Source: a virus | Length of the DNA: 64,000 nucleotides | IMG/VR virus record: IMGVR_UViG_3300022858_000345 | Span: 8,602-72,601 of that record | Direction: 5' to 3' (one strand) | Part shown: piece after piece, positions 1 to 64,000 of the stretch | How positions within the stretch are numbered: position 1 is the stretch's first letter | Layout: every line of letters begins with the position of its first letter | Made by a program: the position numbers and the translations under genes | Notes under the pieces: generated by a model | Seen by the model: only the letters and a program-made list of their open reading frames with translations | Told to the model about the DNA's origin: nothing | The model's database searches: none

Positions 1-954
1 ATTATTCCTGCAATATTAGCAGAAGAAGGAAATTTAACTAAGGCAATGTTATTTGGGCTTATTACTAGTTTAACTAATAGAAAAGGATATTGTTATGCAA
101 GTAATAAATATTTAGCTGAAAAATTTAATAGAAAAGATAAATCTATTATTAGTAAGTACATTTCAGAGCTGGAATCAGGGGGCTGGATAATTACTGAAAT
201 AGATAAAGAAGCTGGCAATAAGCGAAAAATTTGGCTAGTAATGGGCTATATGGAAAAAACCAATAAGGTATACGGAAAAAACCTTATAGGTAATGGGAAT
301 AAACCTAAGAGCTATAAGGAAAAAACCGAGGATATTAATATAAGAGAAAATAATAAAGGAGTAATAAAAGAGAAAAGTTCTCCTAAAGGAGATCAGCGAA
401 AAGAAAATTCTGATCAGAAAGAGAAAGCTGATATCAGAACTAGCTCCCCCGAAATTTCTATAAAATCTAAAATTAATTTGTCAAGTATTAGTAAAGAGGC
501 ACCTATAGAAAGGAAAGTAAATGCTTTAACTGATCCAGATCATTTAAAAGTCTTTGAAGTTTATCACGAATTGTTTGGCTATGTGAGGTGTAGTATTAAA
601 ACTCCAAGCATCTTAGTAGGTATACCTAGAGCGGTTAAAATTTATAAAGAGTTTTATCGTGAGGAGGCGGCTGATAAACTAGTAGAAGCTTTAAAGAGCT
701 TTGAAAAATCGGAATTAATGACTTGGATGATGGATAAAGATATTCGTACGATGGCTCCTAAAAGCATTTTCAGCGAATCTTTCGTTTCAGACCATTTATT
801 AACTTTTAATATACAAAATAAAGATGGGAACAATAGTAACCAACATCCGCAGACGGATGAAGAACTACGGAAAATCTCGCAAGATAACAAAGAGCGTTAT
901 CAAAAGTGGATGGAAAGACGTAGTGGAAAACAAGATACAGAAGCCAGGGTGTAA
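1..954 (+). CDS. Phage replication initiator (N-terminal winged HTH, lambda O/DnaD-like organisation); 5' end probably outside the window
   Basis: The frame is open from base 1 (IIPAILAEEGNLTKAMLFGLI...). GYCYASNKYLAEKF..IISKYISELESGGWI is typical of phage initiator HTH domains. The gene contains iterons and lies directly upstream of a DnaC-like gene. Confidence 0.75.
   Translation: MIPAILAEEGNLTKAMLFGLITSLTNRKGYCYASNKYLAEKFNRKDKSIISKYISELESGGWIITEIDKEAGNKRKIWLVMGYMEKTNKVYGKNLIGNGNKPKSYKEKTEDINIRENNKGVIKEKSSPKGDQRKENSDQKEKADIRTSSPEISIKSKINLSSISKEAPIERKVNALTDPDHLKVFEVYHELFGYVRCSIKTPSILVGIPRAVKIYKEFYREEAADKLVEALKSFEKSELMTWMMDKDIRTMAPKSIFSESFVSDHLLTFNIQNKDGNNSNQHPQTDEELRKISQDNKERYQKWMERRSGKQDTEARV
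246..327 (+). repeat. Four iteron-like direct repeats (core GGAAWAAACC) with 22-bp period; putative replication origin
   Basis: Cores start at 252, 274, 296 and 318 (ggaaaaaacc, ggaaaaaacc, ggaataaacc, ggaaaaaacc), inside the initiator gene and followed by A-rich DNA. Confidence 0.7.
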
Positions 955-1612
955 AGAATGCCAAAAAGGTTATATCAAAGTATATAATCCTAATGGCTTT
1001 GGTTTCAAGAATAGAATCTGTAGTTGTTTAGTTGAATATGAAAGTTTTAGACATACTAAAAAATTACTAGAAGAGTCTAATATGCCAGAGCGACCAAAAA
1101 AATTTTTTAGGTTGGAAAATTGGGAACAAAATGATTTAGTTAATTTTGACCTTTTAAAATCTATTGTAGAAAGCAAGGAAGGAGAAGAGAATTGGTTATT
1201 TTTACACGGCGATGCAGGTACAGGGAAAACTTTTGCTAGTATAATTCTAGCTCAGATAGCTTTATTAAAAGAAATGAGCGTTTATTTTGTAAATGTCACA
1301 AACTTGTTAGACAGTCTTAGACCTAATACTCAGGATGGAGTAGAACCTCAATCGGTTATGGACAAGTGTGCCTCCTCAGACGTGCTTATACTAGACGACA
1401 TAGGACATGAAAAAAGTTCCCAATGGGTTAGAGAGAGATTATATAGAATTATTAATGATAGATGGAATGCAGCAAAAATCACAGTATTTACAAGTAACTT
1501 TAATATAGAGCATTTAAGAGATACTATCAGCCCAGCAGTTTATTCAAGAGTAAAAGGTGAGAGTTTAGAAATAGAAATGAAATCTAAAATTGATAAACGT
1601 ATAAAATTATGA
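824..1612 (+). CDS. DnaC/IstB-like AAA+ helicase loader
   Basis: CxxC...CxC Zn motif, Walker A GDAGTGKT, Walker B LILDDIG, TSN and SR motifs. The true start may be downstream of 824. Confidence 0.9.
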   Translation: MGTIVTNIRRRMKNYGKSRKITKSVIKSGWKDVVENKIQKPGCKECQKGYIKVYNPNGFGFKNRICSCLVEYESFRHTKKLLEESNMPERPKKFFRLENWEQNDLVNFDLLKSIVESKEGEENWLFLHGDAGTGKTFASIILAQIALLKEMSVYFVNVTNLLDSLRPNTQDGVEPQSVMDKCASSDVLILDDIGHEKSSQWVRERLYRIINDRWNAAKITVFTSNFNIEHLRDTISPAVYSRVKGESLEIEMKSKIDKRIKL

Positions 1613-1851
1613 CTAAGACAATAACAAAACAAGATTTAGAAGATAATTCTCCTGTAACTAAAAAAATATTCAAAGAAGAAATGGAAGATTTGAAGAATAG
1701 TATTATAAAAAGTAATAATATAGATGAAAAAACTATTCAGCTAAAAACTACCTATAATAGAGATACTAGGCTAACTACTGTAGTTGCTTTATCTAATAAA
1801 GGAAATATTTATAATGGCTATATACAAGATCAATATTCTACTATTTGCTAG
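1609..1851 (+). CDS. Hypothetical protein
   Basis: ATGA overlap with the upstream stop; co-oriented. Confidence 0.55.
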   Translation: MTKTITKQDLEDNSPVTKKIFKEEMEDLKNSIIKSNNIDEKTIQLKTTYNRDTRLTTVVALSNKGNIYNGYIQDQYSTIC

Positions 1852-1891
1852 AATGGAATGATACCACCAATAATTTATTAACCATAAAACT

Positions 1892-2197
1892 ATGGAACAA
1901 ACAAAGAAACAAAAGATGGTAGCAATGATTGAAAAATTGCGTCTATCTTTAAAAAATCACCCGAAAGAATGGGTATGTACAGAATGTGTTTTAAAGCATA
2001 AAGGAAGCGGCGTAGAGCTATGGATGTGTAATGGGAGGTTATATTTTAGGATTTATAAGCCAAGTAAAGTAGATTTACCTTTTTTTAAGGCGCGTAAATT
2101 GTATAAAGATGCTTGCAAATTTTGGACTAAAAACACAATGGATTATAATGAGAAACAATTAGACAAAAGTTTTAAAATTATAAAAAACTTAAAATAA
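1892..2197 (+). CDS. Hypothetical protein
   Basis: 101-aa ORF with the phage-typical aacc/A-rich start context. Confidence 0.6.
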   Translation: MEQTKKQKMVAMIEKLRLSLKNHPKEWVCTECVLKHKGSGVELWMCNGRLYFRIYKPSKVDLPFFKARKLYKDACKFWTKNTMDYNEKQLDKSFKIIKNLK

Positions 2198-2198
2198 T

Positions 2199-4034
2199 AT
2201 GTATAAATACCTCATACAATATTTCAAAGATAAGAGTATAGAATTTAAAACTTCTGGAGAGCAGTTTGTATTAAAAACATGTCCTAGTTGTGGAGATTCT
2301 GCTTTTCACCATTTTTATATGGCTCAAGATACTGGGTTATGGGATTGTAAAAAATGTCTAGCAAAAGGAAATTTTAATCAATACAGAAAGTTCTTTGGGG
2401 ATTCAGAAATAGATTTATCTAAGTTTGAAAATACAAAAAAAGTATCTAAAAAAGAATATAGAACTTTGAATTATAGTGTACCTATACAATATGCTTCTAG
2501 GTTATGGGGGATAGATGAAAAGTATAAAGACTATTTGCAAAAAGAAAGGAAGTTATCAGAAAAAGTTTTAAAGGAGTTTCAGATAGGTTGCACAGGCAGG
2601 AGTATTTCGATCCCGATTTTTGAAAATAGTAAATTAGTAAATATCAGATATAGACGAAATCCCTTTATAGATAAGAATAAAGAAGCAGGGCCTAGATATT
2701 CGCAAGAAAAAGGATGTAAACCAACTTTATTTAATGGAGACATATTAAAAGAACCTTTGAAAAGAGTTTTCTTATGTGAAGGAGAATTTGATGCGCTGCA
2801 ATTAGTACAAAAAGGTTTTAGAAATACCGTTTCAGTAACATTAGGAGCGGGTTATTTTCCAGATGACTGGGTTGATAAGTTTAAAGATGTTCAAACTATT
2901 TACTTAGTTTATGATGCTGATGAAGCAGGTAAGGAAGGGGCTAAGATGACAGCAAATAAACTAGGAATTGATAGATGTAAAATAATATTATTACCAAAGA
3001 AGGACGGTAGAACAAAGACAGATATTACAAATTACTTTGTTGATGATGGTTTAACAAAGGCTGACTTCAATGAATTAATTAAGAATGTAAAACCTATTAG
3101 AAGTGTTCAGAGTGATAGTGTTAAGCATATTTCAGAGTTTAGAGAAGAGATTAGAAAGAGATTAATAGAGGGGGAGTACATAGGTATAAGTACTGGATAT
3201 GACGGTATAGATGAAAAAATGGGAGGTATGAGAAAAGGAAGATTAATAATTCTTTCAGGATTATCTAGTACAGGTAAAACTAGTATGTGTTTAAATATAG
3301 CTTTAAATGTTGCTAAGAATAAAAACCCAATATTTTATTTTAGTTTAGAGATGCCTCCAATAGATATTGTTAGGAAATTCTTAATGCTAGAATCTAAACT
3401 AACTAATTCACAATTAAAAAAAGTTGATGATCCTTCTAAGGTTTTAGAAAAAGTAGATGAGGCTTTAGTAGCTTTTGATAGCGAAGCGGAAAGACCAATA
3501 TATTTATATAATGGTTCTGGTATGGTTAAGTTTAATATATTGGCTGAGTGTGCAAGAATAGTTAAAGAGGAATACGGTTGTCAGTGTATTTTTGTAGATC
3601 ATTTACATTATTTTGCACACGGGTCTTATAATTTAACAGCAGAGACATCACAAGTAGTTAGACAAATTAAACAGTTAGCTATAGAGCTTGATTTACCGAT
3701 AGTATTAGTAACGCATTTGAATAGGTCTGGTAGGCAGAAACAAAAGAAAGGACTCTATGTACCTTCTTTGTCAGATTTAAGAGATACAGGGGCATTAGAA
3801 CAAGATGCAGATCAAGTATTATTTGTTTGTAGAGATAGTGAGAATGAAGAGCCAGAAGAGAGAAAAAAATCTTTTATTAAAGGAGCTAAAAATAGAGATG
3901 GATATGCAGGGTGGAGTGTTAGTTGTGAATTTGATGAAGAGATTACTACATTTATTGAAGAAGCTCCAGGAGTTGACCATGCGGGAGAAGCAAAGAAAGT
4001 AGAAGTAGAAATGAAAGAGGAAGTAGAATTATAG
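2199..4034 (+). CDS. Primase-helicase (Zn finger + TOPRIM + DnaB-like helicase; T7 gp4/Twinkle-like)
   Basis: CPSC...CKKC Zn finger, EGEFD and YDADEAG TOPRIM motifs, Walker A GLSSTGKT, FSLEM, VDHLH, LSDLRDTGALEQDAD, KNRDG. Confidence 0.93.
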   Translation: MYKYLIQYFKDKSIEFKTSGEQFVLKTCPSCGDSAFHHFYMAQDTGLWDCKKCLAKGNFNQYRKFFGDSEIDLSKFENTKKVSKKEYRTLNYSVPIQYASRLWGIDEKYKDYLQKERKLSEKVLKEFQIGCTGRSISIPIFENSKLVNIRYRRNPFIDKNKEAGPRYSQEKGCKPTLFNGDILKEPLKRVFLCEGEFDALQLVQKGFRNTVSVTLGAGYFPDDWVDKFKDVQTIYLVYDADEAGKEGAKMTANKLGIDRCKIILLPKKDGRTKTDITNYFVDDGLTKADFNELIKNVKPIRSVQSDSVKHISEFREEIRKRLIEGEYIGISTGYDGIDEKMGGMRKGRLIILSGLSSTGKTSMCLNIALNVAKNKNPIFYFSLEMPPIDIVRKFLMLESKLTNSQLKKVDDPSKVLEKVDEALVAFDSEAERPIYLYNGSGMVKFNILAECARIVKEEYGCQCIFVDHLHYFAHGSYNLTAETSQVVRQIKQLAIELDLPIVLVTHLNRSGRQKQKKGLYVPSLSDLRDTGALEQDADQVLFVCRDSENEEPEERKKSFIKGAKNRDGYAGWSVSCEFDEEITTFIEEAPGVDHAGEAKKVEVEMKEEVEL

Positions 4035-4057
4035 CAAACAGGAATACCTATATAAAA

Positions 4058-4089
4058 AACTTGCAAAAGTTGAAAAAGTAATATATACT
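4058..4089 (+). promoter_or_regulatory. Sigma70-like promoter TTGCAA-17-TATACT with overlapping AACTT-N4-AAGTT inverted repeat
   Basis: -35 at 4061-4066, -10 at 4084-4089; same motif family as 11849, 12095, 21873 and 48337. Confidence 0.7.
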
Positions 4090-4112
4090 TAATTAGAATT
4101 TAATTAAAAAAT

Positions 4113-4322
4113 ATGGCAGATAAAACTATTAAAATAAAAATAACAATACAGTATGGAGAAGATGATTTTTGGGTAGAGGAGATTAATTTACAAGACCCTA
4201 ATATACCTTATATGAGAGAAGGGGAATTTATAATATCTCATAAGATTCAAAATATGGGAGACAAAATTATTCCGTTAGCTTTAAAAGAAATAACAAAAAA
4301 ATTCCCAAATGCCAATACTTAA
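4113..4322 (+). CDS. Hypothetical protein
   Basis: First ORF after the promoter. Confidence 0.55.
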   Translation: MADKTIKIKITIQYGEDDFWVEEINLQDPNIPYMREGEFIISHKIQNMGDKIIPLALKEITKKFPNANT

Positions 4323-4629
4323 AGAAGTACATACAGTGCAGACAGTAGTATGCGATAGATGTGGACAAAGAAAAGAGTTAGATAAAGTAAAACCTTATAA
4401 ACAATTGATTATATTTAAGTTTACAGAAAAAGACGGATTAAGATTATTTGAAAAAAAGACTAAAATTAAACATTATGAAAGTTTTCAAATTCCTAATAGG
4501 AAAGAAGTTATTTTTTGTTCATTAGATTGTGCAAAGAAATGGATACAACATACAACGGATTTATTTTTAGCAGAAATAAAATCAGATCATCATACTATTT
4601 CAGGATTAAAACGTAAGCAACTTAACTAA
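4309..4629 (+). CDS. Hypothetical protein with CxxC...FCSxxC Zn-binding motif
   Basis: CDRCG and FCSLDC. Confidence 0.55.
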   Translation: MPILKEVHTVQTVVCDRCGQRKELDKVKPYKQLIIFKFTEKDGLRLFEKKTKIKHYESFQIPNRKEVIFCSLDCAKKWIQHTTDLFLAEIKSDHHTISGLKRKQLN

Positions 4630-4660
4630 ATATATAACTAAATTTTTAACCAAAAAAATT

Positions 4661-5440
4661 ATGAATGACAGTAGTATTGTCCCTATTGAAAAGGGATTAG
4701 ATTCTCAGAGTGAGGAGGAGTTATTATCTGAGTGGCAAAAAAGTAATGTATCTCAGAAATCTAGGTTTAATATTATCTCTCTCGATAATACTAAGCTATC
4801 AAAAGACGGGCAAAGTACAAATGCAAACTTCGGTAGTTTATCTGCTACAAAGTTTGACGGTGATGATGCTGTATCTGAAATATTACCTGCGGGCTTTTCG
4901 TTCTTTGTAGTTAAAAGCAGAGTTCAAATTGTTTGTAATAGTTATCCTACAGATCAGTCAGTAAAACAGTATCCACAATATATTTGTAAAGAGGTAGACC
5001 CTTTTGAAGATATTGAAGTAATAGATTATTTAACAAAGGAAATTGTAGCTAGAGGACCTTATAAAAGTTTGAAAGAACAGTATAAACTGAAGTATAAGGT
5101 TGCTCTTTATGTTTATTATAAAGAGAGTATGTATAGGTGGCTAATTGGAGGAAAGAGTACGCTAGGAAGTTGGTTTGGTGTTTCTAATGAGATAAACGAA
5201 CTTCAAAGACCTTATCAGCTTAAATTAAAATCTGTTACTGAGAATCAAAATTCTGGTATATTTTGGAATGATTTAGAATTTGAGTTAGGAGATAAAATGG
5301 ATGTTAAACTAGCTGTAGGATTGCAGAGAAGTTTAAATAATGTTAAGCCTATAGAAAGTAAAGAAATTTCTAAACCTGCTTCTGAAGTTCCAACGCAGAT
5401 AGAAGAAATGTCAATTGAGGGGGATGAAGTACCAGTTTAA
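4661..5440 (+). CDS. Hypothetical protein, possibly ssDNA-binding
   Basis: Lies in the replication module, is beta-rich and has an acidic C-terminal tail (EEMSIEGDEVPV). The function is a guess. Confidence 0.4.
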   Translation: MNDSSIVPIEKGLDSQSEEELLSEWQKSNVSQKSRFNIISLDNTKLSKDGQSTNANFGSLSATKFDGDDAVSEILPAGFSFFVVKSRVQIVCNSYPTDQSVKQYPQYICKEVDPFEDIEVIDYLTKEIVARGPYKSLKEQYKLKYKVALYVYYKESMYRWLIGGKSTLGSWFGVSNEINELQRPYQLKLKSVTENQNSGIFWNDLEFELGDKMDVKLAVGLQRSLNNVKPIESKEISKPASEVPTQIEEMSIEGDEVPV

Positions 5441-5608
5441 CCAAAAAGCATTATGCCTTACAGATTTATAGGAGGGAAGAGAGTTAAAACAAGTTTAGAA
5501 ACTATTGATAAAGTTTTAGCTACGCCCTCCTATGTAGGGCAAGCCCCTTTAGTATCAGAAAACTTAGCAGGACCAAAAAAACCTAAAAAGAAACCTAAAA
5601 AATAAATT

Positions 5609-5935
5609 ATGATTAGTTTACTAAAAAAATATAACTCTGCATTACAAGATATATACGCTCATGTTGGGTTTAAAGAAGATTGGGTAGTGTGTCCTATAGA
5701 TGATCTATCTGAATGTTATTGGAGATTGTCAGGAAATCCTGCTATAGATGTTATATATGGGGATAAAAAAGATGTTGAGGAAGAAAACGGAGAGCATTAT
5801 AGTGCTGAAATCTATACACAAAGATTTTATAATAAATGGATATATGAAGGAGAGTTATTTACTATGATTTTCATAGATACTCATACAGATGGTATGAAAT
5901 ATTTTGCTGTTTTTGATAACTCAAAAAAATTATGA
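5609..5935 (+). CDS. Hypothetical phage protein
   Basis: 108-aa ORF, co-oriented. Confidence 0.6.
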   Translation: MISLLKKYNSALQDIYAHVGFKEDWVVCPIDDLSECYWRLSGNPAIDVIYGDKKDVEEENGEHYSAEIYTQRFYNKWIYEGELFTMIFIDTHTDGMKYFAVFDNSKKL

Positions 5936-6068
5936 CACTTAAATCAGATAAATTAACAGAAATTATATCACAGTTTGTAGATAAAAATTTTCCTAAAGGG
6001 AAAGAGGATAGAGGGTTTGTGATTCTAGTTCTTGCTTCATTTCTAATAGAATTTGAAAATAATAAAAA

Positions 6069-6452
6069 ATGGAAAATAGTAAAGAAGAAGGTGTTACCAA
6101 AGAAGTAGGTGAATTACTTTTTAGACTACAGCCTAGATGTATAAACTGTGGAAGTACTAATATGATTGCGGCTCATCATAGAATATTTAGGAGTGAAGGG
6201 AATGAAGTATTGAAAGAATGGTTAGAAAAAATGGCAGGAGTATTCCTACATAGCCGAGGGAGAGATTTAATTATTTGGGAGTCAATACACAGCATTCAGA
6301 ATTTATGTGTTTTATGTCAGAATTGCCACACAGGAAATATTAAAGCAGTGCATGGAGGAAATGAGAAATTGAGGCAAGTATTAAAAAATAGTTACACAGA
6401 TCCAAAAACTGGGTTTAATATAGCTTATTACAAAAAAACATTACCATATTAA
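6069..6452 (+). CDS. HNH-like nuclease (Zn-binding beta-beta-alpha-Me fold)
   Basis: CINC...AHHRIFRS...NLCVLCQNCH. Confidence 0.65.
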   Translation: MENSKEEGVTKEVGELLFRLQPRCINCGSTNMIAAHHRIFRSEGNEVLKEWLEKMAGVFLHSRGRDLIIWESIHSIQNLCVLCQNCHTGNIKAVHGGNEKLRQVLKNSYTDPKTGFNIAYYKKTLPY

Positions 6453-6724
6453 AATGATAGATAGATTCCCAATACCTTCTTACAAGATTAAAAGTGTAGT
6501 TGAGTATCCAAATTCGGATAGAGTAGAATTTATTTTAAAAAATGGTTTTAGAATTATAGCTTCTAAAAAACAGTTTCAAGACTATAAGGCTTTTAAAAAT
6601 AGTGTAGAGATGCACAATAAAAAAAGAACATAATGAATAGAGAAAGAATAACAGTTGCTTTTAATACTAGTATTGCTATTTTTGTTTTTATAATATACAG
6701 TGTTAAAGTAATTTAAGAATAGTT

Positions 6725-7423
6725 ATGACAATGAAAGGAAAAAAACATTCAGATAAAAGTAAGAAAAAAATGTCTATTAGTCATTCAGGGCATGGAACAA
6801 GTGAGGATACTAAGAAGAAGTTAAGCCAAGCTTTAATAAAGGCTTATACAGAAGGTAGAAAGAGTAAACATAAATCTTTAGAGCAAAGGAAAAAAATTAG
6901 TAATACATTAAAGGGTAATATACCTTGGAATAAAGGAAAGAAATTATCTGAGGAACATAAGAAAAAAATAGGTATGGCTAGAGAGGGTAAAAAGTTTCCA
7001 AATTTAAGTAGAGCTATGCTAGGTAGAAAGGTTAGTTTAGCAACTAGAGAAAAAATTGGGTTGGGTAATAAGGGTAAAATAGAATCTATAGAAACTAAGA
7101 AGAAAAAAAGTATTGCTAATACTAAGGAAAAAAATCCAGCTTGGAAAGGAGGTATTTCTCAAGAGAATCTAAAATGTAGGCAAGGATATAAGTATAAAAC
7201 TTGGGTTAGACAAGTATTAAAAAGAGATAATAATTCTTGTAAAGTATGTCAGAGAGCTACTGACATAGTGTGCCATCATTTAGAAGGGTTTGATACTAAT
7301 ATAAAACTAAGATTTGAGGTAAGTAATGGAGTGTCTTTATGTAGGGATTGTCACGCAAAGTTTCATAAAAAATATGGATATGGTAATAATACTAAACAAC
7401 AAATAAATGAGTTTATTAAATAA
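6725..7423 (+). mobile_element. Free-standing NUMOD3-repeat HNH homing endonuclease
   Basis: K-rich HSxxxKKKMS/PWNKGK repeats, WKGG, CKVC...HH...NGVSLCRDCH. Promoter TTGCTA-17-TACAGT starts at 6673. Confidence 0.88.
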
Positions 7424-7937
7424 AGATAGCATAGTTATTGCTTGCGACCCTAGTTTTTGTAGTACAGGAATTGCTATTTTTAAAGGGGAAGATTTAATTC
7501 ATAAATGTACTATAAAAACTAGTACTAAAGATGAGTATAGGTTTGAGATTATAGGAATAGAGTTTAAAAAGCTTTTAGCTTATTTTCCAACTGTATTAGT
7601 AATAGAGTCACAGTATATTAGCCCAAAATTTTCTAATATAAATACATTAAGGGTTGTGGAGGTAAAAGGATTTATGGAAGGGCTTTTTATGTATCATTGC
7701 TTAGAATCAGGAATTAAACCTTTAATGGTAGAAGTAGCTCCAAAGGAAGCTAAGAAATTTATAGGAGTTATTGGTAATAATGACACTAAGAAGCAGGTAC
7801 AGGTTTTAGTAGAGCAGAGATTTCCTGAACTAAAAAAAGTTAATCAAGATGAAGCAGATGCAATTGCTATTGGATTAACAGGTATTGAAAAGCTTAATTC
7901 TCAGCAATTATTACAAAAATATAAAGATAAAATATGA
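7407..7937 (+). CDS. RuvC-like Holliday junction resolvase
   Basis: IACDPSFCSTGIAIF, VIE and DEADAIAIG RNase H-fold catalytic motifs. Confidence 0.85.
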   Translation: MSLLNKDSIVIACDPSFCSTGIAIFKGEDLIHKCTIKTSTKDEYRFEIIGIEFKKLLAYFPTVLVIESQYISPKFSNINTLRVVEVKGFMEGLFMYHCLESGIKPLMVEVAPKEAKKFIGVIGNNDTKKQVQVLVEQRFPELKKVNQDEADAIAIGLTGIEKLNSQQLLQKYKDKI

Positions 7938-10750
7938 CCAAATTTATACTAAGAGATTATCAGGAACAATGTTTAGATAAGATTATTTCTAACGCCAGAA
8001 AAGGAGCTTTGAAACAGGTAATAGTTCTTGCTACAGGATTAGGTAAGACTGTTATTTTTGGGCATTTACCAACAAAGGTAAAAGAGAAATCAGGAAAGAA
8101 AACTCTTATTTTAGCTCATAGGGAGGAATTGCTTGACCAAGCCGCAGATAAATTAAGGTTAATTGACTCTGATTTAAAAGTAGATATAGAACAAGGAAGT
8201 AGAAAAGTGGAGGGAGATGTAGACGTTGTTGTAGCTAGTGTTCCGACTTTGGGGAGAGAAGGTAGTGAGAGAATAAAGAAATTTAATCCAGAAGAATTTG
8301 GTTGTATAATTGTAGATGAGTGCTTTGTAGCAGGAACTAAGATAGATGGAAGAAATATAGAAGATATTAAAATAGGGGATTATGTAAATAGTTTTAATGA
8401 GAAAACAAGGAAGGTAGAAAAGAAAAAAGTATTAAGGTTGTTTAAGAATAAGGTGAAAGATAAACTAGTTAAAGTATATTTAGATAATGGTAATCATATA
8501 GTATGCACACCCAATCATCCATTTTTCTGTGGGGGTAGGTATATTTCTGCTATAAATTTAAAAGAGCATTATGTATTGACAAACATCATGCAATTTGCTA
8601 ATTATATAAGAGATGCAAAAAAGATATATAAAACCAAAAAAGTGTATAGTTTGCCAAAAGACTTATCAACCGAAGTCTTGGAATTGTTATATGGTCCCGA
8701 TTTGTTCAGAAGATTGCAAAAAGGTGAGGAGGAAAGAGAGAAGAAAAAAAGTAGTTTTACCTTGTTTAAATTGTGGGAAAAAGGTTGTAGCTTGTGGCAT
8801 AAATCAGTTGTCTTTAGCTCGAAGAGGGAGGGCATATTGTTCAGAGTCATGCAAGAAGACATACTTGAGCAAATTGAGTTCGACTACAATGAGCAAAACA
8901 AACAAAAAATATGCCTCAGAAAGAATGCGAAAAAACAATCCTATGAAAAATCCAGAGTCAGTGGAGAAGATGAGGAAAAAAATGATTGGAAGAACATTTC
9001 TCAGTCGAGGAGGAAATGGGAAAATGACGAAACAACAAATAAAATTATGGCTCTCTTTAGGTTTACCGATAGAGGCATTAGAGTATCCAATAAAGACCTC
9101 AAAAGTAAAACATTTGTTTATTTCCTTACCAAATTACTATTCTCCAGACATAGGAATAAAAGATGTAAAATTAGCTATAGAGGTAGATGGGAAGACCCAC
9201 AAGTTAAAGAAATGGAGGTTTTTGGACAAGAGAAAGACAGAAGTTCTACAAGCGTTAGGGTGGTCAGTACTGAGGTTTTGGAACGAGGAAGTAGATTCCC
9301 GGCTAGAGGAGTGTGTGAAGACGGTTACGTCTACAATTTTGAAGTTGAGGGAAACAACAACTACTTTGCCAACGGAATCTTAGTACATAATTGCCACCAC
9401 TCAATAGCTAGTACTTATGTTAATATATTTAGATATTTTGGGGTATTAAAAGGGGAAGAACATGGAAGCCCTAAATTGCTTGTAGGGTGTACGGCCACTC
9501 CTAGTAGAGCCGATCATGAAGGATTAGATAAAATATTTGATAGAATTACTTTCACTTATACTTTAAGACAAGGAATTGAGTCTAGTTATTTAGCCCCTAT
9601 CAAAGCGTATACAGTTAGTACCTTAGCGGATTTAACTAAAGTTCATACTAGAATGGGGGATTTTGTAGAAAAAGAATTATCAGAAGCTATTAATACAGAG
9701 GAGAGAAATAAAATAGTGGTTAATAGTTACTTAGACATAGTTTCAGGCGGTAAAGCCCTAGTATTTGCTTCTGATGTACAGCATACAAAAGACTTAACGT
9801 CTTATTTTAGAGGAGTAGGGGTAAAAGCTAGTTGTGTGTTAGGGGAAACAGATAGAGGGGTTAGAAAAGGGATAATAGAAGATTTTGCTAGTGGAAAGAT
9901 AAAAGTATTAATTGGATGTGGTGTTTTTACAGAAGGATTTGATGAGCCTTCTATTGAAGCGGTTATGATGGCTAGACCTACTAAAAGTTCTGTTCTTTAT
10001 CAGCAAATGGTAGGTAGAGGAACTAGGCTATGTGAAGGAAAAGCAGAATTAAAATTAATAGACTTTGTAGACAATACAGGTAAAAATTCAATAATGTCTT
10101 TGCCTCAGTTGTTTGGAGTACCTAAAACATTAAAAGCAAAGAAGGGGAAAGATATTATGGAATGGGTTGGGCAAGCAGAACAAATAACTGATTTATATCC
10201 AGAGTATCCTTTAGATACCATAGACGATTGGAGCGAGGAAAATATCGAAAAAATAGTAAAAGAGATAGATATATTTGCCAAAGCTGAATTACCAGAAGAA
10301 GTAAAAACAAATTCTCAATTTACTTGGGAGAAGCAAGGAGAGGATTCTTATAAATTACAATTCCCAGCTTTAGAAGGAATAAAACAAGAAATTACTATTA
10401 AATCAAATATGTTAAATACATATAATATAGAGGTAGTCAGCTTAATAGAAGTTGCTCCTGATTACATAAATGGATATAAAAAATGGAAAAAAACAGATAC
10501 TATAGATGTAGGATCTTATGGTGATTTATCAGAAGCTTTAAAGCAAGGAGATACTTGGATAAAAGAAAATAAACCAGAGTTTGAAAGAATGTTTGACCAA
10601 AAAAGTCAATGGCGTTCAAATTCTGCGACTGAGAAGCAGATTAGTTTATTAAAAAAATTAGGAGTTCCTATACCTAAAATTGGATTTAATTCTGGCCAAG
10701 CGTCAGTTCTCATAGGGCGTGCTTTGTCTGAAAGTAAAAAAAGAAGTTGA
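7934..10750 (+). CDS. SF2 DExH helicase (IRC3/UvsW-like), intein-containing
   Basis: LRDYQ Q-motif, ATGLGKT, DE|CHH split by the intein, TATP, TEGFDEP, QMVGRGTR. Confidence 0.93.
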   Translation: MTKFILRDYQEQCLDKIISNARKGALKQVIVLATGLGKTVIFGHLPTKVKEKSGKKTLILAHREELLDQAADKLRLIDSDLKVDIEQGSRKVEGDVDVVVASVPTLGREGSERIKKFNPEEFGCIIVDECFVAGTKIDGRNIEDIKIGDYVNSFNEKTRKVEKKKVLRLFKNKVKDKLVKVYLDNGNHIVCTPNHPFFCGGRYISAINLKEHYVLTNIMQFANYIRDAKKIYKTKKVYSLPKDLSTEVLELLYGPDLFRRLQKGEEEREKKKSSFTLFKLWEKGCSLWHKSVVFSSKREGILFRVMQEDILEQIEFDYNEQNKQKICLRKNAKKQSYEKSRVSGEDEEKNDWKNISQSRRKWENDETTNKIMALFRFTDRGIRVSNKDLKSKTFVYFLTKLLFSRHRNKRCKISYRGRWEDPQVKEMEVFGQEKDRSSTSVRVVSTEVLERGSRFPARGVCEDGYVYNFEVEGNNNYFANGILVHNCHHSIASTYVNIFRYFGVLKGEEHGSPKLLVGCTATPSRADHEGLDKIFDRITFTYTLRQGIESSYLAPIKAYTVSTLADLTKVHTRMGDFVEKELSEAINTEERNKIVVNSYLDIVSGGKALVFASDVQHTKDLTSYFRGVGVKASCVLGETDRGVRKGIIEDFASGKIKVLIGCGVFTEGFDEPSIEAVMMARPTKSSVLYQQMVGRGTRLCEGKAELKLIDFVDNTGKNSIMSLPQLFGVPKTLKAKKGKDIMEWVGQAEQITDLYPEYPLDTIDDWSEENIEKIVKEIDIFAKAELPEEVKTNSQFTWEKQGEDSYKLQFPALEGIKQEITIKSNMLNTYNIEVVSLIEVAPDYINGYKKWKKTDTIDVGSYGDLSEALKQGDTWIKENKPEFERMFDQKSQWRSNSATEKQISLLKKLGVPIPKIGFNSGQASVLIGRALSESKKRS
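8321..9391 (+). mobile_element. Intein (357 aa) in the helicase DExH motif II
   Basis: N-terminus CFVAGTKI, block B CTPNHPF, C-terminus VYNFEVEGNNNYFANGILVHN, +1 Cys. Splicing restores IVDECHH. Confidence 0.95.
8613..9383 (+). CDS. Zn-finger + DUF559/Vsr-like endonuclease nested in the +1 frame of the helicase intein
   Basis: CxxC/CSxxC repeats, MRKNNPM, then YSPDIG..LAIEVDGKTH...D..K...L..LGWSVLRFWNEEV. Lies entirely within the intein. Confidence 0.85.
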   Translation: MQKRYIKPKKCIVCQKTYQPKSWNCYMVPICSEDCKKVRRKERRKKVVLPCLNCGKKVVACGINQLSLARRGRAYCSESCKKTYLSKLSSTTMSKTNKKYASERMRKNNPMKNPESVEKMRKKMIGRTFLSRGGNGKMTKQQIKLWLSLGLPIEALEYPIKTSKVKHLFISLPNYYSPDIGIKDVKLAIEVDGKTHKLKKWRFLDKRKTEVLQALGWSVLRFWNEEVDSRLEECVKTVTSTILKLRETTTTLPTES

Positions 10751-10805
10751 TTTTTAAATTTAAGGCTATATAATACTAGTATAGATAAACAATTAAATAG
10801 GAGCT

Positions 10806-11642
10806 ATGGGAAAGTATATAGTGACCGAAGGGCATAAACAAAAAATAGCAAAAGCTAGAAAAGGGTTTATACCTTCTAAAGAGCATAGGGAAAAGCTGTC
10901 TAAGGCTAGTTTAGGTAAGAAAAAGACTCTGGAACATTGTAAAAATATTAGTAAAGCTCATTTAGGGCAGAAAGCCTGGAATAAAGGAGTTCCTATGACA
11001 GTGAAAGCTAAAGAGAAATTATCTAAAAGTTTAAGTGGAAAGATTCCTTGGAATAAAGGTAAAAGAATGTCTAAGGAATATAGAAAGAAGTTGAGTGATA
11101 GTCATAAAGGTTATAAGGTTTCTGAAGAAACTAAGAAAAAAATATCTAAAGCGCATAAAGGAAAAAAAATATCTGAGGAGCAGAAAGAGAAAATAAGTAA
11201 AACTTTGACAGGCAGAAAAAGAACTAAAGAAGAACGAAAAAATATTAGTTTGGGGTTGAAAGGTAGAAAAGCTTGGAATAAAGGAATACCTGTATCGGAA
11301 GAACAGAGGATACAACTATCCCTAGCAAATAAGGGTAAAAAATTATCTACAGAACAAAGATTAAAAAGACTTAAAACTTGCCCTAAAGGGGCAGATGTTT
11401 GGAATTGGAAAGGTGGAGTAACTTCAGAAAATGCTAGAATTAGGGGAAGCTTAAAAATGAGATTATGGAGAGAAGCAGTATTTAAGAGAGACGACTATAC
11501 TTGTCAAGAGTGCGGTAAAAGAGGGGTTTATTTAGAAGCACACCATATTAAAAAGTTTTCTACGCATCAAGAGTTAATGTTTGAAGTTAGTAATGGAGTT
11601 ACATTATGTAAGGAGTGTCACAAAATAGAGACATTTAAGTAA
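10806..11642 (+). mobile_element. Free-standing NUMOD3-repeat HNH homing endonuclease
   Basis: Several AWNKG/PWNKG repeats, WKGG, RDDYTCQEC, LEAHH, NGVTLCKECH. Promoter TTGATT-16-TATAAT at 10747-10774. Confidence 0.9.
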
Positions 11643-11848
11643 TAAATTTTAACCAAAAACACTATGATTCGTATGTCATTAAATGAAGAAGACTTTAATA
11701 CTTTAATCACAGGAGGGGAAGTAGTTAAAGAAGGAGTTACACTAATATTAAAAGATATTGGGTATGCAACTATGTGTGAAAAGCTAAAAAAAGCTATGGT
11801 AAAAGACGGATTTATTAAACAATAAAATTATAATAACACAAGTGTAAA

Positions 11849-11916
11849 AACTTGAAAAAGTTAAAAAAGTATATTATAATGTAAATGTTAAATAATTAAA
11901 TAACTAACAAAAAATG
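11849..11916 (+). promoter_or_regulatory. Promoter/translation-start cassette copy 1 (TTGAAA-17-TATAAT)
   Basis: -35 at 11852-11857, -10 at 11875-11880; near-identical to 12095-12163. Confidence 0.8.
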
Positions 11917-12060
11917 AATTTAGTTTTTTACGCCACAGTAATACAGTTAATCGTAATTATTTGGTATTTATCTACTAGGACTGAATATGATTTAGTTATA
12001 TTAGTGGGTAATTTTTTTACTACAATATTATTAATATTTGTACTTATTTCACAATCTTAA
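11914..12060 (+). CDS. Small hydrophobic (two-TM-like) 48-aa protein
   Basis: MNLVFYATVIQLIVIIWYLSTRTEYDLVILVGNFFTTILLIFVLISQS, directly after a strong promoter; not in the ORF track. Confidence 0.5.
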   Translation: MNLVFYATVIQLIVIIWYLSTRTEYDLVILVGNFFTTILLIFVLISQS

Positions 12061-12094
12061 CTATACAATATTTTTATAAAAATGCAAGTTTAAA

Positions 12095-12163
12095 TACTTG
12101 AAAAAGTTGAAAAAGTATATTATAATGTATATGTTAGATAAATAAATAACCCACAAAAAAATG
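12095..12163 (+). promoter_or_regulatory. Promoter/translation-start cassette copy 2 (TTGAAA-17-TATAAT)
   Basis: -35 at 12098-12103, -10 at 12121-12126. Confidence 0.8.
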
Positions 12164-12295
12164 CCTAAAGAAGTAAATAAAAATAAATTTAAAGAGTTAG
12201 TAGATGAGACTTTGGAAGCACAAATGGATGCTCTAAGAGATGATGAAGGATTTGTGCAAAGTTTACCAGATGCTATTGTTAGTATTTTAAAATAA
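12161..12295 (+). CDS. Small acidic 44-aa protein
   Basis: MPKEVNKNKFKELVDETLEAQMDALRDDEGFVQSLPDAIVSILK, after promoter copy 2. Confidence 0.5.
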   Translation: MPKEVNKNKFKELVDETLEAQMDALRDDEGFVQSLPDAIVSILK

Positions 12296-12313
12296 TTTAT
12301 AACCAACAAAAAA

Positions 12314-12652
12314 ATGAATCATTTACAAACAAATGAAGTAGGAAAGGAGTTCGGAGAGCTAGTAGATAATACTATTGCTCTACAAAAACAAATTAAAAAA
12401 TTAGAGAATGGAAAACTAGCGGAGTTGAAAAAGGAAATTGGAGGGCATAAAGAAGAATTAAGAAAAGAAATGGATAGAAGAGGTATAAATAAATTAGATG
12501 GAGGTAAAGGTAATGTTTTATTAATAGATAGAAAAGGGTCTATAGTAGTAGATTTTGATGATATTATGAAAGATTTAGGAGTATCTGATTTGAAAAAATA
12601 CCAGACTCAAAAAGAAGGATCACAATTCATTAAAGTAACAGCTAATGTCTAA
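12314..12652 (+). CDS. Hypothetical coiled-coil phage protein
   Basis: 112 aa; overlaps the polymerase start. Confidence 0.6.
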   Translation: MNHLQTNEVGKEFGELVDNTIALQKQIKKLENGKLAELKKEIGGHKEELRKEMDRRGINKLDGGKGNVLLIDRKGSIVVDFDDIMKDLGVSDLKKYQTQKEGSQFIKVTANV

Positions 12653-15600
12653 GTTCATTGTAAAAAATAAGGAGGAGTATAAAAAGATTATAGATAAAAT
12701 TTTAGTTTCATCTTCTGAATATGTGGCTTTAGATACAGAGACAGAAGAATTTGATAAGGAGAAGACGCACGCATTTGATTTAGGGTTGTATGGAATAGGG
12801 TTATATGGGAAGGACTTTAAGATTTTTATTCCTGCTAAATTTGTAAAGAAAGACTTTCAGAAGGTTTTAGATAAATTTATTTTTATTTTTCATAACGCAA
12901 AATTTGATTTATTAATTTTAGAAAAGCACGGGTTTAATATAGATAAGTTAAAATATCACGATACTTTAATAATGAGTTGGTTACTAAATGAAAATAGACG
13001 CTCACATAAATTAAAAGATTTAGCTCATTCGGTTTTAAGAGTTAAAGAAGAAAAGATTATTAAATATGGGGATGTTATTAAAAAGCCTATATTAGAGGAG
13101 TATGGTATGTTTCCTGAGGAATTTAGAATGGATTTGGCTAGGTGGATGATAAAGTTAGGGCTTTATTGTATAGATGATTGTACTTATACATATAAGTTAT
13201 TTTTTAAATTTAAACCTAAACTTGAAGAACAAAGTATATGGAGTATTTATGAAAGATTAGAATTAGAAACAGTAAAAGTTTTAATGTATATGGAATTGAG
13301 AGGAATAAAAGTAAATTGTAAGTATTTGGAAAAATTAGGAAAGAAAATTGAAACTGAGCTAATTCAGATTCAGGCAGATATTTGGAAAGGAGCGGGAAAA
13401 GAGTTTGATATAAATAGCCCAAAACAACTATCTCAGGTTTTATTTACTGAAAAAGGTTTTAAGTTAACAGATGATTATAGAACACCAACGGGGGCTTATT
13501 CTACTAATGAAGCGGCTTTGAAGTATTTAAAAGAGGCGTACCCTAAAGATGAAGTGTTAGGGGGTATTTTAAAATATCGGGAATTATTTAAGCTACACAG
13601 TGCTTTTATTGTAGGGCTTTTAAGCAAACAAAGAGATGGAGTTATACATACTTCATTTAAACAACATGGAACAGTCACAGGTAGGCTTTCATGTGTAGCT
13701 AAAGATACTCCTATTTTAATATTAGAGGGGCATGTGCCTATTTCAAAAATAGACTTGCATAATAAGAACCACCAATATACAATAGGTAGCGGAGGGGAGT
13801 TAAGAAAGATAAAGAATTTAATATTTAATGGGTATGGAAAATTGTATGATGTTAAAACAGGAGATTCAAAGCTTAGATGTTCAGGAGACCACAGATTGTG
13901 GACAAGTTCTGGGTGGCGGAAAGCTGAAGATTTGCGAGAGGGAGATAAAGTATTCTTTAATAGAAGCTCCTTTAAAGTTCAAGGATTTGGGGTTGGGGAG
14001 AATAATATTAGACGAAAACAGTTTTGTGCTTTTAAGAATAAAGGAGAAGTTGACTCATCAAAAGATACGTCAGCTATCAAACAATGTTATAAAAAGAAGG
14101 TGGATACTTTTATCTCAAAAAGTTTATTTAAAAAAATACGGGAAAGATTTAAAAAAGATTCACAAGATAAATCTAAGTCTTGCGGCGTTGGGAAACAAAA
14201 ATGGAAAGGGGAAAGGGAAAGTTTCTTTAGACGCAAAACAACTATTAGAGAAAGTTCAGATGGGAAAAAGTATAGGGAGGATAGCAAAAGAGATGCATTC
14301 TACAGAATTTATAGTGAAGTCAAATCTTATGTTGTTAGGTATGCCATTAAGGTATGCAAAAACCCCAAAGCAAGTAGGCACTTGGAGCAAAGAAGATGTC
14401 AGGTTGGTAGAGAAAATTTTTCCAGAGTTTTTAGAAATAGCAAAGAAATTCAAGAAGAACCCCGCGGAATTTTTAGACTTAGTATATGGAAAAGTGTTAG
14501 ATACTTACAAAATTTTATGGTTATTAAAAAAATTGGGGGGTTTGCATGGGCATTATATGGAAACTGGGGCTATAGAGAAATCTCATATATGTTGGGGAAC
14601 GAACAGTTCAGCCAATACTTTATTAGCGAGGGAGTTAAGAATGCAGAGTATAAAGCACATGAGAGAATTCCCTATTGGAAAAAATTATTCTGTAGATTTT
14701 TATTTCCCGATTTCAAATTTAATGGTGGAATTAGATGGAAAACACCACGAAACAGATATAAAAACTTTAGAGAGGGACAAAGAGAAAGAGAAAATTATAA
14801 AAAAGATGGGGATTCGGTTAAAGAGATTTATGTCTACGGAGGGGAAAAACCCAAAATTGCTGTTAAAGAAAATCAAGAAGTTACTATAGATAGCATTGAA
14901 TATATAGGTAGAGGGGAATTATGGGACTTAACAGTAGATGGAGATTCTTCATATATTACAGAAGGGCTAATTAGTCATAATTGTAGTGCTCCTAACTTAC
15001 AACAGTTACCTAGAAGGGATGATGAGTATGATATTAGAAAGGCTTTTATACCTAGAGAAGGGTATACATTTGTTATTTCAGACTTATCTCAAATAGAATT
15101 AAGGATAGCAGCTTCTATCAGTCAAGACCCTACTATGCTTAAGATATTTAATGAAGGTGGAGATATACATGGGGAGACCGCTAAACTGCTCGATTGTGAA
15201 AGAGTAATAGCTAAACAAATTAATTTTGGAATTTTATACGGCACCGCTGCTTTTGGAATGTCAAAAGGTTTAGAAGCCAAAGGAGTGAAGCTAGATGTTA
15301 AAGAAGCAGAGAAGTTTATTAATAGATATTTCTCTAAGTTTAAAAAATTAGAGATACTTATAGAGCAAGCTAAAAATACTTTGAGAAAAAAATACGCAAT
15401 TACTACTGTTTTTAATAGAAAAAGAAGATTCCCAAAATATGCAGAAGCCAGAAAAAATAGAGATTGGAAGTTAGTAGCTCACTGTGAAAGGCAAGCTATA
15501 AATTCTATTATTCAGGGAAGTGCTGCTGATATTATTAAAGTTCAAATGAGAAATTTAAGTAGGGAGTTACCTAAATATGGAGCGTATCTTTTAGTTCAGG

Positions 15601-15746
15601 TGCACGATGAAGTAATTTGTGAAGTTCCTAAGGAAAAAGCTGAGGAAGTTTTAAAGATTGTAGTAGATATTATGGAAAATTCTTATCATCTTAAAGGGGT
15701 TCCAATAGTGGCTAATGGATTTATTAGTGAGGTATGGAAGAAGTAG
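12645..15746 (+). CDS. polA: Family A DNA polymerase (3'-5' exonuclease + polymerase), intein-containing
   Basis: Exonuclease motifs ALDTET, HNAKFD and YCIDD; TGRLS|CSAPNLQQ; motif A DLSQIELR; motif B AKQINFGILYG; motif C VHDE. Confidence 0.95.
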   Translation: MSKFIVKNKEEYKKIIDKILVSSSEYVALDTETEEFDKEKTHAFDLGLYGIGLYGKDFKIFIPAKFVKKDFQKVLDKFIFIFHNAKFDLLILEKHGFNIDKLKYHDTLIMSWLLNENRRSHKLKDLAHSVLRVKEEKIIKYGDVIKKPILEEYGMFPEEFRMDLARWMIKLGLYCIDDCTYTYKLFFKFKPKLEEQSIWSIYERLELETVKVLMYMELRGIKVNCKYLEKLGKKIETELIQIQADIWKGAGKEFDINSPKQLSQVLFTEKGFKLTDDYRTPTGAYSTNEAALKYLKEAYPKDEVLGGILKYRELFKLHSAFIVGLLSKQRDGVIHTSFKQHGTVTGRLSCVAKDTPILILEGHVPISKIDLHNKNHQYTIGSGGELRKIKNLIFNGYGKLYDVKTGDSKLRCSGDHRLWTSSGWRKAEDLREGDKVFFNRSSFKVQGFGVGENNIRRKQFCAFKNKGEVDSSKDTSAIKQCYKKKVDTFISKSLFKKIRERFKKDSQDKSKSCGVGKQKWKGERESFFRRKTTIRESSDGKKYREDSKRDAFYRIYSEVKSYVVRYAIKVCKNPKASRHLEQRRCQVGRENFSRVFRNSKEIQEEPRGIFRLSIWKSVRYLQNFMVIKKIGGFAWALYGNWGYREISYMLGNEQFSQYFISEGVKNAEYKAHERIPYWKKLFCRFLFPDFKFNGGIRWKTPRNRYKNFREGQRERENYKKDGDSVKEIYVYGGEKPKIAVKENQEVTIDSIEYIGRGELWDLTVDGDSSYITEGLISHNCSAPNLQQLPRRDDEYDIRKAFIPREGYTFVISDLSQIELRIAASISQDPTMLKIFNEGGDIHGETAKLLDCERVIAKQINFGILYGTAAFGMSKGLEAKGVKLDVKEAEKFINRYFSKFKKLEILIEQAKNTLRKKYAITTVFNRKRRFPKYAEARKNRDWKLVAHCERQAINSIIQGSAADIIKVQMRNLSRELPKYGAYLLVQVHDEVICEVPKEKAEEVLKIVVDIMENSYHLKGVPIVANGFISEVWKK
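13755..13783 (+). promoter_or_regulatory. Intein-internal promoter TTGCAT-17-TACAAT
   Basis: -35 at 13755-13760 and -10 at 13778-13783, about 45 nt upstream of the ATG of the nested +1 ORF. Confidence 0.6.
13828..14889 (+). CDS. HTH + DUF559/Vsr-like endonuclease nested in the +1 frame of the PolA intein
   Basis: HTH-like KSIGRIAKEMHSTEFIV; C-terminal REFPIGKNYSVDFYFPISNLMVELDGKHH...RD..K...MGIRLKRF. Confidence 0.82.
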   Translation: MGMENCMMLKQEIQSLDVQETTDCGQVLGGGKLKICEREIKYSLIEAPLKFKDLGLGRIILDENSFVLLRIKEKLTHQKIRQLSNNVIKRRWILLSQKVYLKKYGKDLKKIHKINLSLAALGNKNGKGKGKVSLDAKQLLEKVQMGKSIGRIAKEMHSTEFIVKSNLMLLGMPLRYAKTPKQVGTWSKEDVRLVEKIFPEFLEIAKKFKKNPAEFLDLVYGKVLDTYKILWLLKKLGGLHGHYMETGAIEKSHICWGTNSSANTLLARELRMQSIKHMREFPIGKNYSVDFYFPISNLMVELDGKHHETDIKTLERDKEKEKIIKKMGIRLKRFMSTEGKNPKLLLKKIKKLL

Positions 15747-15798
15747 CTTGTTTTTGAGAGAAGTTTAATTTATAATAAGGTTATAGTAAAAAAATAGT

Positions 15799-16401
15799 AT
15801 GTCTAGAAAGTTATCAGAGCAACATAAGAAAAATATATCTAAAGGATTAAAAAAAGCTTATTCAAAGGATAGGGTTGGTTATTGGAAAGGTAAAAGTAGA
15901 AAAGGAATTATTACAGAAGAAGGTAAGAAAAGTATTAGTGATGCTAGAAAAGGTAAAAAACTTTCAAAGGAGCACAAAAAGAAATTAAGTGATAGCCATA
16001 AAGGTAACGCTGGCTACTGGACAGGTAAGAAAGGGCCTAAAAGAACATCAGATACTAGAAGAAAGATGAGCGAGGCTCATAAGAAACACCCAGAAAGACA
16101 TTGGGCATGGAAAGGCGGAGTTACAGAGGGTAATAATAAAATTAGACATTCTTTAGATAACAGGTTATGGAGAGAAGCAGTATTTAAAAGGGATGATTAT
16201 ACTTGTCAGAAGTGTTGTAAGAGAGGAGAAAAAATAGTATCTCACCACATATTAAATTTTGCAGAGCACCCTGAACTAAGATTTGAGATAAGCAACGGAG
16301 TAACTCTATGTAAGGAATGCCATATTTTATTTCATGCTGTTTATAGAAAGAAAGGGAATTGTGAAAAGCAATTAAAAGAATTCAGATACACGATGAAGTA
16401 A
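15799..16401 (+). mobile_element. Free-standing NUMOD3 HNH homing endonuclease
   Basis: K-rich repeats, WKGG, RDDYTCQKC, SHH, NGVTLCKECH. Promoter TTGTTT-17-TATAAT at 15748-15776. Confidence 0.9.
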
Positions 16402-16532
16402 TAGTTGAAGTACCTAAGAAAAAAGCAGAAGAAGTTATGAAGGTTGTAAAAGATATTATGGAAAATGCTTACCATTTAAAAGGAGTACCTATAATAGCTG
16501 ATCCTTTTATTTCAAATTGCTGGAAAAAATAA
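16380..16532 (+). pseudogene. Orphan second copy of the polA 3' end (motif C to stop)
   Basis: Translates IQIHDEVIVEVPKKKAEEVMKVVKDIMENAYHLKGVPIIADPFISNCWKK*, colinear with and the same length as the polA end VQVHDEVICEVPKEKAEEVLKIVVDIMENSYHLKGVPIVANGFISEVWKK*. Confidence 0.9.
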
Positions 16533-16547
16533 TATAACAATAAAAAT

Positions 16548-17405
16548 ATGAAAAAGATTAATGAGGAAGGAGCTAAAAAATTAATACAGTATGGCTCTAA
16601 AGATGTAAAACATTTAGCTATTAAACAAATTAAGGATAAGAAAGGTGTATATAGAAAGCAGAAAGATACTTACTCTGATAAAATTATAGACTATCCAGAT
16701 AGCCCTACAGGAAAAGCCTACATTGGTATTAATAAGTTGCCATTAATGCCTAATGATAATGGTATTGGGTTTAAAGGAGTAGTTCTACAGGATGATGATA
16801 GACGATTTATTCAGTGTTGTGGTTGTGGTAAATGGGCTAAAAAAATTGTCTCTAGTCATATACAAACGTGTTTAGGTATAAGTACTTTTGAATATAAAGA
16901 GAGATTTGAATTAAATAGAACACAAGGATTAGTTAGTGACGAGACTTCTTTAAATTGTACTCAAGCAGCATTAAAAAACAAAAAGTCTGGTGAAAGAATG
17001 AAAAAATATAATAAGGAGTATAGAGAGAAACATGGTCATCATCCGCATTATGTTAAAAATGGTATTAAGTATAGGATACAGAGATTCAATGAGACTAATA
17101 ATGGTAATTGTCCTGAGCAATTAAAAACCAGGTTATATGAATTTATCAGGTGTAATAGAGAGCTACCTAATTCTCATAATAGAGTGTCTTCTATTTATAA
17201 AGCTTTATATAAGAGATTTGGTAGTTTAGGCAAAGCTTTTAAACATATGGGATTACCCGAGTTTATAAGAGTTGGAACTAATTATCATTTAATTTTTGAA
17301 GACGGTACTAATTATAAATTTAATATTAATAAATTTGGAGAAAGAGAAGAAATGTATAAGGTGTTGATGAGTAGATGCTCTGTTTTAAAAAATTCCCAAA
17401 CCTAA
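16548..17405 (+). CDS. Hypothetical DNA-binding protein with Ros/MucR-like Zn-finger segment
   Basis: IQCCGCGKW...SHI...GISTFEYKERFEL. Confidence 0.5.
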   Translation: MKKINEEGAKKLIQYGSKDVKHLAIKQIKDKKGVYRKQKDTYSDKIIDYPDSPTGKAYIGINKLPLMPNDNGIGFKGVVLQDDDRRFIQCCGCGKWAKKIVSSHIQTCLGISTFEYKERFELNRTQGLVSDETSLNCTQAALKNKKSGERMKKYNKEYREKHGHHPHYVKNGIKYRIQRFNETNNGNCPEQLKTRLYEFIRCNRELPNSHNRVSSIYKALYKRFGSLGKAFKHMGLPEFIRVGTNYHLIFEDGTNYKFNINKFGEREEMYKVLMSRCSVLKNSQT

Positions 17406-17410
17406 TAATT

Positions 17411-17905
17411 ATGAAAAAAATTAAACTTACAAAAGGAAAGTATGCAGTAGTAGATGATGAAGATTATCTTTATTTGAATAGATTTAAGTGGTACGCACAT
17501 AAAGTTAATACGCTTTTTTTTGCTTATAGAGCTTTTACGGGATTAAAGGGGAAAAAGGCGTTTTTAAAGATGGAAAATTTTATTGTTTATTGTCCAGTGC
17601 AAAAAGGTATAGCACATTGTAATAGAGACAATTTAGATTGCAGAAAAAGTAATTTAAAAATAGTTTCTTGGTCTGATACTAGGCATAAAAAAACTAGGGT
17701 ATCTTGTAAAAATAGGACTTCAAAATACCAAGGAGTTAGTTTTAATAATAGAATGAAAAATAATAAATGGAGAGTACAAATTCAAAAGAATTATAAACAG
17801 TATAATTTAGGGTATTATAAAACAGAAAATAAAGCTGCTTTAGCATATAATGAAAAGGCTAAAGAGTTGTACGGAAATTTTGCTTGTTTAAATAAAGTGA
17901 CTTAA
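17411..17905 (+). mobile_element. HNH-AP2 endonuclease
   Basis: IKLTKGKYAVVDDEDY, HCNRDNLDCRKSNL, SKYQGVS..WRVQI..YNLGYY..AALAYNEKAKELYGNFACLN. ATG at 17411 is preferred over 17375. Confidence 0.88.
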
Positions 17906-17925
17906 AAAATTTTTAGGTTTGATTT
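17899..17925. repeat. Palindromic motif GACYTAAAAAA-TTTTTAG copy 1
   Basis: Also at 22533-22561 and 40866-40896. Confidence 0.6.
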
Positions 17926-18002
17926 TCTTCGAGAGAGGTGTATCTTGTAAATGAGGTTTCTTGGGGTGTTTGCAATTTAAAGCAATACCTAACCATTTTT
18001 AT

Positions 18003-18749
18003 ATGGAAAAAATAAAGAAACCGACACAAATCTGCGAAATATACCCTACATTAAATAGTGGGGGACATTTTTTTGGGCATCCTATTATGCTTATAAGGCT
18101 ATTTGGAGTTAATTTTAGCGACAAGAATGACTTATATAAGTATACTTGGCAGTTCGGGCAGCAACGGAAGGATTTAGAGATTAATAGAATGCTGATGTCT
18201 AGTGAAGAAATTATCAGTAAAATAAATAGTTTTAAGAAAGGAGATATTTTTAAATGGTGTATTACAGGAGGAGAGCCTTTAAGACAGCAAGAGCAGTTAA
18301 TAGATTTAATAGAGAAGTTTATAGAGTCTCATGGAAAACCTCCAAAGATTGAAATTAGAACAAGAGGACATATAGCTCCTGTAAAAGAATTGGATAAATA
18401 TGTAACTAAATATATAGTAAGCGTTCCTCTATCAAATAGCATGGATGGAGTAGCAAGAGAAACTTTTTCGCATAGAATTAAAGAAGATATTTTAAAAGAA
18501 TTTATTGGTAATAAGAAAGCTTTATTTTTATTTGAGATGAAGCATGATAATGATTTAAAAGAAATAAGAGAGCTACAGCAAATGTTTAATATTTCTGACA
18601 ATAGAATTTGGGTATCGCCTTTAGAGACTAAATTAGGAGCGATGAAAGTAAATGAAGTTTGTGCGTGGAAAGCTTGTTTAAATTTTGGATATAAATATTT
18701 TAATAGATTGTCAGTACAAATATTTGGACCTAATAAAAGAAATGTATAA
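18003..18749 (+). CDS. QueE-like radical SAM homolog lacking the CxxxCxxC motif
   Basis: EIYPTLNSGGHFFGHPIMLIRLFG..YTW, ITGGEPL and C-terminal RLSVQIFG parallel QueE at 26051, but the cluster cysteines are absent. Confidence 0.65.
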   Translation: MEKIKKPTQICEIYPTLNSGGHFFGHPIMLIRLFGVNFSDKNDLYKYTWQFGQQRKDLEINRMLMSSEEIISKINSFKKGDIFKWCITGGEPLRQQEQLIDLIEKFIESHGKPPKIEIRTRGHIAPVKELDKYVTKYIVSVPLSNSMDGVARETFSHRIKEDILKEFIGNKKALFLFEMKHDNDLKEIRELQQMFNISDNRIWVSPLETKLGAMKVNEVCAWKACLNFGYKYFNRLSVQIFGPNKRNV

Positions 18750-18765
18750 TTTAACCCATTAAAAT

Positions 18766-19347
18766 ATGGATTTAAAAGCAGCACCAATTAAAAAAGTAAT
18801 TTTTGCGGAAGGGGCTTCGGCGGGTATTCCTTGTATTTTGCTAGATTGTTTAAGTAAAGAAGCTAAAACTAGGGATGTAAATGAAGTTATTTCAGAACTT
18901 TTAACTATTTCTAAAATTAAAACAGTTTTAGTTAAAGGTAAAATAAGTGAACAAACTGAGATCAAGACAGTTTTAAGTGGTTTATCAGCTAGAGGTAAAT
19001 CTCTTATTTTTATAACACCAGCTTCAGAAGATATTTCTGTTGTAAGAATGGTAAGGAATTTAGCAATTACTTTAGTAGCAAAACCTCCAACAAAAGATGA
19101 AAATAATATAAAACAAAGTAATTTTGGGTATTTAATGGAAACAGACACAGTAAAATTTAATATTAAAAGCTTAGAAGATTATGAGAAAGCTAAAGATTTT
19201 ATACTTATAAAGAAGTTGAAAATTCCAAGTATTGATTTTAGTATTAATAACTGTAAAGATTTTGTAGAGGTATTAACTAAATATTTAGAAGATTGTGAGC
19301 AATTTCTTTTTAAGACAAGAATTACTAAAATATTAACTGATGAGTAA
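18766..19347 (+). CDS. Highly degenerate QueE-like protein
   Basis: IFAEGASAGIPCILL resembles the QueE N-terminus (xQGEGxxxGxPxVF); DTVKFNIKSLEDYE resembles the QueE DxVKFVI motif; no Fe-S motif. Confidence 0.45.
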   Translation: MDLKAAPIKKVIFAEGASAGIPCILLDCLSKEAKTRDVNEVISELLTISKIKTVLVKGKISEQTEIKTVLSGLSARGKSLIFITPASEDISVVRMVRNLAITLVAKPPTKDENNIKQSNFGYLMETDTVKFNIKSLEDYEKAKDFILIKKLKIPSIDFSINNCKDFVEVLTKYLEDCEQFLFKTRITKILTDE

Positions 19348-19810
19348 AAAAATTATTTTAACTTGGAAAGATATTGAAAGGGATATTCGTAAATTAGCTA
19401 AAGAATTACGAAAGCATAATAATTTTACTAAGATTGTAGCTGTTGCTAGAGGAGGTCTAATACCTGCTTATTTATTAGCAAGAGCTTTGGGCATTAAATA
19501 TATAGAAGTTATATGTATGAGCCATTACAATGATACAGAGATGAAGAGTAAAGTTAGTGTGATGCCTATGAGTAGGAAAGTTGATATTAGAAAAAATTGG
19601 TTAATAATAGACGATTTAGTGGATACAGGAGAAACTGCGTTATTGGCGCAAAAGTATTACCCAGAATCAAAATTAGCAGTTTTATATAAAAAACCTACTT
19701 CAAAAGTTACTCCTGATTTTTATCTTAAAGAGGTAGAAGGATGGGTAGTTTTTCCTTGGGAGAATATGATTTTTGATGATTATAAATTAAAGCACTTAAC
19801 TAATGAATAA
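19340..19810 (+). CDS. Type I phosphoribosyltransferase (xanthine-guanine PRT-like)
   Basis: VAVARGGLIPA, PRPP-binding LIIDDLVDTGET, WVVFPWE. Confidence 0.9.
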   Translation: MSKKIILTWKDIERDIRKLAKELRKHNNFTKIVAVARGGLIPAYLLARALGIKYIEVICMSHYNDTEMKSKVSVMPMSRKVDIRKNWLIIDDLVDTGETALLAQKYYPESKLAVLYKKPTSKVTPDFYLKEVEGWVVFPWENMIFDDYKLKHLTNE

Positions 19811-20909
19811 GGTTATAGAAATTATGCCTCCTGAGATAGAGGAAATAGAGGATAGACTTAAAATATCTATTATTTTTAAATTGGATGGGAAGGAAATACC
19901 TTTATGGTATGAGGCTCCTAAAAAATTTGTAAATATGGAGCAGTTATCAACAGCATTTTTTAATGCTCTTTATATTCCTGCTATAAATATGACAGGAACA
20001 TTAAAGGTACATGGAGAAGTTTCTCCAAAACTTTTATCTAATATAGAAACAATACAAGATATGATGAAGAATTGGTTTCCTGTAAGATTTCCAGATTCAG
20101 TAGAAGTGAAAGCTAGAGCTTTAATTCCTAAAAATTCTTATTACAAACCTAAAGTAGCTGCTTTTTTTACAGCGGGTGTGGATTCTCTGAACACTTTTTT
20201 AAAGCATAAAGATGAAATTGATTATTTAGTTTATCATCATAAATTTATAGACGAGAAAGGAATGAAAATTAGTAATAAGAAGGAAACTAATAATATTAAA
20301 GAGTTTGCTAAAAAATACGGAAAAGAAGTTATAGAGGTAAAAACTAATATCAGCGGGTTTGTAGTTCCTCATGCGGAATGGACTGCTCAATATCATGGTT
20401 CAGCTTTTGCGAGTGCAGCTATTTTATTATCAAAAGATATAGGTAAATTTTATTTAGGTTCTTCACATTGTTATAGTAGTTTAGTTAAATATGGTTCTCA
20501 CCCAGCTTTAGATTATTTATTTGAGGTAGAAGGTATGCGACTTATTCATGATGGTGCAGAGTCTACTAGAATAGATAAAATTAGAAGAATTAGTCAGCAT
20601 CCAGAAGTTTTTAAATATTTAAATTATGGTTGCGGGAAAGAAATTTGTTCTAAACCCGAAAAATGTATAAGAACAATGATAATGTTAGATTTATTTGGTA
20701 TAAGAGATAAATGCGACCACTGCAATAAACACGATTACACCTTGGAAGAAGTAAGAAATATGTATATATCAGGAGAAAGTAATTTTTCTAAAGCAGTTGA
20801 AAATTATAGAGCACTATCAAAACGTCCAGATAAAGTAGAATTAAGGAAAGCTTTAAAAGTTTGTATGGATAATTATAAAAGAAAACGTGCTTGGAAATTT
20901 ACTACTTAA
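19803..20909 (+). CDS. PP-loop (adenine nucleotide alpha hydrolase) protein, QueC-like
   Basis: AAFFTAGVDS PP-loop variant, GSHP, and a C-terminal Cys cluster CGKEICSKPEKCIRT. Confidence 0.55.
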   Translation: MNKVIEIMPPEIEEIEDRLKISIIFKLDGKEIPLWYEAPKKFVNMEQLSTAFFNALYIPAINMTGTLKVHGEVSPKLLSNIETIQDMMKNWFPVRFPDSVEVKARALIPKNSYYKPKVAAFFTAGVDSLNTFLKHKDEIDYLVYHHKFIDEKGMKISNKKETNNIKEFAKKYGKEVIEVKTNISGFVVPHAEWTAQYHGSAFASAAILLSKDIGKFYLGSSHCYSSLVKYGSHPALDYLFEVEGMRLIHDGAESTRIDKIRRISQHPEVFKYLNYGCGKEICSKPEKCIRTMIMLDLFGIRDKCDHCNKHDYTLEEVRNMYISGESNFSKAVENYRALSKRPDKVELRKALKVCMDNYKRKRAWKFTT

Positions 20910-21108
20910 CTTTAAATTATGGACTACACACCAGGATTTTATAAAGATATAGATAAATCTTACAGAATGGAAGCTATTGAAAAGCTTTTAGGTACAATAC
21001 CTAATGAAAATAATATAATAGCTTATTTACAGGCTGCTAAGTTTGTCACAAGATTATGGGAAGCTAGAGGTATAACATTTAATAATTAATTAATTAATCA
21101 TAAATACT

Positions 21109-21867
21109 ATGGAAGTCAAAACAATCGCAGTAGATAGACTGCACCCAAACAGCTATAATCCGAATGTAGTTGATGAGAACATTATGGAGCAGTTAGAAGT
21201 CTCTATTAAAAGAGATGGAGTTCAGCAACCTATTATTGTTAGAAAAAGCAAAACAGAAGAAGGGAAATTTGAAATTATAGATGGTGAGCATAGATGGCTA
21301 ACCGCAAAACAATTAGAATTAACTGAGGTTCCATATACCGTACAAGATATATCAGACGCAGAAGCAATGGTTATGACTATTAATATGAATAAGCTTAGAG
21401 GAGAGTTTGATACTATCAAATTAGCTGAATTGCTTAAAAATTTGCAGGAGACTTATACAGCAGAAGAACTACAAGGATTAGTTGGTTACTCAATAGAAGA
21501 AATTGCTAGTTATAATGATCTACTAACTTTTGACCCAAAAGATTTAGCGGATGATGGTGATGATTTAAAAGGAGCTATATCTTTAAGTGAACAGCAAGAA
21601 CAACTGCCTAATATATTTGAGCTTAGTCTTTCGCTAGAACAGTTAGAGATAGTAGAAGCAGCTATAAATTTTCGCGTAAAAGATGATAGAGCTAAAGGAC
21701 TCACAGCAGTATGTAGAGACTATCTATTAACAAGCGCACCAGATAAATATAAAGAGATACAAGAAAGAATGCGAAAATTAAACGCAAAAGTAGTACAAGA
21801 AGAAGTAGAAGTACCTAGTAAAGAGATACCAGTAGAGAGTATTGACAAGAATACTAATAAAGAGTAG
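21109..21867 (+). CDS. ParB/Srx-like N-terminal domain protein
   Basis: LHPNSYNPN, SIKRDGVQQPIIVR, IIDGEHRW, NKLRG. Confidence 0.88.
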   Translation: MEVKTIAVDRLHPNSYNPNVVDENIMEQLEVSIKRDGVQQPIIVRKSKTEEGKFEIIDGEHRWLTAKQLELTEVPYTVQDISDAEAMVMTINMNKLRGEFDTIKLAELLKNLQETYTAEELQGLVGYSIEEIASYNDLLTFDPKDLADDGDDLKGAISLSEQQEQLPNIFELSLSLEQLEIVEAAINFRVKDDRAKGLTAVCRDYLLTSAPDKYKEIQERMRKLNAKVVQEEVEVPSKEIPVESIDKNTNKE

Positions 21868-21992
21868 GGTACTACTTGAAAAAGTTAAAAAAGTTTTTGG
21901 AATTATTAACTTGGATAAGCCAAGGTGGTCTGAAAATAAATGTCATAAATGTCACATTAGGGGGGGGGTAAATAATTAACAAAATATCAATT

Positions 21993-22241
21993 ATGGATAT
22001 AAAACTCTATGAACAATTAGAAACAATGTATTGCTTGAAGAAATGTATTGGGGAAGAGATGCAATACTACACAACTATCTATAATGAAGCGGCTACTTAT
22101 AAAGACCCAGATCATCATTCAAAAGCTTTAGGATTTGAAAGCCTAATAGATATACAAACTTATTATGGGGTTAAAACATCTATGGCAAAAAGATTAGCTT
22201 TAGATATTAAAAATTTAGAAAGTAGAATATTAGGAGTATAA
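21993..22241 (+). CDS. Hypothetical protein
   Basis: ORF with ttATG start context. Confidence 0.5.
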   Translation: MDIKLYEQLETMYCLKKCIGEEMQYYTTIYNEAATYKDPDHHSKALGFESLIDIQTYYGVKTSMAKRLALDIKNLESRILGV

Positions 22242-22260
22242 AAATATAACTAATTTAAAA

Positions 22261-22542
22261 ATGGGTAACTGGCCTACAAGAGCTGAAAAGCTAAAACAAT
22301 TTAAAGACAGAATATTAGAAGACTTAGAAGTAGAAACAGATGAAGGATTAATAGTTCATCTAAAAGGAGGAGGTTCAATAAATTTTGAGGTATTGGTAGA
22401 TTGTTTTATCAGGACAAGAAAGTTTACACTTTATAGTTTAACAGATAGAATACATGACGCAGACAAAATAGATAGAAATAGTGTGTTTAAAATGATACGA
22501 GAAGAACTTAATGATATAGATAATGAATCAAGCCCGACCTAA
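22261..22542 (+). CDS. Hypothetical protein
   Basis: 93-aa co-oriented ORF. Confidence 0.55.
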   Translation: MGNWPTRAEKLKQFKDRILEDLEVETDEGLIVHLKGGGSINFEVLVDCFIRTRKFTLYSLTDRIHDADKIDRNSVFKMIREELNDIDNESSPT

Positions 22543-22584
22543 AAAATTTTTTAGATTCGATCATTAAAATATTGTAGGTATGAT
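22533..22584 (+). promoter_or_regulatory. Palindrome copy 2 followed by promoter TTCGAT-17-TATGAT
   Basis: cccgacctaaaaaattttttag; -35 at 22556-22561, -10 at 22579-22584; upstream of the tRNA-like cluster. Confidence 0.5.
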
Positions 22585-22624
22585 TCTCAAGAGAAATCTT
22601 GAGGTCTCGGAAAGCCTCTCAGAT

Positions 22625-22775
22625 TAGCTGGTGGCGGAATAGGTAGACGCGTTACGTAGCGTCATTGCCCAATATTGATGTTATACGTGGTGTTATTGTA
22701 GGGTGACTATACGAGTTACCACCCCGCCTGAAACGGGGAACGGCAAAAGATCTCGTCAAATCCCTACCCAGCTAA
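22625..22775 (+). ncRNA. tRNA-Leu-like RNA with extended anticodon arm and T-loop insertion
   Basis: Acceptor TAGCTGG/CCAGCTA, Leu-type D arm TGGCGGAATAGGTAGACGC, T stem GTAGGG/CCCTAC with T...CAAAT split by a structured insert of about 50 nt. Confidence 0.65.
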
Positions 22776-22801
22776 CTTGAGAGTCATGTCTACAAATTAT
22801 G

Positions 22802-22863
22802 TGGGGGTGTAGCCATTGGGGGCTAATAGCACTGCTATCGGTTCAAATCCGCACCCTCGACCA
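22802..22863 (+). ncRNA. Short (62 nt) tRNA-like RNA with CCA end and no proper anticodon loop
   Basis: TGGGGGTG/CACCCTCG acceptor, TAGCC..GGCTA D-like arm, ATAGC-ACT-GCTAT mini arm, CGGTTCAAATCCG T arm, ACCA end. Confidence 0.6.
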
Positions 22864-22991
22864 AATTATTGGTATAGTTCTTAATAGGAACGGTGGTAAT
22901 CTTGATTATGGCTCACCAACTAAACTTCCTATTAAGAATCGTGCTTATAATCAATCAACTATGAAGAAACTAAGTAAATTAACAAAAATAT

Positions 22992-23183
22992 ATGCAAACA
23001 TTAGAAGACAAATTAGATAGACCCCAGCAAGTGTGGTGCTCAAAATGTAAAGATTGGAAACATTTTGATAGAGTATTACCTAAATTAGTATGCGAGTGTG
23101 GAGAAGTATTTACTAAGAAGTCACACCCTTTAACAGTACCAAATGAAAAAAAATATAGTAAAAATAAAGTGTGGGTGTTGTAA
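22992..23183 (+). CDS. Small Zn-ribbon protein
   Basis: CSKC...CECG. Confidence 0.5.
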   Translation: MQTLEDKLDRPQQVWCSKCKDWKHFDRVLPKLVCECGEVFTKKSHPLTVPNEKKYSKNKVWVL

Positions 23184-23424
23184 AGACACTTTAGAAATAT
23201 ATTGTGGGCAAGGGCAAACAATATTCAGTATAGAGTTAGATAAATGGAGATTACTAGGTAGAATAAAATATGCCTTTGGAATAATATTTAGACCAAGTGT
23301 GTATAAATATGGAGGAACATTATGGATAGAGCCAAAGAGATTCAAAAAATATTTAAAAAGATTAGAGAAATTAAACGATGAAGCTATAAAAAAAGGGGAG
23401 GAGTGGGATAAGGAAAATCTTTAA
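23143..23424 (+). CDS. Hypothetical protein
   Basis: 93 aa with CGCC motif. Confidence 0.5.
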   Translation: MKKNIVKIKCGCCKDTLEIYCGQGQTIFSIELDKWRLLGRIKYAFGIIFRPSVYKYGGTLWIEPKRFKKYLKRLEKLNDEAIKKGEEWDKENL

Positions 23425-23443
23425 TAATTTAACCAATATAATT

Positions 23444-23713
23444 ATGCTAGATGAAAAAGCTAAAAAAATTCAGGAGCAGGAAAGGCTATCTAAAATAAAA
23501 GATATTAAAATTCTGCGAAATAGTATGCAGGAAGTAATAGAATTATTACAAAGTATATGGCGTACAAGAGAGATGAGTATTGCTATAACTAAATTTCAGG
23601 AAGGAAAGATGTGGTTAGGAATGGAGCTATCAAATTTAGGAGCAAAAGACTTAAATGCTGAAAGAGATAAAAAAGAAGTATCTAAAGACATAGAAAATTC
23701 TAATAATCAATAA
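23444..23713 (+). CDS. Putative Acb2/Tad1-like helical-hairpin protein (candidate immune-signal sponge)
   Basis: TREMSIAITKFQEGKMWLG matches the RExSxAxTKLxEAxMW hairpin signature I associate with this family. Confidence 0.5.
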   Translation: MLDEKAKKIQEQERLSKIKDIKILRNSMQEVIELLQSIWRTREMSIAITKFQEGKMWLGMELSNLGAKDLNAERDKKEVSKDIENSNNQ

Positions 23714-23718
23714 ATTAT

Positions 23719-23901
23719 ATGAAGCAAGTAATTAAAAAAGGTGTGCCAGTTATAGCAGAGTTTAACTGTCCTTTATGCAAAGAGTGTTGGTTAACAGATG
23801 AATATACTTTGTTTGGATTAGCAGAAGGAGGACATGAATTACATGATACTTGTGCAACTTGCAAAACTATGTCACAGGGTGTTAAACAATCTAATAAATA
23901 A
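23719..23901 (+). CDS. Small Zn-ribbon protein
   Basis: CPLC...CATC. Confidence 0.55.
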   Translation: MKQVIKKGVPVIAEFNCPLCKECWLTDEYTLFGLAEGGHELHDTCATCKTMSQGVKQSNK

Positions 23902-23903
23902 TT

Positions 23904-24236
23904 ATGAAAATAGCCTTTGATATTGACGACACAATTTGGAAGGTGCGTACAGAGAAGCCTTTTGGGCAAGTACCTGATTATAATTTAATATTAGTACTTA
24001 AATGGTTTTATGATAATGGAGATACTGTTTATGTTTGGTCAGCAGGAGGAGTGAACTACGCACAACAAATAGTAGAGAAGCTAGGATTAGAAGGAATGGT
24101 TACAGTTATACCTAAAGGAGAGTTAAACACTCCACACCCAGATAATCCAAAGATTGACATTGCATTCGATGATTGTGAAACAAACCTAGCTACAGTAGAC
24201 GTTAAAGTAAGACGAAAACATATTAACAATAAATAA
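23904..24236 (+). CDS. HAD-superfamily phosphatase-like protein
   Basis: IAFDIDDT motif I, VWSAGG motif II, IAFDD motif IV. Confidence 0.8.
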   Translation: MKIAFDIDDTIWKVRTEKPFGQVPDYNLILVLKWFYDNGDTVYVWSAGGVNYAQQIVEKLGLEGMVTVIPKGELNTPHPDNPKIDIAFDDCETNLATVDVKVRRKHINNK

Positions 24237-24461
24237 TTATGAAAATTCAATTAGACACAAAAGCTAAGACAATTAAAGTAGAGGATAATGTTCAACTATC
24301 TGAACTTCTAACCAATAAATAATGATTAAGATAAACACAAAACAGATAGAAGAGTGTGACAAATGTTATTGTATGACTAATATATTAATGGATGAGGATG
24401 GAAATAGATTTTGCGGGAAATGTAAGAAGCCTAAAAGTAAAATTAATATAACCAAATAAAT

Positions 24462-24803
24462 ATGTTAAAAGATGTAGAAAAAAAGCCACCAGTAGTTCCT
24501 GTGGAAATTACAGTACCTAAAGTAGATAGTATCCAGTATACAAAAGTTACTATGAAGATGTCAGATAATACAGAGCAGGATGGATATAGGCTTGTATGCC
24601 CTTGTGGTAATTATGATAGACAGAAATATGGAGATTATATAAAAACAATAATAGAGGAAGACGATAGAGGTAGGAAGTATTTTATAAAGGTTATGGCTTT
24701 GTTATGTAATAAATGTCGTAGCCAAGATATTCTTCTTTCAGAATTTAAGAAGGAATATGGAAGGATAGTAAAACCAGCTAGTAAAGAAAAGGTTAAAACT
24801 TAA
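24462..24803 (+). CDS. Hypothetical Zn-binding protein
   Basis: CPCG...CNKC. Confidence 0.55.
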   Translation: MLKDVEKKPPVVPVEITVPKVDSIQYTKVTMKMSDNTEQDGYRLVCPCGNYDRQKYGDYIKTIIEEDDRGRKYFIKVMALLCNKCRSQDILLSEFKKEYGRIVKPASKEKVKT

Positions 24804-24821
24804 TTATTAAAGTACAAATTT

Positions 24822-25250
24822 ATGAAAGTAACTAAAAAATTTAAATTTGAAATGGCTCATAGACTCCAACACCACGAAGGGCTATGTTTCAATATTCACG
24901 GGCATTCTTATGTAGTGGACGTAACAATAGAGAAAGAGGAAGTTAATACAGAGGGACCAGAAACAGGAATGGTAATGGACTTCGGTAATGTTAAAGAAAT
25001 AGGTAATAACTTATTTGACCAGTTAGATCATGCTTTTATGGTTAACACAGATGACAAAGCTGTAGCAGGATTCTTTAGAAAGCAGGAGTTTAAAACTTAT
25101 GAGGTAAACTTTGAGCCTACAGCAGAGAACATGGCTAAATATATTTATAATCAATTAAAACCAGCTTTTAGAGATGTTGGGATTAATATATATAATGTTA
25201 GAGTATGGGAAACATCAACAGCTTATGCAGACTATAATCCAATAAAATAA
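24822..25250 (+). CDS. queD: 6-carboxy-5,6,7,8-tetrahydropterin synthase
   Basis: FEMAHRL, CFNIHGHSY, MVMDFG, LDHAF, PTAENMA, VWET. Confidence 0.95.
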   Translation: MKVTKKFKFEMAHRLQHHEGLCFNIHGHSYVVDVTIEKEEVNTEGPETGMVMDFGNVKEIGNNLFDQLDHAFMVNTDDKAVAGFFRKQEFKTYEVNFEPTAENMAKYIYNQLKPAFRDVGINIYNVRVWETSTAYADYNPIK

Positions 25251-26026
25251 TGGGAATAAAATTAATTAATGGTGATTGTATAAAAGAGTTAAAAAAACTT
25301 GAAGATAATTTTGTTGATTTAATAGTTATTGACCCACCATATAATTTACATAGATTTGATTATGGAAATAAAAGTGATTTTCAAGAAGATATAAAATATA
25401 GAACTTGGAGTAAACAATGGATAGCAGAATTAGTAAGAGTATTAAAAGCTACTGGAAGTTTATATTGTTGGATAGACCATAATTATTTAGGATTTTTTCA
25501 GGAAGAATTTAATAAGGTATTACAGTATAAAAATACAATTATATGGTCTAAATCTCAAGGAGTATCCTATAAGCAGAAAAATTACATAGATAGATATGAG
25601 TGTTGTTTATTTTATACAAAATCAGAAAATTATATATTTCATAGTGACAAGTATTTTATTCCTTTAGGAATTGAACAATTATTGAAAAATATAAAAAATT
25701 TAAAATACATGAACTGGTATAAAAATAATCCTAAAAAGGCTAAAGAAACATATGAAAGATTAAAAAAGAAAGGTAAGTTTATGGTAAATGTTTGGGATGA
25801 TGTAGGGAGTAAGGTTAAAAAACATACTAAACACTTGAATGAAAAGCCTTTAGAATTGATTAAAAGATGTGTCTTGATGAGCAGTAATAAAGAAGATTTA
25901 GTATTAGATTGCTTTATGGGAAGCGGGACTACTGGAGTTGTATGTAATGCATTAAAAAGAAATTTTATTGGGATAGAATTAGAAAAAGAGTATTATGATA
26001 TTTCAGTCAAGAGAATTAGTATATAA
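25250..26026 (+). CDS. DNA amino-methyltransferase (N6A/N4C, beta class)
   Basis: Motif IV DPPY precedes HxxEKP and motif I DCFMGSGTT. Confidence 0.92.
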   Translation: MGIKLINGDCIKELKKLEDNFVDLIVIDPPYNLHRFDYGNKSDFQEDIKYRTWSKQWIAELVRVLKATGSLYCWIDHNYLGFFQEEFNKVLQYKNTIIWSKSQGVSYKQKNYIDRYECCLFYTKSENYIFHSDKYFIPLGIEQLLKNIKNLKYMNWYKNNPKKAKETYERLKKKGKFMVNVWDDVGSKVKKHTKHLNEKPLELIKRCVLMSSNKEDLVLDCFMGSGTTGVVCNALKRNFIGIELEKEYYDISVKRISI

Positions 26027-26050
26027 ATTATTTATTAAAAGACTTAAATT

Positions 26051-26830
26051 ATGTTAATATCAAAAATGCCAGATGGATCGCCAGAAGTATATAAAGCCTT
26101 TCAGGGAGAAGGTACTACTATGGGTGAATTATGTGTATTTGTTAGGACAGCAGGATGCTCATTAAGATGCACTTTCTGTGATACTTCTTATACTTGGTTG
26201 TTTGATGGAGATAAACTAAAGCATAAATACTCTGAGCCAGTTAATAGAGAGAAGCATGTAGGAAGAGTTACTCCTGAAGAGTTAGGCTTAGAAATAAGAA
26301 AAGCGGCAGGCCCTATCAGAAGAGTAATATTTACAGGAGGGGAACCTTTACTACAACAAGATGAAATATTAAAAGTAATTGATTTCCTAGAAGAGGACGG
26401 AGAATTTTGGGTTATTGAAATAGAAACGAATGGTACTATAAAATTTAATGAAGATTTAATACCTTTTGTTGAGTATATTAATTGTTCCCCAAAGATGGAG
26501 AATAGCGGTAATCCTAAATCACAAAGAAATAAACCAGAAGTAATAGAACAGTTTTTCGACTTAGCTAAAGATGTTCAAGGACCAGAAATGGTAATATTTA
26601 AGTTTGTAGTTGGTATTGATACTTTTAAAGGAGATTTAAAAGAGATAAGAGCTTGGCAAAAGGAGCATGATATACCTAATAATATGGTTTATTTAATGCC
26701 TGAAGGTATAGAGCCTGAACAAATAATAGAAGGAACTAAATATTTATTTGAAAACGCTTGTAGTAAGTATGGCTATCAGCTAAGTACAAGATTACAGGTA
26801 TTACTATATGGTTCTCAAAGAGCTACTTGA
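26051..26830 (+). CDS. queE: 7-carboxy-7-deazaguanine synthase (radical SAM)
   Basis: FQGEG, VFVRTAGCSLRCTFCDT, TGGEPLLQ, IETNGT, SPK, LMPEG, RLQVLLYG. Confidence 0.93.
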   Translation: MLISKMPDGSPEVYKAFQGEGTTMGELCVFVRTAGCSLRCTFCDTSYTWLFDGDKLKHKYSEPVNREKHVGRVTPEELGLEIRKAAGPIRRVIFTGGEPLLQQDEILKVIDFLEEDGEFWVIEIETNGTIKFNEDLIPFVEYINCSPKMENSGNPKSQRNKPEVIEQFFDLAKDVQGPEMVIFKFVVGIDTFKGDLKEIRAWQKEHDIPNNMVYLMPEGIEPEQIIEGTKYLFENACSKYGYQLSTRLQVLLYGSQRAT

Positions 26831-26878
26831 TTTACACATTAATATCTTATATTATATATTTATACTTAACTATATAAT

Positions 26879-27454
26879 ATGGATTCAAAAGAAGTTTCTA
26901 AAAGGTACAGGTCAATCAGAAAAAGTAAAGGAGTTTGTATGACATGTGGTAAACCTAAGGAAGATAATCGAAAAAATAGAGTTACCTGTCAAAAATGTGC
27001 TGATAAGTGTGTAGCGTATAATAAAAAAATTAGAGACCAGAGATTGAAGAATAAGCAATGTGTAGAGTGCGGAGATAAAGAGGTTGTAAATGAGTTTAAT
27101 TATTTAGATTCCAAGAGAGCTAATAAAGAAATTAAGTGTTTAAGATGTTATTTAAAACACTTATCTAGGAATTATCTAGGAACAAATACTAGGTGGGGAG
27201 AGCTAAAAAGGTTATATGATAACCAAGGAGGTAGATGCTACTATTCTAATTTACCTATTATAGTAGGGGAGGGAGCCACATTAGACCATACTATACCATC
27301 TAAAGGAGGCACTAAAATAACTGAAATTAAAAATTTAAAGTGGGTAGATAAAAATGTTAACTATATGAAAAGAGATTTATCAGAGAAAAAGTTTTTACAA
27401 TTAATTAACTTAATACATAAGCAGTATGAACCAACAAAATATAGGGCTTCCTAA
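26879..27454 (+). mobile_element. Zn-finger + HNH-like endonuclease
   Basis: CxxC repeats; QGGRCYYS...TLDHTIPSKGG...NLKWV..VNYMK. Promoter TTGATT-17-TATTAT at 26827-26855. Confidence 0.8.
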
Positions 27455-27567
27455 AATTCAGGATAAAAGAAAAACTAAAACTACTTTGCCAAAGATAAAA
27501 CAGCAAAGGCATAAAGTTAGGAAAGATTACAATTCATTTAAAAAATAATTTATTAACACCAAATATT

Positions 27568-27888
27568 ATGGGGAAAAACAAGAAAAACAGAAACACATCT
27601 AATATGAAAGATCAGCTACCTATTAAAGCATTAACTCCTCCTACTATTAAAAGGAAGACTATGGAGGTACCTGCTCAAGTACATGATAGATATCTTTTAG
27701 ATATTAATGCTAATGGTGAAGGGCTTAAGTCAATGTTGTATCATACATTTTTTCATATTCTTATGTTTTTATTAGTACCTTTGGCTATTATAGTCAGCAG
27801 GGTACTTGGTAGAAGAATAAAATGGTTTAATGTAGGGCCAGTACCAAAAGAAAGATTTATGGCAAACAGAACGGATCAAGTTAGATAA
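27568..27888 (+). CDS. Small membrane protein (possible holin-like)
   Basis: One TM segment (FFHILMFLLVPLAIIV); adjacent to the peptidase gene. Confidence 0.4.
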   Translation: MGKNKKNRNTSNMKDQLPIKALTPPTIKRKTMEVPAQVHDRYLLDINANGEGLKSMLYHTFFHILMFLLVPLAIIVSRVLGRRIKWFNVGPVPKERFMANRTDQVR

Positions 27889-27911
27889 TTATTTTAATAA
27901 TCAATTTTATT

Positions 27912-28805
27912 ATGTTTGAACGAAAGTCAAAAGATACTTTACCTTTAGGAGCTTTAAAGGGTGAAGAAGATTCTAGGGATTATATAGCGGGTCATATTTT
28001 AGGAGATATTGATCCTAAGTTTGTAATGCCAGAAGAAGTTAGATTAGATATAGAGGAAGGCAATCAAGGTGCTTTAGAGGAGACTAGAGTGGCTTGTACT
28101 TGTTTTGCGGCTTATCATGTAGCTCAAGCAATTAATGAGTTAGAGCACCAACAAGAGCTATCTGTTGATTTTGTAAAAGGTTGGAGATTGCAAAAACATT
28201 TAGGTACTGCTTCAGAAAAAGGAGATTATGTAGTAACAGCTTTAAAAAGTCTTGTAAAAAATGGATTAATTACTGAAGAAGGAACATACCCTATTAAAGC
28301 TTTTGCTCGTATTAGTTTAGGAAAGAGCACACCAGAAGAAATTAAATACTGGTTAGCTAAAGGGTATCCAATAGTTACTTCAGCTAGAACTACATCTACT
28401 AATTTTAAAAGAGCCAAGACAACAGGTTATTGGACAGGATTAGATGGTACCATAAGAGGTGGACATGCTTTCGCTTTAATGGGTTATACAGGTAGTAATA
28501 AAGATATTGTAGCCTCTCAGAGTTATGGAAGTAATTATGGATTTTATGGAGATGGTACATTTAGAATTGAAGATAAATTTGTTAAGAATTTAGATAGTTG
28601 TTATTTAGTATATGATATGAGAGAAGTAAAGAATATTTTTACAGATGTAACAGAGGATAGCTGGGTAGCTGAGGCTCTTAAATGGGCTAAAGATAAGAAA
28701 GTAATAAAAGGATATGAGGATGGTTCTTTTAGACCCGATCAGCCTATGACAAGAGCTGAAGTAGTTCAAGTAATGTATAATTATCATAAAAAATTTAAAA
28801 AATAA
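27912..28805 (+). CDS. Papain-like cysteine peptidase with C-terminal SLH domain (candidate lysis/envelope enzyme)
   Basis: DSRDY, NQG..ACTCFA (catalytic Cys), GGHAFALMGY (His), SQSYG; SLH FTDV..SW..WAKDKKVIKGYEDGSFRPDQPMTRAE. Confidence 0.82.
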   Translation: MFERKSKDTLPLGALKGEEDSRDYIAGHILGDIDPKFVMPEEVRLDIEEGNQGALEETRVACTCFAAYHVAQAINELEHQQELSVDFVKGWRLQKHLGTASEKGDYVVTALKSLVKNGLITEEGTYPIKAFARISLGKSTPEEIKYWLAKGYPIVTSARTTSTNFKRAKTTGYWTGLDGTIRGGHAFALMGYTGSNKDIVASQSYGSNYGFYGDGTFRIEDKFVKNLDSCYLVYDMREVKNIFTDVTEDSWVAEALKWAKDKKVIKGYEDGSFRPDQPMTRAEVVQVMYNYHKKFKK

Positions 28806-28806
28806 T

Positions 28807-29406
28807 ATGGCAGGAAGAATAGAAATATCGGTAGCGTTAGTAGAAAAAAGAAGGGAGAGAGCCTCCGCATTAAAAATGAAGGGTCTCAGTATTAATAGTA
28901 TTATGAATCTTGTTAATCAAGAAGCTACTATAGAGCAATGGGGAGTGGTTAGTAGGAGGACTATAATGAGAGATATAGCAGCTTATTTTAGTAAGAATAA
29001 ATTAACAGGTGTTGAAGCTAATGAGGAGATGTCTATGTTAAGAGATGCTTATATTTCACAGTATGAGGGTCTTATAGAAAAGATGCACATTAAATTATCT
29101 ACTAAACAAAATTGGAAACCATTTGAAGAGTTTGCAGCTATGGATATTTTAAGAAGGACTCTAGCGGATTTTGCTGAGATAATGAACTGGAATGAAGGAA
29201 GAAAGAATACAAATATACTTTTCCAGCAAAATAACATTTTAACTCCTTACGAAAACGCAGCAAATATAGTGAACAAGCCTAAAGAATTAAAAGCTATTTC
29301 AGCTCTTTGCGATATGATGCTAGATAAGAGACCTATTGATGAAATTGGAGTTGAGGTGCTAGGTGATAGCTATATAAAAGAAGATACAAATGACAACAAT
29401 ACTTAA
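28807..29406 (+). CDS. Putative terminase small subunit
   Basis: N-terminal HTH (GLSINSI..VSRRTIMRDI), directly upstream of and overlapping terL. Confidence 0.65.
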   Translation: MAGRIEISVALVEKRRERASALKMKGLSINSIMNLVNQEATIEQWGVVSRRTIMRDIAAYFSKNKLTGVEANEEMSMLRDAYISQYEGLIEKMHIKLSTKQNWKPFEEFAAMDILRRTLADFAEIMNWNEGRKNTNILFQQNNILTPYENAANIVNKPKELKAISALCDMMLDKRPIDEIGVEVLGDSYIKEDTNDNNT

Positions 29407-32260
29407 AAATCCAAAGTTAGCGGATAATCTTTCAGAAAGGACTGTTGTCTTTCTGCAAAATCATATTGCTAGTTTATCACATACTCAAAAAGACGCTTTA
29501 TTATTAAAGGATTGGGCTGATAATTCAAATAAGATTTGGAAATACCCAAGAGTGTGTTTTGATACCTTTATTGATAGCCCTCAGTATTTAGGGCTAGTGA
29601 AAGAAGGGGGTGCAAGTTTAGTTTATCCAGAAATTAGAAATATATGTAATGCTGTTATAGATGGAGACTATAGAGAGCTTGTAATGGTTGCTGGTATTGG
29701 GGGAGGTAAAACAACTGTATTAGAGCTATTAGCTTGCTATTACGCCTATGAACTACTTTGCTACTGGGACCCGCATGGGTATTTTAGTTTACTATCAGAT
29801 AAACCCATTACTCTAATTAATATGGGTACTACTGCTACTCAGGCTTTAGATAATGCCTTTTCAGGTATTAAGTCTTTTATTAAAAAAAGCCCATTCTTTA
29901 TGGGTCACACACCAATTATATTACAAGGTAGTATAAGATTCCCAAAACAAAACATACTTTTACTTTCAGGTAATAGTAAAGCTACCACACCTTTGGGATA
30001 TAATATTTATTATGCAGGATTAGATGAAGCGGCTTTTTATATGGATAATGATAATAAGTGTGTAGCTGAGGATATATATACAGCATTGCAAAGACGTATT
30101 GTATCCAGGTTTAAAGATAAAGGATTAGCTCTAATGATTAGTTCGCCTCAGTATGATGGAGATTTTGTTATGAGAAAATTACAGGAAGCCCAACAAGTAC
30201 CTAAACAAATTTTCTCTACTCATTCGCCTACTTGGAAACTAAAACCTATAAGTGAGGAAGATAAAAAAGATATATTTTATCTTAACTCTAAGACTAATAA
30301 GATTGTAGATACTATTTCACCAGCACAGACTATTTCTAAAATAGGAGACCCGTTTGAGGTAGGAGCTACTATTTGGGAAATACCTAAGCAGTATAAGAGA
30401 GATTTTATAGTTGATCCTGAAAAAGCTAAAAGAGATTATGCGGCAGTACCAGGGAAAGCTATTGATGCCTTTATGCCTCAAATAGATTTAATAGAGAAAA
30501 TGTTTACTGACAGGGAAAGTCCTTTACAAGCAAACGGAAGTTATACTTTTCCTGATGAAGACCCTTTAAGAGCTAATTATTATATTCATGTGGATTTAGC
30601 TTTAAACAGACATAATAAAGGAGATTTTGCTGGTCTAGCTATGTGCCATTTTGAGGGATTTGAAGAAGACAAAGAGCTAGGGGAACGTAGAAAGAAAGTA
30701 GTAATAGATTTAGCGGAACGAATAGAGGCTGGAGCTGGTGGTGAAATAGATTTTGAAGAAGTTAGAAAAAAGATTTATGTTTTAAAAACAATGGGATTTG
30801 CTATTAAGAAAGTTACTTTAGATGCTTTTCAGTGCTGTCGTCGGAACACTAAAATATTAACTATTGAAAATAGTGTGGCGTCACTATATAATAAAGGTAG
30901 TATCAATAACCAAAAAGATATGCCTTTAAAGAATGAATCAAAAGTACCTTTACTAGCGGGGGAAGAAAAAAACATACAGGATTTAAAAGAAGGTGATTAT
31001 GTATATAGTCTGGACAGAGATAAAAGTATTAAAGCGGGGAGGGTTAAGGCGGTATGGTGTTCAGGGCATAAGGAAATATATAGAGTTCATATAGATAATG
31101 GAAAGTTTGTAGATTGTTCGGATAATCATCCATTTATGTTACGAGATGGGAGTTATGTTAGGGCGGATAAATTACAAGAGGGTGCTAATTTAATGCCTTT
31201 ATATAGACAAAGAGAAAGGGTTGGTTATGAAAAAACATTTAATCCTAAAACTAAATCTTATAGACATACTCATAGATTAGTTATGGGGGCTTCTGGTAGG
31301 AGCAATATAGTCCATCATAAAGATGAAAATAAATCAAATAATATTCCAGATAACTTAGAGATAATGAAGAACTCAATTCATTGTAAGCATCATTGGACAG
31401 AGGAGAGGAAAAGATTAACTAGTAAGCAAAGAAGTATATCGAATAAATTAATAAAGCCTCGTTTAGGGACTAAAACTAGTGGGCAGGGAAGAAAGAATCT
31501 TTCAGAAGCGAGTAAAAAGATATGGCAAGACCCTAAACATAGAGCAAAAATGATGCTTAGAGATACGGCACATCATGGGGAGGACCATCCACAATATGAT
31601 AAAAATTTAACTATAGATATTTTACAGCAATATAAAGATAAAAAATTAGTAGAGGTATGTCGTATATTAAATACAACTCCTCGTAAAGTACGAAATCGTA
31701 TTAATACTTTAGGGTATAAGACTTGGAAAGAGTTTAGTAGTTCTCCTGTAAATCATCGAGTAGTTAAAGTAGAAAAATTAAATATTCAAGACGAAACTTG
31801 GGATATTGAAATAGAGGGAACTCATAATTTTGCTACTTCGGCGGGAGTATTTGTCCATAATTCAGTTGATACTATTCAGATTTTAAAGAAAAAAGGAATA
31901 AGAGCAGAGTATTTATCAGTAGATAGAGGGATAGAGCCTTATCAGACTCTAAAAGAATGTATTTATGGGGGTAATATACAATGTCATAAAATGGATGTAC
32001 TTTTAGATGAGCTAAGTAGGCTAGAAATAACTAAAGCCCAAAAGGTTGACCATCCGCCTGGTAGTTCTAAAGATGTAGCAGATGCGGTATGCGGAGCGGT
32101 ATATATGTGCGTAAAAGAATCTGGAGAAGAGATGGGAATGTCAGCAGGTGCTTATTATCCTAAAAATGAGGGAGAAAGTGCATCTATGGGAGTGCCAGAG
32201 AGTAAAGAGGATTATTATAGACGATTAGAAGAATTAAATAGTAAAGGATTATTGGCATAA
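29390..32260 (+). CDS. terL: Terminase large subunit, intein-containing
   Basis: Walker A GIGGGKT, Walker B LDEAAF, ISSP; nuclease HVDLA, LDAFQ|SVDTIQ, KVDHPPGSSKDVADA. Confidence 0.92.
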   Translation: MTTILKNPKLADNLSERTVVFLQNHIASLSHTQKDALLLKDWADNSNKIWKYPRVCFDTFIDSPQYLGLVKEGGASLVYPEIRNICNAVIDGDYRELVMVAGIGGGKTTVLELLACYYAYELLCYWDPHGYFSLLSDKPITLINMGTTATQALDNAFSGIKSFIKKSPFFMGHTPIILQGSIRFPKQNILLLSGNSKATTPLGYNIYYAGLDEAAFYMDNDNKCVAEDIYTALQRRIVSRFKDKGLALMISSPQYDGDFVMRKLQEAQQVPKQIFSTHSPTWKLKPISEEDKKDIFYLNSKTNKIVDTISPAQTISKIGDPFEVGATIWEIPKQYKRDFIVDPEKAKRDYAAVPGKAIDAFMPQIDLIEKMFTDRESPLQANGSYTFPDEDPLRANYYIHVDLALNRHNKGDFAGLAMCHFEGFEEDKELGERRKKVVIDLAERIEAGAGGEIDFEEVRKKIYVLKTMGFAIKKVTLDAFQCCRRNTKILTIENSVASLYNKGSINNQKDMPLKNESKVPLLAGEEKNIQDLKEGDYVYSLDRDKSIKAGRVKAVWCSGHKEIYRVHIDNGKFVDCSDNHPFMLRDGSYVRADKLQEGANLMPLYRQRERVGYEKTFNPKTKSYRHTHRLVMGASGRSNIVHHKDENKSNNIPDNLEIMKNSIHCKHHWTEERKRLTSKQRSISNKLIKPRLGTKTSGQGRKNLSEASKKIWQDPKHRAKMMLRDTAHHGEDHPQYDKNLTIDILQQYKDKKLVEVCRILNTTPRKVRNRINTLGYKTWKEFSSSPVNHRVVKVEKLNIQDETWDIEIEGTHNFATSAGVFVHNSVDTIQILKKKGIRAEYLSVDRGIEPYQTLKECIYGGNIQCHKMDVLLDELSRLEITKAQKVDHPPGSSKDVADAVCGAVYMCVKESGEEMGMSAGAYYPKNEGESASMGVPESKEDYYRRLEELNSKGLLA
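30833..31861 (+). mobile_element. Intein (343 aa) with in-frame HNH endonuclease in the TerL nuclease domain
   Basis: CCRRNTKI, CSDNHPFML, HRLV..VHHKDENKSNNIPDNL, TWDIEIEGTHNFATSAGVFVHN, +1 Ser. Confidence 0.93.
30864..30922 (+). promoter_or_regulatory. Intein-internal promoter TTGAAA-17-TATAAT plus in-frame internal ATG (30920)
   Basis: -35 at 30864-30869, -10 at 30887-30892, then aaccaaaaagatATG, the start context seen at many genes here. Confidence 0.7.
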
Positions 32261-32296
32261 ATTGCCAAATAGAATATATTATGTTAACTTTTATAT

Positions 32297-32482
32297 ATGA
32301 AATTATACAAATTTAGTGATATTAAAGACCTGAATACAGCTATGAAAACTTTCTCAGAAGATGGAGTTAGAGTCGTATATACCCAAATAAAAATAGTAGA
32401 TAAAGAAGAAAAATATTATGTATTTACTGATGAGTATTCTGTATATAGAGGTACAAAATTCTCTAAAGATAATAATTTTTAG
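32297..32482 (+). CDS. Hypothetical protein
   Basis: 61-aa ORF between terL and portal. Confidence 0.5.
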   Translation: MKLYKFSDIKDLNTAMKTFSEDGVRVVYTQIKIVDKEEKYYVFTDEYSVYRGTKFSKDNNF

Positions 32483-32505
32483 TATATGTTTAAACCCAAT
32501 TAGAT

Positions 32506-33870
32506 ATGAAAAAACCAAATGTTATCCAAAAAGCTTACAAAAGCTTAACTGAGCTATTCTCTTTTACTAAAGATGGTCAAAAGAAAGCTATTGCTACGTT
32601 AGGAGGAACAGGTGTTTCTTACTTTGGAAGATTACAAGACCCTTCAAAAACAGGGCTAAAAAAACCAACGAAAGTAACTTTTAATCAGTTACGGGAAGCA
32701 GCTAGGTATGATGCTATTATCAGAATTTGTGTAAATGTTATTAAGAAATCAGTTAGTCAAGCAGAGTGGGCTATAATCCCAAAACAGGAGAGAAAAGAAG
32801 TTAATAAGGCTCAAGTAGATCAAGCTACTAATTTATTTGAAACGATTAATAATCGAGGAGAGAATTTAAGACAAGTATTAGATATGGTATTAGAAGATTT
32901 ATTAGTATTAGATGCTGGAGTAATTGAGAAAGTTTATAATGCTAAAGGAGAGATAGTAGAATTAAATGCTGTAGACGGAGCTACTATCAGACCTAAAATG
33001 GATAAGTATGGAGATTTAGACCCGACTAGTGCTTATGTGCAAGTGATAGGAGACAAAGTAGTAGCTGAATTTGCATTAAATGAATTAATTTATATGGTGC
33101 AAAGTCCGCAAAGCGATATACGATTGTATGGGTATGGGATGTCGCCTATTGAGAGTATTTTATTACAAGTACAGGCAGCTTTAAATGCTGATCTGTATAA
33201 TGCTGAAATGTTTTCTAAAGATAATATCCCTCCAGGTATGTTAGATTTAGGGGATATGTCCCAATCAGAAGCACAACAATTTATATCTGTATGGGATGCC
33301 ACAGTAGTCGGTAGTACTCAGAAGTTAAAATTCCTTTGGGGTGGAGGAGAAAAAAATAATAAAAAGTATATTCCTTTTAACCAAAATAATAAAGATATGC
33401 AGTTTGTGGAATATACAGATTGGCTATCAAGAATTAAATTAGCTACTTATGGTCTTACAGGAATGGACGCAAATATTACTCAAGATGTTAATAGGGCTAC
33501 AGCAGGTGTTCAAGAATCTGTTACAAGTTCTAGAGGTGTAGGAAGTATTTTTAAGTTAGTTGAGGAGTATATTAATAGAGAGATATTTATGCCAATGGGA
33601 TGGGACGATATACAGTTTAAATTTCAAAAGGCTTTAAATATTTCCGAAAAGAAACAGCAAGCAGAAATAGATAAAATTTATGTAGAGGCAGGAATTCTAG
33701 ACCCAGCAGAAGTAGCTATCAGAGAAGGATTTGAAATACCTGAACAAGATGAAGAAGAGATAGATTACTTAGCACCAGCTCCCGAAGAAAAGATTGAAGG
33801 TAAAGAAGATGTGTTAGTGCCAGAAGAAAAGAAGTCTCACTCACATAATTTTAAACCTTTATATGAATAA
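32506..33870 (+). CDS. Portal protein (HK97-like)
   Basis: Position after terL; VDGATIRP, YGMSPIE, PPGML, KDMQF, DVNRATA. Confidence 0.9.
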   Translation: MKKPNVIQKAYKSLTELFSFTKDGQKKAIATLGGTGVSYFGRLQDPSKTGLKKPTKVTFNQLREAARYDAIIRICVNVIKKSVSQAEWAIIPKQERKEVNKAQVDQATNLFETINNRGENLRQVLDMVLEDLLVLDAGVIEKVYNAKGEIVELNAVDGATIRPKMDKYGDLDPTSAYVQVIGDKVVAEFALNELIYMVQSPQSDIRLYGYGMSPIESILLQVQAALNADLYNAEMFSKDNIPPGMLDLGDMSQSEAQQFISVWDATVVGSTQKLKFLWGGGEKNNKKYIPFNQNNKDMQFVEYTDWLSRIKLATYGLTGMDANITQDVNRATAGVQESVTSSRGVGSIFKLVEEYINREIFMPMGWDDIQFKFQKALNISEKKQQAEIDKIYVEAGILDPAEVAIREGFEIPEQDEEEIDYLAPAPEEKIEGKEDVLVPEEKKSHSHNFKPLYE

Positions 33871-36367
33871 ACTTGTACAAAAACAAGTAGAAGAAGATGC
33901 AGAGTTTTTTGATACTTTAGAAAGTACTCCTGAGTTTAAAAGAATGAAGAAGTTAATTGAGAAAGCTTTATTAGACCAATGGAATGATGTTCTTTTTTCA
34001 GGAATAATAAATACTATGTTTAATAAGTATAAGGATTTTATTGTAAAGGGAGGCAAGAAGATACAGATTAAAAAGACAGTTGCTAAAGCTACTAATGAAG
34101 AAGAATTAGATGAAGCCATATTGGATAGCTTACAGCAGGATAAATTTTTAGTAGGGGAAAAGGGTATGAAGATGAAACTTTATTTAGCTTTTCTATTAAC
34201 TTTAGTAAAAACTAATATGAAATCTATTGGTAGTTATTATGATTTTAGAAAGAATATGAATACTTTCTTAAAAACAATGGCAAATAAAGGAGGGCAAGAC
34301 ATAGTATCTGATATAAAAACGCCTAAGCCTATTAAATTTAGATTATCTAATGTTGCTCTAAAAGCAAAAATAACAAAAAGAGTAAATGTATTAATAAAAG
34401 ATTTAGACAAAGTTACTAGAAAAATTTTAGTGAGACATTTAGCTTTAGGTATTAAGAATGGAGAAACAAAAACACAAATAATTAAAAGGCTACAGAAAAC
34501 AGGAAAGCAATTTTCAAAGACTAGAGCAAAAAGGATAGTAGATACAGAAACAGAAGCGGCAGCAGAATTTATGAGATATGAGACCGCTAGATTAAATGGA
34601 GTTACTACGAGAACTTGGGAAACAGCGGGAGATGATAGAGTTTGTTTTCCAAAAGATACTCAAGTAGTTACTGATAGAGGGGAGAGGGGGATACAAGAAC
34701 TTAAAATAGGAGATAAAGTATTGACTCGAAACGGTTATAGAAAAGTTACTGCAACTAATAAAAGAAAATATAGTAAGAGTATGACTAGTATAACTACAAC
34801 TAAGGGGAAGCTAGTGTGTACTAGCGATCATCCGATTTGGGAAAAAGGTTATGGTTGGTTATGTGCGGGAGATTTCAATGTTGGAGATTTCGTTAAGTCT
34901 AAGGAGAATAAATATTTCAGGGTGGATAAGGTGAGTAATTTCAGTATCAAGTATGCGTACAACTTTCCATCCATTTTTTATAAGAAAATTATTTTTCCTT
35001 TTATCTCTTTGTGCATTAGAATGCCAATATGCTCCATCTGCTTCGAGAGCAATTTTATATTTAGGCAAAAGAAAGTCAACACTATATCTTCCGACTTGTC
35101 CTTCTTGGATAAAGGGAATACCAAGTTTGTACAGACTAAGCCTGAAGAGCTTTTCAAGAGAAGTTTCTCCAGTAAATTTACGGTAGCACGAGAAAGAGCA
35201 AAAACGCCTAATATCTTTTGCATAAGGCATTACTCTAAATTGTTTAGCACATTGCTCACAAGTTTTATAAGTAGGAGGACGATAACATTTTTCAGAGCAA
35301 TATGTTTGTATTCCTATTTTATCTCTAAAAACTTTTTTACATCTTTTACAAATAATGTTTCCCATATTTATCCAACGACAGGCGAGGCTACAAACTGTAT
35401 ACCTATGAGAAATACTTTTATTAATTTGAAAAGATTTAGTACATACAGGGCATATTTTAGTAACCTTTTTAGGAGTTCTAGCTTTTTTATAACATTTAGA
35501 AGAGCAGTACTTTTCATTTCTGGCTACTCGACTTTTGTTAAGATAAAAGGATTTATTACACCCCTTACAGAGGAGAATCTTACCTTGTTTAGTGCTTTTG
35601 TGATAACATTTAGGAGAACAATAGGCATTTTTTCCTCTTATTTTCTTTTCTTTTTTAATGGCTTTACCACATTGATAACAGATATATTGGAACATGCCAC
35701 ACAATTAAGGATTGATTTACTTATAGTATATAGTAGATTGTTAGGCAAATCAATATTTGTTTATGACATACAGGTAGAAGAATACCCAGAATTTTATGCA
35801 AATGGGATACTTGTACATAATTGTCCTATATGTGCTCCCTTGGATGGAGTTACTAAAAAAATGAGTCGTAATTTTAATTCAGGAGATTTTTCTGGTAAGT
35901 ATCCACCAGCTCATGCAGTATGTAGATGCTCAGTTACTTATGATATAGAAGGTAATGAGGCGAGTAATTTTGTATTAAAAAGAGGGGTATTTGAAACTAT
36001 TGATGATTTGTTTACAAAAGCGAAACAATTAATTTTTTATACTCCTATAAAGACTACTGCAATAAGTGTTGTTAATCCTAATGCGGTATGGGCAGGAGGC
36101 AAAACTTTAATAGGTCCCGATAGAGGTATTAGTAAGTTTATTGAAGATATAAAAATATTTAGAGATTATAAGAGAAATTTAAAAAATATATTAATAATGA
36201 AAGAAGGGAAATTGGTAGTGGATATATTAAGAGAACAATCAATTTTAACTTTTGGAGTGGATAAGATTTTAGTAGATGCAAGAGATAAATTAACAGATGA
36301 AGGATTTGTTCAATTAATCAGGAGTTTTGGAGTTACTAAGAAGATACCAAGTAAAAATATAACTTAA
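33863..36367 (+). CDS. Head morphogenesis/minor capsid protein (SPP1 gp7/Mu gpF-like), intein-containing
   Basis: RAKRIVDTE, WETAGDDRV|CPICAPLDG, PPAHAVCRC. Confidence 0.88.
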   Translation: MNKLVQKQVEEDAEFFDTLESTPEFKRMKKLIEKALLDQWNDVLFSGIINTMFNKYKDFIVKGGKKIQIKKTVAKATNEEELDEAILDSLQQDKFLVGEKGMKMKLYLAFLLTLVKTNMKSIGSYYDFRKNMNTFLKTMANKGGQDIVSDIKTPKPIKFRLSNVALKAKITKRVNVLIKDLDKVTRKILVRHLALGIKNGETKTQIIKRLQKTGKQFSKTRAKRIVDTETEAAAEFMRYETARLNGVTTRTWETAGDDRVCFPKDTQVVTDRGERGIQELKIGDKVLTRNGYRKVTATNKRKYSKSMTSITTTKGKLVCTSDHPIWEKGYGWLCAGDFNVGDFVKSKENKYFRVDKVSNFSIKYAYNFPSIFYKKIIFPFISLCIRMPICSICFESNFIFRQKKVNTISSDLSFLDKGNTKFVQTKPEELFKRSFSSKFTVARERAKTPNIFCIRHYSKLFSTLLTSFISRRTITFFRAICLYSYFISKNFFTSFTNNVSHIYPTTGEATNCIPMRNTFINLKRFSTYRAYFSNLFRSSSFFITFRRAVLFISGYSTFVKIKGFITPLTEENLTLFSAFVITFRRTIGIFSSYFLFFFNGFTTLITDILEHATQLRIDLLIVYSRLLGKSIFVYDIQVEEYPEFYANGILVHNCPICAPLDGVTKKMSRNFNSGDFSGKYPPAHAVCRCSVTYDIEGNEASNFVLKRGVFETIDDLFTKAKQLIFYTPIKTTAISVVNPNAVWAGGKTLIGPDRGISKFIEDIKIFRDYKRNLKNILIMKEGKLVVDILREQSILTFGVDKILVDARDKLTDEGFVQLIRSFGVTKKIPSKNIT
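34859..35704 (-). CDS. Multi-Zn-finger + DUF559/Vsr-like endonuclease encoded antisense within the gpF intein
   Basis: Five CxxC..CSxxC repeats; ETSLEK..YSVDFLLPKYKIALEADGAYWH..RDKRKNNFLIKNGWKVVRI. Likely ATG at 35695. Confidence 0.87.
   Translation of the reverse strand: MCGMFQYICYQCGKAIKKEKKIRGKNAYCSPKCYHKSTKQGKILLCKGCNKSFYLNKSRVARNEKYCSSKCYKKARTPKKVTKICPVCTKSFQINKSISHRYTVCSLACRWINMGNIICKRCKKVFRDKIGIQTYCSEKCYRPPTYKTCEQCAKQFRVMPYAKDIRRFCSFSCYRKFTGETSLEKLFRLSLYKLGIPFIQEGQVGRYSVDFLLPKYKIALEADGAYWHSNAQRDKRKNNFLIKNGWKVVRILDTEITHLIHPEIFILLRLNEISNIEISRT
35725..35753 (-). promoter_or_regulatory. Antisense intein-internal promoter TTGATT-17-TATACT
   Basis: On the minus strand, -35 at 35753-35748 and -10 at 35730-35725, about 30 nt before the antisense ATG. 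Confidence 0.7.
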
Positions 36368-36376
36368 CATAACAAT

Positions 36377-36664
36377 ATGGAAGACTACAGGTGTTTAAAT
36401 TGCAAAACCCTACTTTACAAAGCTGCGGGAGATATAGATGTTGAAATTATATGTCCAAAATGTCGGAGGGTTAACTACCCCAACAGAGGAGACCAAGGAG
36501 TTGGGTTGAGAGGAATTGACTTTTTTAATAAAGCCAGACAGCTCTCATGCAATGGTTGTAGTAGACCATTATTAAGTTTTATGGGGGTAGGTTTTGTTGA
36601 AACTAAATGTAGATATTGCAAAACTGTAGTAGAGTATGGTAGTGTGAAGAATGTAAAAAGTTAA
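36377..36664 (+). CDS. Mu Com-like tandem Zn-ribbon regulator
   Basis: YRCLNCKTLLYK..VEIICPKCRRVN repeated as CNGCSRPLL..VETKCRYCKTV. Confidence 0.75.
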   Translation: MEDYRCLNCKTLLYKAAGDIDVEIICPKCRRVNYPNRGDQGVGLRGIDFFNKARQLSCNGCSRPLLSFMGVGFVETKCRYCKTVVEYGSVKNVKS

Positions 36665-36680
36665 GAAAGAGAAAAAAGTA

Positions 36681-36857
36681 TTGCTATTTATTATAAATAT
36701 AAATATACTGAACTCGTAAAGTAGGGCAAAGCCCCGAGGACCTCAAGAAGGCCACAAGCATAAAGTTATATAATACTGTTATAAAGCTATTCTGTACGTG
36801 GCCTTTTCCTTTATATAAGGTAAGGCAAGAATATTTCAATATTTTAAGCCCACCTTT
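36681..36857 (+). promoter_or_regulatory. Promoter TTGCTA-17-TATACT and structured 5' leader of the protease/capsid operon
   Basis: -35 at 36681-36686, -10 at 36704-36709; GGGC-aaa-GCCC hairpin and AAGGCCAC/GTGGCCTT long-range stem. Confidence 0.6.
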
Positions 36858-38810
36858 ATGTTTAAATTATCAATACCGATTACAAAGTCATTTCAGAAGA
36901 AGAATGGCAAATTTATTGTAGAAGGAATTGCTTCAGACCCAACAATAGATAGAGATGAAGAAAGATTTGATGAAGAGGCAATAGCAAAAATGGTTAAGGG
37001 AGTAAATGGAGGTAGTTTACCTATTAGAATTGAGCATGAAGATAAAGTTTATACAGATGTAGGTACTTGGACAAAAGCGTCAATGGTTGATGATAAATTA
37101 TATGTTAAAGGGGAAATAGATACTGAGATGTCACTAGGAAAAGATATTTCAGTTCTTTTAAAAAGAGGCACTCCTTTATCATTATCCGTTGGTGGTAAGG
37201 TTCTAGACGCAGTTTATGAATATGTAACTGAGTTAGGAAAGAATATCAAGATATATAAAGATGTAATTCTTGAAGAAATATCAGTAGTTAAAAACCCTTC
37301 TAATTATAATACTTCCCTAGCAATGGCTAAGTCTGTTGATTGGGAGAAAAGTAAAGACGAGGTTGAATACACTACACAAGCACAGCAATTGATTGATACA
37401 TATAAGAGTATAAGTAAAATTGATGCTGATAAATTTGTTGAAGTATCTAAAGACGAGGAAGAAGTAAAAGCGACAAAAGATAGCTTTAATACTTGGATGG
37501 CTGAAGTAGAGCCTAAAGTGATTAGTCTTTTTAAAGATTATTATGAAGACGAATGTTATTGTGAAGATGAGTATAGAGGATTAACTCCTGAGGATTTAAA
37601 ACTTATTGCTCAGTTGACTACTATATTAAGTGAAGTTGATTTACCTGATGATAATACATGGCCTGCAATATTTGATGATGATGCTTATTGGGAGAATTTA
37701 ACAGAAGAGATGCAAATTGTTTTATTTAATAGAACAATGACAATGCCTCATCATAATACAGACTTTAGTGTTAATAAAGAGTTATTACTTTATCAATTAA
37801 AGAAAGTCGTTGACGGAGTTGGTTGGTATACACCTAAGGAATATACAGCTATCGTTAATCATTTATATATACATTTAAAAAAGTTACAAATTGTTAAATC
37901 TAAAACTATGCTTGAAAAACCTAAAGACAATATGAGCGATATTAAAAAACATATCGCAGAACAAGATATCAGTAAGGAGCAATTAAACTTGTTACAAAGT
38001 TGCCATAACTTCTCCGTAGGCAAAACAACAGTAGTACCAAGTAACGAAGGCAAAGAAATGACAAAGGAAGAAATTGCCAAATGTTTTGAAGCTTATAAGG
38101 AACTGTTGAAAAGCCCACATTTTAATCAAATTATTAACCAATCAGAAACTATGGATAAAACAACTAAAAAGGTTGAAGAAAAAACTGAAGTAGAAGAAAC
38201 TCCTGTAAAGAAGGAAGAAACTACTGAAGAAAAAACTGAAACCACTGAGGTAGAAAAAGCTGACTCTGCAACAGAGGAAGAAGAAACTACTGAAGAAACT
38301 TCTGAAGAAAAAGCTGACTCTGAAACAGAGGAAGAAGAAACTAAAGAAGAAGAAGTTGAGGAAGAAAAGGAAGAGGAAAAAGAAGAAGAAGTTGAGGAAA
38401 AGGAAGAAGAAACTACTGAGGAAGAAGCTCCAGTAGAAGATGCTGAAGTTGAGAAAAAACTTACAAAAAGCATCACAGCGAACGTGGAAAAAAGTATGGT
38501 AGCAAGGTTTGATAAATCTCTCAAGAAATTGACAGAAATTGTAGACGTTCTTGTTACAAAGTCAGAAGATGTTACTGCTACAGAGGACATTAACGGTCTT
38601 AAAAAAGACATAGGAGCTATTAGTGAGACTTTAGAATTAATGTCTAAAGCTTCATTAGGTCGTAAATCTTACGCTACTAACCAAGTGGTTGAAAAATCAT
38701 TTACAGAAGGAGCGTTAAATAAGACTGAGCAAGAACAAATTGATGCTGGCATGAAAAAAGGCGACACTTTTACTGAAGCTTATAAAGCAGTATTGGCTAA
38801 AAGAGTCTAA
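36858..38810 (+). CDS. Prohead protease (HK97-type) fused to acidic scaffold
   Basis: VEGIAS..DRDEERF, EH, LSVGG, EISVVKNPSN; Glu-rich linker and coiled-coil C-terminus. Confidence 0.88.
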   Translation: MFKLSIPITKSFQKKNGKFIVEGIASDPTIDRDEERFDEEAIAKMVKGVNGGSLPIRIEHEDKVYTDVGTWTKASMVDDKLYVKGEIDTEMSLGKDISVLLKRGTPLSLSVGGKVLDAVYEYVTELGKNIKIYKDVILEEISVVKNPSNYNTSLAMAKSVDWEKSKDEVEYTTQAQQLIDTYKSISKIDADKFVEVSKDEEEVKATKDSFNTWMAEVEPKVISLFKDYYEDECYCEDEYRGLTPEDLKLIAQLTTILSEVDLPDDNTWPAIFDDDAYWENLTEEMQIVLFNRTMTMPHHNTDFSVNKELLLYQLKKVVDGVGWYTPKEYTAIVNHLYIHLKKLQIVKSKTMLEKPKDNMSDIKKHIAEQDISKEQLNLLQSCHNFSVGKTTVVPSNEGKEMTKEEIAKCFEAYKELLKSPHFNQIINQSETMDKTTKKVEEKTEVEETPVKKEETTEEKTETTEVEKADSATEEEETTEETSEEKADSETEEEETKEEEVEEEKEEEKEEEVEEKEEETTEEEAPVEDAEVEKKLTKSITANVEKSMVARFDKSLKKLTEIVDVLVTKSEDVTATEDINGLKKDIGAISETLELMSKASLGRKSYATNQVVEKSFTEGALNKTEQEQIDAGMKKGDTFTEAYKAVLAKRV

Positions 38811-38865
38811 GCCTAAAAAATATTAATATTATTATTATAGTAAAAATTATATAACAACTTAAATT

Positions 38866-39831
38866 ATGGATCTAGATCAAACATTAGCTAATGTAAAGAA
38901 AACACTATCAACTCCTGTTTATATACAGGGTGCGATTATCACAAGAGAAAACCTTTCAGGATTTGTTAACAGACTTACTGAAAAAGAAACGCCTATTAGA
39001 GACAGATTAATGCGTAAACCTGGTAGCGGACTTGCTGCTTCATGGAATGTTCTTACAAGTATGGGTGTAGGTAACTCTCCTTTTGCGGAAGGTGGTACAC
39101 CGACAGAAGACGCTTCAAACTACGCTAGAAGAAGTGCTATCTATAAAGAATTAGGTAAAACTAAATCTATTACAGATAAAATGCTTGCGGCAGGTAAGAC
39201 TTTCATGGATCAAGAAGCTGAACAAACAGAAGTAGCTATGAGAGAAGTAATTCAAGACGAGGAAAGCTTGATTGTTACGGGAGATAGTGGAGCAGTTGCT
39301 ACCCAATTTGATGGGTTAGACACACTGATTACTACTAATCTTACGAATGATAACAACAACGCGCTTGGATTCAGAACTGACTTGCTTGATGCTGAGATCA
39401 GCAACCTTATTAATACTTACGGAGTAAGACCTACAGCAGTTTACTGCTCATACGGTATGAAACGTGCTATTAACCAAAGTTTAGCTGGTGATGTTCGTGT
39501 TAACATCAACCAAGGGCCTCAAACAGAACTAGGAACTGGATTAGACATTACTTATTACCAAAGTATGGTAGGTAAATTACCTATTGTAGCTTCATTTGGT
39601 ATTGCAGACGATACTACTACATACGCAGGGTTCACAGTAGGTAGTATTTATATCGTAACAGAGAAATGGGCTGGTTCTGAAGTTTTATACATGGAAGATT
39701 TATATGGTTTAGGAAAATCAATGCTTGACAGAACAGGAGCAGCGATTAAATTTATGGTAACTGAGGCAACAGTATTAGTGTGCCGAGCAGAAGAATTCCA
39801 AACTGTAATTTCGAATATTAGAATTGCTTAG
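38866..39831 (+). CDS. Major capsid protein
   Basis: Follows the protease/scaffold; ETPIRDRL, FAEGG, IVTGD, QFDGL. Confidence 0.85.
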   Translation: MDLDQTLANVKKTLSTPVYIQGAIITRENLSGFVNRLTEKETPIRDRLMRKPGSGLAASWNVLTSMGVGNSPFAEGGTPTEDASNYARRSAIYKELGKTKSITDKMLAAGKTFMDQEAEQTEVAMREVIQDEESLIVTGDSGAVATQFDGLDTLITTNLTNDNNNALGFRTDLLDAEISNLINTYGVRPTAVYCSYGMKRAINQSLAGDVRVNINQGPQTELGTGLDITYYQSMVGKLPIVASFGIADDTTTYAGFTVGSIYIVTEKWAGSEVLYMEDLYGLGKSMLDRTGAAIKFMVTEATVLVCRAEEFQTVISNIRIA

Positions 39832-39838
39832 TAGAATT

Positions 39839-39874
39839 TGTCAAGGGGGTGGGTAGTATCTACCCCCATTGGCA
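39839..39874 (+). terminator. GC-rich hairpin after the capsid gene (terminator or stabiliser)
   Basis: tgtcaa-gggggtgggt...atctaccccc-attggca; weak U-tract. Confidence 0.5.
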
Positions 39875-39901
39875 CAAATATTTAATTAAACATTTTAAAC
39901 T

Positions 39902-40519
39902 ATGAATAGAACGCTAAGAAAGCTATCACAAATTTTAGGTGGTATAGGAAAAGATTATATTGTGGATACCGTTCAAGGAGGGTTTCCCGTTATACAGTCA
40001 ATGATTGATGTAGAAGCTGCGGAAGCGGCTGATGTGTTAACATCTACTGTATTAGCGGCAGCAGTCACTACAACGGTTGACGGATTAAGCGGAGAGCCAG
40101 ATGCCTATAGATGTGTGTCTGTTACAGGTAATCAAGGTACAGTAGCAGGTACAGTAATTGTTCGTGGGTATGATTGGTCTCGACAAGTAGTAGAAGATCA
40201 CATAGTTGCCTCAGGGGTATCTACTGTGGAAGGAGTAGTTCCATTTGATGAAGTATTTGAAGTTGTTCTACCTGCAAGGGTAGCTTTGGCAGATGCAATT
40301 TCAGTAGGTACTTCAGACAAATTAGGAGCGTATCGACCTGTTAAAGATTTTGCGGATATTAGTTGGATTCAATTAGAGAGAAAAGCGACTGGTGTAGGTG
40401 CGTATTCTGTAGAAGGTGCTCCACCAACAGTTGATTCAGAGTATGGAACTTTCAAACCAAATGGAGGTATAGTAGGAGATGATTCGTTCAAAGCGGCGTA
40501 TTTAACAGAGTTATTCTAG
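39902..40519 (+). CDS. Putative head decoration/virion protein
   Basis: Beta-rich A/V/G/T composition, directly after the MCP. Confidence 0.55.
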   Translation: MNRTLRKLSQILGGIGKDYIVDTVQGGFPVIQSMIDVEAAEAADVLTSTVLAAAVTTTVDGLSGEPDAYRCVSVTGNQGTVAGTVIVRGYDWSRQVVEDHIVASGVSTVEGVVPFDEVFEVVLPARVALADAISVGTSDKLGAYRPVKDFADISWIQLERKATGVGAYSVEGAPPTVDSEYGTFKPNGGIVGDDSFKAAYLTELF

Positions 40520-40527
40520 TCCTATAG

Positions 40528-40556
40528 TATCCGTCTTTTTACATTAAAGGCGGATA
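40528..40556 (+). terminator. Hairpin tatccgtcttt/aaaggcggata
   Basis: Intergenic inverted repeat just after a stop codon. Confidence 0.5.
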
Positions 40557-40593
40557 TTTAGGAGAGTATATAACTCATTTAACACTCAAAAAT

Positions 40594-40851
40594 ATGGCTG
40601 AAGGAGTAACAGGCTTTCGATCTATTACAATGACAACAATGATGCAGGACTATAATAGTCCAAAGATAAAAAAGTTTTTTGTCAGTGATGTAGATGGGGA
40701 CGCTACAGATATATATTATATTCAGGCGGCAGGAGTAGATGGAGAAAAATGTCTTCGTCAGAGGTTATCGTATATTACAGCAAGTGGTATTAAGAGCATA
40801 CAAAAAGAAACTTGGGAATCTAGCGTATGGAGTAGTGCTTGGGATTTATAA
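40594..40851 (+). CDS. Hypothetical virion-associated protein
   Basis: 85-aa ORF in the structural module. Confidence 0.55.
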   Translation: MAEGVTGFRSITMTTMMQDYNSPKIKKFFVSDVDGDATDIYYIQAAGVDGEKCLRQRLSYITASGIKSIQKETWESSVWSSAWDL

Positions 40852-40952
40852 AACAATTAGAGTACCCCGACCTAAAAAAAGTTTTTAGGTTTAGATTTCT
40901 GACTACAAGCTAACGCTTGCATACAAAATAATATTTTGATCACAGAAACTAT

Positions 40953-41501
40953 ATGAGACAAGTGATACACAAGGGACAACACCTTTTAAGACACAAAGCG
41001 GAGGAAGTAGGCTATCTGAATGCTACCTTAGGAGCTAGTATTAAGACTGTTAAAGACGCATTAGATTTGTTTGCGACTCTTAATATTAATTTTAGTTGGA
41101 AAGACCCCGTAGCTACTAAAGCGGCTTTACCTTTAACAGGAAATACTTTAAGTGATGCTAGAATGGTTCAAGATGATGGAGATGGTAATACGTCTTTGTA
41201 TGTTTGTATAGCTACTTCAGGAGATGTTGATGCACAATGGCAGAAAATAGCGGATGTAGATTGGGAAGGAGATATTAGTCAATTACAGAGTGATGTTTCT
41301 ACATTGCAAGGTGAAATGGCGGCAGTAGAAATAGATGTTTTCGGGCTACAAAATGCAGTTAGTATATTACAGGGAGAGATGACTGATGTTCAGGAGGAAG
41401 TGATAGATAAGATGACGCTTACAATTAATGATGATTTATCTGGGTTATTATATCTTAGGGTTGGTGTTGGTAGTAAGATAGAAAATAGAACAACAAAATA
41501 A
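40953..41501 (+). CDS. Virion fibre/decoration-like protein, paralog A1
   Basis: Shares a ~95-aa N-terminus with 41518; C-terminal heptad coiled coil. Confidence 0.6.
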   Translation: MRQVIHKGQHLLRHKAEEVGYLNATLGASIKTVKDALDLFATLNINFSWKDPVATKAALPLTGNTLSDARMVQDDGDGNTSLYVCIATSGDVDAQWQKIADVDWEGDISQLQSDVSTLQGEMAAVEIDVFGLQNAVSILQGEMTDVQEEVIDKMTLTINDDLSGLLYLRVGVGSKIENRTTK

Positions 41502-41517
41502 TTTAATAACTTAATTT

Positions 41518-42525
41518 ATGAGACAAGTAATACATAAAGGGCAACATCCATTGAGGCATAAATCGCAAGACGTTAATTATACTTATGCAGGACTCCCTTC
41601 ATTAAAAACTGTTAAAGATGCTTTAGATACCGCTTTAGGAGTATCTTCTACATCTTGGAAAGCTCCAGTAGCCGATAAACCTTCCTTACCTTTGGCAGGT
41701 AATTCTATTAATGATGTTAGGGCAGAACAGTCAGGGTCAGCCATTTATCTATGTATTGCTACGGCAGGTGTTGTAGACGTACAATGGCTAGAGATTACTA
41801 GTCCAGGAGCGACATTTGATTTAGGAACGCCAGACGGTGCAATTTTAAAGAAGACAGGAGCTAATACAATGGGAGAAGTTACAGCTATACCAGAAAGCTT
41901 AATTGTAGCTAATCATGCTCTTTCAAGTTTTACTAATGATGCAGGGATACAAGAAAAAGGAGTAACATTAAATGCTTTTAATTTAAATTGGGCTTTTAAT
42001 AGAAATTCGGATGACCCTACTTCACAAAATATTACTCCAATTTCAGGAGCTTCTTGGACTAATCCAATTGCAGTGGCTTTGAGAACTATATCAGTAACAG
42101 GCGCGGCTTTAACAGCTCAACAAATTTATACTTTTGCGGGAGTTGGAGATGATACTACAGTATTATCAGGAAGTACGACTGTTTATTTTAGAAGTAAAAG
42201 ATATTGGGGACCAAGTGGTACTGTATTAAATGCTTCAAGTACAGGAGCACAAGTTAGAGCGGCTCTTTCAGGAAGTGAATTTGGTACATCTAAAGCAGTA
42301 TCAAAGACTTTTGATGCTAGTGCGGGTAATCAGTATTTATACTTTGCTTATCCGAAATCTTGGGGAGCACCTTCAGGTACTCTTTTTGGAGGATTTGAAT
42401 TCTCAGATTATACTTTATATACAATAACTAACTTTGAGAATGCTAGTGGTCATACTGAAGATTATTATCTTTTGAAAACAAATGGTCAATATAATGGTTC
42501 AAGTTTGAATTGGGAAATTTATTAG
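41518..42525 (+). CDS. Virion fibre/decoration-like protein, paralog A2
   Basis: MRQVIHKGQH N-terminus; beta-rich C-terminal domain (YLYFAYPKSWG). Confidence 0.6.
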   Translation: MRQVIHKGQHPLRHKSQDVNYTYAGLPSLKTVKDALDTALGVSSTSWKAPVADKPSLPLAGNSINDVRAEQSGSAIYLCIATAGVVDVQWLEITSPGATFDLGTPDGAILKKTGANTMGEVTAIPESLIVANHALSSFTNDAGIQEKGVTLNAFNLNWAFNRNSDDPTSQNITPISGASWTNPIAVALRTISVTGAALTAQQIYTFAGVGDDTTVLSGSTTVYFRSKRYWGPSGTVLNASSTGAQVRAALSGSEFGTSKAVSKTFDASAGNQYLYFAYPKSWGAPSGTLFGGFEFSDYTLYTITNFENASGHTEDYYLLKTNGQYNGSSLNWEIY

Positions 42526-42537
42526 TAACTAAACAGT

Positions 42538-44580
42538 ATGACGTTAATTCAAGGAATAAATGTAGGTGCTCCTGTAGTGCCTTACGACTCAGCAGATAAC
42601 CAGGCTTCCCATAGAGCAACTTATGGTGAGGGAGGTTTGCGAACAGTTACAAATAACACAAATAGAAACGCCATTTATGGTAATAGGTCTGAAACTGGAA
42701 TGATGGTGTATGTATCAGATGACGATAAATACTACAAATTAAAAAGTGGCTATACACCAGGAGGATTAGTAGATGCAGATTGGGAAGAATTAACTTTTGG
42801 AGGTACTTCTTATTGGCAAAGAACTGGTACAAATTTAAGCCCTCTTAATTTAGGTGATGATGTAGGTATTGGAACAGCTACTCCAGGTGAAAAATTACAA
42901 ATTTATGGAGATAAAGCAGGTATGCTAGTTTGTGGTATTGAGAATCCAAGTAGTGATGCTGGGGTTGTAGTTGGTTCTTTATATAAATTAACTAATGACG
43001 ATTCTTTTTGGGCTGGAATAATGTTACTTAATAGTGGGTCTACTATAGGATCAGGTGCTTTTGCTAATTCTTTTGCTGTTTATAATCAAGGATATGCGGA
43101 TACTGTTTTTGCTGTAGATGGTAATAAAGATTTTGTATTTTATTCAGACCCTTCAGATAGTCATGATTTTTCTTCTTTAGCAAATGAAATCGCAAGATTA
43201 AAGGCTTCTGGAAAGTTTGGTTTGAGCGTAGCAATACCAAAAGCAGGGTTGCACGTAGCAGACGGGGCTACTTCAAATATAACTGAGGGATTATTAGGGG
43301 AAATGGCGATATCTAGTGCTACAATGCCTAGAATTTGGTTTGAAGATACAGGAGAGGGGGCAGGAGACAAGGTAATGGCTATTAGTTATTTTAATGAGAG
43401 AATAGAAATTTCATCTTTAAATGATGTAGGAGACACTTATGATAAACAAGGTATTTTAGTAATTGATAGAGATAATAAAGTAGGTATTGGGGAAACTTTC
43501 CCTGAGTATCAGTTAAATTTAGCATCCGCAACAGCGGACAATGCTATTATTTCACTTGACCAATATAATGATGACAGTAATCGTCCTCCTTATATTTATC
43601 TTAGAAAATCGCATGTAGATAATATTGAAGGTTTGGTTTCTACTATAGATGAAGAGATGTTAGGAGGTATTTATGCTATGGGTGTAAATTCTTCAAATGC
43701 AAGAGATTTACAAGGCTCTGCTGGTATTTTATTCAGGCAAGTAGGAGCGGCTGGTACTTATGTAGGAGGAGAAGTTATATTTAAAACTAAAGAGAGTACT
43801 GACATGGTACTAAGGAATAGAGTAGTAATTTCTGACACAGGTTTAGTGGGTATTAATACATTAACCCCAGATTATGCTTTATCAGTAGTAGGAGATGATG
43901 CTACTACTAGTTCTATAGAATTACAAAGATATAGTAATAATGTTGGTGGTTCTGCTTTTAGGTTTAGAAAATTTAGAGGTACTATTGGAAGCCCAGCACA
44001 AGTACAAGATGATGATTTAGCAGGAACTTTAAATTTTGCAGGTTATATAGATGGGGATATGAGAGATTTGGCATATTTTCATGCTCTAGTAGACGGTACG
44101 CCTTCTGCGACAAGTTACCCTTCAAGATTTGAATGGTGGACGACTACAGAAAATTCTGTTAGTCCCGATAAGAAAATGGTTTTGACTAATGCTGGTCAAC
44201 TAGGGTTAGGTACAGCTACACCAGTAGCAGATAGTGAAGTAAATGGTTCTATTGGTTATAAAGTTACAACTGTCTCTGCAACTACTTATATTATTTTAGT
44301 TACAGATAATACTATTGAGGTTGATAGAACTGCGACTGATTCTGTTATTTTATACTTACCTAGTGCGGCTCTGTGTTATAATGCGACTGACGGCATAGGA
44401 ATAAGATTTTTAATTAAAGATACAGGGTGTAATGCGGCATTAAAGAACATTACTATACAAAGAAATGGTAGTGATACTATAATTAATACTGCTCTAGCGC
44501 AAACATCACATCTTGTAAGTACTGATGGAGCGAGTGTTTGGGCACAAGCTATCAGTGCTACTGAATGGATAATATGTTAA
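42538..44580 (+). CDS. Fibre-like protein, paralog B1
   Basis: Repeated VGIGT.TP/VGINT.TP fibre-shaft motifs; N-terminus shared with 45556. Confidence 0.7.
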   Translation: MTLIQGINVGAPVVPYDSADNQASHRATYGEGGLRTVTNNTNRNAIYGNRSETGMMVYVSDDDKYYKLKSGYTPGGLVDADWEELTFGGTSYWQRTGTNLSPLNLGDDVGIGTATPGEKLQIYGDKAGMLVCGIENPSSDAGVVVGSLYKLTNDDSFWAGIMLLNSGSTIGSGAFANSFAVYNQGYADTVFAVDGNKDFVFYSDPSDSHDFSSLANEIARLKASGKFGLSVAIPKAGLHVADGATSNITEGLLGEMAISSATMPRIWFEDTGEGAGDKVMAISYFNERIEISSLNDVGDTYDKQGILVIDRDNKVGIGETFPEYQLNLASATADNAIISLDQYNDDSNRPPYIYLRKSHVDNIEGLVSTIDEEMLGGIYAMGVNSSNARDLQGSAGILFRQVGAAGTYVGGEVIFKTKESTDMVLRNRVVISDTGLVGINTLTPDYALSVVGDDATTSSIELQRYSNNVGGSAFRFRKFRGTIGSPAQVQDDDLAGTLNFAGYIDGDMRDLAYFHALVDGTPSATSYPSRFEWWTTTENSVSPDKKMVLTNAGQLGLGTATPVADSEVNGSIGYKVTTVSATTYIILVTDNTIEVDRTATDSVILYLPSAALCYNATDGIGIRFLIKDTGCNAALKNITIQRNGSDTIINTALAQTSHLVSTDGASVWAQAISATEWIIC

Positions 44581-44598
44581 TAATTTTAATTTATATAT

Positions 44599-45534
44599 AT
44601 GGGAATGAATGAAAGATTAAATACTAAAGAGGATATGGTTATTACTGAGGGATTATTTTTAAGAGAAAATATCCCTAGTGATTTAGATATGCTTTATGAA
44701 AAAGGGATTGTTAGAAATGGGTTAGATTATTATTTTACATTTTCAAGTGGAAGTGTAACTCTAACTCCTGCTTCAACAGGTTTTGAAAAATTAGCTATTG
44801 TGCAAAAAACTAAAAATTCTAGTGCGCCTCCAGCTATTAAAGATGGGCCAGAAGTAGCGACTTCTACAACAAACATTGCGACAACATCTTCTTCACCTAC
44901 AGTAAGACCTTTATTTGTTAATGGAGCACCAGATATTTATAGGTATCATGGTTGGAGATATGCTAATACTAGCGGGACAAATCTTAAAATAAATTACCTA
45001 GAAACTAATTCAGAATCTAATTCAGGTACTATCGATATTAGTTTATATGCGGTACCCGATGATGGATTTAATAATCCTGATTGGGCTAATAAGGTACTTA
45101 TAGAAACAAAAGTAGGAGTAGGGGCAGGAACATTAACACAAACTTGGGCTGATTTCAGTATTGATCTTGATAATGGAAGTAATGTATGGATTGTTTTTAT
45201 AGGTTCAAATGCTTCCGATACTGATTCAGATTGGAATTTATATTGTGCTCAATCAGCGACTACGACTTTAGCGGCTGGAATAGCTACTATAAGTAAAATA
45301 TCAGATGATAGCGGAGCTAATTGGAGTGCGGGTTTACCTAATAATGGTTCTTGGAAAACAGCTAAGTCAGGAGGGGTATCTTTAGTTTACCCAGATGCAG
45401 ATACAGATAATGTTAATTTGTCTTATATAGGAGATTTGACAACGCCTATTGATGAGAATACTGATGATGTTGTGGTAGATGCGCCTACGGGGACTGAAGT
45501 ACAATTTTTACCGATACACAAATATAGACTTTAA
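44599..45534 (+). CDS. Putative virion structural protein
   Basis: S/T/N/G-rich beta composition within the fibre block. Confidence 0.55.
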   Translation: MGMNERLNTKEDMVITEGLFLRENIPSDLDMLYEKGIVRNGLDYYFTFSSGSVTLTPASTGFEKLAIVQKTKNSSAPPAIKDGPEVATSTTNIATTSSSPTVRPLFVNGAPDIYRYHGWRYANTSGTNLKINYLETNSESNSGTIDISLYAVPDDGFNNPDWANKVLIETKVGVGAGTLTQTWADFSIDLDNGSNVWIVFIGSNASDTDSDWNLYCAQSATTTLAAGIATISKISDDSGANWSAGLPNNGSWKTAKSGGVSLVYPDADTDNVNLSYIGDLTTPIDENTDDVVVDAPTGTEVQFLPIHKYRL

Positions 45535-45555
45535 ATTTATCAATAATTAAATAGT

Positions 45556-48048
45556 ATGACTTTAATAAGTGGAATAAATGTAGGAGCACCAGTAGTACCA
45601 TACGATTCTGCGGATAACCAAGCCTCCCATAAAGCAGTTTATGGAGAAGGGGGTTTAAGAACCGTTGTGGATAATACGGCTAGAAACGCTATTTATGCAA
45701 ATAGGGCTGAAGTAGGGATGATGGTTTATGTTTCAGATGATGATAAATATTTTAAATTAAAAAGCGGTTACACGCCTGGAAGTATTGTTGATGCCGATTG
45801 GCAAGAATTAGCTTTGGGTGTTGAAACTTATTGGCAAAGAACATCAACTTTTTTACACCCATTAAATGCTGGAGATAGTGTTGCCATACCAAGTGGTAAG
45901 CTTTATGTTGGAGAAGCTGTAGATGCAGCAGCAGATTTTTCTGGAGCGACTGCTGTATTTAATCATACAGATACAGGATACATTAATCCTATAAATGTGG
46001 GTGCAGTTGGAGCAGCTACCTCTGGCGCTGTGGAAGGGGCTGGGCTATTAGGATTTGGAGCTGCTAGTGGTATTGTTGCGGCAATGGGTGTTTATGGGCA
46101 AGCTGGGGTGAGTGATGGTGCTACCGATACAGGAGAGGCGCATGGGGTTCATGGGGTAGCTATTAGTGGTAGGACTAATGGAAATAATATTGGTGTATAT
46201 GGATTTGCTACAGGTTCTTCTGTAGCAGATGATAATTATTCTTTTTATGGTTCTGGAGGAAGATTATTTAATAATGGTAAAGTATTAATTTCGCATGAAA
46301 CAAGTGTTTCAGGTTTTGTGGGAGTAACTTTTGACTTTACGCATTCAGGACTACACAACCAACCAACCGCCTTTACAGTAAATCTAACCAATCAGACTAA
46401 TGCTAATGCTAGTATGCTTGGTCAGAAGATTAATATTGACCCTCAAGTATCTAATGCTGGTTTAAAGGCTGATACTACTGGTTTATTTATAGAAAATATA
46501 TCGGCGGCAAATACAGGTGAAAGTGCTCTTAAACTTGGAGGCCCTTGGAAATATGGTATATATTACTATACTGATGAATCTGGAGTGACAGATGTTCTTG
46601 CTCCTCAGTCAATTTATGTATATCAAAAAACATATACTGGTGGAGCTAGTGCTAAAGGTTTAAATATTAATGTAGTAGATGGAAGTGCGGCAGGAGCAGA
46701 TTCTTTAACTGGGTTAAATCTTATACTTACAGCGAAAGAAGTAGGCACTACTATTAGAGGTATAGATTTAAACCAAAATGGAGTGACTCCTGACACAGCG
46801 GCTACTGGTATGAGATTGTTAGGAGATTGGATTTATGGAATACAATTTTCAGGTGATTTTAGTACAAATGTTATTACAATGACTACATCCACACCAACCT
46901 ACGCTATTAATATGGGAGCGGGTACTGGTGGTGGTATTCATATATTAAATGCAGTTAATACAAATGCGGTAAACGCTTGGGGTATTCGTGTTAAGAGTTC
47001 TGGTCAAACCAATCTTAGTTCACCTTCCAGCAAGTCAGGTAGTATTTGGGGAGAAAATGACCACGAAGATGGTGTTGGTGGGTACTTCAGTAATACTGGT
47101 ATAGCGGGAACAGGAGTCGCATTAATGGCTGTTTCTACTAACAATATATTATTCCAAGCAAGAAATAATAGTAATATAGAAGCAGAAATCGGTAATCTAG
47201 GGCAATTAGGTCTTGGTGGTGCTTCTGTTCTTAATATGGGTATTAAAATGCAAGGAGATGTTACAGTAATTGCCAATTATGCGGCAGGTATTCAGATGTA
47301 TTCTAATTTTGAAGATTTAGCGGATAATGATATTTTCTATGGATTAGACATAGCGGCTAATTTCTCTAATAATTCACATTCAGGAATTGCTTTATATGGA
47401 GCTAGAATAATAGCAGGATTGACTCAGCAAGCTTCTTTATTGATTTCAGATGTAGTAACAGATAGTACAGATAAGTATCCAGTTATCAGTTGTTTACAAA
47501 GAGATTCAACCGACACTAAAGTAGGTTTAATATCAGGAGATTTAGATGCTACAACTAATAAAATGTATATTGGTGCGGGTTGGGGAGATGATGTTTACGA
47601 TTCTGTAACAGATATTTATTTTATGGCGGCGGCGGATATAGGGACAAAAGATGGTTCTGCTGTAAATGTTGGTTATATGGACAATACAGCGATAGTAGCA
47701 AAAAAAGCATTATGTCTAGACCCATTGGCTACAACAATTACTATGTTTGTAGGAACTACTTTATCTTCTGACAATTCTTATGCTAGAGTGGTAGGTAGTG
47801 GGGGTGCTATTACTTTGACAAGTACTCCTAATATTTCGGCTGGTAAATACGATGGGCATATACTTGTAGTGCAAGGGACAGACGACTCTAATACAGTTAC
47901 TTTCAGAGATGATAATAATTTAGTAGGGTCTACTCTAAGATTAGATGGAGGTGCGGATGCTACGTTAGGAGATGGAGATACACTTATTTTAATTTGGCAT
48001 TCTTTTTCAGGAGGAAGTTGGTATGAACTATCAAGATCAAATAATTAA
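45556..48048 (+). CDS. Fibre/spike-like protein, paralog B2
   Basis: N-terminal ~100 aa nearly identical to 42538; GVYG/GVHG beta-helix-like repeats. Confidence 0.7.
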   Translation: MTLISGINVGAPVVPYDSADNQASHKAVYGEGGLRTVVDNTARNAIYANRAEVGMMVYVSDDDKYFKLKSGYTPGSIVDADWQELALGVETYWQRTSTFLHPLNAGDSVAIPSGKLYVGEAVDAAADFSGATAVFNHTDTGYINPINVGAVGAATSGAVEGAGLLGFGAASGIVAAMGVYGQAGVSDGATDTGEAHGVHGVAISGRTNGNNIGVYGFATGSSVADDNYSFYGSGGRLFNNGKVLISHETSVSGFVGVTFDFTHSGLHNQPTAFTVNLTNQTNANASMLGQKINIDPQVSNAGLKADTTGLFIENISAANTGESALKLGGPWKYGIYYYTDESGVTDVLAPQSIYVYQKTYTGGASAKGLNINVVDGSAAGADSLTGLNLILTAKEVGTTIRGIDLNQNGVTPDTAATGMRLLGDWIYGIQFSGDFSTNVITMTTSTPTYAINMGAGTGGGIHILNAVNTNAVNAWGIRVKSSGQTNLSSPSSKSGSIWGENDHEDGVGGYFSNTGIAGTGVALMAVSTNNILFQARNNSNIEAEIGNLGQLGLGGASVLNMGIKMQGDVTVIANYAAGIQMYSNFEDLADNDIFYGLDIAANFSNNSHSGIALYGARIIAGLTQQASLLISDVVTDSTDKYPVISCLQRDSTDTKVGLISGDLDATTNKMYIGAGWGDDVYDSVTDIYFMAAADIGTKDGSAVNVGYMDNTAIVAKKALCLDPLATTITMFVGTTLSSDNSYARVVGSGGAITLTSTPNISAGKYDGHILVVQGTDDSNTVTFRDDNNLVGSTLRLDGGADATLGDGDTLILIWHSFSGGSWYELSRSNN

Positions 48049-48058
48049 TTTATAAACT

Positions 48059-48334
48059 ATGGAAATATTTATCAAAGATTGGCTTATACCTTTAGCTACT
48101 TTAGGAGGAATCCTTACAGCTATTATTCTGTTTGTTACTAAGAAAGATTCCAATCAAGATATAGATATTTCTACGTTAAACGTAACTGTAAAGAATATGT
48201 CAGGGAATGTGGAAAAAATAATGACTAATCATTTACCACATATTCAAGCAAAATTAGAAGATGTATGTGAGAAAGTAATTAGGACTGAAGTTAAATTAGA
48301 TGAACACGTAAAAAATCATTCTAAAAAAAGATAA
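48059..48334 (+). CDS. Small membrane protein with coiled coil (holin-like)
   Basis: One N-terminal TM segment (WLIPLATLGGILTAIILFV) and NHLPHIQ. Confidence 0.45.
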   Translation: MEIFIKDWLIPLATLGGILTAIILFVTKKDSNQDIDISTLNVTVKNMSGNVEKIMTNHLPHIQAKLEDVCEKVIRTEVKLDEHVKNHSKKR

Positions 48335-48396
48335 AAAACTTGTAAAAGTTAAATAATAGAGTATGCTGAAGGTATTATTTATTAACTAGAATTAAT

Positions 48397-48753
48397 ATGT
48401 ATCTAGTAAAAAACATTACTGATCCCTTAAAAGCTTTTAATGGAGAAAGTATCAAAGACATGAAAGGCAACGAATTACACATTAAAGAAGTTCTTACTAA
48501 CCAATTAGGTTCTTATTCAGGAAAAGGGGTTACAGGGGATAAGCTTATAAAAGCGTATGATTTGGGATTAAAAATTTATGGTTCTAAAACAGAAGTAGAG
48601 TTAGATGATGAGCAAATTAAATTTATTAAATCTGTATTAGAAGCTAATCCTATGTATACTTCTATTGTAGTAGGACAAGTTTTAACTATCTTAGAAAATT
48701 CAAAAAAATCTGAAAAAAAAGATGATAAAGAAGAAGTACCTGCTAATAAATAG
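48397..48753 (+). CDS. Hypothetical protein
   Basis: Preceded by TTGTAA-16-TATGCT with the AACTT-N4-AAGTT motif (48337-48350). Confidence 0.6.
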   Translation: MYLVKNITDPLKAFNGESIKDMKGNELHIKEVLTNQLGSYSGKGVTGDKLIKAYDLGLKIYGSKTEVELDDEQIKFIKSVLEANPMYTSIVVGQVLTILENSKKSEKKDDKEEVPANK

Positions 48754-48773
48754 TTTTCTAAAAATTTAGGTTT

Positions 48774-49445
48774 ATGGCAACAATATTAACTTTAGCTGAA
48801 TATAAAATAGCAAAAGATATTACAGTAGCGACTTATGACGCTCAATTGACTCTTATTATTGATATGATAAATGAGTTTATTATTTCATATTGTAATAGAG
48901 AATTTGGAGTAGATACATATACGGAACAGAAAGAAGGAGTAATGAATAACTTAAGCCAATATGTATTTCAAGTAGATCAGCCCCCAATAACGAGTGTTAC
49001 TAGTGTTGAGATTACTTTTAAAGGAGTTCCTAGCACACCTCTTTCAGTAGATATAACAAGATTAGATTTATTTTCTAAAGCAGGTTACGCATATTATTCA
49101 TATGTTTTAAATCCAAGCGTGTCAGTTATTAGACCTGAATATAGATATGATTTTTATTATACTATTGTTTATATAGGAGGGACTGCTGTACCTGGGCCAG
49201 TAAAATTGGCGGCTATTATGATGGTTTCAGATACTTTTGAATATTTCACTAGAACGGATAGCATTAAGACAGGGACTAAGACTGACGATTTGAAATCAAT
49301 TAAGATAGGGGATTATCAAGAAACTTATAAAGAAGGGCATAATACATTATTTGCTAGTATGCACAATACCGAAACAGGAGTAGTAGTTTCACAAACAGTA
49401 AGAGATTTATTAGCTCCTTATTTGAATGAGGGGCAAAGTTGGTAA
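48774..49445 (+). CDS. Head-tail adaptor (gp6/gp15-like)
   Basis: LTLAEYK..YDAQL..I..YCNREF, PITSVTSV, VPGPVKLA, LLAPY. Confidence 0.8.
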   Translation: MATILTLAEYKIAKDITVATYDAQLTLIIDMINEFIISYCNREFGVDTYTEQKEGVMNNLSQYVFQVDQPPITSVTSVEITFKGVPSTPLSVDITRLDLFSKAGYAYYSYVLNPSVSVIRPEYRYDFYYTIVYIGGTAVPGPVKLAAIMMVSDTFEYFTRTDSIKTGTKTDDLKSIKIGDYQETYKEGHNTLFASMHNTETGVVVSQTVRDLLAPYLNEGQSW

Positions 49446-49462
49446 AATAACCTAATAATATT

Positions 49463-49840
49463 ATGTCTTTAACTGAAATTATAGCAAAATATCTTAATAC
49501 TAAAGTAACTGTAAGAAGGCGTTCTTTAGTGTCAGATGATATTGGAGGATTAACTGAGACTTGGAATAATATTACAACTGATTTAGCAGCTACAATTCAA
49601 GCAATGACTACAAGAGAAATAAATGATTTATCTCAGGGTAAAGAATTTTTTGCTACTTTTAAAATGTATTGCCCAAATAATGTAATAGTAATAAAGAATG
49701 GAGATAGAATTTACGATGAAGAGACTACAAAAGAATTTGAGGTTGTGGGAGTTGAAGATAGAAAAGCGTCAAGATCAGATGTCACTACAGGACATCACTA
49801 TAAATTATATTTAAATATTCCTAAAGAAGATAAAACTTAA
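49463..49840 (+). CDS. Head closure/stopper protein (SPP1 gp16-like)
   Basis: VTVRR..DDIGG..ETW, IKNGDRI; gene order. Confidence 0.75.
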   Translation: MSLTEIIAKYLNTKVTVRRRSLVSDDIGGLTETWNNITTDLAATIQAMTTREINDLSQGKEFFATFKMYCPNNVIVIKNGDRIYDEETTKEFEVVGVEDRKASRSDVTTGHHYKLYLNIPKEDKT

Positions 49841-49842
49841 TT

Positions 49843-50229
49843 ATGCCAAGACAAGCTTTAAGTATCAGAATTGTTGGATTAGAACCAATAATCAAAGGAT
49901 TATCTGTTTTAGGAAAAATTAAAATACCAGCAGCAATAGCTAAAGGTTTAGATCTTAGTAGTAGGTATGTACTTACGAATTTAATACAAAATACACCTGT
50001 AGATACAGGGAATTTAGCTCTTAGTGAAACAATCTTTCCAGAGAGCGATCAAAAAGTTTTAGTAGGGCCTGATTTAAGTGTTGCCCATTATGCCCCTTTT
50101 GTTGAAAGAGGCCACCACACAACTGGTGGAAGTTTTGTTCCTGGTCAATTTTTTATTGAAAAAACAGCGATTGAAACTAGATCAGGAGTTATTGAGATAT
50201 TTAATCAATTAATTAAAAACGTAGTATGA
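49843..50229 (+). CDS. HK97 gp10-like tail-completion protein
   Basis: TPVDTGNL, YAPFVERGH, GQFF. Confidence 0.85.
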   Translation: MPRQALSIRIVGLEPIIKGLSVLGKIKIPAAIAKGLDLSSRYVLTNLIQNTPVDTGNLALSETIFPESDQKVLVGPDLSVAHYAPFVERGHHTTGGSFVPGQFFIEKTAIETRSGVIEIFNQLIKNVV

Positions 50230-50651
50230 GTAGAGATACAGATGAATTAAATAAGATAGTTTATGACGCATTAAAAAATAATGCGGCCTTACTAATTGCT
50301 TTAGGAGGTGATGCGACAAAAATAAAACATGCAGGACCAATGAATCTTTCAGAGTATCCTTGTGTTACTTATAAAATTTTAGGAGAAGAAGACAATGCTT
50401 ACAATTCCGATCAGAAATCTGATATTACTAATACTTATATAATAGTACAATCTTTTTCGACAGACGCTTCACCTAAAGAAGTTTATAACATAAATGATGC
50501 TGTTTTTGGTGCCTTAGATGGAAAAAGCTTGTCTAATGCAAGTCTATTAGTATATACTGCATATAGGCAGTTATCTACTCCAGTTTACGAGCCTAGTGTA
50601 AAAGTGTGGAGGGTGGACGCTACTTTTAGATTAGTAAATGCCGCTTTATGA
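50226..50651 (+). CDS. Tail terminator-like protein
   Basis: Gene order; IVYDALK, YPCVTY. Confidence 0.7.
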   Translation: MSRDTDELNKIVYDALKNNAALLIALGGDATKIKHAGPMNLSEYPCVTYKILGEEDNAYNSDQKSDITNTYIIVQSFSTDASPKEVYNINDAVFGALDGKSLSNASLLVYTAYRQLSTPVYEPSVKVWRVDATFRLVNAAL

Positions 50652-51091
50652 ATTACTCAAATAACAAAGATAATAGAGATAGAAAATTTCCGTTTTCTAA
50701 GTTTATTTTAGGGAGATTTCATAAGTGGACTGGCATAAAAGATGACAATGTAGAAGAAGCTTTAATAGAATTAACAGGGGATACTTATCACGAAATGCGG
50801 CGTTTAGTATCACAAGTTTTAGATAAAATAGAGAAGATGGTTGAAGACGATGTATACCCAGGATATTTAAATGGGAAACCTTTGACTACAGATCAAAGAA
50901 AGTGTATAAGAGAGATAGGTAATGAAGATTTAAAAGCGTATCTCAGGGTTACTATCACTGACGCATGGAATGATATATTGGATAAACAGAAATATGGAAT
51001 TGATAAATTGGGTTTAGCTTTAAAACCATATTTAAAACCTAACGAAGAAGATAATGATGTTGGAACTGAACAGTCTGGCAGTAAATCCTAG
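50648..51091 (+). CDS. Hypothetical protein
   Basis: ATGA overlap, tail module. Confidence 0.55.
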   Translation: MNYSNNKDNRDRKFPFSKFILGRFHKWTGIKDDNVEEALIELTGDTYHEMRRLVSQVLDKIEKMVEDDVYPGYLNGKPLTTDQRKCIREIGNEDLKAYLRVTITDAWNDILDKQKYGIDKLGLALKPYLKPNEEDNDVGTEQSGSKS

Positions 51092-51260
51092 AAAGATATT
51101 TATATACGGAGAGTATATATTCAGGTACGGAGAAGACCTGAAACCAGTACCCTTAGAGGTACCAAGTTATGTAGCAGACATTTTACTTCAAATGACAGGG
51201 AGGGTCAGTAGTTGTTGCGGACCGAAAGTACCCCCACCACTCTTTAGAGTAGTGAAGTAA
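51054..51260 (+). CDS. Hypothetical protein
   Basis: 68-aa ORF before the tail tube gene. Confidence 0.45.
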   Translation: MMLELNSLAVNPRKIFIYGEYIFRYGEDLKPVPLEVPSYVADILLQMTGRVSSCCGPKVPPPLFRVVK

Positions 51261-51301
51261 TGAGGCGGAAGCGTATGAAATAATTTTTAACACACTAATT
51301 T

Positions 51302-51868
51302 ATGGCTATTGACATTACAAATATCAATACCAAAGGAGCAGTTGTGACAATCGGTGGTGTAATACCTCTAGCAACTAATCCAGACGGGGACGGATACTAT
51401 TGGGGTACAGTTTCAGGAACAGATGTAGGATGTACCGCAGGCGGAGTGACAGTTAGTTATAGTTTTGAAAAGAATGACATTTTCTGTGACCAAACACTTG
51501 CTGCCGTTACTAGTTCGATCATTTCGGAAACAGTTGAAGTGGCTTTTAATATGCTGGAAACAGATGCGGCTAATTTAGCGTTAGCTATTCAACAATGTGT
51601 TACGGCTACAACTCCTGGTACTGAGGCTAAAATAGGAGTAGGTGGAATTACTACTATTACGTATGTTCCATTGAAACTTGAAATACCTGATAATGACACA
51701 GGAAATTTGACTACTTGGACTTTCTTCAAAGTACTATCTAGTGGAATGGAAATTAACTTTGAAAGAGACAATCCTTCTCAAATTACTGTAACCTTTACTG
51801 CTTATGCTGATACATCTCACGCAGTAGGACATCAGTTATTCTCAATCCACGAGGACTTAACACCTTAA
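51302..51868 (+). CDS. Major tail (tube) protein
   Basis: DVGCTAGGVTVSY, DQ, F.MLE...NL, VTFTAY; lies before the chaperones and TMP. Confidence 0.8.
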   Translation: MAIDITNINTKGAVVTIGGVIPLATNPDGDGYYWGTVSGTDVGCTAGGVTVSYSFEKNDIFCDQTLAAVTSSIISETVEVAFNMLETDAANLALAIQQCVTATTPGTEAKIGVGGITTITYVPLKLEIPDNDTGNLTTWTFFKVLSSGMEINFERDNPSQITVTFTAYADTSHAVGHQLFSIHEDLTP

Positions 51869-51903
51869 TCTAGGTCTATAAATAACCTGTAATATTTAAT
51901 GTT

Positions 51904-52443
51904 ATGAGTGATACAAAAAAAGAAACGGAACAATTAGAAACTAAAACTGGGATAACTGAGGTTGTAAAACCAGTAGTAGCTAAGGAAGAAGATTCTAATG
52001 TTCCGTTTCTAACAGAGAAAGAAGTTAAATTTCCCTCTTCAGGAGAGACTAGGCTTATTAAAAAGCTGAAAGCAGGAAAGCATTATGAGGCTCAACAAAT
52101 TTATGCAAATTGGATTAATTCATTGCAGAAGATTTTGTTAAAAGCTCGTGTTGATCTTGATACAGGCTTTGATAAAGAAGGTAAAGCTGATATGAAGAAG
52201 CTAACTGATTTAATTGAAAAGAATAAAGAATTAAATGCAGATGCTTTATTGGAAAAAGCTCAAGAAGCGGCAAAAATGCGTATAGCTTTATTATCAGTGT
52301 GCTTAGGAGAAACTGAGAAGGAAATTGAAGAAAATTATTATGCAGAAGATTTAGAAGTTTTATTAGATGCTTCTATAGAGCTAAATAATTTTCTTGGAAC
52401 GCTAAAAAAATCCGTAGCCCCTATTACTGGCGGAGGGGCTTAG
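51904..52443 (+). CDS. Tail assembly chaperone (gpG-like)
   Basis: Between tail tube and TMP; ends just after a slippery site. Confidence 0.75.
   Translation: MSDTKKETEQLETKTGITEVVKPVVAKEEDSNVPFLTEKEVKFPSSGETRLIKKLKAGKHYEAQQIYANWINSLQKILLKARVDLDTGFDKEGKADMKKLTDLIEKNKELNADALLEKAQEAAKMRIALLSVCLGETEKEIEENYYAEDLEVLLDASIELNNFLGTLKKSVAPITGGGA
52404..52440 (+). other. Programmed -1 frameshift signal (A AAA AAA + AGCCCCT/AGGGGCT hairpin)
   Basis: Heptamer at 52404-52410, 7-bp stem at 52416-52440; the -1 frame stays open into 52506-52892. Confidence 0.8.
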
Positions 52444-52505
52444 ATCAAGAAGTAGGAATAATTACTAGTATTCCTAACCCTATTACTGATTTATTTAAGA
52501 TAATA

Positions 52506-52892
52506 GTGGATACTCTAGCCAGTAGATATGGTTGGTCATTTTCAGAAATATCTGAAAACATGTATTGGGAAGATGTATATGAGATGTATGAGTTATCAGC
52601 GAATACCCAAGTATTAGAGCGAAACGAGAAAATGAAATTTGACTATATGATACATGCCACATCTAAAAAAGCGTTAGACGGTTGGAAGGACTTATCAATA
52701 CCTTTTCCAAATAGGAGTTGGGTTCCGCCAAAAGAAAATAAGATTGATGATTTACCTCAGTCGTTTAGAAGATTTAAAAATGCTAGTAAAGCATCCCCAG
52801 AGCAAGTGAAACGGGCCAAATATGTTAAGAAGCGAGTAGAAGAAAATTATAAAAGAATGATGGCTATACAGCATGGCACCTTAACAGAATAA
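52506..52892 (+). CDS. gpT-like portion of the frameshifted tail chaperone
   Basis: -1 frame relative to 51904; LASRYGWSFSEI motif. Confidence 0.7.
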   Translation: MDTLASRYGWSFSEISENMYWEDVYEMYELSANTQVLERNEKMKFDYMIHATSKKALDGWKDLSIPFPNRSWVPPKENKIDDLPQSFRRFKNASKASPEQVKRAKYVKKRVEENYKRMMAIQHGTLTE

Positions 52893-52902
52893 CTAAACTC
52901 AA

Positions 52903-55900
52903 ATGGCAGTTTCCGCAGAGACATCAATTATTATAGAAGCGATTAATAGAGCTTCAACAGAAATAAGACAAGTTCAAACGGACTTAATTGGTTTAGGGAA
53001 AACTGTAGGAGCTACTAATACAGGGATGGCGGCTTTCAGTTCTAAGTTAAAAAACATAGGAGGACAATTAAGAGGAATAGGTTTAGGTTTAACAGCTTCT
53101 TTGACGTTACCTTTGGTTTTATTAGGGAGAGCAGCATTAAAAACTTCTGAGGAATTTGAACAAAGTATTACGAATGCTTTCTCAGTAATGCAAGGGGCTT
53201 CTGAAAGTGCTAGAGAGGAGCTAACGCTATTCGCAAGACAATTAGGTAAAGATACTGCTTTTACAGCTAGTGAGGCGGCAGACGGTATATATAAACTAGC
53301 TTCAGCAGGTTTAGACACAAAACAAATAATAAAGACTCTTAATCCAGTATTAGCTTTAGCGGCAGCTACTCAATCAGAATTAGCAGATGTAGCAGAACAA
53401 GCTACTGTTGCTATGAAAGTATTTGGTTTAGAAGCTACTGAGGCTGAAAGGATTATGGATACTTTTGCGGCTGGTATTGCTAACACAAATTTAAATTTTA
53501 GTCGTATCCAAGAGGCTATGAAATTTGCTGCTCCTTCAATGGCGGCATTTGGGAAGACAGTAGAAGAAACAACTGCGGCATTAGGGCTATTTGCCAATGC
53601 AGGTATATTTGGAACTAGGGCGGGTACTGGGTTAAGAAGAATTTTATCAAGACTAGCCGATCCAACAGCAGAAATGGTTAAAGTATTTGGTGAATTAGGA
53701 ATAGCAATGGATGAGGTTAATCCAGCTACTAAGGATTTAGGAGAAATATTTGATGTACTTCAAGAAAGCGGTATCAATGCTACACAAACATTTCGAGCGT
53801 TTGGACAAATTGCGGCTACTCCTGTGGTAGCTGTGTTAAAATCTGCGGCAGGACAAGGGCAAGCTGTAAGTGAAGTATTAGACGAGCTTGAAGGAAAAAT
53901 GGGTAAGACAGGATTAGCGGCTAAAATAGCGGCAGAACAGATGGATACAGTTTCAGGAGAAATGAGAAAATTAAAATCATCCTTAGATGAGGTATTTCTT
54001 TCTTTTAAAGAAGATGTATTTGGAGACTCAATTAAAGAATTTATAAAAGATGTTAGAATATTTGTTAATGGCTTAGGGGAAATACCCGCAGCCACTAAAA
54101 GAACTATTGTAGAACTTGGTGGATTATTAGCAATAATAGGGCCATTAACTTTATTAATAGGGGGATTAACGGCGGCTATAGGTACTTTACTAACAACCGC
54201 AGGAGCTTTAGTAGGAGCGGTAGTCGCTATTTCAGCGGCTTTAATATTTTTCAGGGATAGTGCAATAGCACCACTTATAGCAGTATTAGCTACTTTTGGA
54301 GCTAGTTTATTAATAATAAATAAATTAGTAGGGTTTTATAAAGTGATACAAAAATCTGTAGTAGCTATGGCAGTTTATCAAAAAGCTATACAGGCGGGAA
54401 CGGTAGCAAATTTAGCTTTTGGTAAAAGTTTATTAGCTTTAGCAGTAAATCCTATTGTTTTAGCGGCGGCAGTTATTACTAGTTTAGTAGCTCTGTTTAT
54501 TAGAGCTAAAAATAAAGCTACTGAATTAGCAGTAGCCAACGAAAACTTAACAGAGTCTTTTAAACTTTTAAGTTCTGCTGGAGTTAAAGCACAGCAAGTC
54601 GTTACTCCTTTACAGGATGCTATAGATAAGACTAGAGAAGCTAGTGATGAGGTTAGAAGACTAGAAACACAACTTCAAAAGACTGATTTAGCTTTGGATA
54701 TTAAAACTCAGTCTTTTGATGATTTAAGAAAACAAATTTTAGATTTTTTAATAGCTACAGGTAGTACTAATGTAGAGATTCAAACTATAACGGGAAATAT
54801 GAGGTTATTTGGAAAAGCTGTAAATAAGTCTACAGACGATATTAATAAATTTGGTAGTAATGTTGAGTTAACTACCGAAGATTTAGCTGCTTTAGAAAAA
54901 GTATCTAAAGCTACAGCAATAACTATATCTCAGAATCTTAGTAAGGCTTTTGATTTTAATGTAAGTACTTTATTAAAATCAGGGGATACTTTAAAAGAAG
55001 CTCTGAATAAAACATTAGACGGGGCTAGAAAAGAGCTAGGCAAATTTCCTCAAGATGTTGAGTTAATGTTTGATGCTTTAAATACTCAATTTTTGGCTAG
55101 AATAGCTAACCAAGAAGGCATTGGGGCAGCCTATTCTTTTGCTTTTGGTAGAGGTATGACTTCTCAAGATGCTAAACAAAGTTTAGAGTCTGCTGGAGCT
55201 ACTATATCAGATACTACTATAGGAGCTATTTTAGCTAAAAGTAAGGACATTGAAGAGGCGGGAGAAATTGATGGTCTTTTATTTGCTTTAGCATTTGAAG
55301 ATGCAGGAGAAAGAGCTGCTATTAGAAGTGCTCCTAACGTATTAGCGGCTACCATAGATGCTTTAGATGCTAAAAGACAAGGTTTAGTGCAAGAAGGTAT
55401 TATAATAGGTACAGCCACAGGAAATGCAGTTGTAATAGGGCTAGAGAGTACTTTACCTTCTTTACAAGGGGTTACTAGAAGAATAGCTGAAGCTTTAAGT
55501 TTATTATCTACTAGTGCTGTAAAAGCTGGTCCAGTAGTTAATACTTTGGTAAAATCTTTAGGTAAAATGGCTGGAATAGAAGTAGTTAATTTTGAGCAAG
55601 CTAGTGATACTATGATTGATTTAGCTAAAGGAGCTAATGCGGCAACTGAAGAGCTGGATAACTTGCCACCTGCTATATCAGCAGGAGGATCAGCAGTTAA
55701 AGAGGCTACTAAAGAAATGAAAGAAATGTCCAGTTCTTTAAAAAGATTAGGAATATTTGCTGTTAGAGAAGGAGGAAAAATAGTTGATACTTTTGATAGC
55801 GTTGAAGAAGGAGTAGAAAAAGTAAAAGATAGATTAGCGGAATTAGATAATAGGCAAGCAGAGTTTGCTAGTAATGCTGATGAATTAGGAATTTCAATTA

Positions 55901-57390
55901 GAAATGCTATTGCTACAGGATTTGGAGGATTAGAGAACGTAGTAGATGATTATGCCGATGTAGAAGAAGTACTTGTAAATATAACTAAAGAAGTAGAAAC
56001 CTTACAAAAAGCTCACCAAAAATTTATCGATGACGCTGTATCAGGATTAGATAAATATGGAGGCATTATTCAAGATATAAATAAGGAGTATGATGAATTA
56101 CTTAATAAAACTTCTGAATCAGCGGCAATTGATATAGTTGAACAATATAATAAAGCATTAGATGACCAAGTTGAGGTAACAGGGCAATTAGCAGAAGCTC
56201 AAAAAGAATTGGATAGTGCTAGATCGGAAGGAGATCAAGATTCTATATCACGTTCTCAGGAAAGAGTAGATACTTTAAAAAAAGAAAAAGCAACTTTAGA
56301 TAAGTTTGTAACTGAATTTAAAAATTTGACTAAGGAAGGGCAAGATTTTAGTGAATCCCTTACTACAGTTCAAGAGAAGATTTCAGAAGCAACTATAAAA
56401 CAACAAGAATTACTTGAAGCAGGAAAAGAAACTGCGAAGATAGATCAGACTATTGCCGATTTAAGAACTCAAGAATTAATATTATTAGGAAAACAAAAAT
56501 TAGCTGTAGATGAAAGAGCTATTATAGAAGCACAATTAGCGGAAGATAAATTACAAAGAGATTTATCAGAGATTGATTTTATTGCTTATAAATTAGGTAA
56601 AGAGCTAGAAGCTATTAATGCTAAAAGAGCTGAAGAAATAAAAGCACAAGAAGATATTGCAAAAGTTCAAGCGGCTATTTCAGGATTATCTATAGATGAG
56701 TTATCGGCTAAAGGATTTAGTGATGATTTTATTGCTGAAGTGAATAAAATTAAAGATGCCTTACAATCTGAAGATTTAGGAGCTGCCTTAGCAGATTTAG
56801 GGTTAGATGTAACCGCAGAAGAATTAATTACAAAATATCAAGAAGAAGAGCAGTTAAGAAAAGATTCTTTAGACAGACAATTAGAATTACTTGAAAGAAC
56901 AAAAGAGCAGGAAGTAGAGATAGCTATAGAGACTAGATTAGAGTTACAGCAACAGCAAGCCTTATTAGAAGAAGATTTAACATTGAGCTACGATAGATTA
57001 ATAGTCAAATTAAAAGAAGTAGAGGCGGCTGCTATAAAAGCATTAGCGGCAAAAAGAGCGGCTGCTAGTAGCGATAGTTCGGGTAAAAAAGAAGGAGGAT
57101 TTGGTTTTGCTTCTGGTGGTTTTACTGGGGCGGGTAGTTTAGATAGCGTTGCAGGGCTAGTACACAAAGGAGAATGGGTTGCGCCTAATTGGATGGTAAA
57201 GAATTTTAGACCTATGATTGACTTACTTGAAGGAGTAAGGCAAAATAAGGCTAGAGGATTTGAAGAAGGAGGTATGGTTGGAGGAGGAACTACATTTAAT
57301 ACACCTGTTAATATGAAAAACATAATTAGCTCTCCTATGGACTTTAATAGTATAGCTAGAAATATTAAATGGCATTTGCGAACCCACTGA
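52903..57390 (+). CDS. Tape measure protein (TP901-family core)
   Basis: 1495 aa, Ala-rich and helical; TAFTASEAA..LASAG, GTRAGTGLR, hydrophobic middle, C-terminal FASGG..GLVHKGEWV. Confidence 0.95.
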   Translation: MAVSAETSIIIEAINRASTEIRQVQTDLIGLGKTVGATNTGMAAFSSKLKNIGGQLRGIGLGLTASLTLPLVLLGRAALKTSEEFEQSITNAFSVMQGASESAREELTLFARQLGKDTAFTASEAADGIYKLASAGLDTKQIIKTLNPVLALAAATQSELADVAEQATVAMKVFGLEATEAERIMDTFAAGIANTNLNFSRIQEAMKFAAPSMAAFGKTVEETTAALGLFANAGIFGTRAGTGLRRILSRLADPTAEMVKVFGELGIAMDEVNPATKDLGEIFDVLQESGINATQTFRAFGQIAATPVVAVLKSAAGQGQAVSEVLDELEGKMGKTGLAAKIAAEQMDTVSGEMRKLKSSLDEVFLSFKEDVFGDSIKEFIKDVRIFVNGLGEIPAATKRTIVELGGLLAIIGPLTLLIGGLTAAIGTLLTTAGALVGAVVAISAALIFFRDSAIAPLIAVLATFGASLLIINKLVGFYKVIQKSVVAMAVYQKAIQAGTVANLAFGKSLLALAVNPIVLAAAVITSLVALFIRAKNKATELAVANENLTESFKLLSSAGVKAQQVVTPLQDAIDKTREASDEVRRLETQLQKTDLALDIKTQSFDDLRKQILDFLIATGSTNVEIQTITGNMRLFGKAVNKSTDDINKFGSNVELTTEDLAALEKVSKATAITISQNLSKAFDFNVSTLLKSGDTLKEALNKTLDGARKELGKFPQDVELMFDALNTQFLARIANQEGIGAAYSFAFGRGMTSQDAKQSLESAGATISDTTIGAILAKSKDIEEAGEIDGLLFALAFEDAGERAAIRSAPNVLAATIDALDAKRQGLVQEGIIIGTATGNAVVIGLESTLPSLQGVTRRIAEALSLLSTSAVKAGPVVNTLVKSLGKMAGIEVVNFEQASDTMIDLAKGANAATEELDNLPPAISAGGSAVKEATKEMKEMSSSLKRLGIFAVREGGKIVDTFDSVEEGVEKVKDRLAELDNRQAEFASNADELGISIRNAIATGFGGLENVVDDYADVEEVLVNITKEVETLQKAHQKFIDDAVSGLDKYGGIIQDINKEYDELLNKTSESAAIDIVEQYNKALDDQVEVTGQLAEAQKELDSARSEGDQDSISRSQERVDTLKKEKATLDKFVTEFKNLTKEGQDFSESLTTVQEKISEATIKQQELLEAGKETAKIDQTIADLRTQELILLGKQKLAVDERAIIEAQLAEDKLQRDLSEIDFIAYKLGKELEAINAKRAEEIKAQEDIAKVQAAISGLSIDELSAKGFSDDFIAEVNKIKDALQSEDLGAALADLGLDVTAEELITKYQEEEQLRKDSLDRQLELLERTKEQEVEIAIETRLELQQQQALLEEDLTLSYDRLIVKLKEVEAAAIKALAAKRAAASSDSSGKKEGGFGFASGGFTGAGSLDSVAGLVHKGEWVAPNWMVKNFRPMIDLLEGVRQNKARGFEEGGMVGGGTTFNTPVNMKNIISSPMDFNSIARNIKWHLRTH

Positions 57391-57410
57391 TAATCTATAT
57401 AATTATATAG

Positions 57411-57965
57411 ATGAATAAAACAGGAAGAAAAATTGGGCATGAAGTTACTAAAGCTACAAGACTTAAAATGAGTTTAGCAGGGAAAGGTCGCAAAGCTTGG
57501 AATAAAGGAATACCTATGTCAGAGGAAGCTAAACTTAAATTGAGCAAAACTAATACAGGAAAAACATGGAGTGAGGAGCATATCAAAAAGAGGTCTATAA
57601 GCATAAAAAAAGCACACTCTACTAAAGGGATGAGGAAGAAAAAAAGTTTATTGCAAAAAGGATCAAAAGGGTCTAATTGGCAAGGAGGTATAACATCTAT
57701 GAATATTTGCGGGAGGAATACATCTAAATATAGGGATTGGAGAGAAGAGGTGTTCAAGCGAGATAACTATGAATGCCAAGAACCAGAATGTAAGAGCAAG
57801 AGAGGGAGTTACATAGAAGCTCATCATATAAAATCTTACTCGAAACACATAGAATTAAGGTATGATATAGGAAATGGTATTACATTATGCAAAAAGTGTC
57901 ATAGCAAAACAATTAAAAAAGAAACACATTATGAGAAAAAATATTTTAAACTACTAGCATTATGA
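57411..57965 (+). mobile_element. Free-standing NUMOD3 HNH homing endonuclease
   Basis: AWNKG, WQGG, RDNYEC, IEAHH, NGITLCKKCH. Promoter TTGCGA-16-TATAAT at 57376-57403 ends 7 nt before the ATG. Confidence 0.9.
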
Positions 57966-60052
57966 GGGGCTATTCGTACACTTTCACAAATAACTTTACA
58001 GGACAAACCTTTAGCATAGGTTTAGACGAGGTAGGTAATGAAGTATGTCAGTCTTATAATGGATTGCTTTTACAAGAGTATCCTGTATTTGAAGCAGAGA
58101 TTAGAAATGAAGAGCAAGACAGAGCTGGTCAGCATGGTATTTGGGACTTTTTTAGTTTTTATGGAAAAAGAAATGTTACTCTATCAGGAGTTATTTTAGC
58201 GAGTAGTTGGTCAAACTTAGTTCATTTACAAAACTTAGTTAAAGAGACACTATCATTACCAGCACAGCCTATACAGGGGACTAATGATGGTTATGTAAAT
58301 TTAAAATGGACAGATGCTCAAGGAATAGAATGGAATATGAATGTGAAACTTACTCAAGACCTTCAGTTTAGTCGTCCAAGTGGAAACCGATTAAGAAGTA
58401 CATTTTTTATATCTCTAAAATCAGATAGCCCTTATATATTATCTACTACTGAATATTCAGAAGCTTACTATAGAGGATGGAGACAAGGGTCTATGCCTTT
58501 ACCAGCTTATTTACCAGCATATGTAAATACAGTTTATAATGAAGTAGTTAATATTTACCAAGCGGGTACTGGAGATTCTCCTGGAACATATAGAGTATAT
58601 GGCCCAGCTACTAATCCAGTTTTAACAAAATTGACTGAAAATTTTGCAAGTGAAACGGTTATATCAGATTTTACTGATACTTGGACTGGAGGTACTGTAG
58701 ACACAGAGCATTCTTTAATTGGAGGACAAGCTCTAAAATTAACATCTATTGCTGGAGCGCAAGCTACTGCTACTATTACAAAATCTTTAGACTTAACAGG
58801 TGGTGAATTTATTTCTGGATATTTTTATGTAGATGACCCAGAAAATTTTGCTTACGGAGAATATACTGTTGGAGAAAATTATATAAAATTTATAGAAACA
58901 GATGGGGTAGATGAATTTGTTGCTGAATTATATTTAGGAAATAGAACTCCCAGGGTTGGGTGGAATTATTTTTACATGCGAAAGTCTGTATTTAATATTA
59001 TAGGGACTCCTAGTTGGGGTGATATTTCAAAGATAGAATTGAGCATCAAAGCAAAAGGAACAACTGATTTGAATGTTACCTTTGATGATTTTAGGAATAG
59101 AGATATTACATATAATGAGGTAAAATTAGAACTTACTACTACTTTGCTTGCAGGGGAGTATGTTGATTTTAATATTGCTACTGGAGCTATTACTAAAGAG
59201 GATGGTTCAGATTTATCCACATATTTGACTTCTGACAGCCAATGGTATTACGTGAGTCCAAAACAAAACTTATTCATATATGAATCAGATGGAGTAAGTC
59301 CTTTATCTACGGGAGTATTACCTAGGGTATATGCTGACCCTGTATCAGAAACCGACTTAACGGGTTACTGGCATTTTGATGATGCGGATACTGTAACTGC
59401 TATTGATTATGTAGGAAGTAACAATGGAGCTATTACGGGAGCTAATCCAGCTCAAGGAGCAGATCAATCTGGTTTGCTATTTAATGGTGCTAGTGGTGAT
59501 GTTAAAGTAACTGATACGGCTATATTTCAAAATATATTTGATGGAGGCGGAAGTGTAAGTGGGTGGTTTAAACCTTTATCAGATGGCGAGAATAATGAGG
59601 GGCATATTATAACAAAAGGAGAATGGTCAATTTATATTGAAGATGAAGCTGCTGGGTTCGTGAGATTGAAATTTAAAAAGACCTTTTCAGGAACAGACGG
59701 AGAGTGGAGAACTACTCGAACAATTCCTGTAGGGGAAGTAATTACATTTATTTTGACTTATAACGATAGTGCTGTAGGTAATAACCCAATACTCTACTTA
59801 GGAGAGGAAGGAGCTGTTGAAGCTCTTGCAGAGGTTTCTACTCCTGTTGGGGTTAGAGTGTCTGATATTGGAAGTGACTTGTATTTTGGGAATAATTCTG
59901 CCAATACTCGTACTTTTGATGGAATGATAGATGAATTGAGAACTTATTCATCTATTGTAACTGCGGCTTATGCAGTTGATTTAGCTGGGCAGGTTTCTCT
60001 TAATAAATATATAGATCAAGTTTCTATTACTTGGAATGACGCAATTTTATAA
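57962..60052 (+). CDS. Distal tail (Dit-like) protein with inserted carbohydrate-binding and LamG-like domains
   Basis: Follows TMP; RNVTLSG, GPATNP; C-terminal GYWHFDD...FDGMIDELRTY LamG/ConA signature. Confidence 0.75.
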   Translation: MRGYSYTFTNNFTGQTFSIGLDEVGNEVCQSYNGLLLQEYPVFEAEIRNEEQDRAGQHGIWDFFSFYGKRNVTLSGVILASSWSNLVHLQNLVKETLSLPAQPIQGTNDGYVNLKWTDAQGIEWNMNVKLTQDLQFSRPSGNRLRSTFFISLKSDSPYILSTTEYSEAYYRGWRQGSMPLPAYLPAYVNTVYNEVVNIYQAGTGDSPGTYRVYGPATNPVLTKLTENFASETVISDFTDTWTGGTVDTEHSLIGGQALKLTSIAGAQATATITKSLDLTGGEFISGYFYVDDPENFAYGEYTVGENYIKFIETDGVDEFVAELYLGNRTPRVGWNYFYMRKSVFNIIGTPSWGDISKIELSIKAKGTTDLNVTFDDFRNRDITYNEVKLELTTTLLAGEYVDFNIATGAITKEDGSDLSTYLTSDSQWYYVSPKQNLFIYESDGVSPLSTGVLPRVYADPVSETDLTGYWHFDDADTVTAIDYVGSNNGAITGANPAQGADQSGLLFNGASGDVKVTDTAIFQNIFDGGGSVSGWFKPLSDGENNEGHIITKGEWSIYIEDEAAGFVRLKFKKTFSGTDGEWRTTRTIPVGEVITFILTYNDSAVGNNPILYLGEEGAVEALAEVSTPVGVRVSDIGSDLYFGNNSANTRTFDGMIDELRTYSSIVTAAYAVDLAGQVSLNKYIDQVSITWNDAIL

Positions 60053-61131
60053 TGTATACAATTACTATATACAATAAGGATTTCTCTACTGCACACACTA
60101 CTCTTTTTCATGGGCCTGATTTTTCTAATTTGCAGTATGATCTTCAATTAATGAAGCCAGGAGGGTTACAATTTAGAGTGCAGTTAAGAAACGCTAAAGC
60201 TACTCCAGATAATTTTCAGCTTTTTAATAAAGTAATTCTTAGTGAGGATGGGACTGATTTGATGATAACTTATATAGAGAATTTATCTATGGATACTAAT
60301 ACTATGGATATTACTTGTACTGGTATTCTAGGACTCTTTAAAAAGCGACTATATTCTGCTAATTTAGCAGGAGATTCTGCAACAGCTTTTGAGGCTATTT
60401 TAACAGCTACAAACGCAATAGATGATACTGGAATAACATTTGGAACGTCTGATGTTGTGGATACTATTACAGATGTTAAATTTAATAGAAGTACTATTCT
60501 CGCTGCTTGGTCAAAACTTGCTAATTTAGCGGGTTCAGAATTTATTATAAATGGGGATAAAACTTTAGATTTTTTACAAGAGATAGGTACAGACCAAAGT
60601 GCTTCTGTTGTTTTGAGATATAGAGTGACTCAGATTAATATGGCTACGCTTAATGAATTTTCAGTAGATGTTGAAGGGAAGGATATGACTAACAAAGTAG
60701 TAGGATTAGGTTCAGGAGGTATAACAGACGTACAACAAAGTGCGGCTAGTATAACTAAATATGGAGTATTAGAATCTTCAAAAAGTTTAATTCAAACAGA
60801 TGATGCTACTGATTTAGCTACTGAAACTGCTAATTTTGTGGCTAATCATAAAGAAGAATTTTATGCTCCAAGTATTGTAGTAAACACTAGTAAAATTGAT
60901 GCGAGTATTTTAGGAATAGGAGATACAGTTACAGTCGATTTAAATAATGGATTTATAGAAGTTAATGGAGCTTATAGAATTATTAAAAAAATGGTATCTG
61001 TCTCTAACAATTTAACAGAAGAAGTAAACTTAGAACTCATGGCCGTAGGGATAAATGTATTGCCTAATACACCCTTTGAAGATATAGTTAGTATCGAAGA
61101 TAGAGTTAGTTTATTAGAATCTGAATTATAA
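60052..61131 (+). CDS. Baseplate hub/Tal-like minor tail protein
   Basis: Position after Dit; SITKYGVLE, LGIGDTVTV. Confidence 0.7.
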   Translation: MYTITIYNKDFSTAHTTLFHGPDFSNLQYDLQLMKPGGLQFRVQLRNAKATPDNFQLFNKVILSEDGTDLMITYIENLSMDTNTMDITCTGILGLFKKRLYSANLAGDSATAFEAILTATNAIDDTGITFGTSDVVDTITDVKFNRSTILAAWSKLANLAGSEFIINGDKTLDFLQEIGTDQSASVVLRYRVTQINMATLNEFSVDVEGKDMTNKVVGLGSGGITDVQQSAASITKYGVLESSKSLIQTDDATDLATETANFVANHKEEFYAPSIVVNTSKIDASILGIGDTVTVDLNNGFIEVNGAYRIIKKMVSVSNNLTEEVNLELMAVGINVLPNTPFEDIVSIEDRVSLLESEL

Positions 61132-61162
61132 TATAGTATAGTTAATTTAACAGAAATCAATT

Positions 61163-64000
61163 ATGTCAATTACATCATATTTATTAAATGGAAATGAGGC
61201 TAACAACAGTGCTAAAGAGGTTGGAGGCGGTTTTCAATTAATGGCTTCAGAAGGTGTTTTAAACACTTCGGGAACTAATCAAGATTTTGAAGTAACGGAA
61301 AGTGCAGTACCAGCAATGACTGTAGCAGTCGCAGATGGAGCGGTTCACGTACAGTATACGAAAGACGCAGAAACTTGGAAAGTTATTAATATCAGTGATG
61401 CAGTAGCTACTTTAAATATAACTGCTAATACTTCGGGTTCTAATAGGATAGACGCTGTTATTATTCACATGCTTCAAGATGCTCCTGATAATTTAAAGGA
61501 TAACGTGGGAGAATTAGTAGTTATTCCTGGTTCAGGTATAACCGCTTTATTAGATGCGGATATTGATAATGCTATTGGAGATGCGAATTGGTATAGACTA
61601 GCTGATGTAACAGTTGCAAATGGAGCGGTTACTATATTAGATGCTAGTATAACTGATACGAGAGCTGGAATTGCTTTAGAAGGAATGGTAGACACGACAA
61701 ACGATCAAACGGTTGGAGGAGTAAAAACATTTTCTTCTTTCCCTGTTACTCCTAGTACAGCCCCTACAACTAATTATCAGGCGGCAAATAAAAAATATGT
61801 TGATGATAATGTAGGTTCTGCTCCTGTGCAGGTTACATATACTGCTGAGGAAGCAATGGATATAGGTAAACCTGTTTCAGCTTCAAGTATTGCTGGACAG
61901 GCTTTAAATATGGTTAAAAATTCTTTAAATAATCCAGGAACAGTCGGAACTGTATCTGCAAATAATTGCGGTTTTACAGATGCTTGTAATATAGACGATA
62001 ATGTTGCGGCAGTTATTTATACTAATAATACAGACAATAAAGTATATCTAGCAGGTGTTTCAGTAGACCCATATAAAGAGCCTACTATGGGAACCCCTGT
62101 AGAGGTACAAAGTGTTACAGCTAATCTCCTTAGAATATGTAAGGTTGGTACTAATAAAGTTGCGGTAATTTATCTTAGAAATGCTAACGCCACTTTATAC
62201 TCAAGAATTGCTACCTTTGTAGGAACAGTTCCTACTCTTGGTGCGGAGTTAATCGTAAGTGCAATAGGAGGAATGGATACTGCTTACCATTATGCGGCAG
62301 ATATTACGGCAATAGGTACAGACAGAATTGTGGTAGCTTGGAGAGATAATAATTTGGCAGATGCAGGAAGTATAGTAGCTTCTACATTAACTGGAACAAC
62401 TATTGACGCGTATAGTGTTGTGCAAACTTTTGAAGCGGGTACTGTAAAATATGTATCTCTTTCAAAAAATAGTGCAACTGCTGGGGTAGTGTTTTATCAA
62501 GATGGAGGAGATTCTAATCATGGTAAAGGACATGCTTTTTCAATAGCAGGAACAGTTATTACATTAAATGGAACTCCTGTAGATTTTGAAACTAATGGAA
62601 CTTGTCAATATATAGATTCTTCTTATATTGAGGATAATAATATTTTATTGACTTGGAATTATCTTACAGACGTTTTTGGAGCAATAGCTTCACTTTCAGG
62701 TTTGACTATTAGTTATGGAGCAGTGACTACTATTTATGATAGTGCTTCTACTCCTGCAAAGACTGTGAATGTGGTTATAGATACTACACATGCCTTTTTA
62801 GTCACTGAAGATGGTGGAACTAATAGTGGGCATTTATTTGATTTAACTTTAGATACTGCGGCTAATACAGTTACTAATGATGATAGATTAATTTATAACA
62901 CTTTAAATAGTGGAGGTAATATTGAATATCCGTCTATAGCTAAATTAGGAGATCGTTCTCAGTTTATAGCTTTTTTCCAAGATGAGGATGATACTAATAA
63001 ATTGAAGTGTGAGGCTTATCAGGTTTATGATAATTCTGACTCTTTAATTGGTTTTGCTTCCTCTACAGTAGTAGCTACTGATCCAATTGCTGTTAGAAGC
63101 AAAGGTGAAATGGATAATCAAACTGTCACATTAACCCCTGGTCTATCTGTATACGTACAAGGAGGCGGTGAGATGGGACACGCTGAAACAGATATTAGAG
63201 TAGGTGTAGCAAATGCTACTGATACTATTGATTTAGATATAGATAGAAAATTTTTAAACTTAGGTGTAGGTGATGGTTCAGATGGGCCTTTAGTAATAGC
63301 ATCAGGAACTACTTATCTAAATTTAGGACAAGTATATAATTTCAGCTCTATAAGTCTTTCTGGTGGAGCTACTTTAGCTTTTACAGGAGATGAAGACGCT
63401 GCTTTAGTTAATTGTTTAGGGAATTGTACCTTAGCTGGAACTGTGGAACTTAGAAATTCAGTTACAGATCGTTTAGGTATTATAACACAAAGATTTAATT
63501 TAACTACTGGTGATGGCTTTAGCTTTACTGCTTCAGAAGGAGGAGTTGGTGGAGTTGGTGCTTTTGGAGGAGGGGCTGGTGGAGATGGTGATGCGGCTTC
63601 AGGTAGTCCTGGTACAGGAGGAGCTGGTGGAGCATTAAGTACTATTGGAGCAGACGGAGAAGGTGGAAACTCAACCGTTGGTGGAGGAGGAGGAGGCGGC
63701 GGAGGAGGAAACTTAGGAGTAGGTTCTGCTGGGTCAACTACTGCAAATGATAATGGAGGTAATGGGGGTACGCCTGGTAGTGGAAATGATGGCCCTGGAG
63801 GAGGGGGAGCTGGAGGAGCTATTAATAGTGGAAATGGGGGAACTGGTGCGGCGGGTGCAAGTACTGGGTCAGGAAATGGTTCTGGAGGGCAGGGAGGAGC
63901 AGGAGGAAATTCTGGTCCTGATGGAGGAAATGGAGGACTTGGTGGAACTGGGGGTAATAGTTCCGTTAATGCGCCCTCTATAGCTGGAGGACTTGCTGGA
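61163..64000 (+). CDS. Tail fibre/receptor-binding protein with Gly-rich region (3' truncated by the window edge; missing from the ORF track)
   Basis: ATG at 61163 gives MSITSYLLNG..., with MTVAVADG, NRIDAV, DQTVGGVKTF and AANKKYVDD motifs, and the same frame carries GGxGG repeats near the window end. Confidence 0.8.
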   Translation, partial: MSITSYLLNGNEANNSAKEVGGGFQLMASEGVLNTSGTNQDFEVTESAVPAMTVAVADGAVHVQYTKDAETWKVINISDAVATLNITANTSGSNRIDAVIIHMLQDAPDNLKDNVGELVVIPGSGITALLDADIDNAIGDANWYRLADVTVANGAVTILDASITDTRAGIALEGMVDTTNDQTVGGVKTFSSFPVTPSTAPTTNYQAANKKYVDDNVGSAPVQVTYTAEEAMDIGKPVSASSIAGQALNMVKNSLNNPGTVGTVSANNCGFTDACNIDDNVAAVIYTNNTDNKVYLAGVSVDPYKEPTMGTPVEVQSVTANLLRICKVGTNKVAVIYLRNANATLYSRIATFVGTVPTLGAELIVSAIGGMDTAYHYAADITAIGTDRIVVAWRDNNLADAGSIVASTLTGTTIDAYSVVQTFEAGTVKYVSLSKNSATAGVVFYQDGGDSNHGKGHAFSIAGTVITLNGTPVDFETNGTCQYIDSSYIEDNNILLTWNYLTDVFGAIASLSGLTISYGAVTTIYDSASTPAKTVNVVIDTTHAFLVTEDGGTNSGHLFDLTLDTAANTVTNDDRLIYNTLNSGGNIEYPSIAKLGDRSQFIAFFQDEDDTNKLKCEAYQVYDNSDSLIGFASSTVVATDPIAVRSKGEMDNQTVTLTPGLSVYVQGGGEMGHAETDIRVGVANATDTIDLDIDRKFLNLGVGDGSDGPLVIASGTTYLNLGQVYNFSSISLSGGATLAFTGDEDAALVNCLGNCTLAGTVELRNSVTDRLGIITQRFNLTTGDGFSFTASEGGVGGVGAFGGGAGGDGDAASGSPGTGGAGGALSTIGADGEGGNSTVGGGGGGGGGGNLGVGSAGSTTANDNGGNGGTPGSGNDGPGGGGAGGAINSGNGGTGAAGASTGSGNGSGGQGGAGGNSGPDGGNGGLGGTGGNSSVNAPSIAGGLAG

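What the first reader, a model, noticed from the sequence alone, without database searches (positions are those of the whole stretch)
15594..16532. HNH cassette that duplicated or replaced the polymerase 3' end at catalytic motif C
Seen: the last ~50 codons of polA (QVHDE...WKK*) recur after the HNH gene as a diverged, stop-free, same-length copy (QIHDE...WKK*, 16380-16532) with no start, overlapping the HNH stop. Inference: a mobile unit of [new polA 3' end + promoter + HNH] inserted at the HDE codons and repaired the gene with its own, probably cleavage-resistant, tail, stranding the original tail. This is a splicing-free way to home into an essential motif. Recombination between the copies could excise the unit or swap C-termini.
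Basis: partly seen in the sequence, partly recalled or inferred. Interest (0 to 1): 0.75.

Follow-up and report, generated by a model that had tools for sequence, protein, structure and literature searches.

The report
Homing-endonuclease cassette replaced polymerase gene tail
A selfish nuclease gene in a salt-lake phage appears to have entered the DNA polymerase gene carrying a foreign copy of the gene's last 50 codons, leaving the original ending stranded downstream as a fossil; this is known from fungal mitochondria but I found no report of it in phages.

Summary
The last 50 codons plus stop of polA (15594-15746) recur at 16380-16532 with 114/153 nt and 38/50 aa identical and no indel. The next-best ungapped match in the window is 71/153. 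The second copy has no start, and the HNH stop lies inside it.

The tails diverged mostly under purifying selection (dN/dS 0.25). The orphan fits the family tail profile better than the working tail, which argues against in-situ duplication and decay.

Contigs of one public run show the same [tail 1 + spacer + HNH] behind a different polA. There are no differences over 15642-16226, 5 over 15591-15641 and 14 in the 37 nt upstream. Another contig leaves the HNH 3' end after 16382 for unrelated sequence. Both edges therefore coincide with the edges of the duplication.

My reading is that a free-standing NUMOD3-HNH homing endonuclease gene was copied in together with the donor's polA tail by one-sided break repair: a homologous join at the motif C codons and an illegitimate 2-3 nt join on the right. 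This stranded the resident tail.

Nuclease specificity, resistance of tail 1 and excision are untested, and no HNH-less close relative was found. The architecture matches mitochondrial endonuclease "gene hybrids", so this is a new member of a known kind, of moderate interest.

The parts
12645..15746 (+). Family A DNA polymerase gene (polA, 1033 aa) with a 3'-5' exonuclease domain and an intein
   Evidence: Pfam DNA_pol_A E=1.8e-95, DNA_pol_A_exo1 E=7.9e-17, Intein_splicing E=8.4e-11. Relatives without the intein are 592-598 aa.
13692..14981 (+). Intein in polA (aa 350-779), between GRLS and CSAPNLQQLP. It is not part of the cassette but lies in the same gene.
   Evidence: Cys at aa 350 and HN/C at aa 778-780; Pfam Intein_splicing.
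15594..15746 (+). Tail 1: the working polA 3' end (VQVHDE...WKK*, motif C to stop). Inferred to be foreign and to have arrived with the HNH gene.
   Evidence: In frame with polA. In run X15, 97% identical within the tail and then 100% through the HNH, behind a diverged polA.
15747..15798 (+). Spacer with a promoter-like TTGTTT (15748) - 17 nt - TATAAT (15771)
   Evidence: Not listed by the consensus scan. A similar layout lies upstream of HNH paralog 10806-11642.
15799..16401 (+). Free-standing NUMOD3-HNH endonuclease gene (200 aa). Its last 7 codons are read from tail 2 DNA in another frame.
   Evidence: Pfam NUMOD3 32.1 bits (cut-off 20.4). HNH 18.3 and HNH_2 19.3 bits are both below their cut-offs. 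PHROG HNH families E down to 1.2e-12. H150, N166, H175, C136, C171 and C174 are invariant in alignment A3.
15591..16382 (+). Inferred transferred unit (tail 1 + spacer + HNH). The left edge lies somewhere in 15591-15641 and the right edge after 16382.
   Evidence: Identity step in X15 record 20 and a loose end after 16382; counts.
16380..16532 (+). Tail 2: orphan polA 3' end (IQIHDE...WKK*) with no start. Inferred to be the resident tail.
   Evidence: Followed after 15 nt by the ATG of ORF 16548-17405.
16548..17405 (+). Next gene downstream (285 aa, weak Ros/MucR zinc-finger match). It marks the native downstream context of tail 2.
   Evidence: Pfam ROS_MUCR E=9e-6; no PHROG match.

Best explanation
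A free-standing NUMOD3-HNH homing endonuclease gene normally sits just downstream of polA in a related donor phage. I propose these steps.

1. During co-infection, the resident polA was broken at or just 5' of the codons for V-Q-I-H-D-E (motif C).
2. The left end paired with the donor's homologous motif C DNA.
3. Repair synthesis copied the donor's polA tail, the promoter-bearing spacer and the HNH gene.

The polymerase now ends in the donor's tail (tail 1). The resident tail (tail 2) is stranded without a start, and the HNH ORF borrows its last codons and its stop from it.

Shown: the duplication, its divergence pattern, and linkage of tail 1 with the HNH gene in a second polA background. Inferred: that this HNH made the break, the order of the repair steps, and that tail 1 escapes cutting.
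For: 1. The duplication is real and far beyond chance: 114/153 nt against a next-best 71/153.
2. Differences by codon position are 15/5/19 and Nei-Gojobori dN/dS is 0.25, so most divergence arose while both tails were under selection, that is in separate genomes.
3. The orphan scores higher than the working tail against a profile of 21 relatives' tails (95.3 vs 82.4 bits). It is closer to 15 of 21 relatives, further from 2 and tied with 4. It has therefore not decayed.
4. X15 record 20 (736 nt, depth 4) shows 0 differences over 15642-16226, 5 in 15591-15641 and 14 in 15554-15590. The upstream part still codes a polA: 8 of 13 changed codons are synonymous.
5. An X15 contig matches up to 16382 and then runs on with unrelated sequence. 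In the HNH frame that sequence gives three more codons and a TGA that overlaps an ATG (my reading of its 30-letter consensus).
6. The HNH C-terminus is of normal length compared with paralog 6725-7423, whose alignment runs to the equivalent of 16383.
7. No group I or other intron: 0 Rfam matches at E<=1 in 12000-19000.
8. Tail 2's stop lies 15 nt before the next ATG.
9. Precedents. One-sided homing with illegitimate repair at microhomologies in phage T4 is described in passages of review PMC2988022. The same duplicated-C-terminus architecture around mobile endonuclease ORFs in fungal mitochondria is described in passages of PMC3630166.
Against: - The linkage evidence is one short contig at about 4x depth and one loose end, both from one run of the same habitat. 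A graph-assembly chimera at the conserved motif cannot be fully excluded.
- The variant is not the exact donor: 5 differences lie inside 15626-15641, and at 3 of these the window agrees with tail 2. I cannot explain this.
- No HNH-less close relative was found, so nobody has seen tail 2 as a working gene end. The best other polA is 66% identical over the 254-aa C-terminal region. No close fragment turned up among proteins of 51-163 aa or 139-445 aa.
- Nothing shows what the HNH cuts. Its Pfam HNH scores are below the curated cut-offs.
- GC content does not mark the cassette as foreign: 0.35 and 0.34 against 0.33 for the window.
Confidence: 0.68

Rival explanations
1. Passenger model. The same recombinant structure arose by illegitimate or mosaic recombination between two phages at the conserved motif C DNA. 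The break was not made by this HNH, and the HNH gene was merely carried along.
For: No call tests the nuclease's specificity. Conserved motifs are natural crossover points between diverged phage genes. The identity step shows only that exchange happened there.
Against: The exchanged block begins at the motif and ends exactly at the end of an endonuclease gene. The genome holds four paralogs of this gene, each next to an essential gene: RuvC/helicase, helicase, polA and tape measure. Nuclease genes at exchange boundaries are the documented pattern in phages (PMC10448857, title and abstract seen; passages).
Confidence: 0.15
2. Reverse polarity. Tail 1 is native, and the inserted unit is [spacer + HNH + tail 2], dropped in after the polA stop.
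For: Tail 1 is contiguous and in frame with polA. Composition does not mark it as foreign.
Against: In run X15 the HNH 3' end is joined to something other than tail 2 right after 16382, whereas tail 1 stays with the HNH behind a different polA. Tail 2 has native-looking spacing to the next gene. A unit carrying a start-less gene end downstream of the endonuclease would itself need an earlier event of the kind proposed.
Confidence: 0.08
3. In-situ tandem duplication of the polA 3' end (replication slippage or a very long target-site duplication), followed by divergence of the copies in this lineage.
For: The copies have the same length and lie 786 nt (262 codons) apart, so they are in the same frame (arithmetic).
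Against: The divergence is 25% with dN/dS 0.25. The unselected copy is closer to the family consensus than the selected one and has no stop or indel. The cassette plus tail 1 occurs in a second polA background.
Confidence: 0.05
4. Remnant of an intron-borne HNH: a group I intron at motif C, as with I-HmuI or I-PfoP3I in phage polA genes. Tail 2 would be the true second exon.
For: HNH endonucleases in group I introns of phage family A polymerase genes are well known (PMC3428280, passages).
Against: There are 0 Rfam matches at E<=1 on both strands of 12000-19000. polA is complete without splicing. The HNH here has N-terminal NUMOD3 repeats and a C-terminal zinc-type HNH. Its only PDB sequence match is weak (5h0m, E=0.025), and I-HmuI was not matched.
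Confidence: 0.02
5. Assembly artefact that strings two strain variants of the polA end together.
For: The window is a metagenome-assembled viral contig.
Against: Ten runs hold 97-100% of the sampled words of 15200-16900. Separate contigs bridge every junction. The polA and HNH proteins recur on 8 and 15 contigs.
Confidence: 0.02

Closest known systems
Mobile endonuclease ORF 'gene hybrids' of fungal mitochondria: Allomyces macrogynus atp6; Glomus sp. atp6, atp9, cox2, nad3 (PMC3630166, passages read; the 1994 Allomyces paper is known to me only through that citation and recall)
   Same: An endonuclease ORF is flanked by two diverged copies of the host gene's C-terminal coding end. The proximal copy is in frame and foreign. 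The distal native copy is stranded. Insertion is explained by endonuclease-driven transfer.
   Different: This is a phage, not an organelle. The endonuclease is a NUMOD3-HNH enzyme, not LAGLIDADG or GIY-YIG. Its ORF is separate, with a 52-nt spacer, its own promoter-like site and a different frame, rather than fused in phase as in some mitochondrial cases. The native status of the distal copy could not be checked against a close relative.
[quoted passage not shown]
   Same: Homology on one side only. The other junction forms at a microhomology. This gives a route for an endonuclease-bearing element to enter a site without two-sided homology.
   Different: That was a laboratory plasmid-phage system with the td intron. 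Here it is a natural genome, with no intron, and a 153-nt gene end was duplicated as a result.
Intronless homing by free-standing T4 endonucleases (SegB, mobE and others; abstracts of PMC2330249 and PMC2790892 seen; review PMC2988022). The SegF case and its cut-site distance are recalled, not read.
   Same: A free-standing endonuclease gene next to an essential gene. The cut lies at a distance inside the neighbouring gene. The DNA between the cut and the endonuclease gene is co-converted.
   Different: Those events are two-sided and leave no duplicated gene end. Cleavage by the present HNH is not shown.
Genes in pieces made by endonuclease gene insertion (Aeh1 nrdA/mobE; T4-like gp43; review PMC2988022) and 'fractured genes' (PMC2677866)
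   Same: An endonuclease gene lodged in a functionally critical region of a replication gene.
   Different: There the host gene is split into two polypeptides. Here it stays whole because the insert brings its own gene end.
Intron-encoded HNH nickases of phage family A polymerase genes (I-HmuI, I-HmuII, I-BasI, I-PfoP3I; PMC3428280)
   Same: An HNH enzyme associated with a conserved part of a phage polA.
   Different: No ribozyme here. The domain order is different. The insertion sites described in that paper lie in the finger subdomain, and that paper never uses the words 'motif C' (0 occurrences).

Membership tests
Free-standing HNH homing endonuclease gene | HNH (beta-beta-alpha-metal) catalytic motif with conserved His/Asn/His and zinc-binding Cys pairs | tested here: met
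   H150, N166, H175, C136, C171 and C174 are invariant among 5 aligned sequences. PHROG HNH families score E=1.2e-12 to 3e-6. Caveat: Pfam HNH (18.3 bits) and HNH_2 (19.3 bits) are below their cut-offs of 21.4 and 21.
Free-standing HNH homing endonuclease gene | Separate DNA-binding module | tested here: met
   Pfam NUMOD3 scores 32.1 bits against a cut-off of 20.4, at residues 52-91.
Free-standing HNH homing endonuclease gene | Own ORF outside any intron or intein | tested here: met
   The ORF 15799-16401 is separate and lies 52 nt after the polA stop. There are 0 Rfam matches. The polA intein lies elsewhere, at 13692-14981.
Free-standing HNH homing endonuclease gene | Sporadic presence among related genomes, or the same gene in different genomic backgrounds | tested here: inconclusive
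   The same cassette lies behind a second, diverged polA on one contig. No HNH-less close relative was found.
Free-standing HNH homing endonuclease gene | Site-specific cutting or nicking of the allele that lacks it | not testable with these tools
   This needs the enzyme and DNA substrates.
Endonuclease-mediated C-terminal replacement ('gene hybrid', Allomyces atp6 type) | Two diverged copies of the host gene's 3' end flank the endonuclease ORF. The proximal copy completes the gene and the distal copy has no start. | tested here: met
Endonuclease-mediated C-terminal replacement ('gene hybrid', Allomyces atp6 type) | The proximal copy is foreign and travels with the endonuclease gene | tested here: met
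   X15 record 20 has 0 differences over 15642-16226 and 14 in the 37 nt upstream of 15591. This is a single low-depth contig.
Endonuclease-mediated C-terminal replacement ('gene hybrid', Allomyces atp6 type) | The distal copy matches the gene end of close relatives that lack the insert | tested here: inconclusive
   No such relative is available. Indirect evidence: tail 2 is closer than tail 1 to 15 of 21 distant relatives and has native spacing to the next gene.
Group I intron with HNH ORF in phage polA | Ribozyme core recognisable by covariance model | tested here: not met
   0 matches at E<=1 in 12000-19000 on both strands.
Family A DNA polymerase | DNA_pol_A domain with motif C (HDE) and a complete C-terminus | tested here: met
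   Pfam scores 320.6 bits, with profile positions matched to 380 of 381. HDE is present in both tails.

The most novel reading that the evidence does not exclude
The [polA tail + promoter + HNH] block is an adapted, self-sufficient invasion module and not just co-converted flank. By carrying a replacement for everything 3' of its cut site, it could colonise the catalytic motif C codons of polymerase genes too diverged, or too differently flanked, for two-sided homing, with no intron or intein. The orphan tails it leaves would then record its break site and offer a substrate for swapping polymerase C-termini.
Probability: 0.2. Interest if true: 0.6.

Novelty: new member of a known kind. Interest (0 to 1): 0.42.

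Why it matters
The stranded tail is a natural footprint. It marks to within a few bases where a phage polymerase gene was opened, and it shows how an intron-less, intein-less endonuclease gene can sit at a catalytic motif without killing the gene. If the HNH does cut there, the two tails form a ready-made pair of sensitive and resistant targets for working out its specificity. The case also extends the mitochondrial 'gene hybrid' mechanism to phages. It also warns that the last 50 codons of a phage polA can have a different history from the rest, which matters because polA is used as a phylogenetic marker.

Tried and rejected
**Searches for HNH-less or otherwise close relatives with DNA context all failed.**
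- Viral contigs with the C-extein: 17 pattern matches, none a relative.
- Viral contigs with a 22-sequence family alignment: best hit 39% identical.
- Metagenome contigs: 7 loci at 33-37% identity.
- Genome contigs with relative P0010: only 30-34% Devosia loci.
- Tail 2 as the query: 2 loci at 49-50% identity.
- The phage collection by blastn: one 82-nt match at 79.5% in a Staphylococcus phage, under tail 2, which I take for conservation of the motif.

**Protein searches for allele fragments.**
- Proteins of 51-163 aa: best hit 65% identical.
- Proteins of 139-445 aa: best hit 42% identical; only the 7998 candidates sharing most words were scored.
- Cluster look-up: the 2 other full-length members of the polA cluster carry tail 1 and differ from the window's protein at one residue each; the fourth member is a 50-aa fragment.

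**Exact-pattern scans of viral contigs** for the alternative junction and for the spacer found nothing. Earlier notes of this scan held nothing on this sequence or genome.

**Excision.** No contig in the 4 runs laid joins 15594 to 16380. Contigs drop rare forms, so this says little. Two short joints inside the HNH gene (16185->16362 and 16215->16294, sides of 21-24 nt) probably come from paralogs.

**Other orphan gene ends in the window.** None appeared beside the other three HNH paralogs at E<=1e-3.

**How common the arrangement is.** 0 of 46 other fetched loci with a detectable polA tail carry a second tail.

**Literature.** Searches and passages of PMC10448857, PMC2248197 and PMC2988022 gave no phage case of a duplicated gene end beside an endonuclease gene. 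Subscription papers are not covered.


Full report
**Setting.** The window is bases 8602-72601 of a 72.6-kb IMG/VR virus record. All long ORFs are on the + strand. They include a primase-helicase, a RuvC-like nuclease, a helicase, polA, a portal protein, a Mu F-like protein and a tape measure. Runs that hold the stretch are labelled salt lake metagenomes. GC content is 0.33.

**The observation.** polA (12645-15746, 1033 aa) is a family A polymerase with a 3'-5' exonuclease domain and an intein at aa 350-779.
- Its last 50 codons plus stop (15594-15746, VQVHDE...WKK*) recur at 16380-16532 (IQIHDE...WKK*).
- The two copies share 114/153 nt and 38/50 aa, with no gap and no stop.
- The best other ungapped match to tail 1 on the + strand is 71/153.
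- Tail 2 alone matches the last 50 positions of Pfam DNA_pol_A (E=5e-9).
- Its frame is closed six codons upstream and it has no start before an internal ATG at 16437.
- Between the copies lie a 52-nt spacer with TTGTTT-17 nt-TATAAT (below the threshold of the scan) and a 200-aa ORF (15799-16401).
- That ORF has a NUMOD3 motif and a C-terminal zinc-type HNH motif. Its stop lies inside tail 2 in another frame.
- Separate contigs from several runs bridge every junction, so the arrangement is not an assembly artefact.

**How the copies differ.**
- Differences by codon position are 15/5/19. Twelve differing codons are synonymous and 13 are not. dN/dS is 0.25.
- A profile of the tails of 21 relatives (P0002-P0022, 592-598 aa, at most 66% identical in the C-terminal region) scores the orphan at 95.3 bits and the working tail at 82.4 bits.
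- The orphan is closer to 15 of the 21 relatives, further from 2 and tied with 4.
- An unselected copy born in place should be the more degenerate of the two. Here it is the less derived one, so the tails diverged in separate genomes and came together recently.
- The tails share ENxYHLKGVPI, which none of the listed relatives has. The donor was therefore a closer relative than any polymerase in the collections.

**Population evidence.** I laid the contigs of four runs on 14600-17600.
- Run X15 holds window-type pieces (records 18, 19 and 22, depth 2.3-2.6) and also record 20 (736 nt, depth 4.0) on 15521-16226.
- Record 20 has no difference over 15642-16226 (585 nt: most of tail 1, the spacer and 428 nt of the HNH gene). 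It has 5 differences in 15591-15641 and 14 in 15554-15590. Four further differences near the contig's end are not itemised, and 30 letters do not align at all.
- The upstream part still codes a polymerase. Of 13 changed codons, 8 are synonymous. The changes S->A, G->D, Y->H and L->I move towards the family consensus DAHxL.
- So the same tail 1 + HNH block stands behind a different polA, and the step in identity falls where the duplication begins.
- Also in X15, one contig follows the HNH gene to 16382 and then continues with unrelated sequence. Read in the HNH frame, that sequence gives three more codons and a TGA overlapping an ATG, which is the look of an ordinary gene junction.
- Tail 2's similarity to tail 1 starts at 16381. 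The right edge of the block is therefore the left edge of the orphan, with TT (or ATT) shared.
- The HNH C-terminus is of normal length next to its paralog at 6725-7423.

**Mechanism.** The simplest account is one-sided homing.
1. A free-standing endonuclease gene lies about 200 bp downstream of its target inside the neighbouring essential gene, as in T4's free-standing endonucleases (recalled for SegF; review PMC2988022).
2. After a break near the motif C codons, the left end finds homology in the donor.
3. Synthesis runs through the donor's tail, the spacer and the HNH gene.
4. Without homology beyond, the strand is joined to the right end at a microhomology.

Illegitimate repair of this type, with junctions at microhomologies, has been described for T4 intron homing with one-sided homology (passages of PMC2988022). 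The product is what is seen: a whole polymerase with a foreign end, and the resident end left as a fossil.

Steps shown: the structure, the divergence pattern and the linkage. Steps inferred: the nuclease's role, the position of the break and the order of events. Whether tail 1 resists cutting is unknown. Near the junction it differs from tail 2 at 15594, 15600, 15602, 15617-15619 and 15626. That is enough to matter but proves nothing.

**Rivals.**
- The break may not be the HNH's work (passenger model, 0.15).
- The reverse polarity, with tail 2 arriving with the HNH, is contradicted by both X15 contigs.
- In-situ duplication is contradicted by the divergence pattern.
- An intron remnant is contradicted by the absence of any Rfam match.
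- An assembly artefact is contradicted by the bridging contigs.

**Weak points.**
- The linkage rests on one low-depth contig and one loose end from one habitat.
- The variant is not the exact donor. At 3 of the 5 sites in 15626-15641 the window agrees with tail 2, which is unexplained and could be patchy conversion.
- No HNH-less close relative exists in any collection I could search.

**Comparison with what is known.**
- The architecture is that of the mitochondrial 'gene hybrids'. A mobile endonuclease ORF brings a foreign C-terminal end of atp6, atp9, cox2 or nad3, and the native end remains downstream, first described for Allomyces macrogynus atp6 (PMC3630166, passages).
- This case differs in host (phage), in enzyme family (NUMOD3-HNH) and in having a separate, promoter-equipped ORF.
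- In phages, endonuclease genes are known to split genes (nrdA, gp43, gene 60) or to ride in introns of polA.
- My four literature searches and the passages I read gave no phage case of a replaced and stranded gene end. That is not proof of absence.
- Among 46 other fetched loci with a detectable polA tail, none has a second tail.

**Verdict.** It is a new member of a known kind and of moderate interest. The more unusual feature of this genome is the one noted in passing: two inteins whose endonuclease is written in another reading frame.

Noticed in passing
window 13828-14889 (inside the polA intein 13692-14981) and 8613-9383 (inside the helicase intein, gene 7934-10750): Two inteins carry a DUF559/Vsr-like endonuclease ORF in a different reading frame from the intein (Pfam E=5.8e-9 and 4.8e-12). 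Over 353 and 256 codons both the host frame and the endonuclease frame are open, while the third frame has 47 and 35 stops. The chance of one such open frame is about 1e-14 and 6e-11. The host-frame translation there looks like K/R/S-rich filler. This resembles the 'fractured genes' with Vsr-like endonucleases between split intein halves (PMC2677866), except that here the host gene is not fractured. It could be an intermediate form or an overprinted intein linker.
   Followed up: partly
window 29390-32260 and 33863-36367: Two more intein-bearing genes. One is a 956-aa protein with an intein at aa 521-824 that holds an in-frame HNH_3 motif. The other is a Mu F-like head protein with an intein at about aa 260-653. 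That makes four inteins in 64 kb.
   Followed up: no
window 6725-7423, 10806-11642, 15799-16401, 57411-57965: Four paralogous NUMOD3-HNH genes (35-48% identical to the one studied), each beside an essential gene: RuvC-like/helicase, helicase end, polA end and tape measure end. No orphan gene end was found beside the other three at E<=1e-3.
   Followed up: partly
window 16548-17905: Directly after the orphan tail come a 285-aa ORF with a weak Ros/MucR zinc-finger match and an overlapping 176-aa ORF with an AP2 domain. The latter matches PHROG HNH endonuclease families (E=1e-26). The polA 3' flank therefore looks like an island of endonuclease-type genes.
   Followed up: no
window ~11840-11880 and ~12085-12125: There are two copies of a promoter-like repeat, TTGAAA - 17 nt - TATAAT, with near-identical surroundings, ahead of small ORFs.
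   Followed up: no
window 42538-44580 and 45556-48048: Two large neighbouring genes share a 125-aa N-terminal stretch at 74% identity. They may be exchangeable tail-fibre-type modules.
   Followed up: no
window 15626-15641: In this 16-nt stretch the window's tail 1 differs from the X15 variant at 5 sites. At 3 of them it agrees with the orphan tail 2. This could be short-patch conversion between the two tails or could simply mean the variant is not the donor.
   Followed up: partly
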